From IMG/VR virus record IMGVR_UViG_3300020172_000530, positions 1-64,000 of that record: a stretch of DNA of 64,000 nucleotides; one strand, written 5' to 3'. The DNA is from a virus. Numbering within the stretch: the first letter of the stretch is position 1; each line of letters starts with the position of its first letter. Shown here in pieces: positions 1 through 64,000 of the stretch. A program made the position numbers and the translations under genes. The notes under the pieces are model-generated. The model was given only the letters and a program-made list of their open reading frames with translations. It did not search any database and was not told the origin of the DNA.

Positions 1-783
1 AAAATACCCTACATTACTAAACACCATATATGCTAAAGCATGTTGAGTAACTACTTTCATGAAATCTTGCTCCATTAATGTAGCAAACGACGCTCTTAAC
101 ACTGGTGATAGTAACGGTAACTTTTGATTGACCATAACCATTGCTTCGGATATCTTAGTTAATAGCTTTCCTCCAGCAATTACTCCTACGCCTGCCATAG
201 GTGATACCGTAGCAACTCCTAGTCCTGCAAATTGAACACCTTTACCCATCCATCCAATAAACTTTCCGATGAATCCCGAAGTTGTTATTATGCCAATTGT
301 AGCTTTGCCTAGTAGTGCCTGTCTATCGTTTTCTGCCCGTATAAGTGCTTCTTCATAAGGCATACCAGCAAACCTATTCGGCGGTTCTGCTGTGAAATTG
401 TTCTTCTTATATTCTTCCCAGTCTACTTCAACTAGCCCTACTGAATTAAAATAATCATTAACATAGTAAGCAACACCGCCAATACTGACTAAAGCGTTAG
501 CCGCACTAGGAATATTTGCTATCCTTTTTTCAGCATACTTTCTAGCAGCAACATCTTTAGCAGCCTTAGTTGCAGCAGCATCAGCTTTGTTCTTTTTAAG
601 AGTATCTCTGTAGTTTTTGCCTGCTTTTGATTTAGGACCTAGACCTTTGTTCGCAGAATTAGGCTTAATCAAGGATTTTCCTTTCTTAAGTGCCCATCTA
701 GCAGCATCGCCTCTCAAACCTTCATTGAAAGATTGCTCTTCATAAGGATAATATTTTTCAGCAATGATATCATAAACTTTCAT
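1..783 (-). CDS. Hypothetical late (probably virion-associated) protein, 3' end outside the window; missing from the ORF track
   Basis: Hand translation from ATG at 783 gives 261 open codons to the window edge (MKVYDIIAEKYYPYEEQSFNEGLRGDAARWALKKG...FSNVGYF); Lys/Ala-rich N-half, Gly-rich hydrophobic C-half; TAAATA 6 nt upstream. Confidence 0.85.
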   Translation of the reverse strand, partial: MKVYDIIAEKYYPYEEQSFNEGLRGDAARWALKKGKSLIKPNSANKGLGPKSKAGKNYRDTLKKNKADAAATKAAKDVAARKYAEKRIANIPSAANALVSIGGVAYYVNDYFNSVGLVEVDWEEYKKNNFTAEPPNRFAGMPYEEALIRAENDRQALLGKATIGIITTSGFIGKFIGWMGKGVQFAGLGVATVSPMAGVGVIAGGKLLTKISEAMVMVNQKLPLLSPVLRASFATLMEQDFMKVVTQHALAYMVFSNVGYF

Positions 784-789
784 AATTCA

Positions 790-795
790 TATTTA
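790..795 (-). promoter_or_regulatory. Late promoter -10 element (TAAATA)
   Basis: Minus strand taaTAAATAtgaattATG; same core as the T4 late promoter TATAAATA and other late genes here. Confidence 0.65.
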
Positions 796-797
796 TT

Positions 798-819
798 AAA
801 AGATGAACTGAGTTCATCT
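798..819 (-). terminator. Perfect 9-1-9 inverted repeat; possible terminator of the minus-strand operon or an operator
   Basis: AGATGAACT-G-AGTTCATCT at 801-819; on the minus strand the stem runs into a short U tract. Confidence 0.45.
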
Positions 820-859
820 GCTCTTCGCTTGAGCTCGAGCTTTTCTTTATATTAATTAT

Positions 860-1239
860 AATTAGTGCGAAGCACTTAAGATATTATCTAGATTGTTCAG
901 TCACATTTTGCCCAGAGCGGGCAAAGAGTAGGACATTATCTGAGTTGAACATTGTCACTTAGCGTTACAGCATTGCAGAGGCGGTCGTCCGGTACCTCGA
1001 GCTGCGTCTTTATACGACGGCGGTATGTAAATTTACGCTAACAAACGTACATACGTAGGGTATTTCTCCCTTCCTTAGCCTTTTTTATTCTTGTTCAGAC
1101 AGCAAAATGAGTTGTATGAAGGCATATCTCATCGTCATCCTTTCGGGTAGTTGCTGAATACTCTTTAACGGCGAAGAGACTTCCATCCCTGCGATCTGAG
1201 ATCCAGGTATAGGGCGCACGAACTTGGCTTGCGCTGGCC
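860..1239 (-). ncRNA. Candidate large structured non-coding RNA of unknown family
   Basis: ORF-free, about 47% GC by hand count (901-1240), about 10 stems, G-U wobbles and a GAAA tetraloop favour the minus strand, and a loop-to-downstream pseudoknot (1036-1041 with 959-964). Confidence 0.65.
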
Positions 1240-1680
1240 TTAACCGTTTAACTGTTTGCCTTTGATGTGAGATCCGTGGACACGAACACTGATCTGACCA
1301 TTATAATAATCGTCTGATTCTAGTACTCGCCTTGTGAATTGCTCTCTTGCCTCTATGTAACTACACTCTGCTTTTGATTTGCAGTAGTAGAGTATCTCTC
1401 TGTGGAAGTTGTCTGTGCCTAATTGTGCTACGTCTTTGGTGAGTTCGTCGGATGATCCGTAGTATTCTTGCCAGTCTGAGTCTATTTTTGACTTGATGCG
1501 TTTCTTTTTCTTTGTACCGTTCTTAAGTTTAACTACTTTGTAGGTTGTTTTTGAGAATTTTGCTAGTTTTTTGCCTATATACATGCGCCCTGTGTCTGTG
1601 TTAGTGATAAGATATACAAATCCTATACAGTCTTCGGGCAATTGTTCGACGAGTTGATTTTGATAATACCACGACATCAA
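1240..1680 (-). CDS. Stand-alone GIY-YIG family endonuclease
   Basis: GFVYLITN...MYIGKK, YYGSS, REIL...E and YYN motifs; no C-terminal DNA-binding domain. Confidence 0.85.
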   Translation of the reverse strand: MMSWYYQNQLVEQLPEDCIGFVYLITNTDTGRMYIGKKLAKFSKTTYKVVKLKNGTKKKKRIKSKIDSDWQEYYGSSDELTKDVAQLGTDNFHREILYYCKSKAECSYIEAREQFTRRVLESDDYYNGQISVRVHGSHIKGKQLNG

Positions 1681-1685
1681 GTTGT

Positions 1686-1925
1686 TTATGCCTTGTCATC
1701 GTCCTTGGCCTTTAAAAGTGATTCTCTATATTTTGGTGATTTAATTGGTGGTTTTTTGTGCCTGACTTCTTGTATCTCTGCTCTACGCTCACGTGCTATA
1801 ATACGTATTTCCGCTAGTAAATTGCGACATTTTATGCCAGCAACGTGAGTTTGTCTACTTTCCCACTCTTGATTGTATTTAAAATACTCTCTAAATAGGG
1901 TCATTAGCTGTTCGTGTGTGTCCAT
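1686..1925 (-). CDS. Small basic helical protein, possibly Hc1/histone-H1-like nucleic-acid-binding
   Basis: AGIKCRNLLAEIRIIARERRAEIQ resembles the Hc1 N-terminal AGxRxRxxLxE pattern; overlaps the gp46 stop. Confidence 0.55.
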   Translation of the reverse strand: MDTHEQLMTLFREYFKYNQEWESRQTHVAGIKCRNLLAEIRIIARERRAEIQEVRHKKPPIKSPKYRESLLKAKDDDKA

Positions 1926-3703
1926 TATACTATAATATCTAAGTCTGTACTATAGCTAGTAAAGCCGTTCTCTTTAATAACCTTGAGAACATTGTTTACT
2001 CGCCCAATAAGCTCGTCTTTATGACTGATCAAATAGATATTCTTGTTGCGTTCACGAGCCATTTTCTTTAAAACACTCAGGGCATTCTCCACTCCACTGG
2101 CATCAAGCCCGTTGTCTATAAGTTCATCTACAAATAACAAGTTAATATTCTGGTATAAGCTCTCCCATACATCTCTAAAGGACCAGCTCAGGCCAAGGAT
2201 CAGTCTGTTACGTTCGCCACGACTTAAATTATCAAAGTCTAAGTCTTGACCTAGTTGTGTTATTTCTACATTTAGGTCATTTAGGAATGTAACTTGATGC
2301 GGTAATCCCATCTTATCAAGATAGTAAGTTAGTCTACTATTCAAGTAGCTAAGATTCTGATCAATAATTTTCTTTCTAATAAAACTATCTTTATTGGTTA
2401 ACAATTTTAGAAGAAATTCTTGATGATCTTTTAAACTAGACAGTTCATTTACAAGATTCCAGTTAAGTTCTTGTAGTGCTGTGTTCTGTAATTCTTCAAT
2501 TTGTTCTGTATAAGGATCAATCTCTTGCTGTCGTTTACCTAACGCATCTTCTAGACTGTTTAAATTATTTTGGTGACGTAGTGCTTCACCTAATGTATCA
2601 TAAAAAGTTTGAGGACGCCCATTTATGTCTCCGATTGAATCCAATTCTTGTATGACTATAGCGTAACTGTCGCTTATTCCTTGTAAGAATACATACGCAT
2701 CGTCTAAGTTTTTTTGCGCAACAGTGATCATCTCTTGATGTTTATCTGTATGAAGACCTTGTTCACAAGCTGGACATTTATTATCAGCCAGTTTTTCTAA
2801 TTCTTTTTTATATTTGTTTACAGTTTTATCCGCTTGCATCACAGATGTTTCTAGAGTTGCTTTTTGTTTGTTTAGTGCTTTTATTTTCTCACTTAGCTCA
2901 TTATAAGTTTTTAATTTGGCATGTTGCTCTAATTCTTTTTCTATATCAACTGACTGCAATTCTATTATTTTTTCAGCTAGTTTCAAACAGTCTGCTTCTC
3001 GCTGATTATACCAAGCACCTTTTTTAATTGCTAATCCGTCAATACTTTGTTGTATCTTTTCGTTAGATTTCTTGGCTGCTTCTATATTAGCTGTCTCTTG
3101 TTGTATTTGATCTCTGCTGATCTTAACTTGTTCTTTTAATCCTTCTGCTTTTTCACTTAATAAAGTAATACCCAACAATTGTTCAATAATTTCTCGTTGG
3201 TCATTTGCTCTCATACTAAGAAACGGCTCTGTATAAGTGTTAAGAGCTACAATGTGTTTAAACATGTCATGGCTCATACCTAGTATGTCTGCTAGATCTT
3301 TTTGCGTTTCTCTAACATCACCTTGACTATCGTCTACTTCTGAGTTTTCTTGCTCTATGTCATTGACATAAAATTTTAAGATATTAGGCTTACGTCCTCT
3401 TTCTATACGATAATTTACACTGTCTTTTTCAAAAGCCAGTGTAACAAGCATGTTCTTGTTATTAATTTTATTAATTAAGTTATCTTTTTTAATATTTGTA
3501 AGTGCTTGTCCAAATAATCCGTAACTTAATGCGTTAACTATGGTAGTTTTACCTGTACCATTGCGCGAACCGCTGTCATCGCCGCCCATGTCTAGGTTTT
3601 CCCCTAGTACCAGAGTTAGTTGTTCCCGCTCAAAATCTACTGCTTGAGTCTGATTGCCCACACTCAGAAAATTCTTTACTGTTAATGTTTTTAATCTAAT
3701 CAT
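1925..3703 (-). CDS. gp46: Recombination endonuclease ATPase subunit (T4 gp46 / Rad50 / SbcC-like)
   Basis: Walker A NGTGKTT, coiled coils, zinc hook CPAC, signature LSRGE, Walker B LLFVDE, H-loop ISH. Confidence 0.95.
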   Translation of the reverse strand: MIRLKTLTVKNFLSVGNQTQAVDFEREQLTLVLGENLDMGGDDSGSRNGTGKTTIVNALSYGLFGQALTNIKKDNLINKINNKNMLVTLAFEKDSVNYRIERGRKPNILKFYVNDIEQENSEVDDSQGDVRETQKDLADILGMSHDMFKHIVALNTYTEPFLSMRANDQREIIEQLLGITLLSEKAEGLKEQVKISRDQIQQETANIEAAKKSNEKIQQSIDGLAIKKGAWYNQREADCLKLAEKIIELQSVDIEKELEQHAKLKTYNELSEKIKALNKQKATLETSVMQADKTVNKYKKELEKLADNKCPACEQGLHTDKHQEMITVAQKNLDDAYVFLQGISDSYAIVIQELDSIGDINGRPQTFYDTLGEALRHQNNLNSLEDALGKRQQEIDPYTEQIEELQNTALQELNWNLVNELSSLKDHQEFLLKLLTNKDSFIRKKIIDQNLSYLNSRLTYYLDKMGLPHQVTFLNDLNVEITQLGQDLDFDNLSRGERNRLILGLSWSFRDVWESLYQNINLLFVDELIDNGLDASGVENALSVLKKMARERNKNIYLISHKDELIGRVNNVLKVIKENGFTSYSTDLDIIV

Positions 3704-4710
3704 AAGTTATTGTATATTGAAAGTAAAACTTTTTTATCGTAAGTATCGCTGTCTATATTGACTAGCTGATTAGTTACAATTTGGTCTACACTTTCAAAGT
3801 CTTGTATTTCTAAAGTGCTAATCATCTCTATTTCTTTTTTTTCTGGAATTAGAGTTAGTTCTCTAATAGGATAATCGCCCATGAATTTTTCTTTGATAAA
3901 ATTAGCTTCTTCGTAGCTAATGTCAATGTCTAAGCTTACACGCAGATGTGTTTTAGGCAAGATAATATCACCAGCGCGGTCAATTAACTCGCTTAATTTT
4001 GTGGTTCTGTAAGTAGGTTGTCCAGGCCATGTATGATATGTAGGTTGCCCGCCCCATTCCATAATCATCATACCTCGATCTCCATCCCAATTGTCCGAAT
4101 AATTATGTGGGAAACAATTACCAATATATACCATGTTTCCTTTTTTCTGACGTTTATGAAAATGTCCGCTGAACCCTAGTTCATAATTGACAAAGTGATT
4201 TAATTGTATCTCTCCATGATCGGGCATCTGTACCATAGCGTTCATATAAAAGCTAGGTAATTCAAAATGACCAAACACATATCTTCCGCTTTGTTTAGCT
4301 ATAGTTTTCCATTCATCACCAATAAGCCATGGACATAGTGTGACGTCGTCTATAGTTGTAGGATGATGGATTACTGTAACACCTGGAATGTATTTTCCAA
4401 ACTCCACTGAGTGAATATCTCGTTTATCTTTATAGTACAGATCATGATTGCCAGGAAAAAAGAAAAACTGATCAAAGCTACTACCAAGTTTCTCCAATGC
4501 CCGGAGACTGAAATCCATAGTAGTAATATTAAGACTATTGCGATTGTGATGCCAATCGCCGAGAAAAATTCCAGTATCACAGCCTTCCTCCTTAGCTTTA
4601 GCAATATACCAATCTACAAAGTCTTCACAATCTTGATTATGTGTGTTGCTATTTGATTTTAATCCAAAATGTATGTCTGTTAAACATGCGACTTTTTTAA
4701 ATAGACCCAT
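3700..4710 (-). CDS. gp47: Recombination endonuclease nuclease subunit (T4 gp47 / Mre11 / SbcD-like)
   Basis: Phosphoesterase motifs TDIHFG, LGDWHH, GNHD, GHFE, SGHFH; start moved from 4740 to ATG 4710, which follows an AAGGA SD. Confidence 0.95.
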   Translation of the reverse strand: MGLFKKVACLTDIHFGLKSNSNTHNQDCEDFVDWYIAKAKEEGCDTGIFLGDWHHNRNSLNITTMDFSLRALEKLGSSFDQFFFFPGNHDLYYKDKRDIHSVEFGKYIPGVTVIHHPTTIDDVTLCPWLIGDEWKTIAKQSGRYVFGHFELPSFYMNAMVQMPDHGEIQLNHFVNYELGFSGHFHKRQKKGNMVYIGNCFPHNYSDNWDGDRGMMIMEWGGQPTYHTWPGQPTYRTTKLSELIDRAGDIILPKTHLRVSLDIDISYEEANFIKEKFMGDYPIRELTLIPEKKEIEMISTLEIQDFESVDQIVTNQLVNIDSDTYDKKVLLSIYNNL

Positions 4711-4855
4711 AAAATCCTTGTCCAATAATTTTTTGTACATCTTTCATCATGTCGTCATCCATCTGACAAATCCAAGATTCGTCATCAACCATTCTTGTAA
4801 ACAATAATTTTACTAGATACCCTTCGGGCAATCGCAATGTGATATATTTGCTCAT
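4697..4855 (-). CDS. 52-aa hypothetical protein (not in ORF track)
   Basis: MSKYITLRLPEGYLVKLLFTRMVDDESWICQMDDDMMKDVQKIIGQGFYGSI; ATGA overlap with the sigma gene stop, and its end overlaps the gp47 start. Confidence 0.7.
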   Translation of the reverse strand: MSKYITLRLPEGYLVKLLFTRMVDDESWICQMDDDMMKDVQKIIGQGFYGSI

Positions 4856-5673
4856 TCGTCTGATCCTTCATTTCTTTTTAAGGCAGCAGCATATTCGCCT
4901 TGCCCGGTTCGACTATAACTAGGATTCATTCCGTTAATTTCTAGTAAATCATCTCTAATAACTTGGTTACGCTTTTCAATGTTGATGATTCTAACAAAAC
5001 TATTAGTAACAGCAGCAGTAAAATAAGCAAAGGGATTATCTGATTTTGATTCATCGAATTGTAGTCCTATCTGAGTTAACTGTAAAATTGCTTGTCCCCG
5101 CATTTCGTCGTTGTACGTATAGCCACGAACATTACCTCGGGTAGCATAACGCTCGCAAAGTTTAATATACATGCGAGCTAGTGTATTTGTAATTTGCCCG
5201 TGCTCTTTATTAAACTTACCTTTTTCTAGTCCGCCCTTCCAATGACTTTTTCCTACACAAACAAGTTCATCATTTTCATCAAATTTCCAATGTTGAAAAG
5301 GAGGAAAGTTTACCTTGTCCCGCCCGTCTGCTACAGTCTTTGGATTCTTTTTTCTAGTGGTATTAAGTGGAACATGTTCGAATGTCATGATTCTGAAAAC
5401 TAAATCTGTTTTAGGAATCTTTTTGTAATCAACTTCACATTCGGCTAACTTTACCTTTTCTCCAGCAGTCTTTCGACTTTCGTATGCTTTTACACTAAGT
5501 CTTTTGGCATGCGCTCTCTTAGCTTCTGCTACAGTTCTGATGTTAATCTTGTCAATATTAGGCAAAATTAGATCATACCTGTGATATTCTACTTTGGTAA
5601 ACGAACAGTAGGTATTTTTAGATTTATGTATTTCTTCTAGTAAATCTTTGTTGTTTAAATAATTAACTTTCAT
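4852..5673 (-). CDS. gp55: Late-transcription sigma factor (T4 gp55-like) with a large internal insertion
   Basis: NYLNNKDLL N-terminus and RGYTYNDEM...FDESKSDNPFAYFT...NSFVRII match gp55 motifs; order 55-47-46 as in T4-like phages. Confidence 0.85.
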   Translation of the reverse strand: MKVNYLNNKDLLEEIHKSKNTYCSFTKVEYHRYDLILPNIDKINIRTVAEAKRAHAKRLSVKAYESRKTAGEKVKLAECEVDYKKIPKTDLVFRIMTFEHVPLNTTRKKNPKTVADGRDKVNFPPFQHWKFDENDELVCVGKSHWKGGLEKGKFNKEHGQITNTLARMYIKLCERYATRGNVRGYTYNDEMRGQAILQLTQIGLQFDESKSDNPFAYFTAAVTNSFVRIINIEKRNQVIRDDLLEINGMNPSYSRTGQGEYAAALKRNEGSDE

Positions 5674-5692
5674 TTATAGTCCTTGTTGTAAT

Positions 5693-5721
5693 ATTGTAAA
5701 CTACGCACTTAATTTTGTCAA
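5693..5721 (-). promoter_or_regulatory. Sigma70-type early promoter for the gp55-47-46 operon
   Basis: Minus strand TTGACA (5721-5716), 17 nt, TACAAT (5698-5693), then AGGA SD and ATG at 5673. Confidence 0.85.
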
Positions 5722-5728
5722 CTAAATA
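5702..5728 (+). promoter_or_regulatory. Bipartite late promoter TACGCAC-N14-TAAATA (copy 1)
   Basis: TACGCAC 5702-5708, TAAATA 5723-5728, upstream of the baseplate operon (AAGGA SD, ATG 5748). Confidence 0.8.
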
Positions 5729-5747
5729 ATGAATAAAGGAAACCAAA

Positions 5748-6782
5748 ATGGCAAATTTGTTTGATACACTTAAATCCGGAGCTTCGTCTACTATTAGTAA
5801 CCTAGGAGGGTCTATAGGTTCTAATTTCAACAATACTGGATCGCCTCTAGGTATAGTAGGAAAATTATCAGGTGCTTTGAATAATCTTTCTGATCCTTCA
5901 AAACTATTATCCAATTTACGTAGCCTCAATCTGCCAGTGGGCGGCAATACTACCAACCCTTTAGGTAGTACTGGTGCTACCTGGGGAGGCACTGAAACAG
6001 ATAAAGACTGGCGTGTTAGATTAAGTTTACCAACTATAGGAGTATTTAAAGATAGTTGGGTTTTACAGCCATTGATAAGTGCCGGTGGAATGATTTTTCC
6101 TTATACTCCTTCGGTTAGTATTTCAAGCAGTGCCAATTATGATGAACAATCGTTAGTTCATCAAAACTTTCAATTCATAACTTATCAGAACAGTAAAGTT
6201 GATAAGATTGCTATCACCGCACCTTTTTATGTAGAAGATGCTGTTCAAGCACAGTACTGGTTAGCAGCAGTTCATTATTTTAGATCGGTAACTAAAATGT
6301 TTACAGGATCAGATGCAGGATCAACACAAGGAAATCCTCCTCCGATAGTGTATTTAAACGGGTATGGTGACTTTGTATTTAAAAATATCCCAGTAGTGGT
6401 AACAAGTTTTTCAGTAGACTTAGGCACAGATGTAAACTATATTTCTACCAGTTTAAGAAAAGGTGTAGGAAGACCAGCTGGCTCTCCAGCAGCAGCGCCT
6501 GTCGCACAATCAGGAGGATGGCTAAGTTTAGCAGGAGCAGCATTGCAAGCTGGTGGATTACGAAATGCAGGATCCTTTATAAGCGGATTAGATAATAAAA
6601 ATAAAAGTGGGTCTCCAGCACAATCGCAACAGTCTCAAGCAATGTATGGAGACAGTCATGTTCCTGTAAAAAGTACCTTCCAAATAGGATTACAACCAAT
6701 CTATAGTAGGCAGGCAATTAGAGATTTTAGTTTACAGGCCTTTGTACAAGGTGCGTATGTAGGTAATAAGATAGGATATTAA
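5748..6782 (+). CDS. Baseplate tail-tube cap/initiator-like protein (gp48/gp54-like)
   Basis: DWRVRLS...IFPYTP...PPPIVYLNGYG...IPVVVTSFSV tube-fold pattern; first gene of the baseplate operon. Confidence 0.6.
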   Translation: MANLFDTLKSGASSTISNLGGSIGSNFNNTGSPLGIVGKLSGALNNLSDPSKLLSNLRSLNLPVGGNTTNPLGSTGATWGGTETDKDWRVRLSLPTIGVFKDSWVLQPLISAGGMIFPYTPSVSISSSANYDEQSLVHQNFQFITYQNSKVDKIAITAPFYVEDAVQAQYWLAAVHYFRSVTKMFTGSDAGSTQGNPPPIVYLNGYGDFVFKNIPVVVTSFSVDLGTDVNYISTSLRKGVGRPAGSPAAAPVAQSGGWLSLAGAALQAGGLRNAGSFISGLDNKNKSGSPAQSQQSQAMYGDSHVPVKSTFQIGLQPIYSRQAIRDFSLQAFVQGAYVGNKIGY

Positions 6783-6784
6783 TA

Positions 6785-7084
6785 ATGGCAATTTACAAAA
6801 CTTCTAGTCCTTGGAAAGATACTCCGATTGAAAATAACTACCTTACAATTTTTAAAATACGCCCAGTCAGTTCCGAACCAGATGACTTTTTATATACTAT
6901 CGAACCTCAGTACACCTATAGACCAGATTTATTAGCTTACGATTTGTATGGCGATACTAAATTATGGTGGGTCTTTACACAACGTAACATGGATGTTATA
7001 CAAGATCCTGTTTATGATTTTATTGCCGGAACAAAAATCTACATACCCAAAGGCAACAGTTTAAAAACTATTTTAGGATTATAA
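6785..7084 (+). CDS. gp53: Baseplate wedge protein gp53-like (LysM-like)
   Basis: YRPDLLAYDLYGDTKLWWV motif. Confidence 0.8.
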   Translation: MAIYKTSSPWKDTPIENNYLTIFKIRPVSSEPDDFLYTIEPQYTYRPDLLAYDLYGDTKLWWVFTQRNMDVIQDPVYDFIAGTKIYIPKGNSLKTILGL

Positions 7085-7085
7085 T

Positions 7086-9617
7086 ATGGTAGATTTTGTT
7101 AAAGAACTTAAACAAGGAGCAACTAATATTTCTGAAAAAGTAAGTAAAACTGTTTCAGATATAAAAACAAATAATGGAGGGTCGGCAATTGGTCCAGCAC
7201 TAGATTCTCTCAAACAATCAGTTTTAAGCGGAGCTCCAAACTTTGATTCTGCTGCTCTTGGAATACCTGGAGTAGAGAACTTTGGCGCAAGTTTTAATAG
7301 TTTACTACAGAGTAAAAAAGATTTAAGTTTAAAAACAGGATATGAAGTAGGACAAACTAAAACATCGCCTCCCCCTGATTTTAAACCTCCATTAGTTAAT
7401 ATGTTGAATCAGTATGTATCAGTAAATGCTATTTTCACTCTCAGTGTGCTCAGCGACGAAGATATAAATTTTCCAGACTTGACTTACAAAAAAGGAAATC
7501 TTGGCCCTATCATTTTAAAATCAGCAAATGGTGCTCCTCCTGATAAACTTATAAAAACAGCATTTGGATCCTATAATTTTTATCTAGATAATTTTAGGAT
7601 GAATACTATAATGGGTCTAAATAAAACTACAGGTGTTAGTAATGCTACTTCTGTGTCATTTACTGTTATAGAACCTTATAGTATGGGGTTATTTTTTCAA
7701 GCACTACAAATAGGAGCGTACCAAGTAGGTACATCCAACTACACGCAAGTACCTTTATTGTTAACTATTGAATGGAAAGGATGGACAGACGTTAGTCAGG
7801 AAGTTAATATAGTTACTAGACAAATTCCTATAAAGTTACGGGAATTAACCATGCAGGTTACAGGGAAAGGCTGCGAATATAGTGTAGAAGCGTTTCCTTG
7901 GAATGAACAAGGCCTGTCAAAATCTTTTAATGAAATTAAAACTGACATTGGTATAGAATGTGATAAAGGTGGTCCGTACACAATACAGAATGTATTACAA
8001 ACAGGCGCAAACAGTTTGCAGGCAGTGTTAAATCGACGATTACAAGAAGCAAAGAAAAATAAAACAGTGGATGCGCCCGATGAGATTCTTATACTTTTCC
8101 CTACTGATTTAACATCAGCCCCAAGCAACTCTCCAAGCACCTCACCGTGGTCCGGCAATGAACGTTCAGAAAAGAGTGCAACATCTACATCTGGAACCGG
8201 AGCCGCCAGTGCGTTTTATGGAAAGTTAGGCGTCAGTCAAGGTGCTAATTCAACAAAAGTACAAGGGGTGGATACCAAGTCAGTTAATTTGATTGGGCAA
8301 GCGTTGATAGGATTTAGTGAAAAATCCAAAGGCGAAACACCGTTTGCTAAAGATGCCGATAGCTATGATAAAGAAAAAGGAATAGTTAAAATAGGATCTA
8401 TTGAGATAGATCTTAACAATTCTAAATTTCACTTTACACAAAGTGCTTTGATTACAGACGTTATCACGAATGTAATCTTAAACAGTGACTATGGAAGAAA
8501 TGCGCTGAACCCAGCACAGTTAACACCAGATGGTAAGATTGTGTGGTTTAGAATAGAAACACAAGTTTATAATATACCACAAGAAGATTCTAAGACTGGA
8601 ACGAAACCAAAGTGTATTGTTTTCAGAGTTGTACCCTATACAGTTGATAGTTCAAGATTCATGCCTACCGAAGCTAAAAAACAAGGATTAGAACAAGCAA
8701 AAAAACAAGCATTAAAAGAGTACAATTATATCTATACAGGAAAAAATACAGACATTTTAAATTTTAACATTGATTTTAAAGCAGGGTTCTATACAGCTCT
8801 GTTTGCTGATAAAGGAAAGAACTCAGAAGGCGAAAGAATGAAAGAACATACAGGGCAATCAGCAGAAGAAGGTGACAGAATGAGAACACCTGGTAGTGCT
8901 GCTTCTGGAGGTGTTGGAATCATTTTACAACCAGTAAGGGGAACTTCAGCAGGCCTGCCAGAAAATCCTACTCAGATTAGACATGATCGAACAGAATCTA
9001 CTACAAGTAAATTAGGTGGTTCCGCTGCGTCTGATGACCCTGCTACAGCAGTAGCAAGACAGTTTCATGATGTCGTCACTAATCAAGCAGATATGATTAA
9101 TCTAGAAATGGAAATACTAGGCGATCCTTATTACATAGCAGACAGCGGAATGGGAAATTATAGTGCTAAAGAAGTTCAAGGATATGATAATATAACAGGA
9201 GATGGTTCTATAAATTATCAGAATGGAGAAGTAGTTGTAACGGTAAATTTTAAAACTCCAATTGATATCGACTTAGAAAAAGGAACTTGGGATTTTAGGG
9301 ATACAGAACCAGTAGCGCAATTTAGCGGCTTGTTCAACGTTATTAGTATCGATAATTCAATTGTTAGAAATAAATTTACTCAGATACTACACTTAATAAG
9401 ACTACCTGGACAAGACCCTAAGCTACTAGAGAAGTCTAGTGCTTCATTAGCAGATACTAAAACTTCAGGAACTGAATTCGTTCAAGCCACTAATAATGCT
9501 GTACTAAATAGTCCGTTTATGGCAGGTAGTGTAGTTAATCAAATTAATAACATTAACCCGTCGGCACCAAACCCTGGATTACCAGGTATAGTTGATACTA
9601 GAGGATTTCCCCCTTAA
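7086..9617 (+). CDS. Baseplate hub protein (gp27/VgrG-like)
   Basis: Lies between gp53 and gp5; C-terminal LEMEILGDPYY...FSGLFNVISIDN...FTQILHLIR hub-type pattern. Confidence 0.6.
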   Translation: MVDFVKELKQGATNISEKVSKTVSDIKTNNGGSAIGPALDSLKQSVLSGAPNFDSAALGIPGVENFGASFNSLLQSKKDLSLKTGYEVGQTKTSPPPDFKPPLVNMLNQYVSVNAIFTLSVLSDEDINFPDLTYKKGNLGPIILKSANGAPPDKLIKTAFGSYNFYLDNFRMNTIMGLNKTTGVSNATSVSFTVIEPYSMGLFFQALQIGAYQVGTSNYTQVPLLLTIEWKGWTDVSQEVNIVTRQIPIKLRELTMQVTGKGCEYSVEAFPWNEQGLSKSFNEIKTDIGIECDKGGPYTIQNVLQTGANSLQAVLNRRLQEAKKNKTVDAPDEILILFPTDLTSAPSNSPSTSPWSGNERSEKSATSTSGTGAASAFYGKLGVSQGANSTKVQGVDTKSVNLIGQALIGFSEKSKGETPFAKDADSYDKEKGIVKIGSIEIDLNNSKFHFTQSALITDVITNVILNSDYGRNALNPAQLTPDGKIVWFRIETQVYNIPQEDSKTGTKPKCIVFRVVPYTVDSSRFMPTEAKKQGLEQAKKQALKEYNYIYTGKNTDILNFNIDFKAGFYTALFADKGKNSEGERMKEHTGQSAEEGDRMRTPGSAASGGVGIILQPVRGTSAGLPENPTQIRHDRTESTTSKLGGSAASDDPATAVARQFHDVVTNQADMINLEMEILGDPYYIADSGMGNYSAKEVQGYDNITGDGSINYQNGEVVVTVNFKTPIDIDLEKGTWDFRDTEPVAQFSGLFNVISIDNSIVRNKFTQILHLIRLPGQDPKLLEKSSASLADTKTSGTEFVQATNNAVLNSPFMAGSVVNQINNINPSAPNPGLPGIVDTRGFPP

Positions 9618-11299
9618 TGGCCATAGAAACAAGACCACAGTCCGGCAGTACACCAGTTGATCCTGGTCCTTTTCTAGCAAAAGTTGTCAGTCACCTTGAC
9701 CCTACTTACATGGGCTGTTTAGAAGTACAGATCATGAGGGAAGTGGGCGGGGATGTAAATTCTGATGGACAATTAACCACAGTAAAATATCTTAATCCAT
9801 TTTATGGAGTCACTAGTGTAGAACATGTAACTGACACAGATGATTATAATAATACACAAAAAAGTTATGGTATGTGGTTTGTGCCACCAGATCCAGGAAG
9901 CTTAGTAGTTGTAATTTTTATTGGTGGCGATCCTCGTAAGGGATATTGGATAGGCTGTGTTCAAGACGAAGGCATGAATTTCATGGTGCCAGGATTAGCT
10001 GCTACAGAATACGCAGTTAGCGATACTAAAACAGATGACAGCGAACGTGTTCCTGTAGCAGAATATAATAAAATAGCCAACGAAAATACACAAGACCCTA
10101 CAAAACGTGCCAAGCCTCAGCATCCATTAGCTGACTTCCTGATTAGTCAAGGTCTTATAAAAGATGATACAAGGGGAGTAACAACTAGTTCAGCTCGTAG
10201 GGAAGTGCCTAGTGCTGTTTTTGGAATAAGTACGCCAGGCCCAGTAGACAAAAACGGTAAGAGAGGAAAGATTGGAAAAGCAGAGCATCTAATTGACGGT
10301 GCGTTTGTAAGTAGATTAGGTGGCAGCACATTTGTCATGGATGATGGTAATGACAAATATATCCGTAAAACTTCTGCTAGCGACGGTCCTCCTGAATATA
10401 GTAATTTACTCAACGGCGAAACAGATGGCGATCCTGCTATACCCCATAATGAATGTATTAGATTTAGAACCAGAACAGGTCATCAGATTTTATTACACAA
10501 TTCTGAAGATTTAATCTATGTAGGAAATAGTAAAGGAACTGCTTGGATAGAATTGACCAGTGACGGTAAAATAGATATCTATGCAGAGGATAGTATTAGT
10601 GTTCGTACAAAACAAGATCTAAATTTTTATGCTGATAGAGATATAAATTTAGAGGCTGTAAGAAATATGAACATTAAAGTTGGTGGCGAAATGCACACGC
10701 ATACTGTAGCAGATCATATTTTAATTGTTGATGGGAATCAAAAAATCCATGTAAAAAAAGCAGTAGATAAAACCTACGAAGACACCTATAAACATCATAT
10801 TAAAAAAGATGTAGAACAACTATATGATCTAAATTATAAATTAACTGTGTTGAAAGATTTAGATGTCAATACAGCAGGTCATAATTGGCTCACGGCAGGA
10901 AAAACTACTGAGATAAAGAGTGGCGGTAATCATATTGAAACCGCAGCATTGATTCATATGAATGGACCAGCTGCTTCAGATGCTGCTAAAGCCGCAGAAG
11001 CAGAATTGCCACAAAGATTAAAGCTACACACACTGCCGGATCAAGAAGAAATTCCTTTGAATAATTCTATTATGCGTCGGATTACTACACACGAGCCTTA
11101 TCCGCATCATGAAAATCTTGATCCTTTAAAAGTCAAACCCGAACAAACTGATAGGGACATCGAAGGAAGATACGAAGATACAGACGGCGAACAACTGGAA
11201 GATCAAGCAGCATTTTCTGTAACAATGCTAACTCCAGCAGAAAAATGGAAAACCTACAGCACCACTATAGACCCATTTAGAAAGCTTCAAAGCGATTAA
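9617..11299 (+). CDS. gp5: Baseplate central spike (gp5/Vgr OB-fold plus beta-helix)
   Basis: AKVVSHLDPTYMGCLEV, SYGMWFVPPDPGSLVVVIF OB-fold; TRTGHQILLHNSE; repetitive beta-helix region. Confidence 0.8.
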   Translation: MAIETRPQSGSTPVDPGPFLAKVVSHLDPTYMGCLEVQIMREVGGDVNSDGQLTTVKYLNPFYGVTSVEHVTDTDDYNNTQKSYGMWFVPPDPGSLVVVIFIGGDPRKGYWIGCVQDEGMNFMVPGLAATEYAVSDTKTDDSERVPVAEYNKIANENTQDPTKRAKPQHPLADFLISQGLIKDDTRGVTTSSARREVPSAVFGISTPGPVDKNGKRGKIGKAEHLIDGAFVSRLGGSTFVMDDGNDKYIRKTSASDGPPEYSNLLNGETDGDPAIPHNECIRFRTRTGHQILLHNSEDLIYVGNSKGTAWIELTSDGKIDIYAEDSISVRTKQDLNFYADRDINLEAVRNMNIKVGGEMHTHTVADHILIVDGNQKIHVKKAVDKTYEDTYKHHIKKDVEQLYDLNYKLTVLKDLDVNTAGHNWLTAGKTTEIKSGGNHIETAALIHMNGPAASDAAKAAEAELPQRLKLHTLPDQEEIPLNNSIMRRITTHEPYPHHENLDPLKVKPEQTDRDIEGRYEDTDGEQLEDQAAFSVTMLTPAEKWKTYSTTIDPFRKLQSD

Positions 11300-11305
11300 T
11301 AAATA
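11300..11305 (+). promoter_or_regulatory. Late promoter -10 element (TAAATA)
   Basis: taaTAAATAtcagtATG directly before gp25. Confidence 0.6.
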
Positions 11306-11310
11306 TCAGT

Positions 11311-11751
11311 ATGAGTGCTAATTCACGTTTATACGATAAAATTGTTCTTAAAGGCGATCTTACAGGGCAAAAAATTCCAGGTACAAAAACCTATAAGGGA
11401 TTCAGTACGATTAGTAGCGATGCTAACAGTTTTGCTTTATACGATTTAGCATTAATTAAGCAGGATATTTTAAATCATTTTCATATACGTCAAGGGGAAA
11501 GATTAGAAAATCCTGAATTTGGTACTATAATATGGGATTGTTTGTTCGAACCATTAACAGAAGAAATTAAAAGTGTAATTCAAAAAAACGTCGAAACGAT
11601 TATAAATTACGATCCTCGTGTGGTGCCAGATCAAATAATTGTAACCAGTTACGAAAGCGGTATACAAATTGAATGTAGATTAACCTACTTGCCCTACAAT
11701 ATTAGCGAAACATTACAGTTAAAATTTGATCAAGCTAACTCTATAATATAA
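11311..11751 (+). CDS. gp25: Baseplate wedge subunit gp25-like
   Basis: IKQDILNHF...GERLENPEFGT.IWD.LFEP...YDPRV. Confidence 0.9.
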   Translation: MSANSRLYDKIVLKGDLTGQKIPGTKTYKGFSTISSDANSFALYDLALIKQDILNHFHIRQGERLENPEFGTIIWDCLFEPLTEEIKSVIQKNVETIINYDPRVVPDQIIVTSYESGIQIECRLTYLPYNISETLQLKFDQANSII

Positions 11752-11753
11752 AG

Positions 11754-11780
11754 TACGCACATTTCAAAATACGCTAAATA
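11754..11780 (+). promoter_or_regulatory. Bipartite late promoter TACGCAC-N14-TAAATA (copy 2)
   Basis: TACGCAC 11754-11760, TAAATA 11775-11780, upstream of gp6. Confidence 0.8.
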
Positions 11781-11801
11781 TTAGATAATTGGGAATAGCG
11801 T

Positions 11802-14800
11802 ATGTCAGCAACTGATAGACAAAACAGGCTACTAGTAGCCGAAGACTGGAAAAGAATATACCAAACATTTCGTACTGCAGATTTTCAGAGCTATGACTTT
11901 GAAAATCTTCGCAGGGTAATGATTAGTTATATCAGAGAAAATTATCCAGAAGATTTTAACGATTACATCGAATCCAGCGAATACCTTGCGCTGATTGATC
12001 TTATTGCCTTCTTAGGTCAAAGCATCAGTTTTCGTACAGACTTAAATGCTCGTGATAACTTTTTAGAGTTAGCCGAACGTCGTGAAAGTGTGTTGCGCCT
12101 AGCAAGACTACTAAGTTATAATCCTAAGAGAAATATTTCCGGTAACGGATTGCTAAAATTTAGCAGTGTTAGTACTACTCAAACTGTTATTGATTCTAAC
12201 GGAAGAAACATATCCGGACAGGTTGTATTATGGAATGATCCTGCTAATGCTAATTGGTACGATCAATTTATTAAAGTAATCAATGCCGCTCTTCCTGCCA
12301 GTCGTCAATTTGGAAATCCTGATGACAAAGCAACAGTTTATGGTATTCCTACTGAACAGTACAGATTTCAAAGTGCTAATACAGATGCTCCTGTTTACAG
12401 TTTCAACAAATCAGTAGATGGCAGAAGTATGCCTTTTGAAATTGTGTCAACAGTCTTTAGAAACTCGGAAGATATCTATGAAGAGCCTCCTGCTGTAGGT
12501 AACAGATTAGCTTTCATTTTCAAAAATGACGGTAAAGGCAATGCTAGTTCTAATACAGGATTCTTCCTACACTTTAGACAAGGCATATTAAGTCAAGGAA
12601 CATTTGATATACTTCAGCCAAGCACCAGCGAGAGTATAGATATCGATGCTGTAAATATCAATAATACTGATATATGGTTATATCGTCTAGATCAAAACGG
12701 ACTAGAAACAGAGTATTGGCAGAAAGTTCCGAGTCTAGAAGGTAATAATATTATCTATAACAGTCTTAAAAAATCTGTAAGAAATATTTACAGCGTTATT
12801 ACCCGGGCAGGCGATAGAGCTAGTTTACTGTTCAGTGACGGTACATTTGGAAATATTCCACGGGGAACTTTCAGAGTCTATTATAGAACTAGCAATGGTA
12901 TAAGCTATACAATTAATCCAAAAGATATAAGAAATATTAGTATATCTGTGCCTTATATTAGTAATAATGCTCAGGTGGAAACGCTGACAGTAAATCTAAG
13001 TTTGCAATCTAGTATAGATAACAGTTCAGAATCAGAATCTAGTGATAGTATTAAATCTAGAGCCCCTGCTACGTATTACACTCAGAACAGAATGATAACA
13101 GCTGAGGATTATAACATTAGTCCGTTAAGTGTTAACCAACAAGTTATTAAAATTAAAGCAGTTAATAGAAGTGCCAGCGGCATCAGCAGATATTTTGACC
13201 TAGTAGATCCAACAGGAAAATACAGTAAAACAAATTTATTTGCCGACGACGGTATCATGTATAAAGAAGAATTTACTGAAAGTTTTAAATTCAGTTATCA
13301 AAATAGAACGGATATTGAAGCTGTAATTTATAATCAAGTTATTGAAAATTTAAAATCTGTAGCATTACGAGATTTTTATTACAGTAATTTCTTTACAGTT
13401 GTAACTGATTCATTATCTGTATCTTGGTATAGTAGAACAGTTGATACAAATCAGTGTACAGGCTATATTAGTGATGTAAGAAATCCAAGCATATTTTACG
13501 ATACAGATCCTGTACCGTACAAATTAGGGTCTTACACTAGTACACTGTTAAGATATCTGACACCAGGTGCGTTAGTTGAATTTACACCGCCAAGCGGATA
13601 TTATTTTGATAAAAGTAATGATAATCAGTTAGTGAGAGGCACAGCGAATGTCAAAGACGCTGTAACAAGATTATGGTGTAAAGTAATTAGCGTGGCTGGA
13701 GATGGCACTGCCGGAGGCGATGGAGTGTTTGCCGATGGATCAGGACCAATTGTGTTCAATGATATTATACCACAAAATTCTCTATTAAATCAGATTATTC
13801 CAGCGTGGAGAACTACATTAGATACTAATACTATATCTACCATGATTGATTTAATCTTTGCTAATAAGCCTTTTGGATTAAGATATGATATACAAACCAA
13901 GTCATGGAAAATTGTTTTTGAAGTTAATCTCAATATTAATGACAGATTTAGTTTAGGTAAACAAGGAGACAACAGTAATCAACAGTTAGATTCAAGTTGG
14001 TTATTACTATTCACCACTGATACTGAATTTTATACAGTAAAATCTAGATTGTTACGTTATGTGTTTGAAAGTGAAAAACAAGTACGATTTTATTTTGATG
14101 CTAGTGATAAAATTTACGACACACGAAATAATTCTACTGTAAAAGACAAGATTAAAATCTTAAACATTAATACTCAGCCAGACAGTATTACACCATTTAC
14201 TATTGATAGAGAATGGGAAATAACAGAAGAATTTAAAGGGTTAGACGGTTACGTGGATACTAAAAAAATTCAAGTTACCTTTAGTGATACTGATGATGAC
14301 GGAGTAGTGGATAATCCTATATTATTTGAAGAAGTGGTTGCCCCAACAATTTCACCAACTACTAAAAAGATTGTTTTAGAAAAATATGAAATTTCAGCAG
14401 GACAAGAGGATTATCGTTACATAGATAATAGTAATCAAACAGTTATCTTTGTATCATCTTTGAGCTTTTTGACAAATCTAGGAACTATATCCGATGGGCA
14501 GTATGTTTACGCTGAAGATACAGATTCAGTTTATAAGTTTACATTAGCCAGTGCTACATTTGAACCTTCTATAGACTACAAAGTGTATGTTGGTCGACCT
14601 GATTTGAAATTTCAATATATTCATAACGCTGATTATGAGTCAAGAATTGATCCCGGCATTACAAACTTAATTGACATCTATGTATTAACTAAACAGTACG
14701 ATCAAAATTTTAGACAGTGGTTAAACAACTCTTTAGAGAATGAGCCGTACCCTCCTAGTCAAGATTCTTTGTTTAGTTTAATGAGTACAGATCTTAATAA

Positions 14801-15281
14801 AATTAAATCTATAAGCGATGAAATTATATATCATCCGGTAAAATATAAAGTTCTTTTCGGAGAGAAATCCACCCAGGATGTACAAGGAACATTTAAGATA
14901 GTAAAAAATTCTGAATTAGTATTAAGTGACAACGATATCAAGTCAAGCACACTATCTGCGATAAATGAATTTTTTAGTATAGAAAATTGGGAATTTGGAG
15001 AAAGTTTTTATTTTACCGAGTTAGCCACTTATGTAATGAATAGATTAAGTCCTTATGTAGTGAATTTTGTTTTAGTACCAAAACAAACAGGATTAACTTT
15101 TGGAGCATTGTACGAAATTAAATGCGAAAAAGATCAAATCTTTGTTAACGGTGCTACCGTCAATGACATAGAAGTCATAACTGCGATTACAGCGAGTAAA
15201 TTAAGAGCAAGCGGAGCAATCGTAGCAAGTAATACAGCAACAGGACAACAGATTATAACTAGCGCAGGGATTGAAGACTAA
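11802..15281 (+). CDS. gp6: Baseplate wedge subunit gp6-like (baseplate J family, extended)
   Basis: YDFENLR...FNDYIESS, LAERRESV.RLA..LSY.P, FSDGTFGNIP, ES..SIK.RAP..Y.TQNRMITAEDY. Confidence 0.85.
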   Translation: MSATDRQNRLLVAEDWKRIYQTFRTADFQSYDFENLRRVMISYIRENYPEDFNDYIESSEYLALIDLIAFLGQSISFRTDLNARDNFLELAERRESVLRLARLLSYNPKRNISGNGLLKFSSVSTTQTVIDSNGRNISGQVVLWNDPANANWYDQFIKVINAALPASRQFGNPDDKATVYGIPTEQYRFQSANTDAPVYSFNKSVDGRSMPFEIVSTVFRNSEDIYEEPPAVGNRLAFIFKNDGKGNASSNTGFFLHFRQGILSQGTFDILQPSTSESIDIDAVNINNTDIWLYRLDQNGLETEYWQKVPSLEGNNIIYNSLKKSVRNIYSVITRAGDRASLLFSDGTFGNIPRGTFRVYYRTSNGISYTINPKDIRNISISVPYISNNAQVETLTVNLSLQSSIDNSSESESSDSIKSRAPATYYTQNRMITAEDYNISPLSVNQQVIKIKAVNRSASGISRYFDLVDPTGKYSKTNLFADDGIMYKEEFTESFKFSYQNRTDIEAVIYNQVIENLKSVALRDFYYSNFFTVVTDSLSVSWYSRTVDTNQCTGYISDVRNPSIFYDTDPVPYKLGSYTSTLLRYLTPGALVEFTPPSGYYFDKSNDNQLVRGTANVKDAVTRLWCKVISVAGDGTAGGDGVFADGSGPIVFNDIIPQNSLLNQIIPAWRTTLDTNTISTMIDLIFANKPFGLRYDIQTKSWKIVFEVNLNINDRFSLGKQGDNSNQQLDSSWLLLFTTDTEFYTVKSRLLRYVFESEKQVRFYFDASDKIYDTRNNSTVKDKIKILNINTQPDSITPFTIDREWEITEEFKGLDGYVDTKKIQVTFSDTDDDGVVDNPILFEEVVAPTISPTTKKIVLEKYEISAGQEDYRYIDNSNQTVIFVSSLSFLTNLGTISDGQYVYAEDTDSVYKFTLASATFEPSIDYKVYVGRPDLKFQYIHNADYESRIDPGITNLIDIYVLTKQYDQNFRQWLNNSLENEPYPPSQDSLFSLMSTDLNKIKSISDEIIYHPVKYKVLFGEKSTQDVQGTFKIVKNSELVLSDNDIKSSTLSAINEFFSIENWEFGESFYFTELATYVMNRLSPYVVNFVLVPKQTGLTFGALYEIKCEKDQIFVNGATVNDIEVITAITASKLRASGAIVASNTATGQQIITSAGIED

Positions 15282-18200
15282 TGGCAAATAACGATCAAGA
15301 AGAATTTGGACTTCCAATAGACGGCAATGAACCAAGAAAAACTTCCAACTTACTACCAAGGACTTATAGAACTGATAGTAATAAAAAGTTTTTACAAGCA
15401 ACATTGGATCAGCTTACCCAGCCCGGAAAAGTAAAAAAACTCAACGGGTATATTGGTCAGCAAAATGCCAAGTCAGCTAAATCAGACGATATCTATATTG
15501 ACGCAAGCGATCAGATAAGGCAGCAATATCAATTAGAGCCTGGTGCTGTTATACAAGATAAGTTTGAAAATGTAACCTTTTATAAAGATTATATTGACTA
15601 TATTAATCAAATTGATGTATTTGGCGGCGATACAAAAAATCACGAGCGTATTAACCGACAGGAATTTTACAGTTGGAATCCTCATATAGAGTGGGACAAG
15701 TTTGTAAACTTTCAAAATTATTATTGGTTAGCCTATGGGCCTGATGTAATTAAGGTGTTCGGCCAACAACTGGAAATAGAAAGTACGTATACTGTAGATT
15801 TGGTTGACGAAGACGATAATTATGCTTTTTTATTCTCTCCAAATGGTCTTACAAGAAATCCTACCCTAAGACTTTACAGAGGTCAGACTTACAATTTTAC
15901 AGTTAACAGTCCAGGAAATCCTTTTAGTTTTAAATTATCAAGAACAGCCGGTGACCTTGATAGATATCTTAAAGGAGTTTCCGCAGTCTCTGTAGAAAGC
16001 GGAACTATTACATTTAAAGTAAGAAAAGATGCTCCGGATCTGATATACTATGTAAATGAAAAAGATCCTACTGCTGGCGGTGTTATTCAAATTTTAGATA
16101 TTGAAGAAAATACTTTCTTAGATCTAGAAAAAGATATCTTAGGAAAAAAAGATTATACATTAACATCGGGTGTAAAAATTTCCAATGGTATGAAATTAAA
16201 TTTCGAAGGAAATGTAAGCCCTGCTGAATACAAAGATGGTAATTGGTATGTAGATGGAGTAGGCTCGGCCATTACTCTGATTCCAGAATCTGCCTTAGAA
16301 ATTATAAGCACTTATACACAAGAATCTGAACTTTTATTTGATGATACACCTTTTGATAAGGATCCTTTTAGTGTAGCAAGTGCGTATCCTAGAGATAATG
16401 ATTATATAGTCATGGCTAGAGGTTCTAAAGATAGAAACCCTTGGAGTAGATATAATCGATGGTTTCATGAAGATGTAATCAAAGTTTCAGCACAGGCTAA
16501 TGGTAAAATACCAGATATTGATCAATCTTTGCGAGCCGTACGACCAATTATAGAATATGAAGCAAACATCAAATTATACAACTTCGGGCACGAAGCTAAA
16601 AAAGATGTTGATTTGATTGACACATTCACAACTGATGTATTTTCTATTATCGAAGGAAGCACTGGCTATAACATAGATGGAGCAAATCTTGCTCCTAATA
16701 TGCGGGTTTTATTTACAGCTGATCCGGACATATTAGTAAAAGACAAAATCTTTAAAGTAACATTTGTTGATATCATAGTCCCTCAACGACAGATAGAATT
16801 TGTAGCAGACTCTACAGTAAATCCAAATACAGATGTTATTACATTTGAAACAGACCATTTTTTAAATACAGGAGTCCAAGTAACGTATCTGAATAATGGA
16901 AATAATGACATTAGTGGATTGAGTAACAGACAACAATATTATGTTTATGTTGTTAGTGCTACACAAATCAAGCTGTTTACTGATAGTAAATTAACGAAGC
17001 AAGTAGACATACTAACCAGAGGAACTAGTACTCATAAGTTTGAGGTTTTTGTTGGAAAGAAAAGACAAATTAATCTAGTAGAAGAACCAGATACTATACC
17101 TATTCATTATGAAACTGTTATAATTAAAAGCGGAGATAAAAATAAAGGTTCGATGTTTTGGTATAATGGTGTTGATTGGAAATTAGCGCAGACCAAAACT
17201 ACAGTGAATCAACCTATTTTATTCGATGTGTTTGATTCTAATAGTAATAGTTACAGCGATATAACAGTATACGAAGGGTCTACCTTTATAGGAAATAAAA
17301 TTTTTAGTTACAAGCAAGGTCCAGGCTTGCCAGATAAAATTTTAGGATTTCCACTCAGTTATAAAAACATCAATAATGTAGGCGATATTGTTTTCACCTT
17401 TGATCTTTTACAGGATACTTTCAATTATAAAACATCAACGTTTATTCAGAGCAAACGTACTGACATAGGATTTTTGAGAAAAATCTCTAACTTAGATACT
17501 TGGAGTTATGAAAACGGATGGAAAAAATCTGAAATTAATAGTACTCAGCCTATTATAAGAATTTTCAAAGAATCTGGATTAGTAAATAATTTTCCGGTTG
17601 ATGTATATGATAACACCGATCAGTTATCTGATTTAGAGGTCAGAGTATATGTAAATGGAAAACGACTGAATAGAGAATTATACACTTTAGAAAGAGGTGT
17701 AGTTCGTTTCTCTATTGTATTAGATAATGATGTTACTGTTAATGATATCGTTACTTTAAAATGCTTTTCGCAACAAGCAAAAAATAGTAACGGGTATTAT
17801 GAAATTCCAATCTCTTTACAAAATAACCCTCTTAACAATAATCTTGAATCGTTTACTTTAGGCGAAGTAGTCGATCATGTAAATTCAATAGTTGATAACA
17901 TTTTGGATTTTAAAGGAATGTATCCAGGTCCTGGTAATCTAAGAGATTTAGGGAACCTTACTGCCTATGGAACAAGAATAGTTCAACATAGTAGTCCGTT
18001 AAATTTACCGTTATATCATTTAACAAACACCGATACAAATATAGTAAAATCCATAATACAAGCACAAGAAGATTACGCTACTTTTAAACGAACATTTTTA
18101 ATTACGTCTGGAAACACAGGTGTAGACATGGATTCTAAAAGACATGTTGACTTGATTCTTGAAATGATGTTGAAAGACAGACCTAGCACAACTTCGTATT

Positions 18201-21200
18201 ATTTGTCTGACATGTTTGGATACGCTGGTTCTACTAGATTAGAATATTTGGTAGAAGACGGTAGATTTCAAAGAATATTTTCTATTTCTCGGTCTTTTAG
18301 TTTAGATACTTTAAGTAATCAAGCTGTGTATGTTTATAGAAATGGACAGCAGTTAATTGAAGGCATAGATTATATATTTGAAAACAATGATGTTTTCTTC
18401 ACCATCATAGGAGAACTTAATGATGATGATATTATTGAAGTCTACGAGTACGAGACAACAGACGGAAGTTTTTGTCCGCCTACGCCTACAAAATTAGGAT
18501 TATACCCTAAGTTTAAACCTAGTAAGTATATAGATGACACGTACTTAGAGCCCAGGGAAGTTATACAAGGACATGACGGTAGTATCACTTTTGCCTATGG
18601 TGATTATCGAGATGACTTATTGCTTGAACTTGAGTTAAGAATTTACAATAATATTAAACAAAAATATGATCCGTCAATATTTGATATTTGGAGTTTTATT
18701 CCTGGCTATAATAGAAAAACTAATTATACCAAAGAAGAATTCGAGCGTGCGTTAAGTCCGAGCTTCTTCCAATGGACAAGTAATATTAATCAAGATTTTA
18801 CAAAACAAACTTATTGGGACAGCACACAACCATTTACATTTAACTACAGAGATAATTATTATCCAGATGGTACAGATAGTCAAGCGTTTTGGAGAGGAAT
18901 CTACTGCTGGTTATTTGATACTGATAGGCCTCACACTGATCCTTGGGAGTGTTTAGGATTCAGTGTTCAACCAACGTGGTGGCAAGAAGTATACGGTGCT
19001 GCTCCTTATACTAAAGACAATCAATTGTTATGGGAAGATTTGTCGCAAGGCATTATAAGAGAACCAGGAAAGCCGCCAAGATATCATGAAAAATTTGCTC
19101 GACCTTTATTAGCTAACAGCGCACCGGTTGACGAGTTAGGCAACTTAATCAGTCCTTTAAATTCAAATTATGTATCCGGCCCAATTAAATCAACGCCAGA
19201 AGGTTTTTATTCTTTTGGAGACAGAAGTCCTGTTGAAACTGCTTGGCGTAGAAGCAGTTACTATCCGTTTGCTTTAATAAAAACAATTTTACTTTTATAT
19301 CCTAATATTATGATGTCGGTTGGGTTTGATAGAAGTAGACAAGTTAAAAATAATACTAATCAGATTGTATATTCTCCATCTGGATTGAGAATCAGGTTGT
19401 CTGATATAGTTATACCTTCTACAGTTAATGATGCTACGAGAATTTTCTCTTCCGGGCTAGTAAATTATATTGTTGAATATGCCACATCCGATGTTACATT
19501 TAAAATAACTAATTACCAAGAAGATCTTCGATTACTTACAAATAAAATCTCTCATAAGCTAGGAGGATTTACAAGTAAAACTAAATTTAACATACTGTTA
19601 GATAGTAAAAATCCTACAAGCTCTGGCGGAGTCTTTGTGCCAGATGATAATTTTAATATTTTCTTAAACACATCTAGTCCTGTTAAAAAGTTAGCATACA
19701 GTGGTGTAGTTGTTAGCAGATATTCTGATGGGTTTGAAGTTAGAGGTTATAATTTTGACGAACCATTTTTCACTTACTATTCTTATAGACAAAATGAAAG
19801 AGTTATCAGAGTAGGGGGTATCTCAGAAAGTTATGTAACTTGGGATTCTAATAAAACCTATGTTGCTGGAAAAATAGTTCTAAATGGAAATGTATATTTT
19901 AGAACTAAAATTACACACCAGTCAGGCGATGTGTTTGACGATACGTTATTTGCTAAACTTCCAGGACTGCCTATGACTGGCGGCGCAGAAGCAATTTTAA
20001 GAAAGAGCTGGGATACAAGTCAAGAATTATTTTTAGCTTACGGTACTAAACTGGCTACTATACAAGAAGTTATAGATTTTTTACAAGGATATGGAACGTA
20101 CTTACAAGAGCAAGGCTTTGTATTCGATCAATATAACCCAAAAATTAAGTCTGTTACAAATTGGGAAACTAGTATTAATGAATTTTTATTTTGGACTACA
20201 CAGAATTGGGGCGAAGGATCTGCTCTATCGTTAAGTCCTGCTGCGTCTAAGTTAGTGATAAAAAGCGACAGAGCAGTTGTTGATGATATACGAAATGCGT
20301 TTTATGGTTATAAAATATTTAAAGTAGATGGACAACTATTAGGACCAGAATTTGTAAGTACCTTTAGAGGCGACAACGAATTTTCAATAATTCCTCAAAA
20401 CACTGTTCATGGTATTTACGGAGGAATTTTTTATCTAGTTCAGAAAGAACATGTATTATTATTAGATAACACAACTTTATTCAATGATGTAATTTATGAT
20501 CAAGAACCGGGTTATAGACAAGAGCGTATTAAAATTATTGGTTATATAACCACAAACTGGAATGGAGGACTGTCTATTCCAGGATTTATATTTGATCAAG
20601 CGTATATCAATGATTATCAATCGTGGACAGATTATAATTTAGGGGACATAGTAAAATATAAAGAATATTATTATAGTGCCTCAAAATTTGTTGTAGGTAC
20701 CGAAACGTTTAATTCAGAAGATTGGGTATTATTACGTGAAAAACCTACACCTAAACTAATACCAAATTGGGATTACAAAGCTGAGCAGTTTACAGATTTT
20801 TATGACTTAGATACAGATAATTTTGATAGCGAACAACAAAGAATGGCTCAGCACCTTATTGGCTATCAAAATAGACAATACCTCGAGAACATTATTAAAG
20901 ACGATGTTAGTCAATATAAATTCTATCAAGGTATGATTATAGAAAAAGGAACTCAGAACGTTTTAAATAAATTATTTGACGTTCTTAGTGCTGATAATCA
21001 AGAAAGTTTAACCTTTAACGAAGAATGGGCTGTGCGTGTTGGAGAGTACGGCGCGAGCGGAGTTTATGAAGAAATAGAATTTAAATTAGATGAATCTAAA
21101 TTTAGAATTAATCCACAACCGATACAATTACTAACTCAAGCTCCTGATTCTAATATAGACTTAATTTATAGAATTACTTTAGGGGAAGTACATGTTAGAC

Positions 21201-24200
21201 CACTAGGATATAACAATAATCCGTGGCCTACTTTAGGAATGAAAAAAGCACTACGATCTCCAGGTTATGTAAGATATGAAGATGTAAAAATTAATATTGA
21301 CACTCTTGACGAAGTACTTGATACTCCTATTGACGAGTTTGAGGAAGGCGATTATGTTTGGACAGCATTTGAAAACAGAGATTGGAATGTATATAGATTT
21401 ACTAAAAATATCTTTCGTATAGAAGATGTGGAATATAGTGATGGCACGCTTACGTTACAGTGCGAAACATTTCCTGATGTAACAGCAGGTAGTATTATAG
21501 GAATAACCCACTCTGAAAAAATTAAGGGATTCTATAAAGTTGAATCCGTTTCGGCTAGGAAAATAATAATTAAAACAGTTGTTAAAGATTGGAATCCTCC
21601 ATTCGCTGATAGTTCCGAGATTCTCACTTATAAATTTACATCTAGTAGATTAGATTCGATAGATAATGCCAATGCGCAATTACCACCTTATATAAAAGAT
21701 AAAGAATTATTATGGGCAGATATTGGTAGTAAGAATTTATCATATAACGGAGTTGTTCCTTACACTGTATATTCCAATGAAAAAATATTTTTAAGAAATA
21801 CTTTAGAAAATACAGATCCAATGATTGATATAAAGTTTGGATCAAAAGTTTCATTGTGTAAAAACGGAAAATTTTTAGCTGTATCGACTGCTGCTAACGA
21901 AGTATACATTTATGAAAAATCACCAGCGACTGATGTATGGTACCAGCATCAATTAATTACACCTAATTTAAAATTAGCTAGTACAACTAATTTAAATTTT
22001 GGTGACGAGATAGCATTCAGCGCAGATGGAAAATGGTTAGCTATAGCTGCTTCTACTGCGTCTAATATCAAATCAAATTGGAAAGGAGATTTTTATAATT
22101 CTAATTCTTATGCGTTTGGAGATGTCGTACAGGTACGAAATACACACTTCAGTGCCAGACGTAGTGCGGTAGCTAATGATTTGTCCACTGTAGATAGATT
22201 CAGTCAAGACTGGGCGCCGACATATCTTGTGACTACAGAAGAATCAAAATCTGCTAGTTCTAATATTAATCAAGGATATGTAAATCTTTATCTAAGAACA
22301 TCAGGAGGAAACTATGGATTATTACACAGCTTTGTAAGCCCAACTCCGACTGCTGGGGAACTGTTCGGTTCTAAAATGACGTTTGCTCAAAACGGTAACG
22401 AGTATATTTTATCAGTTACTAGTTCGGGATATAACGAGAACCAAGGCCGTGTGTATATGTTTAGATACGCAGAGTTAGAAGAAGACAGTACACAATCCGG
22501 ATGGCACATGGATTATCGTAGATCTTATGTAGGAATTTTTAGCCCAGGTAAACAATATTATCCTGGCGATATAGTGTTTTATAATTATGAGCTGTATCAG
22601 TGTATAACAGAACAAGATCCTAATAGTTTCGAAGCAAATGCCAGCGGCTGGCAAATATTAGACGATACTAGTATATTAGGATATTTCCCACAAGATGTTG
22701 CTACTAATGTAACTGATGTAACTCCGATTGTAATTACGAACATTGTTCCTAACACACCGGTTACTACAGGTTCTATAAAATTTAGAAGAGCTACTATTTC
22801 TTATGCTACACAAGCAAGTGCCCCGTTTACAGCAGGTCAATTTATAGAAATAAGAAATGCCAATCCAGAAGTATATAATGGTGACTGGCTCGTTTATAGC
22901 GCATCTGCTACGCAAACAGTTATAGTGTGTCCATTTCCAAGATTTTTACCTGCTCCTAATATAACAGTTGAAGATCCATTATACAAGTATGTTGCCGGCG
23001 GCATATTAACTTTAGCTATAGTTTCACCAACACGAGAACAAAATGTAGAATCTGTATTACCTGGAGATTTATTCGGATATGATGTGTCTATGAGCGGCGA
23101 CGGTAGCAAACTAGTGATTAGTGCTCCTAACGCAGATCAAAATACATATAATAATTACAAAGGTAAATTTAGATCTACTGAGAAATACGATGTCAATGAT
23201 GTAGTATATTATACTGGTGGTGTTGATCCTGCAGGATACTATAGTTATAAGAAAATATTTGATAGTTCTATAGCAGGTACCTTTAATTCAGCAGATTGGA
23301 GATTACTGACTACTACACAGTTTAATAATACAGGCAAGATTTTTACTTACGAATACGACGGTGACGCATTTGTGTTAATTGATACATTGGGTGCTCAGAA
23401 CTTAAATCTAACTTATGAACAACGATTTGGAGAAAGTTTATCTGTTAGTGATTCTGGAAGTCATTTAGCGGTAGGGTCTACACTTTATTCTGCTGACTTT
23501 TCATTACAAGGATCAGTAAAAGTATTCGAAGCCTATTCCGGGTCTTGGGCTCCTTATCAAACTTTAACTAGTACTGTTCCAGGAACAAATCATAAATTTG
23601 GACACTTTGTGGAATTTATGAATGATTCTGAAACGTTAGTTGTTTATAATGTCAACGCAGATATTAAAAACGAAACTACATTTGATGATTCTTTAACTAA
23701 ATTTGATAATTCAACCTTACGAGTTATTGATTTACAAATATTATCTGGTAGAGTAGACATTTTTGACAAATATAATACAAATTACGTGTTCGGGGAAAGT
23801 CTAACTACAAATTCAACTAACGATTTTTCAGATGGTTATGGAAAGAGTATAGCTGTTGGTAGTAATAATATAGTAGTTTCTGCCGCTAAAGAACATAATC
23901 AAGGATACGAAGATGCTGGAATAGTATATTCTTACCGCAAGCCAGCTGGAAAAACAAGCTGGAGTGTCTTACATTACGAGCGTGCTAGACCAAATGTACA
24001 ACAAATTAAAAAAGCTTTCTTATATAATCGTCGAGAAAACATATTAATAAAATATCTTGATATAGTAGATCCAGTTCAAGGTAAGATACCTGGACCAGCA
24101 GATCAAGAGATTAAATTTAAAACTTACTACGATCCAGCTACGTACACGGTTGGCAATGCCAGTGTAAATGTAGACGATGGCATGTCTTGGACTAATACGT

Positions 24201-27200
24201 ATAATGGTATGCTATGGTGGGATTTAACCACTGCTAAATTTTTAGAGAATCAAGGAGGAGAGATTGTTTTCAGATCTACTACTTGGAATACTCTTTACGA
24301 AACAGCCAGCATAGATATTTACGAATGGATAGAAAGTAAACTACTACCTTCTGAAAGAGATAAAATTTCCGACACAGAAAAAGGATTAATATCCGGCATA
24401 AGCGGAAAGTCCAAATATGGTGATAGTGTATATAGTATAAAACAAAAATATGATACTATAAGCAAGACATTCAATAAAACTTATTATTATTGGGTCAAAA
24501 ATTCTACAATTGTTCCAAATAAAGAAGGCAGATTAATGTCTGCTGATTTAGTGTCAAGATTAATTTCTGATCCAAGAAATTATGGATATCCATGTTTAGT
24601 ATTATTAGGACCTGACAGTTTCAGTTTAGTGAACGTCGATAGTTACTTAGAAGATAAAGATGTGGTATTAAGTGTTCAATACTGGACAGTGGAAAATAAA
24701 GAGAACAATGCTCACACCCAATGGAAAATAATCAGTGAACATCCTAATACTGTTATCCCTTACGAAATAGAACAAAAATGGTTAGACAGTTTATTAGGCA
24801 GAGACAAGAACGGACGCACAGTTCCTGATTTAAAACTTCCAGTAAAACAACGATTTGGTATCGAAAATCGTCCAAGACAAAGTATGTTTGTTAATAGAAT
24901 CGAAGCACTCAAGCAATTTATTGAACGTGTTAACGCTATTCTTAAACCAACTTTAATTGTTGACGAGTTTGACTTAACACCATTAACTAAGCTAGAAGAA
25001 CCTCCTAGCGCAGTAAGTGGAGCATGGGATATAATAATCGACACTGACGAAGAATTTAGATTCGTAGGTACTAGTAATTTAGAGCAAATTAAATTATTGC
25101 CTGTTATTGAAGATGGTAAAATCGTAGATATAGAAGTCGCCCAGAGAGGAAAAGGATATGTTAATCCTCCAACTTCTGTTATTACAGGTAAAGGCAAGAA
25201 CGCAGAGATTCAAATTTATCTAAATGATACAGGCGGTGTAGAATCAGTTAGTATATTAAATCAAGGCTTCGGCTATAAATCAGATACTATTATTACTGTA
25301 AGACCTTTCAGTGTACTTGTTCAAAGCGATAGCGATAGTTACGATAAATGGAGTATCTATCATTTTAACAGAACAAATAGAAGCTGGACAAAAAATAGAT
25401 CACAAAGTTATGATGTAACGAAATTTTGGAATTACGCAGATTGGTATCTGTCAGGATATGATCAATTTACTAAATTTAATTACATAGTTGAAAATACTTA
25501 CGAATTAGCTTTCTTAGAATCTAATATTGGTAATATAGTAAAAGTCAAGAATGTGGGCACTGGTGGATGGATATTGTTCGAGAAATATAACGACGTAATA
25601 ACCACAGATTATACACAAAATTATAAAGTGATAGGAAGACAAAACGGAACAATACAATTTTTGGATCTTTTATATAATTTTAAAGGCCGCGCACAAGGGT
25701 TTGACGCACTGTTATATGACGCAGCACAGTATGATGCTGTTCCAAGTGCCGAATTAAGTATAATCTTAGATACTATAAAAACAAAATTATTAGTAGATAA
25801 TTTGAGAGTAGAATATCTCAAGTTATTTTTCTCTAACGTAAGATATGCGTTATCTGAGCAGCCATTTTTAGATTGGGTTATGAAAACCAGTTTTGTTAAA
25901 GCTACTCATAATGCTGGAGAATTACAACAGAAAACAAATTATAATAGTGATAATCTACAAGACTTTGAAAGTTATGTAAATGAAGTAAAACCTTATAGAA
26001 CTAAAGTAAGAGAATATATTAGCGGATATACTCGATTAGATAATGCTGCTCTTTCTGTAACAGATTTTGATTTACCTCCTATTATAGATGAGGATTATAA
26101 AATAAATCCGCTAACTGTAATGTTAAATGAAAATTATGCTATAAGTTCTTCATACAGTCAGTTATTAGATTATCCGTGGAAACATTGGTATGATAATGCT
26201 TCCTATTCTGTTGAAACTTTAGAATTAGTCGATGGAGGCAAAGGGTACATAGATCCTCCAGTAATAAACATTGTAGACGATTACGGAATAGTGACTTCGA
26301 CTAATACCTTACAATCTAATTTTGATGGTCCAAACAGCTTCTGGAATCTGGGTGAAGGTACTATGAAAGTAGTGGCTACAGGATTACCTTGCCATAGTTA
26401 TGGTATTCAAGATGCTGAAAACATAGCAACTGATCAAGATTATAGCCAAATACTACCGCTAAGAGGAGGCACTTATGCTGCCGGAATCCACGCAAGTATT
26501 CCTCAAGGCATAATTGGTTACTGGCTTAATGGTGTAGCAGTATTCAATCCTAGTGCAGGCGACACAGTACCTGAAGGCTTTGAATCTGTAATGGATTATA
26601 ATTTTAATGCTGCCTATGCCAGTGCTGAAGTTTTAGAATACAATTTTGGACATGACAGGGCTGGCGGACTTGTAACTGCTGACGGAGAATATTCTTACAG
26701 AGACTTCAGTTTTAAAGATGCTTGGTTATCGGGCATAGGGAATGACCTAGCAGATGTTAATAAAATAGATACAATAGAAATACCTTACTTGAGAAGCGGG
26801 TTTGAGCACGCCGACGGCCATAGTAAGATTATTGGATTCGCATTAGATGGTTATCCTATATACGGACCAGATGGATATAGTACTGCCACAGATCCTTCAA
26901 GCGGTATTGTAAGAATGACTTCTAGCTATGGATTACGAGTAGTTAGTTACAGGCCTCAAATACTACAAGATACATCAGTATATCCAATGGGTATATTCAT
27001 TCAGGACTACGAATATATAGGTAATGGATCACTTGATAAACACAACGGAAGATATTGTATAACTCCTGACTATCCAAATGGAACCTATGCCTACTTTGTA
27101 ACAACTACAAGCGCAGGCACTCCTGCTTATCCGTATGTAATAGGTCCTACATTCTTTGGAGATGCTGCTCCTCAAGACAGAAATGATGCTACTAACGGCA

Positions 27201-30200
27201 AAGGAACAGCACCAAGAACATACAATCTATATAACAGTAGTGCTATTCAAGCTACTGCAAAGGCTTATATTACTAATGGAAAAGTATCTAGAGTAGTGTT
27301 GACCACATCTGGGTCAGGATATCTTAAAGCACCTAGAGTAGTATTCGATGGCGGGCTAGATACGAATATAGAAAATTCTCCTGCTCAAGCAGTGGCCGTG
27401 TTAAAAAATAATGTAGTAAGGTCAAACAAGACTATTATTAAATTTGATAGAAACACAAGAAATTATTTTGTAACAGAATTAACGCAGGTTGAGAATTTTG
27501 TAGGAACAGGCAGTAGAAAGCAATACTCTTTAAGATTTAGTCCAATTTTAACTATAGGTCATACTTCAGTTAAAATCAACGGTAATGAAATCCTAAGAGA
27601 TGATTATGCTCTTTCCATCAAGAAATCTAATGTTAAAGGATTTACTACCTACTACGGAGTATTAACGTTAGAAACTGCTCCTGCTATAGGTGACGAAATT
27701 GAAATTACTTACGATAAGAATTTTGAACATCTAAATGCTGCTGACAGGATTAATTTTTATTACAATCCTCAAACAGGCCAACTAGGAAAAGATCTAGCTC
27801 AGCTAATGACAGGTATTGACTATGGAGGTGTTATTGTCAGCGGATTAGGACTTAGTATTGGCGGCGGCTGGGATAGCCAACCCTGGTTCAGTGAAGGATG
27901 GGACGGATATGATGTTGGGTTTACAGACTATATTGTGTCAGTTAGTGATAGCACTTATGTATTTGACTTGCCTTATGTACCTGCTGCAGGTGAGCAAATT
28001 AATGTATATGTCAATGGTGTAAGATTAGATGATGAGTATTTTGATAGCTATGACGGAGTCACTGTACAACCTAATGGAAGAACTACTGCTCCTGAAGGCC
28101 GAGCAATGCAGACTTGGGTAGGCGATGGAATTGATTTCACTATTGAATTACCAAATTTAACTAGTAATGTTCCTGTTGACATAAATGACGGAGATAAAAT
28201 AATTTTCCGTAAGAGTACTAGTGATGGAAGTATTAATCCGGATCCAAAGAGTTTTGATACACAACTGCAAGGCGGTAACTTAGGATATACGACAGCCACA
28301 GGATTTGCTCCAGATGACGTAGTATTGGACGGCGGCGGTAGATTTGTTACTCCTGATACTAGTCATGCTCCTGAGGAAATTGTACCTGGGCATATCACTG
28401 ATGCTCTAAATATTAAAGTTTTCTGCTTACCAAGTTCTGGGTCTTCTAAGATAATTTCTAAAAATTATATCTGCGATGGTATTACAACCCAGTTTAGTGT
28501 CGGACAATTTCCTAACAACACTGCAGGATTATTTGTTAATCTTGATAATCAAATTTTAAAACAAGATGTAGATTATACGCTGGATTGGCAAACAAAGATT
28601 GTTACCATGGTAACAGCGCCAGCAGATAAAAAAATTATTAATATAACCAGTTTTGGAACAGCTACTGAAAATCTTTTAGATTCTAATTTCTTTGTAGCAG
28701 ACGGAAGCACTTCTGATTATATTACCAATGCGCCTTGGCCACAGTTAGCTTTAGATGAAGACTTTCAACAGAGCATAGACAGATTAGGTTCTATTGTACT
28801 GGTAAACAATCAGACTGTTGAATATGAATTATTTAGAACAGACGAATCTTATGAAACTACAGGGTTTGTTGGAATAAGATTTCCAGCTCCGCCTCAAGAA
28901 GACTCTATAATAAATTATATAATGACAGGCGATGCTAATAGCACTATATCATTAATTAATTCCCAAGCACTTAATATAGACGGATCGTCTGTTTCATATA
29001 GTTTAGGAACGGTACCTGAAGGATATTCCAACCCTTATGAAAATTATATTTTAGTTGTATCTGACGGTAATTTATTAAGACCGGCAGAGTCACTTTATTG
29101 GAAAATGTCCGATAATGAATATGTGTATGAAATTCCAAATTATAAGGTACTGCCATTTACTTTGGATCCAAGTACTATTAAGGTTTATATTAATGGGGTA
29201 CAATTATCATCCTTGGATTATACGTTAAACAATTCTAATTTAACTATTGAAGTTAGAGATTTTGTTTACGAAGATGGCGCTATCTTAACATTAACCCGTT
29301 TTGAAGACACTGATTATACTATAAGTGGTAATAATATAATTTTTGACATAGCACCTACAAGCAATGTAGATGTGGTTACTTTCTTTAATCACTCAGTACA
29401 AAATATTGTTAGAAGTAGAGAATATTTTAATATAACTTCTGCGTTAGTTCCAGGAAGCACTTCTTATTACCAGTATCAGAGTATAAAAGGGGGTGCGTTA
29501 AAATTATTTAGACTAGTACAATCTGATGATTACATCTGGGTGGCTAAAAACAGGGAGTTGTTAGTTCACAGTGTAGATTATTATCTAGATGACGATCACA
29601 GAACGATTAAATTTAAAGATACATTTACAGATTCTGATGTAATTGATGTTATTTTATTCGGAGATAAAAACGTTACAAACAGCTTTGGATTTATGCAGTT
29701 CAAAGACATGCTGAATAGAACACATTATAAGAGAATAAGTAAAAACAAATCTACACGTTTAGCTAAAGATCTTAATCAGCGTGATTTGACAATAGAAGTA
29801 GAAAATGGAGCTGTACTTAGTGACCCTAACAGAGCACTAAATCTACCAGGAATTGTAGAAATAAATGGAGAACGAATAGAATATCTAACTAAAAATGTTA
29901 ATGTTTTAGGACAATTACGCAGGGCAACATTAGGCACAGGTAGCCCAGCAATACATAGAGTTACATCTGTAGTATTAGATATCGGCCCAACGGAAACGAT
30001 TCCGTACAACGACGAATTCATAGTTGAATCCAGCATCGGAGATAGTAATACCAAGAATATTGGATTAAGTTATGCTCCTACTAAAGTTAATACAGATTGG
30101 TATACTGAAACTATTCCTGCTAATTATGGACGTAGTGATGAACTCGAAGTGTTTGTTGGAGGGTACCGTTTAAAGAAAACTCCTTACAGCTTGTTTGATG

Positions 30201-30790
30201 AAACTAATCAATATCAGAATAGTCCAGAAGGAGACAATCAGTACGAAGCAGAATTTAGTGTTGATGGTACAGAACAAGTTAGGTTAACCAATGAGGTAGC
30301 TGAAAATGTTAAGATTACGGTGATAAAGAAAATAGGCAGAGTTTGGGAAGATCCTGCTCCTCCTGCTATAGTGTTTAGAAATATCCCAGTAGGTAGTGGT
30401 GGCGCAGTATTCGATGCAAATAAAAATGGATTAACTTATACGTTAACTTTACGTAAAGGCGGTATAAACTACTCTGTAGGCGATGTATTAATTATATTAG
30501 GTTCTCGTTTAGGGGGAGCCACTCCTGAAAATGATATAGTGATTACAGTAACAGACGTTTCTGACGATAGTTCTGCTAGTATTTTAGGATATACATATAC
30601 CGGTATTGGAGCAAGTTCAGGATTTACCACAGTTAGTTTATTAGATTCTGATAATCCTGTGGCTAATTTCCTTAAAAATACTGAAGCAGTTTGGCCACAA
30701 TACTTTGCTGATAAATATCAATATGTATTATTAACAGATACAGGCGAATCTATAACCGTAGACGGCGAAGAACCTCTGGAGCTTGATTAA
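15281..30790 (+). CDS. Giant 5169-aa multidomain baseplate wedge/adhesin protein (gp7 position)
   Basis: Follows gp6 with a TAATG overlap; contains CBM5/12-like repeats, FG-GAP-like propeller blades, a YHYH-like domain and many beta-rich VYxNG repeats. Confidence 0.7.
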   Translation: MANNDQEEFGLPIDGNEPRKTSNLLPRTYRTDSNKKFLQATLDQLTQPGKVKKLNGYIGQQNAKSAKSDDIYIDASDQIRQQYQLEPGAVIQDKFENVTFYKDYIDYINQIDVFGGDTKNHERINRQEFYSWNPHIEWDKFVNFQNYYWLAYGPDVIKVFGQQLEIESTYTVDLVDEDDNYAFLFSPNGLTRNPTLRLYRGQTYNFTVNSPGNPFSFKLSRTAGDLDRYLKGVSAVSVESGTITFKVRKDAPDLIYYVNEKDPTAGGVIQILDIEENTFLDLEKDILGKKDYTLTSGVKISNGMKLNFEGNVSPAEYKDGNWYVDGVGSAITLIPESALEIISTYTQESELLFDDTPFDKDPFSVASAYPRDNDYIVMARGSKDRNPWSRYNRWFHEDVIKVSAQANGKIPDIDQSLRAVRPIIEYEANIKLYNFGHEAKKDVDLIDTFTTDVFSIIEGSTGYNIDGANLAPNMRVLFTADPDILVKDKIFKVTFVDIIVPQRQIEFVADSTVNPNTDVITFETDHFLNTGVQVTYLNNGNNDISGLSNRQQYYVYVVSATQIKLFTDSKLTKQVDILTRGTSTHKFEVFVGKKRQINLVEEPDTIPIHYETVIIKSGDKNKGSMFWYNGVDWKLAQTKTTVNQPILFDVFDSNSNSYSDITVYEGSTFIGNKIFSYKQGPGLPDKILGFPLSYKNINNVGDIVFTFDLLQDTFNYKTSTFIQSKRTDIGFLRKISNLDTWSYENGWKKSEINSTQPIIRIFKESGLVNNFPVDVYDNTDQLSDLEVRVYVNGKRLNRELYTLERGVVRFSIVLDNDVTVNDIVTLKCFSQQAKNSNGYYEIPISLQNNPLNNNLESFTLGEVVDHVNSIVDNILDFKGMYPGPGNLRDLGNLTAYGTRIVQHSSPLNLPLYHLTNTDTNIVKSIIQAQEDYATFKRTFLITSGNTGVDMDSKRHVDLILEMMLKDRPSTTSYYLSDMFGYAGSTRLEYLVEDGRFQRIFSISRSFSLDTLSNQAVYVYRNGQQLIEGIDYIFENNDVFFTIIGELNDDDIIEVYEYETTDGSFCPPTPTKLGLYPKFKPSKYIDDTYLEPREVIQGHDGSITFAYGDYRDDLLLELELRIYNNIKQKYDPSIFDIWSFIPGYNRKTNYTKEEFERALSPSFFQWTSNINQDFTKQTYWDSTQPFTFNYRDNYYPDGTDSQAFWRGIYCWLFDTDRPHTDPWECLGFSVQPTWWQEVYGAAPYTKDNQLLWEDLSQGIIREPGKPPRYHEKFARPLLANSAPVDELGNLISPLNSNYVSGPIKSTPEGFYSFGDRSPVETAWRRSSYYPFALIKTILLLYPNIMMSVGFDRSRQVKNNTNQIVYSPSGLRIRLSDIVIPSTVNDATRIFSSGLVNYIVEYATSDVTFKITNYQEDLRLLTNKISHKLGGFTSKTKFNILLDSKNPTSSGGVFVPDDNFNIFLNTSSPVKKLAYSGVVVSRYSDGFEVRGYNFDEPFFTYYSYRQNERVIRVGGISESYVTWDSNKTYVAGKIVLNGNVYFRTKITHQSGDVFDDTLFAKLPGLPMTGGAEAILRKSWDTSQELFLAYGTKLATIQEVIDFLQGYGTYLQEQGFVFDQYNPKIKSVTNWETSINEFLFWTTQNWGEGSALSLSPAASKLVIKSDRAVVDDIRNAFYGYKIFKVDGQLLGPEFVSTFRGDNEFSIIPQNTVHGIYGGIFYLVQKEHVLLLDNTTLFNDVIYDQEPGYRQERIKIIGYITTNWNGGLSIPGFIFDQAYINDYQSWTDYNLGDIVKYKEYYYSASKFVVGTETFNSEDWVLLREKPTPKLIPNWDYKAEQFTDFYDLDTDNFDSEQQRMAQHLIGYQNRQYLENIIKDDVSQYKFYQGMIIEKGTQNVLNKLFDVLSADNQESLTFNEEWAVRVGEYGASGVYEEIEFKLDESKFRINPQPIQLLTQAPDSNIDLIYRITLGEVHVRPLGYNNNPWPTLGMKKALRSPGYVRYEDVKINIDTLDEVLDTPIDEFEEGDYVWTAFENRDWNVYRFTKNIFRIEDVEYSDGTLTLQCETFPDVTAGSIIGITHSEKIKGFYKVESVSARKIIIKTVVKDWNPPFADSSEILTYKFTSSRLDSIDNANAQLPPYIKDKELLWADIGSKNLSYNGVVPYTVYSNEKIFLRNTLENTDPMIDIKFGSKVSLCKNGKFLAVSTAANEVYIYEKSPATDVWYQHQLITPNLKLASTTNLNFGDEIAFSADGKWLAIAASTASNIKSNWKGDFYNSNSYAFGDVVQVRNTHFSARRSAVANDLSTVDRFSQDWAPTYLVTTEESKSASSNINQGYVNLYLRTSGGNYGLLHSFVSPTPTAGELFGSKMTFAQNGNEYILSVTSSGYNENQGRVYMFRYAELEEDSTQSGWHMDYRRSYVGIFSPGKQYYPGDIVFYNYELYQCITEQDPNSFEANASGWQILDDTSILGYFPQDVATNVTDVTPIVITNIVPNTPVTTGSIKFRRATISYATQASAPFTAGQFIEIRNANPEVYNGDWLVYSASATQTVIVCPFPRFLPAPNITVEDPLYKYVAGGILTLAIVSPTREQNVESVLPGDLFGYDVSMSGDGSKLVISAPNADQNTYNNYKGKFRSTEKYDVNDVVYYTGGVDPAGYYSYKKIFDSSIAGTFNSADWRLLTTTQFNNTGKIFTYEYDGDAFVLIDTLGAQNLNLTYEQRFGESLSVSDSGSHLAVGSTLYSADFSLQGSVKVFEAYSGSWAPYQTLTSTVPGTNHKFGHFVEFMNDSETLVVYNVNADIKNETTFDDSLTKFDNSTLRVIDLQILSGRVDIFDKYNTNYVFGESLTTNSTNDFSDGYGKSIAVGSNNIVVSAAKEHNQGYEDAGIVYSYRKPAGKTSWSVLHYERARPNVQQIKKAFLYNRRENILIKYLDIVDPVQGKIPGPADQEIKFKTYYDPATYTVGNASVNVDDGMSWTNTYNGMLWWDLTTAKFLENQGGEIVFRSTTWNTLYETASIDIYEWIESKLLPSERDKISDTEKGLISGISGKSKYGDSVYSIKQKYDTISKTFNKTYYYWVKNSTIVPNKEGRLMSADLVSRLISDPRNYGYPCLVLLGPDSFSLVNVDSYLEDKDVVLSVQYWTVENKENNAHTQWKIISEHPNTVIPYEIEQKWLDSLLGRDKNGRTVPDLKLPVKQRFGIENRPRQSMFVNRIEALKQFIERVNAILKPTLIVDEFDLTPLTKLEEPPSAVSGAWDIIIDTDEEFRFVGTSNLEQIKLLPVIEDGKIVDIEVAQRGKGYVNPPTSVITGKGKNAEIQIYLNDTGGVESVSILNQGFGYKSDTIITVRPFSVLVQSDSDSYDKWSIYHFNRTNRSWTKNRSQSYDVTKFWNYADWYLSGYDQFTKFNYIVENTYELAFLESNIGNIVKVKNVGTGGWILFEKYNDVITTDYTQNYKVIGRQNGTIQFLDLLYNFKGRAQGFDALLYDAAQYDAVPSAELSIILDTIKTKLLVDNLRVEYLKLFFSNVRYALSEQPFLDWVMKTSFVKATHNAGELQQKTNYNSDNLQDFESYVNEVKPYRTKVREYISGYTRLDNAALSVTDFDLPPIIDEDYKINPLTVMLNENYAISSSYSQLLDYPWKHWYDNASYSVETLELVDGGKGYIDPPVINIVDDYGIVTSTNTLQSNFDGPNSFWNLGEGTMKVVATGLPCHSYGIQDAENIATDQDYSQILPLRGGTYAAGIHASIPQGIIGYWLNGVAVFNPSAGDTVPEGFESVMDYNFNAAYASAEVLEYNFGHDRAGGLVTADGEYSYRDFSFKDAWLSGIGNDLADVNKIDTIEIPYLRSGFEHADGHSKIIGFALDGYPIYGPDGYSTATDPSSGIVRMTSSYGLRVVSYRPQILQDTSVYPMGIFIQDYEYIGNGSLDKHNGRYCITPDYPNGTYAYFVTTTSAGTPAYPYVIGPTFFGDAAPQDRNDATNGKGTAPRTYNLYNSSAIQATAKAYITNGKVSRVVLTTSGSGYLKAPRVVFDGGLDTNIENSPAQAVAVLKNNVVRSNKTIIKFDRNTRNYFVTELTQVENFVGTGSRKQYSLRFSPILTIGHTSVKINGNEILRDDYALSIKKSNVKGFTTYYGVLTLETAPAIGDEIEITYDKNFEHLNAADRINFYYNPQTGQLGKDLAQLMTGIDYGGVIVSGLGLSIGGGWDSQPWFSEGWDGYDVGFTDYIVSVSDSTYVFDLPYVPAAGEQINVYVNGVRLDDEYFDSYDGVTVQPNGRTTAPEGRAMQTWVGDGIDFTIELPNLTSNVPVDINDGDKIIFRKSTSDGSINPDPKSFDTQLQGGNLGYTTATGFAPDDVVLDGGGRFVTPDTSHAPEEIVPGHITDALNIKVFCLPSSGSSKIISKNYICDGITTQFSVGQFPNNTAGLFVNLDNQILKQDVDYTLDWQTKIVTMVTAPADKKIINITSFGTATENLLDSNFFVADGSTSDYITNAPWPQLALDEDFQQSIDRLGSIVLVNNQTVEYELFRTDESYETTGFVGIRFPAPPQEDSIINYIMTGDANSTISLINSQALNIDGSSVSYSLGTVPEGYSNPYENYILVVSDGNLLRPAESLYWKMSDNEYVYEIPNYKVLPFTLDPSTIKVYINGVQLSSLDYTLNNSNLTIEVRDFVYEDGAILTLTRFEDTDYTISGNNIIFDIAPTSNVDVVTFFNHSVQNIVRSREYFNITSALVPGSTSYYQYQSIKGGALKLFRLVQSDDYIWVAKNRELLVHSVDYYLDDDHRTIKFKDTFTDSDVIDVILFGDKNVTNSFGFMQFKDMLNRTHYKRISKNKSTRLAKDLNQRDLTIEVENGAVLSDPNRALNLPGIVEINGERIEYLTKNVNVLGQLRRATLGTGSPAIHRVTSVVLDIGPTETIPYNDEFIVESSIGDSNTKNIGLSYAPTKVNTDWYTETIPANYGRSDELEVFVGGYRLKKTPYSLFDETNQYQNSPEGDNQYEAEFSVDGTEQVRLTNEVAENVKITVIKKIGRVWEDPAPPAIVFRNIPVGSGGAVFDANKNGLTYTLTLRKGGINYSVGDVLIILGSRLGGATPENDIVITVTDVSDDSSASILGYTYTGIGASSGFTTVSLLDSDNPVANFLKNTEAVWPQYFADKYQYVLLTDTGESITVDGEEPLELD

Positions 30791-33619
30791 ATGGCAAAAA
30801 TATCGGACTTAGTAAAAGTTATCAGTCCTACTGACGGGAACGTTTTACCAATTAGTGATGGGTTAACTACTAAGAAAATTAGTTTCTTAGATCTAAAAAC
30901 ATCTATTAATACAGTAGCTACGTCTACACAACTCGGTACAATCAAAATTGGAAACGGATTGTTAATTGACGATACCGGTAGAGTAAGTGTTCGTGATTAT
31001 GACGAATTTAGTTTGCCTGCTGCAACAACCAGTCAATTAGGTGGTGTAATTATAGGCAGTGGTTTAACTGTAAATGAGTCAGGAGTACTTACTTCTGCGT
31101 ATACTTTGCCCACGGCTACTCCTACAGTACTAGGTGGAATAAAAGTTGGCGAAGGTCTTACTATTTCAAACGGTATACTTTCTACAATTCCAATCAGTGT
31201 AGACGCATTTGATGATTCTGGAATAACAATTGGGAATCAAAGTGATTTCTTATTTTATATAGAAAATAGCAATACTCCTACAATTAAAGATGAAGTCAAT
31301 GGTGTAATCGTTTTAAGTGTTAGAGATACTAGTATGGCAGGCAATCTTGCTGATATCAGACTATTATCACGTAGTAAAACAACTGGCCTAGGAGACGACA
31401 CTGCTCCTGCTCTAGTTCCAGATTTTAGCGGTCAACCTATGAATTTAGGAGCTCCAAGTTTAAAATGGAGTAAGATCTATGCTAATAATTTTATAGGTAA
31501 TGTTACCGGAACCGCAGAAAAAAGTACACAATCAGATACATTATTAGTTGGATCGAGTTATTTTCCTGCTAGTACAAGTGCTATTGCTAACACAATTATG
31601 GTTAGAGATAGTATAGGTAATATTAATGCTAATAATTTTACTGGCAACGTAACAGGCAACGTAACAGGTAATGCCACTACTGCTACACAATTACAAACAT
31701 CAAGATTAATTAATGGCGAACCATTTAACGGTACTCAAGATATTACTATTTTATCGGCGAATCCATTTGCTTTAACTAGAGGAAGTTACATAACAGGCGG
31801 TTCAGCTACATATAACGGAAGTGCTGCTAGCACATGGAATATAAACGCTACTCCTACAGCAACAGCTAATACTGTTGTTGCTAGAGATACTAATGGAGAT
31901 TTCTTAGCCAGCACAATTACTGCCAGCAATTTTATCGGATCGGTGACTGGAAATGTAACTGGAAGCTTATTTGGATTAGCAGATAGGACTAGTCGACTGG
32001 ATGTTGCTAGAAAGATTAATGGTATAGATTTTGACGGAACGCAAGATATCCAATTGCCATCCAGCGCGGCAAAGGTAGATGAATTAGCAGGTAGCATTAA
32101 AATGTGGGGTAGTGCCACGCCACCGAGTAATTGGTTATTGTGTAATGGACAAAGTGTTAGTAAAAACACTTATCCTACATTATTTTCAAGAATTGGATAT
32201 ACATTTGGCGGAATTGGAGACTTTTTTAATCTTCCTAATTTAATTAATAGATTTCCAATAGGCGCCGGCGAGCTGTATACTGCTAATTCAACCGGGGGAA
32301 ATAAAGATCAGATTGTTGTTGGTCACCAACATACTGCTACTGCTCAATCTATATTTACAGGCAATGTTCTACCAAATCATTCTCATCAGATGTCGGGTAG
32401 TACAAATTCAGCAGGATCTCATGCGCACGCCGGCGTACTGCAAGTTGCTGCGAATCCAGATGGTAGACGAGTTACATCGAATCGAGCAATTGGTCGTAAT
32501 GCCGATGATGCTACAGGCGGAAATTTAGGAACAACTACGACCGTTGCAGGCTTGCACAGCCATACAATTGATGCTACCATCAATTCGGCCAGTTCTGGTG
32601 TACCTAGTGGAACCGTTAATACACTTGTAGCTATTTCAACAGTAGGTGCCAGCGGTACAAATGCTAACCTTCCTCCATATATTGGTGTATATTATATTAT
32701 TAAAGTCAGCGACGACGGATCGGGTGGTGGCACATTACAAGCTGGTACTGGCATTGATATTCAAACAAGTGGGTCTTATACTATAATAACTGCTACTGGT
32801 GGCGGTGGTGGTGGCGCTTTTGTGCCTACATCCGGCGGCACAATGTCAGGATATTTGACGTTAAATGCTTCACCAACAAGCAGTCTTCATGCTGCAACTA
32901 AATCTTATGTTGATTCTCAGGACAATATTGTACTTTCAACTGTTAATACTAAACTTCCATTAGCAGGTGGCGCATTAACTGGACCAGTGTATCTACATGC
33001 TAAACCAGCAGCAGCACTACAAGCAGCTACAAAAAATTACGTAGATGATCAAATATCTAGTATTATTTCAAATAGAGTATCGCAGATAAAAACTTTTGTT
33101 TGGGGTGCAGGTAAGAATAGATCTGACGAACAGTGGAACAGTTTAACAAATGAATTTTCTCAAGAAATACTTTCTACAACTCCGCAAGCTGTTGGAAGAA
33201 ATGGCAAATATTTTCAAATTAGTATTAGACCAACATACTCTAACAGTAAAATTATGGTTGTGCTTGATTTAACAGTCAATGCTCCTTACGTAAGCTGGTT
33301 TCAACTTAAAAGATCTATTAATGGCGGATCATTTGTAAACACAGTAGACACAACAGCTTATGGTGTTAGCGCAAATGGCGTTCAAGACTGTAATGTTGTG
33401 ACATATCTTCAAGGATCTGTTTCTCCTGATTTTATGCAGCGGGTACATTTTACGTTTGCTGACCCTGATAATCTTAATACTGATGACACATACACATATC
33501 GATTGTATGCTTGTTCTAAATGGAGCAACACTGCTTATAGATTAATGTTTAACAACAGATATACTTATAACGATATGCCTAATTACAGTACAATCTACGC
33601 TATGGAATATGGATCATAA
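30791..33619 (+). CDS. Tail fibre with tail-collar domain, HxH tip motifs and an extra C-terminal module
   Basis: ATxxxLGGxxxGxGL repeats, GNVTG repeats, collar motif GSIKMWG...WLLCNGQ...YPTLF...FNLPNL, motifs HQH/HSH/HAH/HSH, ATKxYVD repeats. Confidence 0.85.
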   Translation: MAKISDLVKVISPTDGNVLPISDGLTTKKISFLDLKTSINTVATSTQLGTIKIGNGLLIDDTGRVSVRDYDEFSLPAATTSQLGGVIIGSGLTVNESGVLTSAYTLPTATPTVLGGIKVGEGLTISNGILSTIPISVDAFDDSGITIGNQSDFLFYIENSNTPTIKDEVNGVIVLSVRDTSMAGNLADIRLLSRSKTTGLGDDTAPALVPDFSGQPMNLGAPSLKWSKIYANNFIGNVTGTAEKSTQSDTLLVGSSYFPASTSAIANTIMVRDSIGNINANNFTGNVTGNVTGNATTATQLQTSRLINGEPFNGTQDITILSANPFALTRGSYITGGSATYNGSAASTWNINATPTATANTVVARDTNGDFLASTITASNFIGSVTGNVTGSLFGLADRTSRLDVARKINGIDFDGTQDIQLPSSAAKVDELAGSIKMWGSATPPSNWLLCNGQSVSKNTYPTLFSRIGYTFGGIGDFFNLPNLINRFPIGAGELYTANSTGGNKDQIVVGHQHTATAQSIFTGNVLPNHSHQMSGSTNSAGSHAHAGVLQVAANPDGRRVTSNRAIGRNADDATGGNLGTTTTVAGLHSHTIDATINSASSGVPSGTVNTLVAISTVGASGTNANLPPYIGVYYIIKVSDDGSGGGTLQAGTGIDIQTSGSYTIITATGGGGGGAFVPTSGGTMSGYLTLNASPTSSLHAATKSYVDSQDNIVLSTVNTKLPLAGGALTGPVYLHAKPAAALQAATKNYVDDQISSIISNRVSQIKTFVWGAGKNRSDEQWNSLTNEFSQEILSTTPQAVGRNGKYFQISIRPTYSNSKIMVVLDLTVNAPYVSWFQLKRSINGGSFVNTVDTTAYGVSANGVQDCNVVTYLQGSVSPDFMQRVHFTFADPDNLNTDDTYTYRLYACSKWSNTAYRLMFNNRYTYNDMPNYSTIYAMEYGS
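31643..31668 (+). repeat. 12-bp coding tandem repeat (GGCAACGTAACA x2)
   Basis: Encodes GNVT-GNVT in the tail fibre shaft. Confidence 0.8.
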
Positions 33620-33629
33620 TAGGATAAAA

Positions 33630-33935
33630 ATGAACAAAACAAATATTTCAATTTCGGATGCAATTCTATCTTTGAGACCAAATGCTGAGTTTAGTATTTT
33701 TGGAAACTCGTATAATGACATAGAATGGTATTCAGAAAATATACCAAAACCCACAATTCAAGAAATCGATGCCGAACTTCAAAAATTACAGGCAGAATAT
33801 GATAGAAAGTCTTATCAAAGACAGCGAGTAGACGCATATCCTAGTATAGAAGAACAATTAGATTTAATGTTTCACGGTGGATATGATTCATGGAAAGCAG
33901 CTATACAAGCAGTAAAAGATCAATATCCTAAGTAA
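33630..33935 (+). CDS. Tail fibre-associated chaperone/assembly-like protein
   Basis: KPT..EI...YQRQR..AYPSIEEQLD...WK..I.AVKD.YPK pattern; directly follows the fibre; start set to ATG 33630 (AGGA SD). Confidence 0.6.
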   Translation: MNKTNISISDAILSLRPNAEFSIFGNSYNDIEWYSENIPKPTIQEIDAELQKLQAEYDRKSYQRQRVDAYPSIEEQLDLMFHGGYDSWKAAIQAVKDQYPK

Positions 33936-33937
33936 AA

Positions 33938-33964
33938 TACGCACTTTATACTTTTAGGTAAATA
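33938..33964 (+). promoter_or_regulatory. Bipartite late promoter TACGCAC-N14-TAAATA (copy 3)
   Basis: TACGCAC 33938-33944, TAAATA 33959-33964, upstream of 33985. Confidence 0.8.
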
Positions 33965-33984
33965 TTCAAATAAAGAGAAAACTT

Positions 33985-34596
33985 ATGCAAGGTAGAGATT
34001 TATCAGGAATACATATTGAGGGCCATATTAAAATTTATGACCCCGCCACTCAAGAAGTTTATATTAATAAACGTAATGCTATTCATTATGAAAATATGAG
34101 TATAGCTCTTGCTGAATCGATCGCTAATTCCGGACAAGGATTTATTTACGAAATGGCATTCGGTAATGGAGGAACTACTGTTGATCCTACTGGTATCATT
34201 ACATATCTTACACCTAATAGTACCGGTACAAATGCTGCCTTATATAATCAAACATACACTAAAGTTGTAGATGATCGTAGTGTAAGCAATGTTGACCCTA
34301 TACGTAACAAGATAGAAACAAGACATGTGACAGGTGTAAATTATACAGATGTGTTTATAACCTGCTTATTAGATTATGGCGAGCCAAACGGGCAAGAAGC
34401 ATTTGATAATACTAGCGATAATAAAAGCGATTACGTATTCGATGAACTAGGCTTACGAAGCTACAGTACTACAGGAACCAGCAGATTATTAACTCACGTG
34501 GTGTTTCATCCTGTACAAAAAAGTTTAAACAGATTAATTCAGATTGATTACACTGTAAGAATACAAAGTTTAACTGGTTTAAGTGAGGTTCAATAA
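33985..34596 (+). CDS. Virion structural protein (baseplate/fibre attachment-like)
   Basis: MAFGNGG...FDELGL...LLTHVVFHPVQKS..R...IDYTVR; late promoter and tail context. Confidence 0.6.
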   Translation: MQGRDLSGIHIEGHIKIYDPATQEVYINKRNAIHYENMSIALAESIANSGQGFIYEMAFGNGGTTVDPTGIITYLTPNSTGTNAALYNQTYTKVVDDRSVSNVDPIRNKIETRHVTGVNYTDVFITCLLDYGEPNGQEAFDNTSDNKSDYVFDELGLRSYSTTGTSRLLTHVVFHPVQKSLNRLIQIDYTVRIQSLTGLSEVQ

Positions 34597-36728
34597 TGGC
34601 ATATCAAATTGATCATACAGATAAACCTAACAACGGTAGTATAACAGTAGAAGATCAAACGGTAAATGTTGAAAAAAGTATTGGATTTGTAGGAAAAAAC
34701 TATACAGGTTACAGCAAAGTTATTGCTGAAGATTTCTTACACATACTAGAGAATTTCGCCAGTGCTACAGCGCCTAGCAATCCAGTTCAAGGACAGCTAT
34801 GGTATGATTCCGAAGCTGATGTTATAGAAGAAAATAGACAACCGCAATTAAAAATTTATGATGGCACCAGTTGGGTACCAGCCGGGAATGTTGTAAAAGC
34901 ATCCAGTCCTCCTATCAGCGCAGTTAAAGGAGATTTATGGACAGATACTACTAATCAACAATTATATTTGTATTCGGGATCTAACTGGGTACTAGTTGGT
35001 CCACAATTTAGTGAAGGTACACTAACTGGCCCTACAATTGAAACTATTGTTGATACAGGCAATGCTACACATTTATTGATAAATTTTTATGTTAGCAATC
35101 GAGTTATAGTAATATTCAGCAAGGATGAGTTTACTCCTAAGGCTGCTATTCCTGGATTTAGCATTGTTAAAAAAGGTATCAACATAAGTTCCATCGACGA
35201 TGGCGGAAATATAACAACACTGAACAAATTATGGGGCACAGCAGAAAAAGCAGATGCTCTTGTTGTATCAGGAGAAACGATATCCTCTAGTAATTTTTTA
35301 AGATCCGATAAACCAAGCACATCTAATAATAGTCTGAGTATTCGAACAGATTTAGGACTAACGATAGGATCTGACTTAGCCACTAGTTTAACAATTGACA
35401 GTGCTGGTGCTACTGTTCTTTATAATAAAACTGAAGGCTCAAGCATCTTTATCCGAACTAATCAAGCAGGTACTGCTAAGGACGTATTAAGTATTACTGG
35501 AACTAACATTGGTATTAATAAAACTAATCCTACTGCTACATTAGATGTTTCAGGAAACATTCAGACTAATGACCAGATAATAGTAACAGGAACAACTAAT
35601 GCTGTTGATTTGACAACAGGCAGTATTAAAACCGCCGGCGGCCTTAGTGTAGCAAAAAGTCTATACGTAGGATCTGGCGCTACAATTACAGGTCAGACTA
35701 ATACTAACAGCATAGTACCAATCGCAACCAATACATATAATTTAGGATCTACCGCTAGTAGATACAAGACTGTATATGGTAAAGAAATATTTGCGGATAC
35801 TTTTTTTGGTAGTTTTTCAGGGCAATTAGCAGGTAGCGTTTCAGGAACCTCTAGTAAATTAGCCAGTGCTACGAAATTTAAACTACAAGGTGACGTTAGT
35901 AGTAATGAAATTAATTTTAACGGTCAACAAACTAACGGCGAAGCATTCTTCAGCACTACTATAACGTCTGATCTTATTAATGCTAAAGCTGCTGTAGAAA
36001 CTGCGACATCGAATACTCAGTTATTAATTAATATTCCTAGTGTTGGTTTAAGAAAAATAACTAAAACAAACTTTTTATCTAATGCTGGTGTTATGCCTGC
36101 TGGAGTCATTTTACCTTTCGCAGGTTCAACGCCACCGAACGGATTTTTATTATGTGATGGTAGTGAACAGTTAATTAGTGCTTACCCTGCGTTATTTTCA
36201 GTTATTGGAACAACTTATAACGGCTCTGCTCCTTTACAAGGCGCCTCTACATTTAGAGTACCTGATTTAAGAGGTCGATTCGCTCTTGGTGCTGATAATA
36301 TGGATAACGGAACATTAGTTCCTACTTCATTAGGCACCTTTGTTAGTACAACATTAGATAAAAACGGTAATCCTGGTAGCACAGCTAATAGAGTAACTGA
36401 CGTTACAGCAGATAATATTGGATCAGGCAACGGTAACGAAGAAACTACACTTACAGTATCTCAACTACCAGATCACAAACATGATTTAAGAGGTACAACT
36501 TCAACAGGCGACAAAGGTAATCAGTATTATGCTATTAGAAATACTCCTGACTCGATTACAGATATTGATGCAGTTCCGCATACAACTAATGGTCCTGATA
36601 GTTTAGCGAATGGCCAATATTTAACCAACAGTGGAGGAATCGCTAGTCCTACTATAGGACAACCTGTAAACAAGATGAATCCATACTTGACTATCAATCA
36701 CATTATTTTTACCGGCACTTACATTTAA
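34596..36728 (+). CDS. Baseplate/short tail fibre protein with C-terminal tail-collar domain (gp10/gp12-like)
   Basis: Shared N-terminal GKNY.GY...E.F...LENF...GQLWYD module; collar motif PAGVILPFAG...GFLLCDG...YPALFSVIG...PDLRGRF; MNPYLTINHII end. Confidence 0.75.
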   Translation: MAYQIDHTDKPNNGSITVEDQTVNVEKSIGFVGKNYTGYSKVIAEDFLHILENFASATAPSNPVQGQLWYDSEADVIEENRQPQLKIYDGTSWVPAGNVVKASSPPISAVKGDLWTDTTNQQLYLYSGSNWVLVGPQFSEGTLTGPTIETIVDTGNATHLLINFYVSNRVIVIFSKDEFTPKAAIPGFSIVKKGINISSIDDGGNITTLNKLWGTAEKADALVVSGETISSSNFLRSDKPSTSNNSLSIRTDLGLTIGSDLATSLTIDSAGATVLYNKTEGSSIFIRTNQAGTAKDVLSITGTNIGINKTNPTATLDVSGNIQTNDQIIVTGTTNAVDLTTGSIKTAGGLSVAKSLYVGSGATITGQTNTNSIVPIATNTYNLGSTASRYKTVYGKEIFADTFFGSFSGQLAGSVSGTSSKLASATKFKLQGDVSSNEINFNGQQTNGEAFFSTTITSDLINAKAAVETATSNTQLLINIPSVGLRKITKTNFLSNAGVMPAGVILPFAGSTPPNGFLLCDGSEQLISAYPALFSVIGTTYNGSAPLQGASTFRVPDLRGRFALGADNMDNGTLVPTSLGTFVSTTLDKNGNPGSTANRVTDVTADNIGSGNGNEETTLTVSQLPDHKHDLRGTTSTGDKGNQYYAIRNTPDSITDIDAVPHTTNGPDSLANGQYLTNSGGIASPTIGQPVNKMNPYLTINHIIFTGTYI

Positions 36729-36738
36729 GGATTACTCA

Positions 36739-38601
36739 ATGGCTTATCAAATTAATAAAACAGACGGTACATTGTTAACGGAGATAGTAGATAGTGCTAT
36801 TGATCAAACCGCTACAGATTTAACTCTGATTGGAAAAAACGTTTCTGGTTACGGTGAGTATATTAATGAGAATTTTATTAAACTTCTGGAAAATTTCTCG
36901 TCCGAAAGTCCTCCTTCTAATCCGTTAAAAGGACAATTGTGGTATGATACTACAGAGAACAGATTAAAAGCGTATGATGGCGGTGGGTTCAGATTAGGCA
37001 GTGGTCCAATTGTATCAGGAGAAGCTCCTCTTAATCTAGTCCAAGGGGATTTATGGATAGATAGTGCGGAGAATCAGTTATATTTTTATGATGGGACAGA
37101 CTTACAATTAGCTGGTCCGATATATAAAGACAGTCAAGGAATTTCTGGTGAAACAGTAGAGACGATATTTGATACAAATAATATTTCACGGACTATTGTA
37201 AAACAATGGGTAGGATCTACTTTATTAGGTATATGGAGTAAGGAAGTCCTACAATTTTTTCCTAAAAATTCAATTCCTGGGTTTAGTGGTGCTATCGGGC
37301 CTGGATTTAATGCCAGTACGTTAAACGGATTAAAATTTAATGTAACTGCTACACGAGCAAACAATTTAATTGATGATGTTGGTAATGTTATTAGTCCGAA
37401 TTTTTTCATGAGGACTAACCAGTCTACTGGTACAACCGGAACAGTACAGATTACTAATACGTTGCCTTTAATTTTAGGACCCTTTAGTAATAATGAAATA
37501 CTGGTAGATCAAAATAATTTCCAGATAAAATCAAACATTACTAATCAGAACTTTAGAATTTCTGTTAAAAATAGTATCACTACCGCCGATGCGATTACTA
37601 TAAATGCTGCTTCCAACAATATTGGAATATATCAATCTACTCCTGCTTATACATTAGATGTTGGAGGCAGTGTAAGAATTACTGGAAATCTGTTAGTTGA
37701 AGGAGCCACTACTTCTATAGATAGTGTGAACCTTACTATACAAGACCATATAATAGAGTTGGCAGCAGCTACTGACAGTACTTCTTCTGACAGCTATGCT
37801 GATCAAGGCGGTATCGTACTTAAAGGCACCACAGATCACAGTATTATATGGAATAAAGCACCAGCTAGTGCCTGGAGAAGTAGTGAAAATTGGGATCTAG
37901 ACTCTGGTAGGGAGTATCGAATAAATGGTGTAAAAGTAATCGATGGTACCTCTTTAGGATCGTCAATTACTTCTGCCCCCGGTATTACTTCCTTGAGTGG
38001 GTTAACAACACTCACAGTTGACGACATTACTCTAAATGGAAATACTATAAGCACACTGCCTAGTTCAGTTCAAGATTTAGTGTTAAGTCCAGACGGTTCA
38101 GCTAATGTAAGTGTAGCAAACTCTAGAATTGTCAATGTAAGCGCACCTACAGATCCTACAGATGCTGTTAATTTAGTTACACTAGAATCTGTAGTCAGTA
38201 CAAAGCCTCTTGCTTTAAGCATGGACTGCACTGGGTTATCTGATCCTGGCATCGCTTTGGTGTTAGATGAAATAGCACCATATCCTGATTTTGGAGAAGG
38301 CACTATAGCCAGAGTTCATTGTACATATCAAGTAATTACATATCCTTCGGCATCATTCTCATCTACTACTGGGCCATTAAATACATCCGGAGATTTTGTA
38401 AAATATTATATCTCGGTAGATAATAGTGCTAATATTGGAGCGAAACCAAATGAGCCAGTGTTACAAGATTTTGACATAGCAAATAGTATAGATTTAGGTA
38501 GTGCAACAGTTCAAGTAACAAGAATAACTAAAGAATTTCAGATATCAAGCGGAGTATGGGTGTGGACTGCTGATTTAAGCGGCCCAGTAACAACACCATA
38601 A
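36739..38601 (+). CDS. Tail fibre/baseplate protein, paralogue of 34596
   Basis: Same N-terminal module (LIGKNVSGYGEYINENFIKLLENF...GQLWYD); different C-terminus. Confidence 0.7.
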   Translation: MAYQINKTDGTLLTEIVDSAIDQTATDLTLIGKNVSGYGEYINENFIKLLENFSSESPPSNPLKGQLWYDTTENRLKAYDGGGFRLGSGPIVSGEAPLNLVQGDLWIDSAENQLYFYDGTDLQLAGPIYKDSQGISGETVETIFDTNNISRTIVKQWVGSTLLGIWSKEVLQFFPKNSIPGFSGAIGPGFNASTLNGLKFNVTATRANNLIDDVGNVISPNFFMRTNQSTGTTGTVQITNTLPLILGPFSNNEILVDQNNFQIKSNITNQNFRISVKNSITTADAITINAASNNIGIYQSTPAYTLDVGGSVRITGNLLVEGATTSIDSVNLTIQDHIIELAAATDSTSSDSYADQGGIVLKGTTDHSIIWNKAPASAWRSSENWDLDSGREYRINGVKVIDGTSLGSSITSAPGITSLSGLTTLTVDDITLNGNTISTLPSSVQDLVLSPDGSANVSVANSRIVNVSAPTDPTDAVNLVTLESVVSTKPLALSMDCTGLSDPGIALVLDEIAPYPDFGEGTIARVHCTYQVITYPSASFSSTTGPLNTSGDFVKYYISVDNSANIGAKPNEPVLQDFDIANSIDLGSATVQVTRITKEFQISSGVWVWTADLSGPVTTP

Positions 38602-38606
38602 ACAAA

Positions 38607-38612
38607 TAAATA
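38607..38612 (+). promoter_or_regulatory. Late promoter -10 element (TAAATA)
   Basis: Intergenic TAAATA followed by AAGGGG SD and ATG 38635. Confidence 0.6.
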
Positions 38613-38634
38613 TATAGAGTTAAGGGGTAATTAG

Positions 38635-40119
38635 ATGCCATATAGCATTGACAGATTTAATGGTACAACATTGACAGTAATAGAAGATGGTACCATTGAT
38701 ACTACATTAGATATTAAATTAATTGGCAAAAATTATGCCGGTTACGGAGAAGTGCAGAATGAAAACTTTTTGCACATGTTGGAAAGTTTTTCAGGAACAA
38801 GTCCACCGCCTAGACCAATAAGTGGTCAAATATGGTTTGATAGTGGTACTAAAAAGTTGAAATTTTACGATGCTGTACGCTGGCGAACAACAGGCGGAGC
38901 AGAAGTATCAACGTTTGCTCCTTCCGGATTAACAACAGGCGACTTCTGGTGGGATTCTGCCAATGATCAATTATACGCTAACAAGAATGGAACTGAATTT
39001 ATTTTAATTGGCCCACAAGGCGTAGCAGGTTTTGCATTCACTGGAATGAAGTCTAGGGGTCTTAAAGATCTTGGCAATGTTAGTCACGGTGTGATTGAAG
39101 GTATAGCAGACGGTGATGTAGTATGTATTATAAATTCTGACCCAGAATTTACCCTTGATCCTGCTTTTGATTCACATCAGGTTGAATTAACCGCTCTAGG
39201 TTTTGGAAAAATTAAAACTGGTATCACTATGGCTAATACTGGTGATTCAGGTATCACTTCATCTGCTCACAGATTCTGGGGTACAGCTAGTAATGCCTTA
39301 AAATTAAATGGCGAATCGGCTGCAAATTATGTAAAGGCAGACACTGCTCAATTTACAGCAGTAGCAAAATTTGCGGATCCTGGATTAAATGTAGGAGCGA
39401 GTGACGACCTAAGTATTTTAATCGACGTGGACGGTGTTACACCAATTATTAAAAATAATTTATCTAATACAATTAAATTTCAAACTCAAAGTGCTGGTAT
39501 CAAAACTCCATTGACTTTAGTTGGTAATGATATATTGCCCGGAGCCAATGTTGTATCGAATATTGGTAGTGACATATTAAAATATAATACAGTATTTGCT
39601 TTGACTTTTAACGGTACTGCTACACAATCTAGTACTTTAGATGTCGGTGGAACTTTTAGAGCAGCATCAACAGCAGCTAGTCCTAACACTATAGCTGCAA
39701 GAGATTCATCAGGTAATCTAACTGCTATATTATTTCAAGGAACAGCTACATCTGCTTATTTTGCTGACTTAGCAGAAAAATATCTAGCAGACACGCAATA
39801 TGATGTAGGAACAGTAGTATGTATTGGCGGATCGCACGAAGTTACCGCAGCCACATACGGTAATAGAGCTATCGGTATTGTGTCAGGTAAGCCAGGATTT
39901 ATAATGAATTCGCATCTTGAGGGCGGAACACTAGTGGCATTAAAAGGTCGTGTGCCTGTGAAAGTACAAGGCACAGTTAAGAAAGGCGATAAATTAGTTC
40001 CAGCACAAAATATGTTTGGATCTGCATCAAGTGCTAATGACTCTGATACAGATTACTTTGCTATAGCTCTTCAAGATCATCAGTCTGGTGCGGGTGTTAT
40101 TGAATGTTTAGTCCTGTAA
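38635..40119 (+). CDS. Tail fibre/spike with C-terminal intramolecular-chaperone (peptidase G2-like) domain
   Basis: Same N-terminal module; ADLAEKY...GTVV...GIVS.KPG..MN...VALKGRVPVKV.G.V.KGD.LV. Confidence 0.75.
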   Translation: MPYSIDRFNGTTLTVIEDGTIDTTLDIKLIGKNYAGYGEVQNENFLHMLESFSGTSPPPRPISGQIWFDSGTKKLKFYDAVRWRTTGGAEVSTFAPSGLTTGDFWWDSANDQLYANKNGTEFILIGPQGVAGFAFTGMKSRGLKDLGNVSHGVIEGIADGDVVCIINSDPEFTLDPAFDSHQVELTALGFGKIKTGITMANTGDSGITSSAHRFWGTASNALKLNGESAANYVKADTAQFTAVAKFADPGLNVGASDDLSILIDVDGVTPIIKNNLSNTIKFQTQSAGIKTPLTLVGNDILPGANVVSNIGSDILKYNTVFALTFNGTATQSSTLDVGGTFRAASTAASPNTIAARDSSGNLTAILFQGTATSAYFADLAEKYLADTQYDVGTVVCIGGSHEVTAATYGNRAIGIVSGKPGFIMNSHLEGGTLVALKGRVPVKVQGTVKKGDKLVPAQNMFGSASSANDSDTDYFAIALQDHQSGAGVIECLVL

Positions 40120-40129
40120 CGGAAATACT

Positions 40130-41047
40130 ATGTCAACCAATATAACCGCATCCACGTACAACAATCTAAGAGACAGACTTAACCTAGTTTTGGGTGTAGG
40201 TTCTACTGGTTATGGACAGAATTTAGCAAGTACAGTAGTACAATCTGGTCAAACTTTTACAAATGCTATGTGGAACAACTTACGGTCAGACATGCTGAAA
40301 GCTAGACAGCATCAAACTGGTGTTGACGAAAGCAGCAATCTTACTACAGTAACTACTTCAACACAGATTACTTCGTCTCTTATTGCTCAATATGATAATT
40401 TTGTAACTTTAATAACAACCAATCAGCGTGTTTGCGCATCTAATCAAGCAACAGTCGAAACAATGTCTGCGGCGGTAAGATCCTTAGCATGGAATGGAGT
40501 AATAGCACATAGTTTAACATTAAGTTTTACAGACACACTAAGGGCTAGATATTTTTTTAATGCTGGAGGCCAAATAAGATTTACTGCGTCTAGAACTGGA
40601 GCAGCAGCAACTACTAAAGATACCGATTGGACTAATGTATTAAGTAGTATGGGTACTATCAGAATGGATCATAATTCAACAGCATTCTTAGCTGGAGGAA
40701 GTGGTTCAGGTAGTGCTAGGGGATTTTATAATTTAACTGTTGCTTCGCAACAGATATATAGCAAAGGCTCAAGCGTTTATGCGTATACTGAAAATGATTA
40801 CAATATCGCAGCAGGTGTGAATAATTCTACAACTCCTTCTAATATTATTTTAAGAATTGAATTTAGAGATGACGACACAGGCAATCAACCTCAGCCTCCT
40901 CCAGGACCTCCTCCGTTCGGCCCAAAAGTTGACGAAACAGTTACAGGAACATTCACTAGTACAGTGTTTATTTTTAGACCTTCTGGATCAAACGTGTCTG
41001 TAGTAGCTCCGACAGTTCAGGGTGTTGGTACAAATACTATAGTTTAA
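40130..41047 (+). CDS. Virion structural protein (Ser/Thr-rich, Pro-rich loop)
   Basis: GYGQ...WNNLRSD..KAR.HQTG...ARYFFNAGG.IR; paralogue of the next gene. Confidence 0.65.
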   Translation: MSTNITASTYNNLRDRLNLVLGVGSTGYGQNLASTVVQSGQTFTNAMWNNLRSDMLKARQHQTGVDESSNLTTVTTSTQITSSLIAQYDNFVTLITTNQRVCASNQATVETMSAAVRSLAWNGVIAHSLTLSFTDTLRARYFFNAGGQIRFTASRTGAAATTKDTDWTNVLSSMGTIRMDHNSTAFLAGGSGSGSARGFYNLTVASQQIYSKGSSVYAYTENDYNIAAGVNNSTTPSNIILRIEFRDDDTGNQPQPPPGPPPFGPKVDETVTGTFTSTVFIFRPSGSNVSVVAPTVQGVGTNTIV

Positions 41048-41056
41048 GGATATGCT

Positions 41057-42034
41057 ATGACAATAGCTGTTGGCAGCAAAATCCAGGCAAGTGATTACAA
41101 TCTCATTTATGATAAAATTAATGCGGTAATGGGAACTAATTCTGATGGCTATGGACAAGCTCTATCTAGCTCAACACAAGCGACCAACGGTGATATCTCA
41201 GTAGCCATATGGAATAGTTTAAGAAATGATTTAATAAAAGCAAGATATCATCAAACAGGAGTAGATCCATCTGGTAGTCTTAATATTATTTCATCAGCAG
41301 ATAAAATTACTTATACAGTGTGGAATCAAGCAAATGTATTTGCTGATACAGTAACAACAAACAAACGAGTTGTAGCAGCCAATCAAGGAAGTTCAGAATC
41401 TTTAACATCAGTAACTAGAAGTACTGCCTGGTCAGTAAGTTTAACTCATACAGTTACTATTGAGTTTACAACAAATACCAACGCAAGATATTTCTTTAAT
41501 TCGGGTGGTGATATCAGAATACGAGCTTATCGATCTGGCACAGCCGCTACTTCTAAAGATACTGAATGGAGTACCATGTTAGGTAATAATTCTACCTTAA
41601 ACGGGCAAGGCACTATATATATGAATTATACATTAACAGATACTGTAGCAGGGAGTTATGATACATCACCATCTGATCAAAGAGGAACTGGTAGTGCTAT
41701 TGGATTTTATGATTTAACTACAACAAATCAGCAAATTTATATAAAAAATGCGCCTTCTGGCGCATACTCAGAAAATTATTATCAAATACAAGCTAGGGTA
41801 AATGTATCACCAAATCCAACTCAAGTTATAATTACAGTTAATTTTGTTGACGCAGATACCGGCGGCCCGGCACTTCCACCTGGTCCTGGATCAAGCCCAG
41901 GACAACCACCGGGGCCTGTAGTAGACGAAACAGTTACCGGAGATACAGGTAGTGTGATAACCATGTTTAGACCCTCTGGTGCTAATGTATCAGTTACAGG
42001 CCCGACCGCTTCTGGTTCTCTGACAGGCTCATAA
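41057..42034 (+). CDS. Virion structural protein, paralogue of 40130
   Basis: GYGQ...WNSLRND..KAR.HQTG...ARYFFNSGGDIR...VDETVTG...FRPSG.NVSV. Confidence 0.65.
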   Translation: MTIAVGSKIQASDYNLIYDKINAVMGTNSDGYGQALSSSTQATNGDISVAIWNSLRNDLIKARYHQTGVDPSGSLNIISSADKITYTVWNQANVFADTVTTNKRVVAANQGSSESLTSVTRSTAWSVSLTHTVTIEFTTNTNARYFFNSGGDIRIRAYRSGTAATSKDTEWSTMLGNNSTLNGQGTIYMNYTLTDTVAGSYDTSPSDQRGTGSAIGFYDLTTTNQQIYIKNAPSGAYSENYYQIQARVNVSPNPTQVIITVNFVDADTGGPALPPGPGSSPGQPPGPVVDETVTGDTGSVITMFRPSGANVSVTGPTASGSLTGS

Positions 42035-42058
42035 TCTAGCTCACTGTCCAAAAAAAAG

Positions 42059-42087
42059 CATAATTATAGTATACTATTGTAATTATG
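42059..42087. promoter_or_regulatory. Inverted repeat/hairpin abutting the SD of the enzyme cluster's first gene
   Basis: CATAATTA (42059-42066) / TAATTATG (42080-42087) around palindrome ATAGTATACTAT (42066-42077); GGAG 42087-42090. Confidence 0.5.
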
Positions 42088-42095
42088 GAGTTTTT

Positions 42096-42446
42096 GTGGA
42101 TCAAAATATTGAAAAAGCATTTGAAGTAAGTAATCTAATGGTCACAGTGGCCAATCAAAAACGTGCTCTAAAAGAAGAATACGAGCAATCTCTTCTCTAC
42201 TTTGAATATGGTGGTATTTTCAAGGCAGATAACAACACTATAACTTATATAAAAACTATAAAAGATTTGACTAAGGAAAAAAGGATAGTAATAGTTGATA
42301 CTAATCTGACGCCAGTGCTTGTATTAGATATTGACAAATTTTTAGAATCCTTGCTAGACAGACATTTCCAAGCAAACAATTCTTATTTTGCCAAGTTTGA
42401 TCTACTTAAGAAAAGTAGAAATATTAAAAATATACTAGATCTATGA
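42096..42446 (+). CDS. Hypothetical protein
   Basis: GTG start with GGAG SD; ATGA overlap with the next gene. Confidence 0.75.
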   Translation: MDQNIEKAFEVSNLMVTVANQKRALKEEYEQSLLYFEYGGIFKADNNTITYIKTIKDLTKEKRIVIVDTNLTPVLVLDIDKFLESLLDRHFQANNSYFAKFDLLKKSRNIKNILDL

Positions 42447-43279
42447 GCAAGGGAATATTATTATTTGCTTTGAATTCAGAAATGAATTATGTTAAGTTAG
42501 CGGTAAGACTAACCGAACGTATTAAGTATTATCTTGATTTACCTGTGACTATCGTAACTAATAGTGATGAATATCTACTCAAGAATTTTACTTCAAGTTC
42601 TGAATTATTTGATCGTGTTATTAAGAAAGACGATGATACTACTCAAACGAAGAAATTTAGCGACGGTTATGGAGTTTCAGAAAGGTATGTATGGAAAAAC
42701 TCTAATAGAGCAAGTGCTTTTGACATAAGCCCGTATGATCAGACGTTAGTGATGGATGTTGATTATGTAATTAATTCTAATTTTTTACTTAATGTGTTCG
42801 ATCAAAATAAAGATTTTTTATGTTTTAAAGATTCTTATGATTTGGCAGGATGGAGAAATACAGCAGAGTTTGAATATATTAATCAGTATTCCATACCTTT
42901 TTATTGGGCAACTGTGTTCTATTTTACAAAGACTAAACTAAACGAGTTGTTTTTTAGATTGGTAGAGTATATTAGAGATAATTGGGAGTATTACAGATTA
43001 CTTTATCAAATTAATGACAAGAAATACAGAAATGATTATGCCTTCAGTATAGCAATTCATATTTTAAATGGAACCGACTGTAATCTATTTTCTGATACGA
43101 TTCCTGGAAAGATGTATTATACATTAGATAAAGATATTCTTGTGAAAATAAAGAATAACTCGATGTCTTTTTTAGTTGAAAAAGAAAGAATGTTAGGAGA
43201 ATTTACCGGAATCAAAATTAATGATTTAGATGTACATGTTATGAATAAGTTTAGTTTGTTAAGGGCATACGATGAGTAA
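42443..43279 (+). CDS. Putative GT-A fold glycosyltransferase (GT8-like)
   Basis: GILLFA...Y..LA, SPYDQTLVMDVD (DxD), WATVFYF, RNDYAFSIA. Confidence 0.7.
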   Translation: MSKGILLFALNSEMNYVKLAVRLTERIKYYLDLPVTIVTNSDEYLLKNFTSSSELFDRVIKKDDDTTQTKKFSDGYGVSERYVWKNSNRASAFDISPYDQTLVMDVDYVINSNFLLNVFDQNKDFLCFKDSYDLAGWRNTAEFEYINQYSIPFYWATVFYFTKTKLNELFFRLVEYIRDNWEYYRLLYQINDKKYRNDYAFSIAIHILNGTDCNLFSDTIPGKMYYTLDKDILVKIKNNSMSFLVEKERMLGEFTGIKINDLDVHVMNKFSLLRAYDE

Positions 43280-44105
43280 TAGAGGACATTTATTTTTTGC
43301 TCAGAATTCTGGAGTAGATTATGTAACACAAGCATATATCGCTGCTTTAATGATTAAAAAATTTAACAAATATAATAAAACCTGTCTAGTTACTAATGAT
43401 ACAGTACCGATGAAATATTTGAAAGCATTTGATAAGATAGAAACTATTCCATGGTCAGATGATGCTGCTCAAAGTGACTGGAAAATAGAAAATCGTTGGA
43501 AACTAATACATGTCAGTCCTTTTGATGAAACATTAGTATACGATACTGACATGTTATTATTGTCTTCAAATGATCATTGGTGGGATTATTTAAAGAGCCA
43601 AAGTGTTTCACTTACAAGCAAAGTTGTAAATTATAAAAATAATATTATTCAAGATACAGTTTACAGAAAAACTTTTATTGATAATACCTTACCTAATGTA
43701 TATTTTGGTCTTCATTTCTTTAAGAAAAATAGAAGAGCTTATGAATTTTATAAATGGTTGGAAATTATTGTTAAAAATTGGAGATTGTTTTATAATGAAC
43801 ACACTCTGAATAATACACAAAAATTTTGTAGTATGGATGTCACGGCTGCTATAGCAACAAAAATAATGAATGCTGAAGAAGAATTTTCCACAGCTAACCC
43901 GTTGACATTCGTACATATGAAATCAGCAATACAAGGATGGTACCCAGCTCCTGCTACATGGCAGTCTGCTGTAAGTGTACACTTAAATCACAAATTAGAA
44001 CTTAGAATTAATAATTTCCTTCAGCAAGGTGTATTTCATTATACAGAAGATAATTTTTTAACAGAAAACATTTTTAACACAGTAGAGGCAAGTTGTGGGA
44101 TTTAA
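43272..44105 (+). CDS. Putative GT-A fold glycosyltransferase, paralogue of 42443
   Basis: SPFDETLVYDTD (DxD), SMDV..AIA, FVHMK, FHY. Confidence 0.7.
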   Translation: MSNRGHLFFAQNSGVDYVTQAYIAALMIKKFNKYNKTCLVTNDTVPMKYLKAFDKIETIPWSDDAAQSDWKIENRWKLIHVSPFDETLVYDTDMLLLSSNDHWWDYLKSQSVSLTSKVVNYKNNIIQDTVYRKTFIDNTLPNVYFGLHFFKKNRRAYEFYKWLEIIVKNWRLFYNEHTLNNTQKFCSMDVTAAIATKIMNAEEEFSTANPLTFVHMKSAIQGWYPAPATWQSAVSVHLNHKLELRINNFLQQGVFHYTEDNFLTENIFNTVEASCGI

Positions 44106-44598
44106 ATTTTTTGTATATCATGATGAAGAAGGAAACATAACATCTATTACCAATGAAAAAAGATCTACTGGAGAGTATATTGAAGCAGAAGAGTCTGAGA
44201 TATCAGATTTTCTAAATGGTGTAAAAGATTTTACCAAATTTAAAATTAATAGTTTATCATCTGGGTCAAAACAGATCAAATTAACACACGATTCCTCTGC
44301 TCTTGTATACAAGGACTTTTATATTGTTAGTAATAGTATCGAAAATGAACAAGTTATTATTACTCATAATAACAAAACTAAATCCTGGAATATAAAATTA
44401 AATGACGATGCACAACTGTTAAACTTTAGTTTTTACGTATGTAGAAAGGATAATTTAAATTTTTTAATTAGAGAAGTAACAGTGCCTCCTAAAAAAACTT
44501 TTTCGATACCGTTCTCTTATGTAGTCGAACAACAATCAGACGAACTAATTGTATTAGCAAAAAGAGTTCATGAATCTTATGGAATAAATTATGTATAA
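44095..44598 (+). CDS. Hypothetical protein
   Basis: 167-aa ORF overlapping both neighbours in the operon. Confidence 0.7.
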   Translation: MGFKFFVYHDEEGNITSITNEKRSTGEYIEAEESEISDFLNGVKDFTKFKINSLSSGSKQIKLTHDSSALVYKDFYIVSNSIENEQVIITHNNKTKSWNIKLNDDAQLLNFSFYVCRKDNLNFLIREVTVPPKKTFSIPFSYVVEQQSDELIVLAKRVHESYGINYV

Positions 44599-45499
44599 AG
44601 TCAAAGTAGCAGATTGTGATGTGGTATATTTAAGTTATGATGAACCTAACGCAGAACAAAATTACTCTGATTTATTGACTAAAATACCTTGGGCTAAACG
44701 TGTACACGGAGTCGAGGGCAGTGATAGTGCCCATAAGGCCTGTGCTAGATTAGCAGATACAGAACGAGTCGTTATCATCGATGGTGATAATATAGTTAGA
44801 CCTGATTTAATTAACCAAGAAGTAGAGTTTTATAACGATGCCAATACTAATTGTGTGATTAGTTGGGGAGCAAGAAATATCATTAATGGTCTAGTTTATG
44901 GCAATGGCGGTGTAAAATGTTGGCCAACAGATTTGATACTTGATATGCGAACACATGAAAATGCCGAAGATACTAATACTAAGACACAAGTAGATTTTTG
45001 TTGGGATATAAATTATATCCAAATGGATACATGTATGAGCGACGTATACAATAACGGTAGTCCACAACAAGCATGGAGAGCAGGGTTTCGAGAAGGAGTG
45101 AAAATGAGTTTATTAGAAGGATCTAAACCTGTTAATGATAGACCATTTGATAGACAAATACATTGGAAAAATTTACATAGATTGTTGATCTGGATGACAG
45201 CAGGTTCTGAAATCACAAACGGACTATACGCTATATTAGGAGCAAGACAAGGGTGTTACAAAACAAATTGTACAGATTGGGATTTCACTAATGTTAGAGA
45301 TTTTAAGTATCTGAATAATCTGTATGAGGAAATTGTATCTGAAGTAAACTTAGATAAAGACATAACACGTTTAGGAATTGAAATTACATCTCGATTAAAG
45401 ATTCCTTGCCCTGCCCCATTTACTTCGGATCAGAGTATATTTTTTAAAACAGTGTATACGAATCCTCCTCGTATGAAAAATAAATCGGTTGTATCCTAA
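44591..45499 (+). CDS. Putative glycosyltransferase (GT-A/GT2-like)
   Basis: YLSYDEPNA...VHGVEG...AH, IIDGDN (DxD), YGNGGVK, AWRAGFREGVK. Confidence 0.65.
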   Translation: MYKVKVADCDVVYLSYDEPNAEQNYSDLLTKIPWAKRVHGVEGSDSAHKACARLADTERVVIIDGDNIVRPDLINQEVEFYNDANTNCVISWGARNIINGLVYGNGGVKCWPTDLILDMRTHENAEDTNTKTQVDFCWDINYIQMDTCMSDVYNNGSPQQAWRAGFREGVKMSLLEGSKPVNDRPFDRQIHWKNLHRLLIWMTAGSEITNGLYAILGARQGCYKTNCTDWDFTNVRDFKYLNNLYEEIVSEVNLDKDITRLGIEITSRLKIPCPAPFTSDQSIFFKTVYTNPPRMKNKSVVS

Positions 45500-46185
45500 T
45501 GTACGATATCGCATTTATAAGCTACAAAGAACCCAATGCTGATAAAAATTGGGAGAATTTAACTAGTAGATTTCCTTGGGCAAAACGTATTAGTCGTGTA
45601 CGAGGAATACATATGGCGCACATCGCTGCCGCCAGCAAATGTTTTACAAACATGTTTTGGGTAGTAGATGGTGATGCTGAAGTTTTAGAAAGTTTTGATT
45701 TTAGTTTTACTACGAAAGAAACTAATTTCGTACATGTGTGGCGTAGTCGTAATCCTGTTAATGATTTAGAATACGGATATGGAGGTGTAAAATTACTTCC
45801 AAGATTAGCTACACTTAATATGGATACTACTAAGCCTGATATGACTACTAGTATTAGTCAACACTTCAGGCCAATGCCCGAAGTTAGTAATATTACTGCT
45901 TTTAATACAGATCCTTTCAGTGCGTGGAGAAGTGCCTTTAGAGAATGTTGTAAATTATCAAGTAAAGTGATTGATAGACAGAAAACAGACGAGACAGACC
46001 ATCGATTGTTATCGTGGAAAATTAAAGGATTAGATAGACCATATGGTGAATATGCGATTCAAGGTGCCAAGGAAGGCGAAGAGTATGGTAAATTTTACAG
46101 CGGAAATTTAGAAGCACTGTCTAAGATTAATGATTTTGGCTGGCTGAAAGAACGATTCGAAAGGAATTCTAATGGAAGAAATTGA
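45499..46185 (+). CDS. Putative glycosyltransferase, paralogue of 44591
   Basis: FISYKEPNA...GIH.AH, VVDGDA (DxD), YGYGGVK, AWRSAFRECCK. Confidence 0.65.
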   Translation: MYDIAFISYKEPNADKNWENLTSRFPWAKRISRVRGIHMAHIAAASKCFTNMFWVVDGDAEVLESFDFSFTTKETNFVHVWRSRNPVNDLEYGYGGVKLLPRLATLNMDTTKPDMTTSISQHFRPMPEVSNITAFNTDPFSAWRSAFRECCKLSSKVIDRQKTDETDHRLLSWKIKGLDRPYGEYAIQGAKEGEEYGKFYSGNLEALSKINDFGWLKERFERNSNGRN

Positions 46186-47023
46186 TAAGAGTGCGATATC
46201 TTGGTTACATGGATTACAAGAATTTTTTAAATTTCAAAACGATGAAATTTCCAGCAATTATGTAGATTTTATTTTAAAACTACTGTATGCTAATAATCCC
46301 GCTATCACAATAACAGAAGAAGCTGATATCGTAGAATTTATTGGTACATTAAGAAAGTTTGCTGACAATAATATTTTTAACGCTTTTCACAAATATTATA
46401 GAGAAGAGCACAATCCTAAGCATTTACAAGATGCGTTCAGTAGAGGGCAAGTTCAGAGTAAAATTTGGTTAGCACACGAATTACAAAAGATTCGAACAGA
46501 GCACAAGAATGTTTTAATTTTAGCAGGGTGGTATGGACAATTGCTTCAGTATTTTAAAGAAATAAAATTTGATAAAGTAAGAATAGTAGACATGGATAAG
46601 GAAGCTTGTTTAATTAGCGACGATATTTTCAACTTACATTTAATTGAAAATTATAGAGTTAAGGCCATATGTGCTGATATAAACAATATTATCATTCGTA
46701 AATCTGGATATATGCTTAATGTTGAAAACTTTAAGAATCTAGAAGCAAAGATTTTTAGTGAAAACTTTATGCCGGATCTTATTGTTAATACATCTGCTGA
46801 ACATATGAGCGAGAAATGGTTCAATGATATACGTTTTAAGGATTTTGAAACTAAACCTCTTGTAGTAATCCAAAGTAATAATTTATTCGATGTAGAAGAG
46901 CATATTAATTGTGTTCACAGTATCGATCATATGAAAAAAAATTATCCTATGAGTGAAATTTTCTATGAAGGAGAATTACAGCTAAAAGGGTACAAACGCA
47001 TAATGCTTATTGGATTACCATGA
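46172..47023 (+). CDS. Class I SAM-dependent methyltransferase-like protein
   Basis: VLILAGWYG motif I, acidic IVDMD after strand 2, DLIVNTSAEHM. Confidence 0.65.
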   Translation: MEEIDKSAISWLHGLQEFFKFQNDEISSNYVDFILKLLYANNPAITITEEADIVEFIGTLRKFADNNIFNAFHKYYREEHNPKHLQDAFSRGQVQSKIWLAHELQKIRTEHKNVLILAGWYGQLLQYFKEIKFDKVRIVDMDKEACLISDDIFNLHLIENYRVKAICADINNIIIRKSGYMLNVENFKNLEAKIFSENFMPDLIVNTSAEHMSEKWFNDIRFKDFETKPLVVIQSNNLFDVEEHINCVHSIDHMKKNYPMSEIFYEGELQLKGYKRIMLIGLP

Positions 47024-47247
47024 TAGATTTAGATCAGTTAGATCTTAGAACTTTACAAAAGGAATGTGCCCGTGCTGTTGCTACTATGGAAGCAACTAAT
47101 AATAACATTTATAAGTTTAATAAACAAGCACACCATAATAGTCAAAACTGGTATAAAGCAGTGATTAAATGGTATATTGAACAGCATGGAGATTTACCAA
47201 GCCGTGTTGGACCAGGAGTAGCTGTTAAATTTGTAATGGATTATTAA
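47020..47247 (+). CDS. 75-aa hypothetical protein
   Basis: ATGA overlap with the methyltransferase stop; TAATG overlap with the next small ORF. Confidence 0.75.
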   Translation: MIDLDQLDLRTLQKECARAVATMEATNNNIYKFNKQAHHNSQNWYKAVIKWYIEQHGDLPSRVGPGVAVKFVMDY

Positions 47248-47336
47248 TGGAAGAAGTTGACTTATCTACTATCGCTCATAGAGAACTAGAAGGGTATATG
47301 ATATCAAAGAAAATTGGCATGCGACAATATGTATAG
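47247..47336 (+). CDS. 29-aa peptide ORF (not in ORF track)
   Basis: MEEVDLSTIAHRELEGYMISKKIGMRQYV; fills the gap, coupled by TAATG upstream and overlapping the ATG of the first radical SAM gene. Confidence 0.55.
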   Translation: MEEVDLSTIAHRELEGYMISKKIGMRQYV

Positions 47337-48501
47337 ATATAACGAAATACAAACAGTTCATTTAGAAATGACAGATAATTGTAATGCTGCCTGTCCTATG
47401 TGTGCAAGAAATATAAATGGTGGCGAAGATAATCCACAGTTGCCAAAAACTGAACTAAGCCTGGATCATTGTAAAACTATATTTGAGCCCAAGTTTATCG
47501 CACAATTAAAACGCATGTATATGTGTGGTAACTATGGAGATCCTATTGCTGCTCAAGATACACTAGAAGTATTTGATTATTTTAGACAACATAATACTAA
47601 AATGAATCTTAGTATGTACACTAATGGCAGTGCTAAAAAGACTGATTGGTGGAAACAATTAGCTCAGGTATTAGGAAAAAACAGTTATGTAGTGTTCAGT
47701 ATAGATGGGTTAGAAGACACTAATCATTTATATAGACAAAATACTGTATGGTCTAAGATAATGGAAAATGCTCAAGCATTTATTGATGCAGGTGGCAACG
47801 CCCGCTGGGATTATATTGTGTTCGCCCATAATGAACATCAAGTAGATCAAGCAGATGCTCTCAGTAAAAAAATGGGTTTTACAAAATTTCAGTATAAAAA
47901 GAGTGCAAGATTTTTTAGTAATGTTAGTGGTACTACGAAAGAGATACATCAAGCAACTAATCGTAAGGGTGTGGCTACTACTTTGTTACAGTCTCCTACA
48001 GATCCTAAGTATAGAAATAGTACTTTACAGGAGTTAAGTAAAATTGCTAGTGATAATGTTACCGAAGTGAAATTTTTGCCTAGTACTGCTAAAGACGCTG
48101 AATTACTACTAGGTAAACAGGTGTTTAGTTTCGATTTTAATAAAAAGAAAGAAATGGAAAAATATTGGGATTCGGTAGAAATTAAATGCAAAGTAGCAGA
48201 AGAAAAGTCAGTTTATATTAGCGCAGAAGGCATAGTTCAACCTTGTTGTTGGACAGCAGGTCAAATGTATGTGTGGTATTGGGAACCGTTAGGCGGCCAA
48301 ATTTGGAAAGCAATTAATGAAGTGGGTAAAGATAATTTAAACGCCAAATATCACAGATTAGAAGATATAATTGACGGACGTTATTTTACTGAAGTTGTTC
48401 CAGAAAGTTGGAAAAAATCAAGTTGTGCTGATGGGAAATTAGCTGTCTGTGCTAAAACCTGCGGTGCTAAATATGATGCCTTTAGTGCCCAGTTCAAATG
48501 A
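47329..48501 (+). CDS. Radical SAM enzyme 1, C-terminal twitch/SPASM-like Cys cluster
   Basis: CNAACPMC, GNYGDP, TNGS, SIDG; C...PCC...C...C..C tail; ATG 47329 preferred to TTG 47314. Confidence 0.92.
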   Translation: MYRYNEIQTVHLEMTDNCNAACPMCARNINGGEDNPQLPKTELSLDHCKTIFEPKFIAQLKRMYMCGNYGDPIAAQDTLEVFDYFRQHNTKMNLSMYTNGSAKKTDWWKQLAQVLGKNSYVVFSIDGLEDTNHLYRQNTVWSKIMENAQAFIDAGGNARWDYIVFAHNEHQVDQADALSKKMGFTKFQYKKSARFFSNVSGTTKEIHQATNRKGVATTLLQSPTDPKYRNSTLQELSKIASDNVTEVKFLPSTAKDAELLLGKQVFSFDFNKKKEMEKYWDSVEIKCKVAEEKSVYISAEGIVQPCCWTAGQMYVWYWEPLGGQIWKAINEVGKDNLNAKYHRLEDIIDGRYFTEVVPESWKKSSCADGKLAVCAKTCGAKYDAFSAQFK

Positions 48502-49574
48502 ATATAGATAATATTAAAAAAGTAGAATTAGAAATTACCAGTAATTGTAATGCTGCTTGTCCTGGTTGCGCACGAACACAAAATTCTGATATCTTAGAAA
48601 TACATAGTTTTGGATTAGAAGACCTAGTACGGATGTTCCCTACTCCAAGACATATACAAGGTAAAGAATTTAAATTCTGCGGTGTATTAGGCGATCCTAT
48701 TGCTAATAAAGAATGTTATGATATGATAGAATATCTAGTTAGTAATAATGGGTATTGTCAAATTAGCACTAATGGTGGATTAAATTCAACAATCTGGTGG
48801 AGTAAACTAGGAGAGCTAAGTAAGAAAACTAATTTAGTCGATGTTAATTTCTGTGTTGATGGACATAAGGAAACTAACCATATCTATCGAGTTAATACAC
48901 TGTTCAGTGTTATAGAAAAGAATATGGCAGCTTATTCCCAGGCACAAGGACAAGCTACGTGGATTTACATAGTATTTGATCATAACGAGCACGAATTAAC
49001 AACAGCACAGCATCATGCTGAACAATTAGGTTTCAAATTTGCCACAAGAACAGGTATGAGAAATAGTTATCATAACTGGGTAGCAGAAATTAGAAATAAA
49101 GATAAAACCAAAGAACAAGTGGTAATTACTACAACAGGTAGTAAAGAACATAGTAAGAAAAATTTAGTAAAAGATCTAGATAAGTTTATTTCAACGTATA
49201 ATAAAGGAATGTTTATGCTTCCTATAGTTGATAAAAAGCAAGAAATACTGAATTCAATTACTTGTAAGTTAGTTCACGAAGGCGAAATCTTTATTGCTAG
49301 TAATCAAACCATGTGGCCCTGTTGTTTTTTATGGGATAGCATGTTTAAAAATAAAGAAAGTATTGTAGAAAAATTAAATGAATACAGCGAAGGATGGAAC
49401 AGTTTACGCAATTACACTATTGATGAAGTGTTAGCTCATCCGTGGTTTGATCATATACTCGCTGAAAGTTGGAATCCCGCTCACGCTAAACATTTTATAA
49501 GATGTATTAGAACTTGCGCATATAACAAAGCATATCAAAATGAAATCAATTATGTCAATAAAGAAACTACCTAG
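48498..49574 (+). CDS. Radical SAM enzyme 2, paralogue of enzyme 1
   Basis: CNAACPGC, GVLGDP, TNGG, VDG; C...WPCC...CIRTC. Confidence 0.92.
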   Translation: MNIDNIKKVELEITSNCNAACPGCARTQNSDILEIHSFGLEDLVRMFPTPRHIQGKEFKFCGVLGDPIANKECYDMIEYLVSNNGYCQISTNGGLNSTIWWSKLGELSKKTNLVDVNFCVDGHKETNHIYRVNTLFSVIEKNMAAYSQAQGQATWIYIVFDHNEHELTTAQHHAEQLGFKFATRTGMRNSYHNWVAEIRNKDKTKEQVVITTTGSKEHSKKNLVKDLDKFISTYNKGMFMLPIVDKKQEILNSITCKLVHEGEIFIASNQTMWPCCFLWDSMFKNKESIVEKLNEYSEGWNSLRNYTIDEVLAHPWFDHILAESWNPAHAKHFIRCIRTCAYNKAYQNEINYVNKETT

Positions 49575-50958
49575 CAAAACATTTTGTATTTTACCTTGGG
49601 TACATTTAAGCACACGGCCAGACGGCAGTATGCGAGTATGTTGTACAGCCAATGCTAGTAGCGTAGGTCCTACTAACGATAAACAGCATGGAGGGATGGT
49701 AGGAGTATTAAAAACAGATGAAGGAAAGCCCAGTAATCTGAATGTCAGTGATTTCTTAAGTAGTTGGAATAGCGATTACATGCGTAATGTTCGTAAACAG
49801 ATGCTGAATGGTGAGCAGCCTCCAAGTTGTACTAAGTGCTACAAAGAAGAAGCCGCAGGGCACAATAGTAAACGGATGTGGGAAACTGCTTATTGGGCTG
49901 ATCGTGTTGATCTGGACAAGCTAATTGCTGACACTGCTGAAGATGGATCTGTACCACCCCAATTAAATTATATTGATTTGCGGTTTGGAACTAAATGCCA
50001 ACTCGCTTGTGTTATGTGTAGTCCTCATGATAGTTCAGGATGGATTAAAGATTGGCAAGCAATATATCCTCAGATACAAAATAGCAGCTTAAAGGAAACA
50101 TCTCAATGGTCAAATAAAGGCAGCACTAATGGCAGTAGTTATAATTGGCACAAAAATAATCCTGTGTTTTGGAAACAGTTCAATGAACAAATTCCTAATA
50201 TGCAACAGTTATACTTTGCCGGTGGAGAGAGCTTAATTATCGAAGAGCATTACGAAATATTGGAGGAAGCAATAAGGCAAGGACATGCTAAGAATTTAGA
50301 ATTGCGTTATAATAGTAATGGAGTAGAATGGCGTGATGATCTGTTTGAATTGTGGAAAGAATTTAAATTAGTGCGTTTTCACTATAGTGTGGACAGTATT
50401 GAAGAAATGAACAGCTATATTCGTTACCCAAGCGAATGGGAAAGAACACATGAAGTATTTCATATATTAGATAAAGCAACACCACCGAATACAGAAATTA
50501 CTGTTGCTTGTGCCGTTCAGGCGTTAAACGTATATTATTTGCCAGACTTTTTAAAATGGAAGCTTAATCAAAATTTTAAAAAAGTAAACATGTGGCCACT
50601 AGGCGCAGGGGGAATTAACTATCACTTTGTGTATCATCCTCCGCACCTAAATGTTAAAGTTCTTCCAAAATGGTTCAAAGAAAAATGTAGACAAAAATAT
50701 GAAGAATTTTATCCATGGTGGGAAGCTAATTGGCAGAAAGGTATTCCTGCTTCTAAAACAGATCAAGTAACTTATGATATGTGGCGTGATGCTAGTTACG
50801 GTATTAATAGATTAGAAGGTATGCTACAATTTATGGAAAGCGAAGATTGGAGCATACGATTGCCCGAACTAAAAGAATATATTCAGTTGATTGATAATCA
50901 AAGGGGATTAAACTTTGCTGAAACATTTCCTGAAATGAAGGATATTTTCGATGAGTAA
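49540..50958 (+). CDS. Radical SAM enzyme 3, N-terminal twitch-like domain
   Basis: FCILPW...RVCC...CTKC precede CQLACVMC; AGGE, NSNG, SVDS. Confidence 0.92.
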   Translation: MKSIMSIKKLPSKTFCILPWVHLSTRPDGSMRVCCTANASSVGPTNDKQHGGMVGVLKTDEGKPSNLNVSDFLSSWNSDYMRNVRKQMLNGEQPPSCTKCYKEEAAGHNSKRMWETAYWADRVDLDKLIADTAEDGSVPPQLNYIDLRFGTKCQLACVMCSPHDSSGWIKDWQAIYPQIQNSSLKETSQWSNKGSTNGSSYNWHKNNPVFWKQFNEQIPNMQQLYFAGGESLIIEEHYEILEEAIRQGHAKNLELRYNSNGVEWRDDLFELWKEFKLVRFHYSVDSIEEMNSYIRYPSEWERTHEVFHILDKATPPNTEITVACAVQALNVYYLPDFLKWKLNQNFKKVNMWPLGAGGINYHFVYHPPHLNVKVLPKWFKEKCRQKYEEFYPWWEANWQKGIPASKTDQVTYDMWRDASYGINRLEGMLQFMESEDWSIRLPELKEYIQLIDNQRGLNFAETFPEMKDIFDE

Positions 50959-52288
50959 AAAAATAGCCTGTTGGTACACATTAGGTGGACTAAATTATAA
51001 AAATGGATTTGCTACTTCTTGTCCGCAGCAAAGCGATAAACTCCATATTATGGAAGGCACTCAGATAATTAAACCTTCTGAAATTATCAATTCAGAAGGA
51101 TTCAGGAAACATCGATTAGATATGATGTCCGGTAAATGGAGTCCTGGGTGCCACTTATGTAAAAATGTAGAAGAAGCTAAAGCAGGTAATAGTATGCGTA
51201 TGGACTACCCAGTAGACGAAACTAATTACGATGATTTAACTGGTGCGATAGATTTTAACGGACTTACTCATGTAGAGTTTAGATTTAGTAACGCCTGTAA
51301 TATGGCATGCCTGCACTGTAGTGAAGTGTTTAGTAGCGGCTGGATGGCAAAACTCAAACACTATGAACCTGACAAAGATGATTGGAATCACAGACTTATA
51401 CAATTGACCAAAACTATGCATCGTGCCGGATTTAACGACACGTTAAGCATAGATATGAGTCTCGAAGACATGTATAAGATTGTAGACGATTTGAACACGA
51501 ATTTTCTTAATCTACAAAAAATCGACTTTACTGGTGGCGAAGTATTATATCAGAAACAGTTTATACCTTGTCTAAAAGCATTAGCTAAACATCCACATGC
51601 TGAAAACATACACATTAGTTTCCATACTAATTTTAATGCTAAATTTGATCCAGAAGAGTTATCAAAAGCACTTGAACCTTTTCGATATGTGACTATCATG
51701 ATGAGCATTGATTCTGGAACTAACATTTATAGTTATTTTAGAACAGGTGATTGGAACGTGTTAACAGACAACATTAGAAGATTTAAAATAGCAAACACGA
51801 GTAAAAACGTTGATCTTAATGTTGTCTGTACAACCAGTGTTTATCAAATGATGGATATTGAAAATGTATTTGAAAGTTTTTTAAATTTAGATATAGACTG
51901 GATTGATAGTTCTATTGTTTATACTCCAGATTATCTAAATCCTGCTATTTTAATGTTTGATTATAAAGATTATGTTATTCAGGATATTAAAAATACATAC
52001 AGTATGATTGATAGAGTGAAACAAGAACGTATGGATAATTTTGAAGAAAGTCAAAAAATGCGTACTTGGCGTAAAGGTAAGGAGATATTTCAAGATATAG
52101 AAAGTGCTTATAGAGCATTAAAAGGCATTGAGGACTATGTGATAAATCATAAACCGCAATATAAACACTGGGAAGCCTTTATGGTATATGTTAGAAAAAC
52201 AGATGAAATATGGCAACAAGATTTTAATACTCATTTTGAAAATTACAAATTTTTAGATTATAAAGTTCTAAGAAAGGAGATGTTATGA
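50951..52288 (+). CDS. Radical SAM enzyme 4, N-terminal twitch-like domain
   Basis: ACWY...SCP...CHLC precede CNMACLHC; TGGE, HTN, SIDS. Confidence 0.9.
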   Translation: MSKKIACWYTLGGLNYKNGFATSCPQQSDKLHIMEGTQIIKPSEIINSEGFRKHRLDMMSGKWSPGCHLCKNVEEAKAGNSMRMDYPVDETNYDDLTGAIDFNGLTHVEFRFSNACNMACLHCSEVFSSGWMAKLKHYEPDKDDWNHRLIQLTKTMHRAGFNDTLSIDMSLEDMYKIVDDLNTNFLNLQKIDFTGGEVLYQKQFIPCLKALAKHPHAENIHISFHTNFNAKFDPEELSKALEPFRYVTIMMSIDSGTNIYSYFRTGDWNVLTDNIRRFKIANTSKNVDLNVVCTTSVYQMMDIENVFESFLNLDIDWIDSSIVYTPDYLNPAILMFDYKDYVIQDIKNTYSMIDRVKQERMDNFEESQKMRTWRKGKEIFQDIESAYRALKGIEDYVINHKPQYKHWEAFMVYVRKTDEIWQQDFNTHFENYKFLDYKVLRKEML

Positions 52289-53142
52289 AATTTAGAGATA
52301 ACAACGCAATTTATGAACAGTTAGATACTAACAGTGGAATAGAACTATTTAGATTTAACGGGTTGGACATTCCATTCAATCCAACTTGGAGAAAGATAGG
52401 TATCAATCTTAGTGGGGGTGCTGATAGTAGTTGCCTACTAACATTATTATGTAATATTATTACAAGGAATAAATTACGTTGTGTAATACATGTGATTAGT
52501 CATGTTCGTTGTTATAACACTAGACCTTGGCAAGGACCAATCGCGCTTGATGTCTTTGAAAAATTTGTTAAAGATTATTATCCTAGTATTCATTTTATAA
52601 GACACACTAATTTTATACCACCAGAATTAGAATGGGGAGCCATTGGTCCTATAACACATGATGAAGACGGTCGCCCTAGAAGTGGTGATCAAATCTGTGT
52701 CGGAAGTTTTAACAACTATATTATACATAAAGAAAAATTAGACGTAGTTTATAATGCTACTAGTGCCAATCCTCAAGGAAGTAATTGGGTCGGAGGAATG
52801 GCTAATAGGGAAAAGCCTGCTAGTGAAGGCGTTCTTAAAGATTTAGTAATGAGCAAAGAAGGACACACAATTTGTCATCCTTTTAGATTCGTAGATAAGT
52901 CTTATATTTTGGCTCAGTATCATTTATTTGACAAACTTGATCTTTATAATATGACACGCAGTTGTGAAGGCGATATTAACGATCCAAAAATTAAAGAAAT
53001 AGTACCGACGCTGCAAGCCTATGATTCAGTTGACCATACGGTAGATACTTTACCTAAGTGTGGGCATTGCTGGTGGTGTAAAGAAAGAGATTGGGCGGAA
53101 AGTGTAGTCGATCAAGTAGTGGAAGAATTAAGAAATGCTTGA
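52285..53142 (+). CDS. QueC-like PP-loop ATPase (7-cyano-7-deazaguanine synthase fold)
   Basis: INLSGGADS PP-loop; HPF...K; TRSC...CGHCWWCKER zinc site. Confidence 0.75.
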   Translation: MKFRDNNAIYEQLDTNSGIELFRFNGLDIPFNPTWRKIGINLSGGADSSCLLTLLCNIITRNKLRCVIHVISHVRCYNTRPWQGPIALDVFEKFVKDYYPSIHFIRHTNFIPPELEWGAIGPITHDEDGRPRSGDQICVGSFNNYIIHKEKLDVVYNATSANPQGSNWVGGMANREKPASEGVLKDLVMSKEGHTICHPFRFVDKSYILAQYHLFDKLDLYNMTRSCEGDINDPKIKEIVPTLQAYDSVDHTVDTLPKCGHCWWCKERDWAESVVDQVVEELRNA

Positions 53143-54436
53143 TACATTCTGTCCTATTCCTTGGATATTTCAAGCAGTAAGAGCCAACGGAGATATCCGT
53201 GTTTGTTGTCAGGCTAACGTGACTAAGAATCAAGGAGTAATCAGAAAGCTAGATGGTTCAGCTTATAATGCTGGGCAAGATACATTAGAAGATAGCAGAA
53301 ACGCAGAGATGATGAAAGCAATTCGTCTTAACATGCTGAACGGTGTGTGGAGTGAAGAATGCGGCCGTTGTAAAAAAGAAGAGGAAACTGGGTTAGTGAG
53401 TCGTAGGACTTATGAAAATCAACAATGGAAATTTACTATAGATGAAGCACGAGCTAAGACAGCAGAAGATGGTAGTATAGCAGATGTTCCTATCATTTAT
53501 TATGATTTAAGATTTGGTAATTTTTGTAATTTAAAATGTCGTATGTGTGGCCCAACAGATAGTAGTGCTTGGTACGATGATTGGATTAAACTCACAGGCA
53601 GCAACAAATTTAAAGACACATCAGGAGAAGTATCTATACTAGAAAATTCTAAAGGATACTATGCCACAGAGTTTGATTGGCCTAACTATGAACCATTTTG
53701 GCAGCAACTGGAGTCAAACGCACATAACATTCAGCATGTATATTTTGCTGGCGGTGAACCTATGCTTATAGAACGTCACTACGATTTTTTGGAAAGATGT
53801 ATTGAACAAAATGTTGCTAAAAATATAATTATTGAGTATAATACTAATATGAGTACCTTACCCGCTCGAGTGACTAACTTATGGAAAAGTTTTAAACAAG
53901 TTCGAGTTGGCGCGAGTGTAGACGGAATGGATAAGATGCAGGAATATCAACGTTATCCTGCTAAATGGCAAAAGACTTTAGATAATTTGCGCAAAGTCGA
54001 TGAACTACCTGATAATATTATTGCTTGGTTAGCCTTTACTGTTACTGCTTACAATATTAATCATATGATTGATTTTATGAAATGGAAGTTACAATTAAGT
54101 GGATTTAAAAAAATTAATAGTACAAATAGAAGACCAATAATCACACATCATGTCGCTCATCATCCTAAACATTTAAATGTCAGAGTGTTGCCCGACGAAT
54201 ATAAAAAAGAGCTTACTGAAAAATTTTATGAATTTTTAGAATGGGTTAAAAATAACCACCCAAGTGTTATTATACAAGCTACAGATATAGTAAATGGTGT
54301 AGTGAATTATATGAATAGCGAAAGTTATTACAAAGAATATTGGAACGAGTTTTTAAGTTATACTAAAAAATTAGATGATATTAGACAAGAAAGTATAGCT
54401 GATGTAGAACCAAAGTTTAAGGAATACATAAAGTGA
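53135..54436 (+). CDS. Radical SAM enzyme 5, N-terminal twitch-like domain
   Basis: FCPIPW...RVCC...CGRC; CNLKCRMC; AGGEP; YNTN; SVDG. Confidence 0.92.
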   Translation: MLDTFCPIPWIFQAVRANGDIRVCCQANVTKNQGVIRKLDGSAYNAGQDTLEDSRNAEMMKAIRLNMLNGVWSEECGRCKKEEETGLVSRRTYENQQWKFTIDEARAKTAEDGSIADVPIIYYDLRFGNFCNLKCRMCGPTDSSAWYDDWIKLTGSNKFKDTSGEVSILENSKGYYATEFDWPNYEPFWQQLESNAHNIQHVYFAGGEPMLIERHYDFLERCIEQNVAKNIIIEYNTNMSTLPARVTNLWKSFKQVRVGASVDGMDKMQEYQRYPAKWQKTLDNLRKVDELPDNIIAWLAFTVTAYNINHMIDFMKWKLQLSGFKKINSTNRRPIITHHVAHHPKHLNVRVLPDEYKKELTEKFYEFLEWVKNNHPSVIIQATDIVNGVVNYMNSESYYKEYWNEFLSYTKKLDDIRQESIADVEPKFKEYIK

Positions 54437-55641
54437 GTTTTGATACAGTAGATTTGTTAGACGGCAATGTATTCCAAGTTACCTGGGATTTAGGACGTAG
54501 ATGTAACTATGATTGTAGTTATTGTCCTAGTCACAGACATGATAATTTTAGTCCCCATGCTAGTTTGGAAACATTAAAAGCAAATGTAGATTTTTTGTAC
54601 AAGTATATTGATTTGTATATGAATCATAGACACTTCAAAGAAACTAGTATTAGTTTTACTGGCGGAGAGCCTACTGTTAATCCTAATTTCATCCCATTCA
54701 TAAAATACCTAAAAGAACAATATCAAGAAAAATACCAAAGTAAGTGGAGAGCGGGATTTGCTTTGACAAGTAACGGTGCGATGAGTTCCAAAATGGCTGA
54801 CTCTGTTATGGAGCATATGGATCATATTACTATCAGTTATCATACTGAAGCAGATAATAAACTGAAAAAACAAGTAGTTGATCGTATCGAACAGTTTAGC
54901 AAGTATGGATCAGAACGAAATTGTACTATAAGCATCAATGTGATGTTTCACGCAGGATATTTTGAAGAGTGTCAAGATCTTTGTGCTTATTTTGATGCCA
55001 ACGGTATTAAATATGTTCCCCGTGTTATAGGCGAAGAGCCCGACAGTCGTAGTAATTTTGCTCATCAATATTCGGAGCATCAACTAATATGGATGAAGGA
55101 TTACTGGAAGAATAACACAGATAAGATTAATAATCCTAGTGTGGAAGAAGTACGACAAAATACAGATTTTGGAATCAGTGCTGCTACAGAAGATAGTTCA
55201 ACACCACAGAAACAATTAGGATTAACAATTGGACGTCCTTGTTGTGGTAGTCGTACTATGTGTTTAAGTAATCAAAGTGAAAGTCGTAAGAGTAAGTTTG
55301 TAGATCTAAGAGAATTTAAAGGATGGCACTGTAGCGTTAACTGGTTCTTTATGCATATTGAACAACAAACAGACAGTGTATTTCATCATCAAACTTGCCA
55401 AGCACAGTTCGGACAAACACGAGGCCCTATTGGTAAGTTAAGCGAAAGCGATAAGATTTTAGAAAATTTAGAACGTAATTTACGTGAACAAACTATGCCT
55501 ACAATCATTTGTCCTAAACATACATGTGGATGCGGCCTATGTGCTCCTAAGAGTAAATTTGAGGAAAAGTATAAAACTGTGTTGTTTAATCATGTTGACA
55601 AAACTGTTTTTAAAAATACATTGCTAAATGAAAAACAGTAA
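54433..55641 (+). CDS. Radical SAM enzyme 6, Cys-rich C-terminus
   Basis: CNYDCSYC, TGGEPT, TSNG, SYH; PCC...GWHC...C...CPKHTCGCGLC. Confidence 0.92.
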   Translation: MSFDTVDLLDGNVFQVTWDLGRRCNYDCSYCPSHRHDNFSPHASLETLKANVDFLYKYIDLYMNHRHFKETSISFTGGEPTVNPNFIPFIKYLKEQYQEKYQSKWRAGFALTSNGAMSSKMADSVMEHMDHITISYHTEADNKLKKQVVDRIEQFSKYGSERNCTISINVMFHAGYFEECQDLCAYFDANGIKYVPRVIGEEPDSRSNFAHQYSEHQLIWMKDYWKNNTDKINNPSVEEVRQNTDFGISAATEDSSTPQKQLGLTIGRPCCGSRTMCLSNQSESRKSKFVDLREFKGWHCSVNWFFMHIEQQTDSVFHHQTCQAQFGQTRGPIGKLSESDKILENLERNLREQTMPTIICPKHTCGCGLCAPKSKFEEKYKTVLFNHVDKTVFKNTLLNEKQ

Positions 55642-56860
55642 CACATATTGTCTTCAACCCTTTAGGGAAATAACTATAAAAGATTTCACCGGCGACAAGC
55701 TAAAAACATTCTGGCCTTGTTGTATGATGGCTAATCAAATTACGGAAAATCGAGACACCAATGTTTTAGAAATTAAAAATGCTAATGAGCTAACTCCGCA
55801 AGAAATGTATGATCATCCGAGGATGGTATTATTAAGAAACAATTTGCTGAATGGTATTAAAGATTCTGCTTGTGAAGTTTGCTGGCACCAAGAAGAAAGA
55901 GGTCTCAAATCGTTTAGGCAATTTAATAATGAAAATTCAAGCGTTCACTCCGACGACGGATTGTCTAGCATTGATATAACTGCTTCTAATATATGTAATC
56001 TAAGATGTCGAATGTGTACTCCTACGAGTAGCCATCAATTAATGATAGATCATCAATTCTTCGAACAGAATCAGTTATTGGATAAAGTTAAATCTGTTAC
56101 TAAGAGATGGGGTATTTTAAATAAAGCATATAAGACAACGGAATCTGTTCAATGGAAATGGATGCTAGAAAATACCGATAAAATTAAATTGCTAAAGGCC
56201 AGCGGCGGCGAGCCATTTTACGACAATAAGATTGTTAAACTTCTTGAAAAATATATAGAAACAGATAACGCAAAAAATACTATATTAAGTTTTCACACTA
56301 ATGCTACACTATTTGACGATAACATGATCAATATATTAAATCAATTTAAAATGAATGACCATGTGTTTAGTGTAGACGGTGTTGGAAAAACTTATGAATA
56401 CATAAGGTATCCTGCTACGTTTGATCAACTTGAAAACAGTGTAATTAAATATTTGAAAAATGTTCGAAATTATAAAACTCCGATACAATTTACAGTAATT
56501 GTTTCTGCTCAAAATTTATTAATTTTAAATCAATATATAGAATGGACACGATCACTTCCAGCTATCACATCGCCTCATTTTTCAGAAATATATGATCTTA
56601 ATCGTGGGATTGCTATAAAGCATTTACCTAAAAAACTTTTACTTCAAGCTAAAACAAATTTAGAAAAATACACATTGAATTTAAACAATCATTCTGATTT
56701 TGAGGTAGAAAGTTTAATAAAGTCGATTGATAATGCAATTGCTGAAAATGCTGAAAATAAACAATTAGTCAAGGAGGAATGTCAATTGTTCGACTTATCT
56801 AGAAATCAATCTTACAGAAGTTATCTTCATCCTGATTTAGTAAATTGGCTAGACTCATGA
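55628..56860 (+). CDS. Radical SAM enzyme 7, N-terminal twitch-like domain
   Basis: YCLQPF...PCC...CEVC; CNLRCRMC; SGGEP; HTN; SVDG. Confidence 0.92.
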   Translation: MKNSNTYCLQPFREITIKDFTGDKLKTFWPCCMMANQITENRDTNVLEIKNANELTPQEMYDHPRMVLLRNNLLNGIKDSACEVCWHQEERGLKSFRQFNNENSSVHSDDGLSSIDITASNICNLRCRMCTPTSSHQLMIDHQFFEQNQLLDKVKSVTKRWGILNKAYKTTESVQWKWMLENTDKIKLLKASGGEPFYDNKIVKLLEKYIETDNAKNTILSFHTNATLFDDNMINILNQFKMNDHVFSVDGVGKTYEYIRYPATFDQLENSVIKYLKNVRNYKTPIQFTVIVSAQNLLILNQYIEWTRSLPAITSPHFSEIYDLNRGIAIKHLPKKLLLQAKTNLEKYTLNLNNHSDFEVESLIKSIDNAIAENAENKQLVKEECQLFDLSRNQSYRSYLHPDLVNWLDS

Positions 56861-57426
56861 AAGTATTAATTACCGGAAATAAAAATTTTGGGATTGCTAA
56901 AGAGCTATTCCAGTTGTATCCAGATGCTACCTTTGTAAGCAAGACTGCAGGAGTTGATTTGACTACACAAACAGGACACACTCACTGCGCTGAATTATGT
57001 CTAGAACATGATATCTTTATTAATTGTGCTGCTTTATGGAAATTTAATCAAACAGTTCTTTTAGAAACAGTTTATAAGGCCTGTATTAATGTTAATCATG
57101 ATATACATATCATAAATGTAGGAAGCACTACAGACAGAGTCAAAAATGGAAAATCATGGTTATATAATGCTGAGAAAAAAGCATTAAGAGATTATTCCAA
57201 CACTTTAGGAATAGCAGGTGTATGGGACAAAGGACCGAAAGTCAGTTATATAAGTTTTGGAACATTAAGTAATAATCAGGACAAGCATCCTGACAGACGA
57301 ACGATGGATATAAATTTAGCAGCACAGTATATCAAATGGATCATAGATCAGCCTAAAGAAATCAACATCAACGAACTTAGTGTAGATCCTTTACAGAATG
57401 AAAGGTGGTATAAAAATGAGTCTTGA
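56857..57426 (+). CDS. Short-chain dehydrogenase/reductase (SDR)
   Basis: KVLITGNKNFGIA Rossmann start, FINCA, INVGS, catalytic YxxxK (YNAEK); ATG 56857 overlaps the upstream TGA. Confidence 0.8.
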   Translation: MKVLITGNKNFGIAKELFQLYPDATFVSKTAGVDLTTQTGHTHCAELCLEHDIFINCAALWKFNQTVLLETVYKACINVNHDIHIINVGSTTDRVKNGKSWLYNAEKKALRDYSNTLGIAGVWDKGPKVSYISFGTLSNNQDKHPDRRTMDINLAAQYIKWIIDQPKEININELSVDPLQNERWYKNES

Positions 57427-58534
57427 AAATGTAATCTGTCCTTTACCATGGCATCATATCGCTATAAGACCTAACGGTAGAGTATATCCGTGTTGTTATT
57501 TTAGACATGAAGATACTCCCGAAGAGTTTAATCTATCTCATACAGATGTGTTTAATCATCCATTCTTATTAGATGTCAGAGAACAAATTAAAAATGGTAA
57601 TCCTGTATCTGGATGTAAACAATGTTATCAGAATGAAAAAACTTCTGGAAGAAGTATGAGATTAGAGTCCTTAGAAAACTCAAAAGAAATTACAGGAAAA
57701 CCTTTTACTATTCCAGATCAGCCAACTCTAATTTATATTGATTTAGCACTAAGTAACGTATGTAACAATAGATGTAGAATGTGTGGTCCTGAGCTTAGTA
57801 CTAATTGGTATCCGGATGCCAAGGCTTTAGGAATACCAATAAACAAAGGTATTATAGAAAATAAAGATCCAGTGGAAAAGATAGATCTTTCTCGATTACA
57901 ATATTTAAAATTAATAGGCGGTGAGCCTATGTTAGAACAAGAAAAATTTATCAAAATTCTTGAACGTTGTGATTTACCACAGTTGTCAATATTTCTTGCT
58001 ACTAATGTTACTACAAGGCCTAATGATGATCTAATGAAATTATTTAGACGTTGTAAACAAGTAAAAATTGCCTGTAGTATTGATGCTTACGGAAAATTAA
58101 ATGACTTCCTACGTAAAGGCAGTGTATGGGAAGAGATAGATAACAATTTAAGATGGTATTCTAACAATTTTGAAGTTGTGATGATTCACTCTGTTATCAG
58201 TATCTACAATATAAATCAAATAGAGCTATTGTTAAAATATGTTAAAGACGAATATCCAAATGTTCATTTTCAATTTGTAATGGTAGATGGTCCTGATTGG
58301 ATGCGTCCTTCTAATCTACCAGTTGAAATTAAAGATAAAATAATGAAACGAATTAACAAATTAGATTATGAAGAAATAATAGAGCTGAGAGGGTTAGTAT
58401 ATGATCATATTGCCATGCAAGGAAATTTTGCCAAGTTTAAAGAAATGGACGATAAATTAAACCAATTAAGAAATGAACATTGGAAAGATTCTAATCCAGA
58501 ACTGTACGAAATGTTAAAAAAATATTATGAGTGA
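57416..58534 (+). CDS. Radical SAM enzyme 8, N-terminal twitch-like domain
   Basis: ICPLPW...YPCC...CKQC; CNNRCRMC; IGGEP; ATN; SIDA; ATG 57416 follows an AGGTGG SD. Confidence 0.92.
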   Translation: MSLENVICPLPWHHIAIRPNGRVYPCCYFRHEDTPEEFNLSHTDVFNHPFLLDVREQIKNGNPVSGCKQCYQNEKTSGRSMRLESLENSKEITGKPFTIPDQPTLIYIDLALSNVCNNRCRMCGPELSTNWYPDAKALGIPINKGIIENKDPVEKIDLSRLQYLKLIGGEPMLEQEKFIKILERCDLPQLSIFLATNVTTRPNDDLMKLFRRCKQVKIACSIDAYGKLNDFLRKGSVWEEIDNNLRWYSNNFEVVMIHSVISIYNINQIELLLKYVKDEYPNVHFQFVMVDGPDWMRPSNLPVEIKDKIMKRINKLDYEEIIELRGLVYDHIAMQGNFAKFKEMDDKLNQLRNEHWKDSNPELYEMLKKYYE

Positions 58535-59699
58535 TCTAAAGAAAAGCAGCTATGATTTTACCAAAGTTCCTTACGACGATATCGTTCGTGTTGGACAGCG
58601 TACCATGCTGTACAAAGACATGTTCACTGTAAGTTGGTTGCTTGGCAGGTATTGTAATTATCGCTGTAGTTACTGTTGGCCATACGCTCGTAGTGATAGT
58701 AAGGACCATAGACCTACAGAACTATGTCTGAAAACTATCGACGAAATAAAACGTCAAGCAAGAGAACGGAATTTTAATAGTTTTCATTTTAGCCTAAGTG
58801 GAGGCGAACCTACTTTTCATCCTGGATATATAGATATTTTATCTCATCTCAATAGTGACGTAGAGAATACTAATTACACTAGCGTTCATATGACTAGTAA
58901 TATGAGTAGATCTGTAGAATGGTTTGAAACTAAGTATTGTCCGGCAGTGAACAAATTCCATAGAGCTAGTATAACAGCCAGTCTACACACAGAACATGTA
59001 AACACTAAAGAAAAAATGCAGGACTTTGCAGACAAACTTATGCTTTGTCAAAAGTATGATGTACAGGTAACTATCAATATGGTTATGGTACCAGAATGGT
59101 TTGATAAGGATTATGATAATGCATTATTTTTTCATGAACAAGGTATCAATGTTACATTAAAACCACAGAGCGATCCTACAGCTAGTTTTGTTGTTGACGG
59201 GTATACTTCTGAAATGTTAGAAAAATTACACAATGGTATGCCACAAAGAGCGTTTACAGAAAGTAAAGCACAGTTATACAATCTTGTAAAAAGACCAGAA
59301 CCAAAATTTTACAAAACACCAGATCCAATTTATAAAGAAGAAAATTCTACAGTCCCGCAACATTTTCAAGTTGAATTTGTAGACAAGAATAAAAAAGTAT
59401 GGTATATGGATCAAGCAGAACGATTTAATGCTTTTAATTTTAATAAATTCCAAGGTTGGGAATGTTCAAGCGGGTATCGTAGTATCATTATACGCGAGCC
59501 GGATGGTAGTATAAAACGTAGTTATAGTTGTTATGATGTTCCTTTAGGTAATATCGAAACAGGATTTCAACTGTTCGATGGACCAAAAACTTGTATTAGT
59601 CCAAGTTGTGTAAGCAGTGCCGATAGTAAGATTCCTAAACGTGCTCCTGGTACAGATCTGCCCTTGTGGCCAGGTGATAACACTTTTAAATCAGATTAG
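58527..59699 (+). CDS. Radical SAM enzyme 9, paralogue of enzyme 6
   Basis: WLLGRYCNYRCSYC, SGGEPT, TSN, SLH; GWEC...SC...C...C tail. Confidence 0.92.
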   Translation: MSDLKKSSYDFTKVPYDDIVRVGQRTMLYKDMFTVSWLLGRYCNYRCSYCWPYARSDSKDHRPTELCLKTIDEIKRQARERNFNSFHFSLSGGEPTFHPGYIDILSHLNSDVENTNYTSVHMTSNMSRSVEWFETKYCPAVNKFHRASITASLHTEHVNTKEKMQDFADKLMLCQKYDVQVTINMVMVPEWFDKDYDNALFFHEQGINVTLKPQSDPTASFVVDGYTSEMLEKLHNGMPQRAFTESKAQLYNLVKRPEPKFYKTPDPIYKEENSTVPQHFQVEFVDKNKKVWYMDQAERFNAFNFNKFQGWECSSGYRSIIIREPDGSIKRSYSCYDVPLGNIETGFQLFDGPKTCISPSCVSSADSKIPKRAPGTDLPLWPGDNTFKSD

Positions 59700-61052
59700 T
59701 CCCCTATAACCTCCACGTATTGATTTTATCCACCATTCTCCTACGTTTATTGTAGCGTACCGATCATAATTAAACATTATTGTTTCTTTCCAGCTTTCGT
59801 TTAAATTGTTCTTTGCTTTAATATCTAGACTATCTATCCATTTCATTTTTTCAATAACTTGATCTAATTCTATATGCAGGATAGGATGAGGATTAAAATC
59901 TAAATGTTCGTAAGTCTTAAATCCAAAGTATTTGATCATTCTACTAAGATGCTGGCCGCCGAAAGTTAAAAATGGTAATCCTTCTACGATAGGTTTTGCG
60001 GTTTTTTCTGTCAGCATGGAGGAAGTAAATCCGTCTTCAGTGTAACCAAACCCTATTGGAAAATCAAAAGTCTCTAGTACTACATTATACATGATATCTT
60101 CTACTTGGTTTCTTGAAACTATTTCACCGACCCACGGCTTTCTGGAACCAGTTTCGTCTATTGGATCAATAATTTTAATATCGTCTAGAATATTTTCTAA
60201 CTCAGGAGTAACCCATTTGAGTTGATCTGGTATTTCTTTTGCATATTCTAAAAATAAATTTTTTAGTGGTTTAAGAAGACTGTATTTTCCCTTTCCTTCG
60301 ACCAGATTTTCTTTGTGCACTCTCATAAAAAATAGCATTCTGTTCAATCGTTCTGTGTAAGAATATGCTACCCACTGCGTTGTATTTTCTGTTATTTTTT
60401 TCTTTTTTATAGAATCAAATAGCATGTCTCTATTACTAATAATATCTTTTGAAATTTTAGGCTTGTAGTAAAAGAAAGGTAATGGAAACCATACATTAGT
60501 AAGATAAGGAGACGTGATAAAATAATTTTGACTTTCTGGAACAGGTCTATATATAGGATGCACAACAATTATAGGATGCCGGTCTAGACCATGAAAAAAC
60601 TGATCGCATTCAGTAAGATCATTGCCTTTTTGCATAATTTTACTGTGATAGCCTGTGCTCATAAAGTCGTGCGGGTTAGTAATTTCCATTGAGCTATCGA
60701 TGATAATTGGAATGTTGTGTTTTTTAATAAACTTAATAATTTCGTAGTCAATTCCTAATAAGTTTAAAAAATGAAATGTTTGAAATGCGTGCATAACATT
60801 AATAAAATAATAGACTTCATAGTCTTTGGATATCTCAGTATGCCCTACTTCTTTAATAAAATCTTTAGCTGAAACGAATTCTATAGTTTTGTACAAGTCA
60901 CTTCTAAGAGTATCAACAATTTCGTCAAAATTTGGCACCCCAATAAATTCTCTTCTATTAACATCCATGGCAGATTTATAAAGTTTTTCTAGAAGTGTAA
61001 TTGGTCTGCCATCACTGGCGATTTCTTCTACAAGTAAAATTATTTTTTTCAT
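59691..61052 (-). CDS. Hypothetical protein with GT10/GT-B-like C-terminal donor-binding motif
   Basis: YNVVLET...LTEKTAKPI...PFL.FG...GFKTY resembles the fucosyltransferase-type ITEK motif. Confidence 0.5.
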   Translation of the reverse strand: MKKIILLVEEIASDGRPITLLEKLYKSAMDVNRREFIGVPNFDEIVDTLRSDLYKTIEFVSAKDFIKEVGHTEISKDYEVYYFINVMHAFQTFHFLNLLGIDYEIIKFIKKHNIPIIIDSSMEITNPHDFMSTGYHSKIMQKGNDLTECDQFFHGLDRHPIIVVHPIYRPVPESQNYFITSPYLTNVWFPLPFFYYKPKISKDIISNRDMLFDSIKKKKITENTTQWVAYSYTERLNRMLFFMRVHKENLVEGKGKYSLLKPLKNLFLEYAKEIPDQLKWVTPELENILDDIKIIDPIDETGSRKPWVGEIVSRNQVEDIMYNVVLETFDFPIGFGYTEDGFTSSMLTEKTAKPIVEGLPFLTFGGQHLSRMIKYFGFKTYEHLDFNPHPILHIELDQVIEKMKWIDSLDIKAKNNLNESWKETIMFNYDRYATINVGEWWIKSIRGGYRGLI

Positions 61053-61696
61053 CGTATGTATGGAGCAAACACTGATTGTTTGCTTAGATCTTTGTATGTA
61101 AGATTGCTGCCTGTATCTGGATTGTATTCGCTTATATTTTCCATCAATAATAACCCTTTAGCTGCTTCTTCTGGAGTCATATACATATGATACCCAATAC
61201 AAGAATAATCATCAGAATCGTGTGGAATATCTTTGTGTCTACCGTCGTAGATCATAGGCCTACACCACTCTACAAAAGCAGCATCGTTAGTAAGTATAAC
61301 ACCCCCTTTTCCTATCTTTAACGTTTTTCTATGATGAAAACTTACACAAAAATACGAATTGTCAATATACATTCCTTGACAAAATCTAGTAGCAGCATCA
61401 ATGATACTTGTGAAGCCAATTTTATACCAGCCCGACCACTCTTTATCTATAAATCGAATATAATTTCCAGCATGAATGGCTTGCATAACAGGGCTTGAAT
61501 AAGTGTGTTTGGGGAATTCTAAAACTTGACCTTTGATGTCAAGATATTTAAGACAAAGAAATATACCGTTGCTACAGCTATCTACGCATACAGCATAACG
61601 ACTTCCTGCGTATTCTGCTAGACGTTGTTCGAATAGTGTAACAGCGTCCCAAGGATCATTTATCTGGTATCCTTTATTTGTGAGCTCGGTTATCAT
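61049..61696 (-). CDS. Short DegT/DnrJ/EryC1/StrS-family PLP-dependent aminotransferase
   Basis: FEQRLAEYAG..YAVCVDSCSNG, IDAA, SFHHRKTL (Schiff-base Lys), GKGGVILTND. Confidence 0.8.
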   Translation of the reverse strand: MITELTNKGYQINDPWDAVTLFEQRLAEYAGSRYAVCVDSCSNGIFLCLKYLDIKGQVLEFPKHTYSSPVMQAIHAGNYIRFIDKEWSGWYKIGFTSIIDAATRFCQGMYIDNSYFCVSFHHRKTLKIGKGGVILTNDAAFVEWCRPMIYDGRHKDIPHDSDDYSCIGYHMYMTPEEAAKGLLLMENISEYNPDTGSNLTYKDLSKQSVFAPYIR

Positions 61697-62408
61697 AAGC
61701 GATATCGTTATCGTGCCAGTACAAGCTTCTATGTGGCGGATCGTCTTCTAAATATTGACTATTACTCACATAGTAAAATAATCTAAGTGTGTTTCTACTT
61801 ACTCTATCCGGACATTGGATTGGTGTCGGATAACCATGGAATCCTGTTTTATGATACTGCCAAATTACACAACGATTGAATTTTGTAAAAACGCTTTGTA
61901 CTAGATTTTTATTTGTATCGTCGTAAAATTCAATATGTCCACCAAACTCCTCTTGCCATTCTTCAGTGAGATATACAATTAGTGTCAACTTTCTATGTAG
62001 TTTAAGTTCGTCATTCCAGTTAAAATCTGTATGAACTTTTAAACTATCACCGTTAAAGCTTCGACTATATCCTGCTCCAGTTAGATGAGGATCGGGTAAC
62101 AGACCTTGTATGCCAGTAATTTTTTCTAACCACTTTAATCCTGTAGTGCTGTGTAATTGATTAACTATGTTAACTGCTTCTGGACTATAATCCAAATTCT
62201 TACATTCCTTCATATAGCTACCACGACGTGTGAATTCAGTCCAGTGTTCAGTAGGTACACTCTCACATTCTGCTTGTAGTTTTTTTGCTGTTGATATAGG
62301 TAAAAAATCATCCAACACAAGTATTGGATGAGGTTGAGTTTTTACAAATGTTGAATGAAGTTCTTGAAAATTCGAAAACTTATTTTTTATATATTGTATA
62401 TCATACAT
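61674..62408 (-). CDS. 2OG-Fe(II) oxygenase (prolyl-4-hydroxylase-like)
   Basis: LKVHTD (HxD), LIVYL..W..EFGG, FNRCVIW, FHG, R. Confidence 0.88.
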   Translation of the reverse strand: MYDIQYIKNKFSNFQELHSTFVKTQPHPILVLDDFLPISTAKKLQAECESVPTEHWTEFTRRGSYMKECKNLDYSPEAVNIVNQLHSTTGLKWLEKITGIQGLLPDPHLTGAGYSRSFNGDSLKVHTDFNWNDELKLHRKLTLIVYLTEEWQEEFGGHIEFYDDTNKNLVQSVFTKFNRCVIWQYHKTGFHGYPTPIQCPDRVSRNTLRLFYYVSNSQYLEDDPPHRSLYWHDNDIAYDNRAHK

Positions 62409-63073
62409 CAGTTATTTATAGTGCTAATCATAGGAAATACATTGGATATAACTTCTGCACATGCCTTTGCCACTTCCTGATGTTCTTTTTGGGTACCATT
62501 AGCACTACGTAGCTCAATAAAATGTACCCAACTTCGCAGTGTACCATTCATATACAATCGACTCACTGTATTACCTTCTGGTAAGATAGCACGAGCTTGT
62601 TCCTTGGCAATACCTTTAGCAATTGCTTCAGCATAAGTTTCTTTTACATATTGAATAAGGAATTGCTGTTTAGCGTTCCACCAAGATTGTAATTCAACAT
62701 CCTCAGTTTCTATACTATTTTGTCTATTCTTGGTGTCTTGTAATCTTGCTTCTCGAAGAACAAAGTCAAGATCTTTAGTTGGGTCTGCATATCGTTGCGA
62801 GAACTCTTGGAATGAAAAGCTACGGTGCCGTAAAATCTGTCTGGCAATATCTCTTGTGGTTTCAATTTCGATACAGGCAGAGACCATTTCGAGTGGCGAC
62901 CAGTGCTGATGTTTGATGAGGTATCGTATAAGTTTTTCGCTTGTCTCAGTGTTAAGCTGGTTGCTTGGATTGCTAACACGGGCGCAATATGCGATAAGTT
63001 CTTGTGCGTCGCCGATACCCAGTTGTTCGAATTCTCTAGTTGGTTGACTGTAGGATAAAAGTTTGACATTCAT
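62408..63073 (-). CDS. thyX: FAD-dependent thymidylate synthase
   Basis: RHRSFSFQEFSQRY ThyX motif, HWSPLE, EQARAILP. Confidence 0.97.
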   Translation of the reverse strand: MNVKLLSYSQPTREFEQLGIGDAQELIAYCARVSNPSNQLNTETSEKLIRYLIKHQHWSPLEMVSACIEIETTRDIARQILRHRSFSFQEFSQRYADPTKDLDFVLREARLQDTKNRQNSIETEDVELQSWWNAKQQFLIQYVKETYAEAIAKGIAKEQARAILPEGNTVSRLYMNGTLRSWVHFIELRSANGTQKEHQEVAKACAEVISNVFPMISTINN

Positions 63074-63382
63074 TTATTTAAGCTTTCTTTTCTTTAAAAA
63101 TTTGTTTGTGTGTTTAATAATATCTTTTTTAATTCTCTCTGTGTCTAATTTAAAGTCTACATTATCGATATCACTTTCGTAAGTGGATAACATATCTTTG
63201 AGGCTTGGCTCAAATATTTCCCAGTCTTTTCCTGCTAAGTTGACTTCCCAAATTTTTCCGTTTTTAAACTTGACCGTAACCGAATCTAAATATCGTAAAG
63301 GCACGACATTTAGATTAATTTCTCCAAAAACTTCTGGCCAATGTTCGATTACGTCGTTAGGAAATTTCTTTCCTTGTGTCAC
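63074..63382 (-). CDS. Hypothetical protein
   Basis: 102-aa ORF abutting thyX and overlapping the upstream gene. Confidence 0.75.
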   Translation of the reverse strand: MTQGKKFPNDVIEHWPEVFGEINLNVVPLRYLDSVTVKFKNGKIWEVNLAGKDWEIFEPSLKDMLSTYESDIDNVDFKLDTERIKKDIIKHTNKFLKKRKLK

Positions 63383-63993
63383 GTAATCGATACAACCTTT
63401 TTCTTTGTAGGAACTAACTCTTCAGCCATTCTTCTTAGTTGAGCAGCCTCTTTACTCAATCTGTCAGCATCGCTTCTGTACTTTTTAGCTAAGTCTTCAT
63501 CATTTAGTGGACTTTGATCTACAAGCGGTTCTGTGCTCTGTGTTTTAGGACTAATGTCTTTAGCAGTAGCCACTTCTTTTACTTCTGTAGCAGGATTAGG
63601 CACATCAGGTTGAAGGGCTAAATCTTGCACGCTGATGCCTCGTTGTTCTGCAATTATCTGATTTAACTCAGATAATAAGATATTTACAGAAGAATTTGGA
63701 GTCATTTCTACAGCACTAGTAGGAAGCTTAGTGAATAGCTGTTTAGCATGTAACGATGGTAGCATAGTACTACCGTCTGAAAATACAGCTCTTGCTAGTA
63801 CTTCACTGAGTTCGGAGTTTGATTGTGCAGCATTTGATTCTACGAGATTTATCAAAGAATCATGATAACTGTCAGTTAGTGATTCAGTCATTATTACTAA
63901 GCAACTAAATGCGTCTCCAGGAAGTGTTCTAAAAACAACAATACACTTCCTACCGTTATCTTTAATTCTACCTATATGTTTGATATCAGCCAT
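63379..63993 (-). CDS. Hypothetical protein with C-terminal coiled coil
   Basis: 204-aa ORF; LAKKYRSDADRLSKEAAQLRRMAEEL helix. Confidence 0.8.
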   Translation of the reverse strand: MADIKHIGRIKDNGRKCIVVFRTLPGDAFSCLVIMTESLTDSYHDSLINLVESNAAQSNSELSEVLARAVFSDGSTMLPSLHAKQLFTKLPTSAVEMTPNSSVNILLSELNQIIAEQRGISVQDLALQPDVPNPATEVKEVATAKDISPKTQSTEPLVDQSPLNDEDLAKKYRSDADRLSKEAAQLRRMAEELVPTKKKVVSIT

Positions 63994-64000
63994 ATTAGGC

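Follow-up and report, generated by a model that had tools for sequence, protein, structure and literature searches.

A multiply knotted, modular non-coding RNA with a twice-repeated word in freshwater T4-like phages and bacterial integrase islands

The only long gene-free stretch in the window

What is encoded in the one long stretch of this phage DNA that has no gene? The window, meaning the whole stretch of DNA analyzed here, covers the opening 64 kb of an IMG/VR record 76.7 kb long (CheckV completeness 22%), and its longest ORF-free gap is the 456 nt at 784-1239, whether the ORF cut-off is set at 50, 70, or 100 aa; the runner-up gaps at these cut-offs measure 66, 111, and 303 nt, respectively. 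A preliminary description made from the sequence alone had placed a structured RNA at 860-1239, in what it took to be the sole long non-coding stretch of the 64 kb, and had put its GC content at ~47% by hand count. Both the isolation of the gap and the GC enrichment are borne out, GC being 45.5% in 860-1239 vs. 35.0% across the window. No conserved ORF was found inside 784-1239 among homologous viral loci. The neighboring genes are:

3700-4740, minus strand: gp47-like recombination nuclease gene
1925-3703, minus strand: gp46-like recombination nuclease gene
between the gp46-like gene and the GIY-YIG ORF, minus strand: 79-aa ORF
1240-1680, minus strand: SegE-like GIY-YIG ORF, 146 aa (Pfam PF19835, 3.1e-34, residues 4-130)
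1-783: gene cut by the contig end, next after the gene-free stretch

The 5′ third belongs to an orphan Rfam family

Using cmscan, we identified Polynucleobacter-1 (RF01718) at 1097-1239 on the minus strand with a score of 106.8 bits (E 3.8e-22) over model positions 1-141 of 141, which places the segment in the family by its gathering cut-off of 37 bits; this was the sole Rfam match in 64 kb at gathering thresholds. A permissive scan of 700-1400 against Rfam 15 (E ≤ 10) gave four weak and far subthreshold matches to unrelated families outside 1097-1239 (three snoRNA families and one antisense sRNA family) and no match to any group I or II intron, RNase P RNA, riboswitch, or T-box model. ARAGORN found no tRNA or tmRNA gene in the window and listed no tRNA near any of the viral RNA loci, some rows of the latter output possibly having been missed in parsing. 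The earlier description had not recognized the RNA as a tRNA, tmRNA, RNase P RNA, or group I/II intron, and these results agree. The same description had regarded the RNA as unannotated and without a known family, and had proposed an Rfam search in which a hit would take its novelty away; the search returned RF01718, and the claim fails for the 5′ 143 nt (1097-1239). It stands for the remaining ~300 nt, including the pseudoknot already noticed there, which are absent from Rfam.

Polynucleobacter-1 is an orphan motif from a 2010 survey with no assigned function (Weinberg et al. 2010, Genome Biol 11:R31, PMC2864571). Its sources were environmental samples and one Polynucleobacter genome, its 3′ half was not always detected, most copies lay downstream of a gene of the GOS11034 family with a possible homolog, PSSM2_218, in cyanophage P-SSM2, no copy was found by its authors in a sequenced phage, and a cis-regulatory role was tentatively considered, with the table entry "cis-reg: y" (PMC2864571 and its supplement). 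We found no other publication that names Polynucleobacter-1. The segment at 1097-1239 shares with the published motif a fit to the whole 141-position model and the same habitat (fresh water, Polynucleobacter), and the context may be likened too, the published copies lying mostly downstream of one gene family and the copy here downstream of the SegE-like GIY-YIG ORF.

The conserved element is three times longer

With nhmmer, the entire 456 nt, well beyond the Rfam part, proved to be conserved in >40 viral contigs at ~70-86% identity (E down to 1e-71); a pattern derived from the motif had gathered 120 viral contigs, with true copies in 77. Alignment A1 consists of 48 non-redundant full-length homologs, and a 22-helix structure was written from the stems of the preliminary description together with features visible in A1. 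The extent first given, 860-1239, lies inside the conserved element and was too short, since the element runs to a terminator at ~797-819 and has, in addition, a ~20-nt leader over the GIY-YIG stop codon. Most loci have a leader motif, GGC-N(5-8)-AA(C/G)GGUAA, ahead of the Rfam start; since it lies beyond the stop codon in many of these, its conservation is at the level of RNA or DNA rather than protein. The parts are listed below in window coordinates, RNA position p being 1240 minus the window coordinate.

797-1239, minus strand: whole conserved RNA, ~440 nt, with 5′ domain, knotted middle, twin-box module, and terminator (nhmmer, A1)
1240-1260, minus strand: possible 5′ leader GGC..AACGGUUAA, seen across loci, overlapping the final codons of the GIY-YIG ORF together with its stop
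1097-1239, minus strand: 5′ domain, RF01718, with P1-P6 and the 3-bp pseudoknot pk0
RNA positions 1-3 with 12-14: pk0, double changes in 2 of 3 pairs
1214-1218/1230-1234, minus strand: P1
1188-1196/1200-1207, minus strand: P2
1161-1165/1174-1178, minus strand: P3
1100-1105/1151-1156, minus strand: P4, enclosing P6 and the CC-GAAA-GG hairpin P5
1058-1070, minus strand: P7 hairpin (first described as 1057-1060/1068-1071)
1023-1054, minus strand: P8/P8a hairpin (first described as 1023-1029/1048-1054), whose loop UUAGCGU forms pk1
1035-1041, minus strand: pk1 5′ strand, the UUAGCGU loop, pairing with 959-965
959-965, minus strand: pk1 3′ strand, ACGCUAA, pairing with 1035-1041
967-1018, minus strand: knotted junction of P10, P11, and P9, with near-invariant GGUACCGG and ACCGCC
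1001-1005/967-971 and 994-998/978-982, minus strand: P10 and P11, together the stem first described as 967-984/989-1005
1014-1018/984-988, minus strand: P9, second pseudoknot, 3 covarying pairs
946-951/894-899, minus strand: P12, enclosing box 1 and P13, in a subset of homologs (61% paired)
935-945, minus strand: twin box 1, constant ACUC (942-945) and word AGAUAAU (935-941)
919-925/907-913, minus strand: P13 hairpin, 92.7% paired, flanked by the two boxes
883-893, minus strand: twin box 2, constant AUCU (890-893) and word AGAUAAU (883-889)
864-876, minus strand: P14 variable hairpin (stem 864-868/872-876), missing from many homologs
820-840, minus strand: P15 hairpin with conserved loop GAGC(U/G)..AGCGAA
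801-819, minus strand: P16 terminator hairpin, followed by a U tract at 797-800; 7 of 7 pairs covary, 90% paired
790-798, minus strand (A1 columns 606-615): T4 late-promoter-like TAATAAATA, directly after the terminator, for the next gene

The RNA is a member of RF01718 with a true extent three times that of the catalogued motif, and its conserved core is an uncatalogued twin-box module. Whereas the 5′ third is known, being covered by RF01718 and the 2010 survey, and is unexplained, the ~300-nt remainder (pk1, P9-P11, twin boxes, P15, and terminator) is found neither in Rfam nor in PMC2864571 and occurs without the RF01718 domain in RNA classes B and C, described below.

Covariation supports a multiply knotted fold

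Single-sequence folding energy is not significant on either strand (z −1.6 to −1.8), and support for the fold therefore comes from the comparison of homologs. In A1 (n = 48), 91.1% of cells are paired under the 22-helix structure vs. 36-45% with partners slid, 71 of 102 pairs show double-sided changes, and compensatory cells number 626 against 72-137 in the slid controls; no shuffle in 500 reached any of these measures. Covariation among homologs, which the preliminary description had proposed as a test, is thus present, and nearly all the stems listed there are backed by compensatory changes across the 48 homologs. Within the RF01718 part, double changes preserve 4 of 5 pairs in P1, 4 of 5 in P3, 4 of 6 in P4, and 3 of 6 in P6, these helices being 98-100% paired. 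The single helix entry for P7 and P8/P8a (helix 11) has double-sided changes in 11 of 11 pairs and is 92.4% paired. The pseudoknot originally proposed between 1036-1041 and 959-964 is a 7-bp helix, with double-sided changes in all seven pairs and 95.8% pairing, and two pseudoknots come in addition to it: pk0, in which RNA positions 1-3 pair with the P1 loop, and P9, which crosses P10 and P11. Helices 13-15, which form the knotted junction, are 96-98% paired, with 3, 4, and 1 covarying pairs. Of the original stems, the hairpin 1005-1008/1016-1019 is doubtful, its 5′ strand being better explained by P9. The assignment to the minus strand is confirmed by the RF01718 match and by abundant G-U pairs (A1 columns 116/150, 294/306, and 118/148), and the RNA lies, as had been said, on the same strand as the gp47-gp46-GIY-YIG genes of the upstream operon. 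Together, the covariation, pseudoknot, and Rfam evidence show that the anatomy and strand first proposed were right and that the stretch encodes a real, multiply knotted structured RNA of ~440 nt.

A seven-nucleotide word is kept identical in two boxes

Among the phage and bacterial RNAs with locatable boxes, the 7-nt word that follows the constant tetramer is identical between the two boxes in 76 of 80 RNAs, with 15 identical-word types. When changes of the word were counted on a tree made from the rest of the alignment, the boxes being left out, they came to at least 16, every one affecting both boxes, and the identity of the two words is therefore enforced and not merely inherited; word position 1 (A/G) changed at least 10 times by itself. 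No covarying complement of the word was detected within the RNA or from −300 to +800 nt around it, and neither a genome's own word nor the complement was enriched in 510 kb of flanks; in the AT-rich window itself, occurrence counts are uninterpretable.

Several candidate partners were rejected. A cis partner, GUUGUUU at RNA positions ~125-131, is invariant, accommodates A/G-rich words by wobble alone without covariation, and fails for GGAUGAA, GCAUAAU, AGAUGAG, and every bacterial word. Mutual information between the box columns and the rest gave correlations that follow clades only (e.g., column 87 or 581). Kissing with an anticodon loop was discarded as word position 2 would face the always-purine tRNA position 37. 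Two features of the words may be recorded separately. Word positions 3-6 read AUA-A or AUG-A in every phage class and CGA-A, CAA-A, or AGA-A in bacterial copies, and such a codon-like triplet with an invariant A recalls a T-box specifier, although concerted change elsewhere in the word argues against that likeness. In the commonest bacterial variant (e.g., L243), a single RNA contains AGCGAAA four times: once in each box, once within the P15 loop, and once immediately ahead of the invariant CCGCC. Only the two box occurrences change together.

The 5′ part is interchangeable in related phages

The 80 viral loci closest to the GIY-YIG protein of the window carry an RNA of the window's type (class A) in 65 cases, class B in 9, and class C in 3, with none within 2.5 kb in 2 and no downstream room in 1. 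Sampling downstream of GIY-YIG homologs, which the preliminary description had also suggested, thus returned a twin-box RNA in 77 of 80 loci. Class B RNAs (among them L300:2925-3400, L320, L328, L343, and L344) have a different 5′ part of ~230 nt and retain GGUACCGG..ACCGCC, the twin boxes, P15 (GAGCG..AGCGAA), and the terminator. Class C RNAs (among them L308:3180-3700 and L310) have yet another 5′ part and the word ACAUGAA and stand behind an extra small ORF. No Rfam match was obtained in class B or class C RNAs, which are candidate new RNA families, and blastn of class A, B, and C RNAs against 50,697 cultured phage records gave no match. In an alignment of the modules, ACUC, AUCU, and the P15 loop are invariant across classes, and P13, P15, and P16 are of unrelated sequence in each class; at the P13 position, class A, class B, class C, and the bacterial copies each have a hairpin of unrelated sequence, four in all, and the P15 loop is kept in all of these on covarying stems. 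As judged from these alignments, the twin-box 3′ module is a shared core behind several exchangeable 5′ parts, a feature new to this analysis.

Bacterial copies lie in integrase islands beside DUF6641

A loose pattern scan of genome contigs yielded 119 chance loci in 120, L225 being the sole true one, and this one true match, in a betaproteobacterial metagenome-assembled genome (MAG), pointed to a carrier genus, presumably Polynucleobacter from the motif's history. Of 151 genomes sampled across the family, 2 had an RF01718 match above the cut-off and a third had one below it; in the carrier genus, 17 of 151 species genomes had such a match above the cut-off, sometimes twice at different chromosomal places. 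The carrier genus includes complete chromosomes of ~2 Mb, some of which contain RNA copies; a bacterial copy had no blastn match among PLSDB plasmids. Bacterial-type copies are full-length, with a pk1 of their own (CCACU with AGUGG) and the words AGCGAAA, AGAGAAA, GGAGAAA, AUCAAAA, and AACAAAA. None of the 18 examined had a GIY-YIG gene next to it, and all 18 had a divergent DUF6641 gene 116-198 nt upstream; in 10 of the 18, a ~190-aa tyrosine recombinase of the FimB/Xer kind was encoded 0.8-1.4 kb downstream. Full-length copies of the RNA without GIY-YIG thus sit in integrase islands next to DUF6641, which is likewise new here. The DUF6641 gene is absent from the 76.7-kb phage record.

One locus, L252 (G263:C80:7050-9200), is a phage-type class A copy with the word GCAUAAU on a contig binned in a carrier-genus MAG; the contig may come from a phage and have been binned wrongly, or it may point to the host of the phage. 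In other Burkholderiales, where DUF6641 occurs up to four times per genome, further twin-box RNA classes lie beside it at loci L349, L350 (G464, G317), L369, L366, and L368 (G017, G342). A repeated GAAUCAGUCA is present at L349 and the word AGCGAUG at L368, and L349 and L350 have a small ORF between the DUF6641 gene and the RNA.

Transcription and the 3′ boundary

Metatranscriptome coverage of 852-1109 consists of a contig from a relative, with a depth of 3 and possible DNA carry-over, and other contigs fall on the GIY-YIG gene and gp46; the comparison used assembled contigs of four runs and bears on neither expression, ends, nor excision. We found no sigma-70-like promoter on the minus strand at 700-1750, which counts against a separate transcript. 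Because a T4 late-promoter-like box sits directly after P16, the gene downstream of the RNA is probably late, and terminator and promoter would form a composite boundary. Downstream genes vary in identity, family, and orientation between loci. An exact TATAAATA, the T4 late-promoter consensus, follows the terminator in many relatives.

A stand-alone RNA and its alternatives

The reading that we favor on balance, with moderate confidence, is that the minus strand of ~797-1239 encodes a structured non-coding RNA, modular and stand-alone, that mobile elements carry and that is not a guide of the neighboring nuclease. Its carriers would be a freshwater T4-like phage lineage and the integrase islands of a betaproteobacterial genus, presumably Polynucleobacter. 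Of this reading, the fold of the RNA, its modular composition, the enforcement of word identity, and the occurrence of the RNA without a GIY-YIG gene are shown. The anatomy would comprise an exchangeable 5′ domain, here Polynucleobacter-1; a knotted middle of pk1 and P9-P11 with the invariant GGUACCGG and ACCGCC; and a 3′ twin-box module in which ACUC plus the word, a hairpin, AUCU plus the word, the GAGCG..AGCGAA hairpin, and an intrinsic terminator follow one another, both boxes being single-stranded. In the phage, the RNA may be made by read-through from the gp47-gp46-GIY-YIG transcription unit and end at P16. It would act in trans, as RNA or ribonucleoprotein, independently of the neighboring nuclease, and the boxes could be a specificity element in two copies, recognized through base pairing by a partner in which one sequence likewise occurs twice; this partner is presumably encoded neither in the RNA itself nor within ~10 kb.

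Evidence against a stand-alone RNA is the very tight linkage to GIY-YIG in phages, which still fits a functional pair: among viral loci reached through the RNA, 74 of 77 have the gene immediately upstream or no more than ~2 kb upstream, and among those reached through the protein, 77 of 80 have a class A, B, or C RNA. The RNA might accordingly be the targeting or scaffold partner of this minimal nuclease, the boxes acting as guides, for example to the two strands of a dyad-symmetric site. Consistent with such a partnership, the 146-aa protein consists of the catalytic domain (Pfam residues 4-130) with no DNA-binding domain, it is as conserved as core genes (58-90% identity vs. 47-84% for gp46), and the word varies among relatives, as a specificity element would. 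However, the 18 bacterial-type copies have no GIY-YIG neighbor, insertions of 0.8-1.8 kb or an extra ORF part the gene from the RNA in some phages (0.8-1.8 kb apart in 5 viral loci), and no target-like complement of the word was found in the RNA or the flanks searched. Homologs of the protein are present in 519 cultured phage records, including 22 Prochlorococcus and 339 Synechococcus phage records, and in cultured T4-like phages the gene occupies other contexts: in the four that were checked (Melnitz, ACP17, V45v66, and P-HM1, which lists the homolog as "T4-like GC 213"), there was no Rfam match near the gene, which is directly followed by annotated genes in ACP17 and P-HM1 and by a gap of ~150 nt in Melnitz. 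The obligate co-occurrence of RNA and effector that marks omega-RNA-like systems is broken by the 18 bacterial-type copies and the four phages, which together argue that the RNA does not depend on the GIY-YIG protein. Adjacency of gene and RNA is weak evidence in T4-like phages, which inherit a conserved order of genes. Tight linkage across three RNA classes in the phage lineage nevertheless keeps the ribonucleoprotein idea in play as an unlikely explanation. Homologs of the GIY-YIG protein are labeled "NAD synthetase" in many cyanophage and rhizobiophage records (KY979132.2 9483-9905; GU071101.1 157848-158333), which looks like an annotation error copied between records, since Pfam assigns a SegE-type GIY-YIG domain.

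A related and quite improbable proposal makes the twin-box module a programmable recognition device that would bear no relation, as a guide or bridge RNA system, to CRISPR, OMEGA, or IS110. Two identical 11-nt single-stranded guides, each a tetramer and the 7-nt word, would pair either with both strands of a DNA site that has dyad symmetry or with an RNA site present in two copies, and would recruit the element's own small enzyme, the GIY-YIG nuclease in phages and the tyrosine recombinase or DUF6641 in islands.

It is very doubtful that the RNA is of a decoy or antitoxin type in a conflict between phage and island, with the island copy working with a protein such as DUF6641, the phage copy neutralizing it, and the boxes being two sites for an RNA-cutting or RNA-binding protein. 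Such a role would suit an RNA found only in mobile elements of the host genus and in phages likely to infect its relatives. The G093 island also carries, besides its first integrase, a second one and a C5 methylase, and across the order twin-box RNAs of at least three classes adjoin DUF6641 at 8 of 20 evaluable loci. Type III antitoxin RNAs have processed direct repeats, which the boxes recall, and phages are known to carry look-alikes of them. Against this, DUF6641 stands without a twin-box RNA at the other 12 of the 20 loci, the gene and the RNA are divergent and have no antitoxin-toxin operon layout, and the repeat is limited to 11-12 nt with no whole units. DUF6641 matched nothing in PADLOC or NCBIfam and no PDB sequence, the other island proteins had no PADLOC match either, and we found no literature on DUF6641. 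Nor does the protein have a recognizable fold relative: with its AlphaFold model (pLDDT 87), Foldseek gave nothing below E 0.19, VIA-align gave coiled-coil-like rows only (Z ≤ 5.4), and Atlas returned its own family alone. A phage decoy would moreover not match its island counterpart, because phage and bacterial RNAs use different words.

Less probable still is that the boxes are DNA sites within the RNA gene, crossover cores of a tyrosine recombinase or iterons, kept identical by the need for a 7-bp overlap or by DNA-level copying. Tyrosine recombinases of the FimB/Xer kind typically have a 7-bp overlap, such an enzyme is encoded downstream of 10 of the 18 bacterial-type copies, and repeat identity would need no RNA partner. 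Yet phages keep the identity without a recombinase near the RNA, and invertases of the FimB type work on inverted repeats, not on direct ones such as these. No further box copy (and no tRNA gene) lies in the 16 kb around the G093 copy, and no contig joined across the two boxes in four runs, contigs only being weak evidence on this point. Finally, a cis-regulatory leader or trailer of a neighboring gene is barely credible: the RNA does lie between same-strand genes and was entered as "cis-reg: y" in 2010 (PMC2864571), but a conserved terminator and a late-promoter-like box stand before the next gene, whose family and even strand vary between loci, its 440 nt and three pseudoknots are far beyond usual leaders, and in bacteria it stands alone.

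Relation to known RNAs of mobile elements

GOLLD, ROOL, and HEARO are large orphan structured RNAs of phages and mobile elements that came from the same 2010 survey and later work, and HEARO was later tied to its neighboring nuclease IscB as a guide RNA. Large, multiply knotted bacterial RNAs have repeatedly proved to be ribozymes, guide RNAs, or assemblies. The twin-box RNA shares with GOLLD, ROOL, and HEARO a length of several hundred nucleotides, many covarying helices, pseudoknots, a free-standing position in phages, prophages, or islands, and a function not known at discovery. It differs in having no sequence or model match to them in 700-1400 at E ≤ 10 and, from HEARO, in that its neighbor is not constant as IscB is; we know of no description of a duplicated identical word in any of the three. 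With the omega RNAs of IscB/TnpB and the bridge RNA of IS110 it has in common the setting of a structured RNA in a mobile element, close to a gene for a small nuclease or recombinase, and short variable single-stranded segments in a constant scaffold. Unlike these, it has no IscB, TnpB, or IS110 gene at its locus, its neighbor being GIY-YIG in phages and DUF6641 or a tyrosine recombinase in bacteria, and its variable segments are mutually identical rather than made for two sites, with no target found. ToxI-like RNAs of type III toxin-antitoxin systems also have direct repeats in a non-coding RNA of phage-related elements; here the repeats are 11-12 nt, occur twice, and lie within a large unique fold, and neither an operon with a toxin gene downstream nor a PADLOC match was found. 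The tandem whole-unit repeats and operonic toxin gene that identify type III systems were both missing.

Polynucleobacter-1, a 141-nt Rfam orphan since 2010, is thus one of several interchangeable heads on an RNA body that is larger and more widely shared than the catalogued piece and that is common in freshwater T4-like phages and in the islands of their likely hosts. That both copies of a word have stayed the same over at least 16 independent changes has no ready explanation and offers a direct experimental handle, and the presence of the RNA in both phages and islands is a concrete lead for assigning a host to an abundant uncultured phage lineage. Interest in the system would be broad should the word turn out to be a guide; otherwise, the RNA is still a well-defined orphan that merits an updated Rfam entry. 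Elsewhere in the window, 15281-30790 on the plus strand is a single ORF of 5169 aa among structural-looking genes, unusually large for a phage protein.

Follow-up and report, generated by a model that had tools for sequence, protein, structure and literature searches.

The 64,000 nucleotides analysed here (the window; positions 1 to 64,000 of the virus record IMGVR_UViG_3300020172_000530) contain a small GIY-YIG nuclease gene with a structured RNA directly behind it, and the question is whether the two form a functional unit or are only neighbours. Compact nucleases such as IscB and TnpB use an adjacently encoded RNA, and the initial annotation had put a comparable ribonucleoprotein first, besides two other readings, namely that the nuclease nicks a neighbouring origin-like element or that RNA and nuclease simply adjoin. 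The arrangement itself is real, as the matches of the protein (PF19835, E 3.1e-34) and of the RNA (Rfam RF01718, E 1.8e-23) demonstrate. Concerning its meaning, the explanation that accounts best for the data, and which we consider rather probable, is a single modular non-coding RNA (about 795-1239) that is autonomous and trans-acting, forms the 3' end of the nuclease transcript, and does not have the nuclease as an obligate partner.

The nuclease gene (1240-1680, minus strand) starts with TTG, ends with the stop codon at 1240-1242, and encodes 146 residues. Amino acids 4-130 match PF19835 (SegE_GIY-YIG; 118.3 bits against a cut-off of 25), a SegE-type catalytic domain that is the only Pfam domain of the protein. 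A separate DNA-binding domain is absent, in agreement with the initial annotation, and thus specificity either comes from something else or the enzyme is non-specific. The AlphaFold2 model shows one domain with a mean pLDDT of 95.8, in which the very basic insert that had been noticed before (KFSKTTYKVVKLKNGTKKKKRIKSK) folds into a long β-hairpin with strands 41-51 and 57-67. The top structural matches of the model are all GIY-YIG enzymes with Z-scores from 8.5 to 5.5: the I-TevI catalytic domain (1ln0; Z 8.5, rmsd 2.7 over 82 residues), PD-T4-3 (9u75; Z 7.4), T4 EndoII (2wsh; Z 5.6, 83 residues), and the UvrC N-domain (1ycz; Z 5.5). Foldseek gives the match to I-TevI a probability of 0.97-0.98, yet an E of only 0.12, and no solved chain is related to the nuclease by sequence at E <= 1. 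In 72 aligned relatives Y23, Y34, E110, and N127 never vary, and at least 90% of them keep R94; by analogy with I-TevI, and without superposition, we take these five residues to be catalytic. At least 597 stretches encode relatives of the nuclease, and most of the best 150 of 2162 representative relatives have lengths of 130-165 residues. The protein also matches phrog_447 (E 1.6e-38), and the label "NAD synthetase" that is common for this family in phage records is a mislabel.

The conserved RNA element comprises about 445 nucleotides (about 795-1239, minus strand) and extends from the nuclease stop codon onward. In 79 distinct related loci conservation remains strong over about 370 nucleotides past the stop codon (about 877-1242), and a further conserved block reaches about 795. 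Judged by this profile, the limits proposed initially for the RNA (860-1235) were nearly exact for its main body. Its 5' part, domain 1 (1097-1239, 143 nucleotides, minus strand), was identified by cmscan as Rfam RF01718, Polynucleobacter-1, with 106.8 bits against a gathering score of 37 and across model positions 1-141, the entire model; a scan of the whole record reproduced the match. Because the match starts at 1239, the first stem at 1234, and the stop codon occupies 1240-1242, the distance of five nucleotides given earlier between stop codon and first stem is exact. The stems of domain 1 are P1 (1230-1234/1214-1218), P2 (1189-1206), P3 (1161-1178), and an outer stem (1152-1160/1096-1104), all on the minus strand. 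In 74 sequences 97.1% of the cells are paired compared to 23-39% if the partner is slid, changes on both sides are found at 19 of 29 pairs, and P1 is compensated at all five of its pairs. In addition, 1237-1239 form with 1226-1228 a pseudoknot of three base pairs, which is absent from the Rfam structure line and is paired in 91.4% (GC 33/GU 17/AU 12; GC 55/AU 12). The single-sequence fold of 784-1245 is unremarkable (z -1.71), and the structure is accepted on the basis of covariation and not of single-sequence folding energy.

Judged by the sequence searches, the RNA downstream of domain 1 is undescribed, as modules 2 and 3 have no match in Rfam. Between 1 and 3000 no family other than RF01718 was found at E <= 1, and the window contains neither a tRNA nor a tmRNA; a group I intron, a tRNA, a tmRNA, and other known RNA families were therefore rejected, RF01718 being the sole match. 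A 44-residue open reading frame within the RNA (1085-1219) has no Pfam match and was treated as spurious. Domain 2 (959-1054, minus strand) is a doubly pseudoknotted core, derived from an alignment of 76 sequences. Its helices are H1 (1043-1054/1023-1034), H3 (1001-1005/967-971), and H4 (995-998/978-981), and its pseudoknots are PK1, in which the loop of H1 (1035-1041) pairs with 959-965, and PK2 (1014-1018/984-988). An unbiased mutual information analysis of the 76 sequences puts the pairs of domain 2 at the top of the ranking. They are paired in 91.9% of the cells (37-47% with slid partners), both sides have changed at 34 of 44 pairs, and none of 500 shuffles matched the observed values. PK1 is paired in 97.3% with all seven pairs compensated, and PK2 in 98.4%. 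With nhmmer, module 2 was detected in 245 of 286 loci, and most of the loci without it are cut short.

Further downstream follow smaller hairpins. The conserved hairpin CTTTGCCC...GGGCAAA (906-926, minus strand) is paired in 96.9% of the 76 sequences and supported by covariation (e.g. pair 171/187 with UA 51/AU 10/CG 6). A short terminator-like hairpin with a TTCG loop (865-875, minus strand), which is followed by an A/T-rich run, has three covarying pairs (alignment columns 232/243, 233/242, and 234/241); the terminator scan proposed a candidate here (864-876, minus strand) with the weak tail AATTATAATT and no clean U tract. Module 3 (791-840, minus strand) consists of a hairpin with GAGC..AGCGAA (820-840) and a hairpin of eight base pairs (801-819) with the arms AGATGAAC/GTTCATCT, followed by TTTAATAAAT, again with no clean U tract; the latter hairpin is also part of the single-sequence fold. 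The conservation profile of this region is 0.57-0.74. GAGC..AGCGA is found within 200 nucleotides past the second of the boxes described below in 112 of 139 distinct phage loci, and past the box in 16 of 27 loci of bacterial genomes. The start codon of the next gene (781-783) is separated from module 3 by eight nucleotides (784-791), and module 3 is probably the end of the transcript. The strand can be told from the G-U pairs, which are frequent in the alignment of 76 sequences (UA 42/UG 20, AU 31/GU 26, CG 50/UG 25) and are also present in domain 1 (UA 40/UG 25). Because they would be A-C mismatches on the opposite strand, the functional form of the element is an RNA that is read in the same direction as the nuclease gene.

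The hairpin at 906-926 is flanked by two boxes of 12 nucleotides, box 1 upstream (CAACTCAGATAATG; 934-947, minus strand) and box 2 downstream (CAATCTAGATAATA; 882-895, minus strand), which were recognised by their concerted variation. The variable positions are equal in both boxes in 136 of 136 distinct loci comprising 11 states, and the mutual information between equal indices is about 1.0 bit, while the variable positions switch independently of one another. A Watson-Crick partner of the boxes was not found inside the RNA. Elsewhere in the window, TC.AGATAAT is present at one plus-strand and two other minus-strand sites; the extended motif has no further copy in the window.

How faithfully do RNA and nuclease stay together? 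The RNA motif scan revealed at least 120 viral contigs with the RNA. Among the matches listed, 115 of 120 viral RNA loci are preceded by the nuclease gene in the same orientation, and three of the five others are located at a contig end. The nuclease is immediately upstream in 108 of the 120 listed loci; in seven more an unrelated open reading frame, belonging to one of four clusters, lies between nuclease and RNA, and the RNA starts just past that frame. In general, the RNA starts 0-30 nucleotides past the stop codon of whichever reading frame precedes it on the same strand, and no shared promoter-like motif was found in front of it in the 12 loci inspected. Starting from the nuclease (n=80 loci), domain 1 is behind the gene in 64 and a different 5' domain together with the same module 2 in 10. 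Starting from relatives anchored at gp46, 79 loci were collected, of which 74 were scored and five were too short. The nuclease is present in 73 of these 74, and behind it there are domain 1 in 53, the alternative 5' domain in 10, and another sequence in one, while nine loci are cut off. At least two 5' domains thus alternate in the RNA; six loci carrying the alternative domain gave no match in Rfam. Within the lineage the adjacency is extremely faithful, and a functional pair would look alike.

Both partners are, however, found apart, in either direction. One viral locus (L053) has the complete RNA but not the nuclease. Of 27 genuine RNA loci in bacterial genomes, 24 lack the nuclease; these belong to Burkholderiales, and at 23 of them a divergent DUF6641 gene is located upstream, accompanied by a promoter-like motif and the twin-box layout. 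The bacterial copies of the RNA architecture are located in integrase-bearing regions, and their box 8-mers are identical in 11 of 17 matched loci and differ at one position in four. Their module 2 was equated with the phage form by eye from the order of its motifs, as nhmmer gave no match at E <= 0.01. An open reading frame past the RNA at one Polynucleobacter locus opens with GIY...YIG-like letters and was rejected, having no Pfam match. DUF6641 homologues were not found in the phage record by a search that gave none in control genomes either, and DUF6641 had no match in the full-text literature. Conversely, the genome of the related phage G001, which is rated 100% complete and has a nuclease 80% identical to that of the window, has neither domain 1 nor module 2. 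Beyond the nuclease locus this absence refers to the domain 1 model and to BLAST with the module 2 of the window, which could miss a diverged module 2 or a 5' domain of another type. Melnitz-3 also has the nuclease and neither domain 1 nor module 2, and six further phage loci have no RNA within 2 kb on either side of the nuclease. Taken over the cultured phages, seven loci of nuclease homologues matched neither RF01718 nor R1 and lack module 2 too. The nuclease homologues in cyanophage records have no RNA in the flanks examined, and blastn with 1090-1245 as query found nothing among 50,697 phage records. The co-occurrence of RNA and nuclease, proposed initially as a check of the ribonucleoprotein, is therefore independent both ways.

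We suggest that the RNA probably forms the 3' end of one transcript with the nuclease gene, downstream of gp46, and would then act alone and in trans. Its folded domains would serve as a scaffold, and the boxes could be twin recognition sites for one sequence-specific partner, either a protein bound in two copies or a nucleic acid, whose specificity would change between lineages. A conceivable alternative is that the RNA is a 3' untranslated region acting in cis, which governs how stable the nuclease mRNA is or how it is processed or translated, for example in limiting or timing a potentially toxic nuclease. That the RNA begins at the stop codon on the same strand and mostly with the nuclease immediately upstream is in keeping with such a role, and the terminal hairpins would shield the 3' end. 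But the RNA also follows unrelated reading frames in seven loci and is found without the nuclease in L053 and in the 24 bacterial loci, where a promoter-like motif of its own accompanies it. Covariation with the boxes is absent from the nuclease gene and its 80 upstream nucleotides (maximum mutual information 0.30, compared to about 1.0 between the boxes), and some 445 nucleotides with two pseudoknots far exceed what the protection of an end needs. We regard a cis-acting tail as unlikely for these reasons.

The ribonucleoprotein proposed initially, in which nuclease and RNA form a complex and target specificity or activation comes from the twin boxes or some other part as in IscB and TnpB, is quite improbable. 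It would be in keeping with the tight adjacency and with a nuclease that has no DNA-binding domain, the twin boxes resemble exchangeable specificity determinants, and the basic β-hairpin of the model could bind nucleic acid. However, besides the independent occurrence in both directions, no residue of the nuclease tracks the state of the boxes (maximum mutual information 0.28), which leaves this reading unsupported. The single-domain build and the basic hairpin are shared by the whole family, and relatives without RNA have the basic insert too. Complementary or extra copies of the box 7-mers are not enriched in the flanks of 2.5-3 kb on either side (0.36 per locus compared to 0.31 in controls). 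Also, no RNA-guided GIY-YIG enzyme is described in those parts of the full-text literature that the search returned. The resemblance to the OMEGA systems, IscB/HEARO with its omega RNA and TnpB with its reRNA, is that of a compact nuclease gene adjoining a large structured RNA, and HEARO was also first met as an orphan RNA motif beside a nuclease reading frame. The present locus differs in having no obligate co-occurrence, no transposon ends, a GIY-YIG instead of a RuvC/HNH catalytic fold, and variable boxes for which no guide-target match was found within the flanks of 2.5-3 kb. The nuclease is best read as a conventional protein-only enzyme and not as an obligate partner of the RNA. Of the initial readings, the ribonucleoprotein is thus not supported and the fallback of mere neighbours survives, although the adjacency is very faithful, on the same strand, and with the RNA starting from the stop codon.

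It is also very unlikely that the locus is a mobile homing cassette, with the nuclease as a Seg-type free-standing homing endonuclease and the RNA as cargo or as the conserved target of gene conversion. PF19835 is named after T4 SegE, the domain belongs to the catalytic-domain family of the free-standing T4 Seg enzymes and the intron-encoded I-TevI, the I-TevI domain is the nearest solved fold, and the flanking genes differ between loci on both sides. However, the T4 Seg enzymes and I-TevI are sporadic and have a C-terminal DNA-binding domain, which is missing here, and a gene present in 73 of 74 gp46-anchored loci does not have the sporadic distribution of a homing gene. Nuclease and gp46 cover similar ranges of divergence (53-89% compared to 56-86%), and the local variation consists of other genes that were inserted and not of gain or loss of the nuclease. 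T4 endonuclease II (DenA), which degrades host DNA and is likewise a small GIY-YIG nuclease of one domain, resembles the protein in size and build and in the structural match to 2wsh, but there is no match at the sequence level and the Z-score is lower than for I-TevI. The homologues in cyanophage records are found close to ribonucleotide reductase genes, and denA is located near ribonucleotide reductase genes in T4.

Just as doubtful is that the boxes are programmable specificity elements, the RNA scaffold presenting two exchangeable copies of 8-12 nucleotides to a nucleic-acid target together with a neighbouring effector. In the T4-like phages this effector would be the GIY-YIG nuclease, in the islands of Burkholderiales either a tyrosine integrase or the DUF6641 protein. 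If true, RNA-directed systems would gain a new class, the first to employ a GIY-YIG enzyme. A DNA-level element, whose boxes and hairpins are protein sites in DNA (iteron-like, origin, or packaging) and whose apparent RNA fold is of secondary importance, is hardly credible in spite of direct repeats changing in parallel, which are typical of iterons read by one DNA-binding protein, and of the origin-like element placed nearby by the initial annotation, since the many G-U pairs are possible only on the minus-strand transcript, two compensated pseudoknots have no role in duplex DNA, and domain 1 is a curated RNA family; the boxes alone may be read as DNA.

The autonomous, trans-acting RNA that we favour can be compared to OLE, GOLLD, ROOL, and raiA, large non-coding RNAs with covarying helices and pseudoknots from uncultured or phage sequence whose functions are unknown. 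It shares with them the length of several hundred nucleotides and the multiple covarying helices and pseudoknots, but no Rfam family, theirs included, matches its modules 2 and 3, and to our knowledge twin boxes with concerted variation are not a feature of any of them. The Polynucleobacter-1 motif itself, whose name is nearly absent from the full-text literature, goes back to Weinberg et al. (2010, PMC2864571), who had 16 sequences and took the motif, occurring in Burkholderiales and in fresh water, to be probably cis-regulatory. The domain in the window matches that family in full and with covarying stems. In contrast to the family as described, it is merely the 5' domain of a longer RNA and has an additional pseudoknot, sister clades swap it for another domain while keeping the 3' modules, and most copies are located behind a nuclease gene in T4-like phages and not ahead of a regulated gene.

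An RNA motif that has been an orphan since 2010 is thus one domain of a doubly pseudoknotted RNA of about 445 nucleotides, which is at home mainly in a large group of uncultured T4-like phages from fresh water, with freshwater Burkholderiales as their probable hosts, and whose architecture these phages share with integrase-bearing regions of Burkholderiales genomes. Two labels of the nuclease family are corrected, "NAD synthetase" and the homing-endonuclease name in Pfam, as the nuclease is here a stable gene of the lineage. Most importantly, the concerted boxes provide an experimental handle for the search for the partner, and therefore the function of a long-unexplained RNA becomes testable.

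On the minus strand of the window, an SbcD/gp47-like gene (3700-4740) is followed by an SbcC/gp46-like gene (1925-3703), a 79-aa ORF (1686-1925), the 146-aa nuclease ORF (1240-1680), a 456-nt stretch without a credible ORF (784-1239), and a gene that starts at 783 and encodes at least 261 aa. The window covers the first 64 kb of its source record, a 76.7-kb IMG/VR virus with a completeness rating of 22%. On both sides of the nuclease and the RNA, insertions make the flanking genes differ between loci. The 5' domain of the RNA (1097-1239) is a member of the Rfam family RF01718, Polynucleobacter-1, with a score of 106.8 bits at a gathering score of 37, and shows both of the defining features that were tested. 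In 2010, PMC2864571 described this family, on the basis of 16 sequences, as a probable cis-regulatory motif occurring in Burkholderiales and in fresh water; the name occurs only in that paper in the literature searched. A motif pattern scan of viral contigs gave at least 120 RNA loci. In 74 viral sequences the RF01718 stems are kept (97.1% of the cells paired vs 23-39% with the partners slid), and an additional 3-bp pseudoknot between the three bases right after the stop codon and the P1 loop is paired in 91.4% with GC, GU, and AU exchanges.

The conserved element has about three times the length of the Rfam family: in 79 distinct loci the first 370 nt or so after the stop codon are highly conserved, and another conserved block extends to about 445 nt. 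A profile of the downstream part, which has no Rfam family, matches 245 of 286 loci, the others being mostly cut short or from cultured phages. From an alignment of 76 diverse copies, in which helices were called by plain mutual information without any prior model, we derived a fold of seven helices including two pseudoknots, one between the loop of the first helix (H1) and a strand about 75 nt further downstream, the other a 5-bp helix reaching into the loop of H4. In these 76 sequences 91.9% of the cells are paired vs 37-47% with slid partners, both sides change in 34 of 44 pairs, and none of 500 shuffles was equally good. Many pairs alternate with G-U on the nuclease-sense strand only, and thus the element functions as RNA in that sense. 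Towards the 3' end follow a short hairpin with a TTCG loop (865-875), a hairpin with the motif GAGC..AGCGAA (820-840), and a second hairpin beyond the TTCG loop (801-819); in 112 of 139 distinct phage loci, box 2 is followed by the GAGC..AGCGAA motif. For the main body of the element, the limits of 860-1235 in the initial annotation were therefore very good.

Two segments of 12-14 nt, box 1 (934-947, CAACTCAGATAATG) and box 2 (882-895, CAATCTAGATAATA), lie on either side of a conserved hairpin (906-926). Each variable position is identical to its counterpart in the other box: the state of the four positions is equal in both boxes in all 136 distinct loci, with 11 states, and the positions switch independently of each other. 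No pairing partner of the variable positions was found within the RNA. Common descent alone does not explain these concerted changes, which point to a single partner reading both boxes with a lineage-dependent specificity. The search for this partner gave no candidate: in the flanks examined (2.5-3 kb on each side) neither complementary copies of the boxes (0.36 per locus vs 0.31 in controls) nor extra copies (0.45 vs 0.47) are enriched, and the nuclease and its gene do not follow the box state (see below).

Within the phage lineage the link between RNA and nuclease is very tight. Among the matches listed, the nuclease gene is upstream on the same strand in 115 of 120 RNA loci; of the five exceptions, three are no more than 90 nt away from a contig end. 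Conversely, domain 1 follows directly behind the nuclease in 64 of 80 nuclease loci, while ten have a different, equally conserved 5' domain before the same downstream module; in three of the remaining six another ORF comes first, two show no RNA in the 2.5 kb examined, and one is truncated. The alternative 5' domain, which matches no Rfam family, replaces Polynucleobacter-1 in sister clades (loci L154:2927-3320, L269:3186-3563, L233:4206-4599, and L230:6948-7310), has motifs including GGTCGAGG..CTCGAC and GGCAATTGCTAAC, or GGCTCTGTGAAAAAGATACAACC, and precedes the same pseudoknotted core and twin boxes. In L287 (5436-5604) the stop codon of the nuclease is followed by a sequence of a third type, 168 nt up to the end of the contig, which ends in GGGTTCGAACC, a stretch that resembles a tRNA T-arm. 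Such a tight link would be in keeping with a role of the RNA in cis for the nuclease mRNA. We regard this as unlikely, and set against it the loci in which the two are apart. In seven loci an unrelated ORF, belonging to one of four clusters, stands between nuclease and RNA, and the RNA starts just past that ORF. Because such ORFs are inserted exactly there (228-334 aa; L016:1652-2425, L036:1576-2427, L063:1766-2452, L070:1648-2448, L075:1435-2439), the junction seems to be a preferred site of gene insertion. In addition, one locus (L053) has the whole RNA and no nuclease. In the 12 loci inspected the RNA starts 0-30 nt past the preceding stop codon without a shared promoter-like motif, and in these phages its transcript is probably the tail end of that of the gene before it, whichever this is. 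Just 5' of domain 1, these 12 loci share a short motif, (A)AGCAGTT or AAACGGTT with AAGGC after it, regardless of the upstream ORF. At 1237-1260 in the window this motif coincides in part with the final codons and the stop codon of the nuclease; it may belong to the RNA or serve as a processing site.

The RNA is also found in bacteria. One-per-species genomes gave 90 pattern matches, of which 80 were examined and 27 were genuine by our covariance model. Three of these are phage-like and have both the nuclease and the downstream module. The other 24 have no nuclease and belong to Limnohabitans, Polynucleobacter, Comamonadaceae, and other MAGs, mostly Burkholderiales by record titles (L339, L341, L367, L366, L326, L328, and 18 others, with the RNA at about 3940-4100 of the oriented locus). 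A divergent DUF6641 gene is upstream in 23 of the 24 (Pfam match checked on one representative), at a distance of about 190 nt in Burkholderiales genomes, and a promoter-like TAAATAA motif lies 5' of the RNA. By eye, the order of the downstream motifs is the same as in phages, including twin boxes GAACTC+8 and GAATCT+8 around a hairpin, whose 8-mers are identical in 11 of 17 matched loci and differ at one position in four; nhmmer found no link between the bacterial and phage downstream forms. Because tyrosine integrases are frequent near these loci and a small proline- and lysine-rich ORF is often nearby, the bacterial RNA appears to be part of an integrative element. Downstream genes vary by locus. 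In L339 (Polynucleobacter rarus) the next ORF after the RNA, which begins about 550 nt from the RNA start and is masked in its middle, opens with the GIY...YIG-like letters GIYILVG ... LYIGEG; its first 150 residues have no Pfam match.

The nuclease in turn occurs without the RNA. A related phage genome rated 100% complete encodes a nuclease of 80% identity, which does not adjoin gp46, and has neither domain 1 nor a downstream module detectable by BLAST. Methylophilales phage Melnitz-3, the closest cultured carrier of the nuclease (48.9% identity), likewise lacks both parts of the RNA, and six further nuclease loci of cultured phages show no RNA within 2 kb. Slightly downstream of a cyanophage homologue (Synechococcus phage S-CAM22, L205:3462-3560) we noted a wcaG RNA (RF01761, 47.8 bits) and a tRNA-Arg.

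The protein belongs to PF19835 (SegE_GIY-YIG; E 3.1e-34, residues 4-130, no second domain matched) and to the GIY-YIG superfamily. Its AlphaFold2 model is confident (mean pLDDT 95.8, 72 relatives as input), and an all-against-all structure search placed only GIY-YIG enzymes at the top: the I-TevI catalytic domain (Z 8.5), PD-T4-3 (7.4), T4 EndoII (5.6), and the UvrC N-domain (5.5). With Foldseek alone, I-TevI was matched at E 0.12 and probability 0.97-0.98. The PHROG assignment, phrog_447, bears the label 'NAD synthetase', as do homologues in many GenBank records of Synechococcus, Sinorhizobium, Cellulophaga, and Stenotrophomonas phages; because the family has the fold and the motifs of a nuclease, this looks like a propagated error. 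The initial annotation had raised the possibility of a ribonucleoprotein of nuclease and RNA, prompted by a basic insert and the lack of a DNA-binding domain. Both features are present, but they are ordinary for the family. The insert, a β-hairpin in the model (strands 41-51 and 57-67), occurs family-wide, also in relatives without the RNA, and because most of the best 150 of 2162 representatives (E <= 0.001) have 130-165 aa, a domain-only build is normal. Covariation as a proxy for binding was negative, as nuclease residues (maximum MI 0.28) do not track the box state; neither do bases in the nuclease gene or in the preceding 80 nt (maximum MI 0.30). With the independent occurrence of both partners the proposal is not supported and a true ribonucleoprotein is very improbable, the likeness to IscB or TnpB with omega RNA being one of layout only.

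A homing cassette is likewise very improbable, although the protein family is named after a Seg-type homing endonuclease, two of whose defining features the 146-aa protein lacks. With gp46 as anchor, which does not select for nuclease or RNA, 79 loci were collected, five of them too short; 73 of the other 74 have the nuclease within 3 kb, followed by domain 1 in 53, the alternative 5' domain in ten, and yet another sequence in one, with nine cut off. The lineage thus keeps the nuclease as a stable gene, which has diverged over roughly the range of gp46 (53-89% vs 56-86% identity) and is near-universal, whereas a homing endonuclease would be expected to occur sporadically. Least probable of all is a role of the boxes at the DNA level.

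From the independent occurrence, the negative covariation proxy, and the ordinary features of the family, we take the RNA to be an autonomous non-coding RNA of modular build. Judging from sequence patterns, it is reasonably probable that it forms the tail of the preceding transcript in these phages and acts in trans via the twin boxes, and that the nuclease is not an obligate partner. What is new for this RNA is its true size and fold, where it mainly occurs and how it is placed, that its 5' domain is exchangeable, and that it has twin boxes and two or three pseudoknots not described before.
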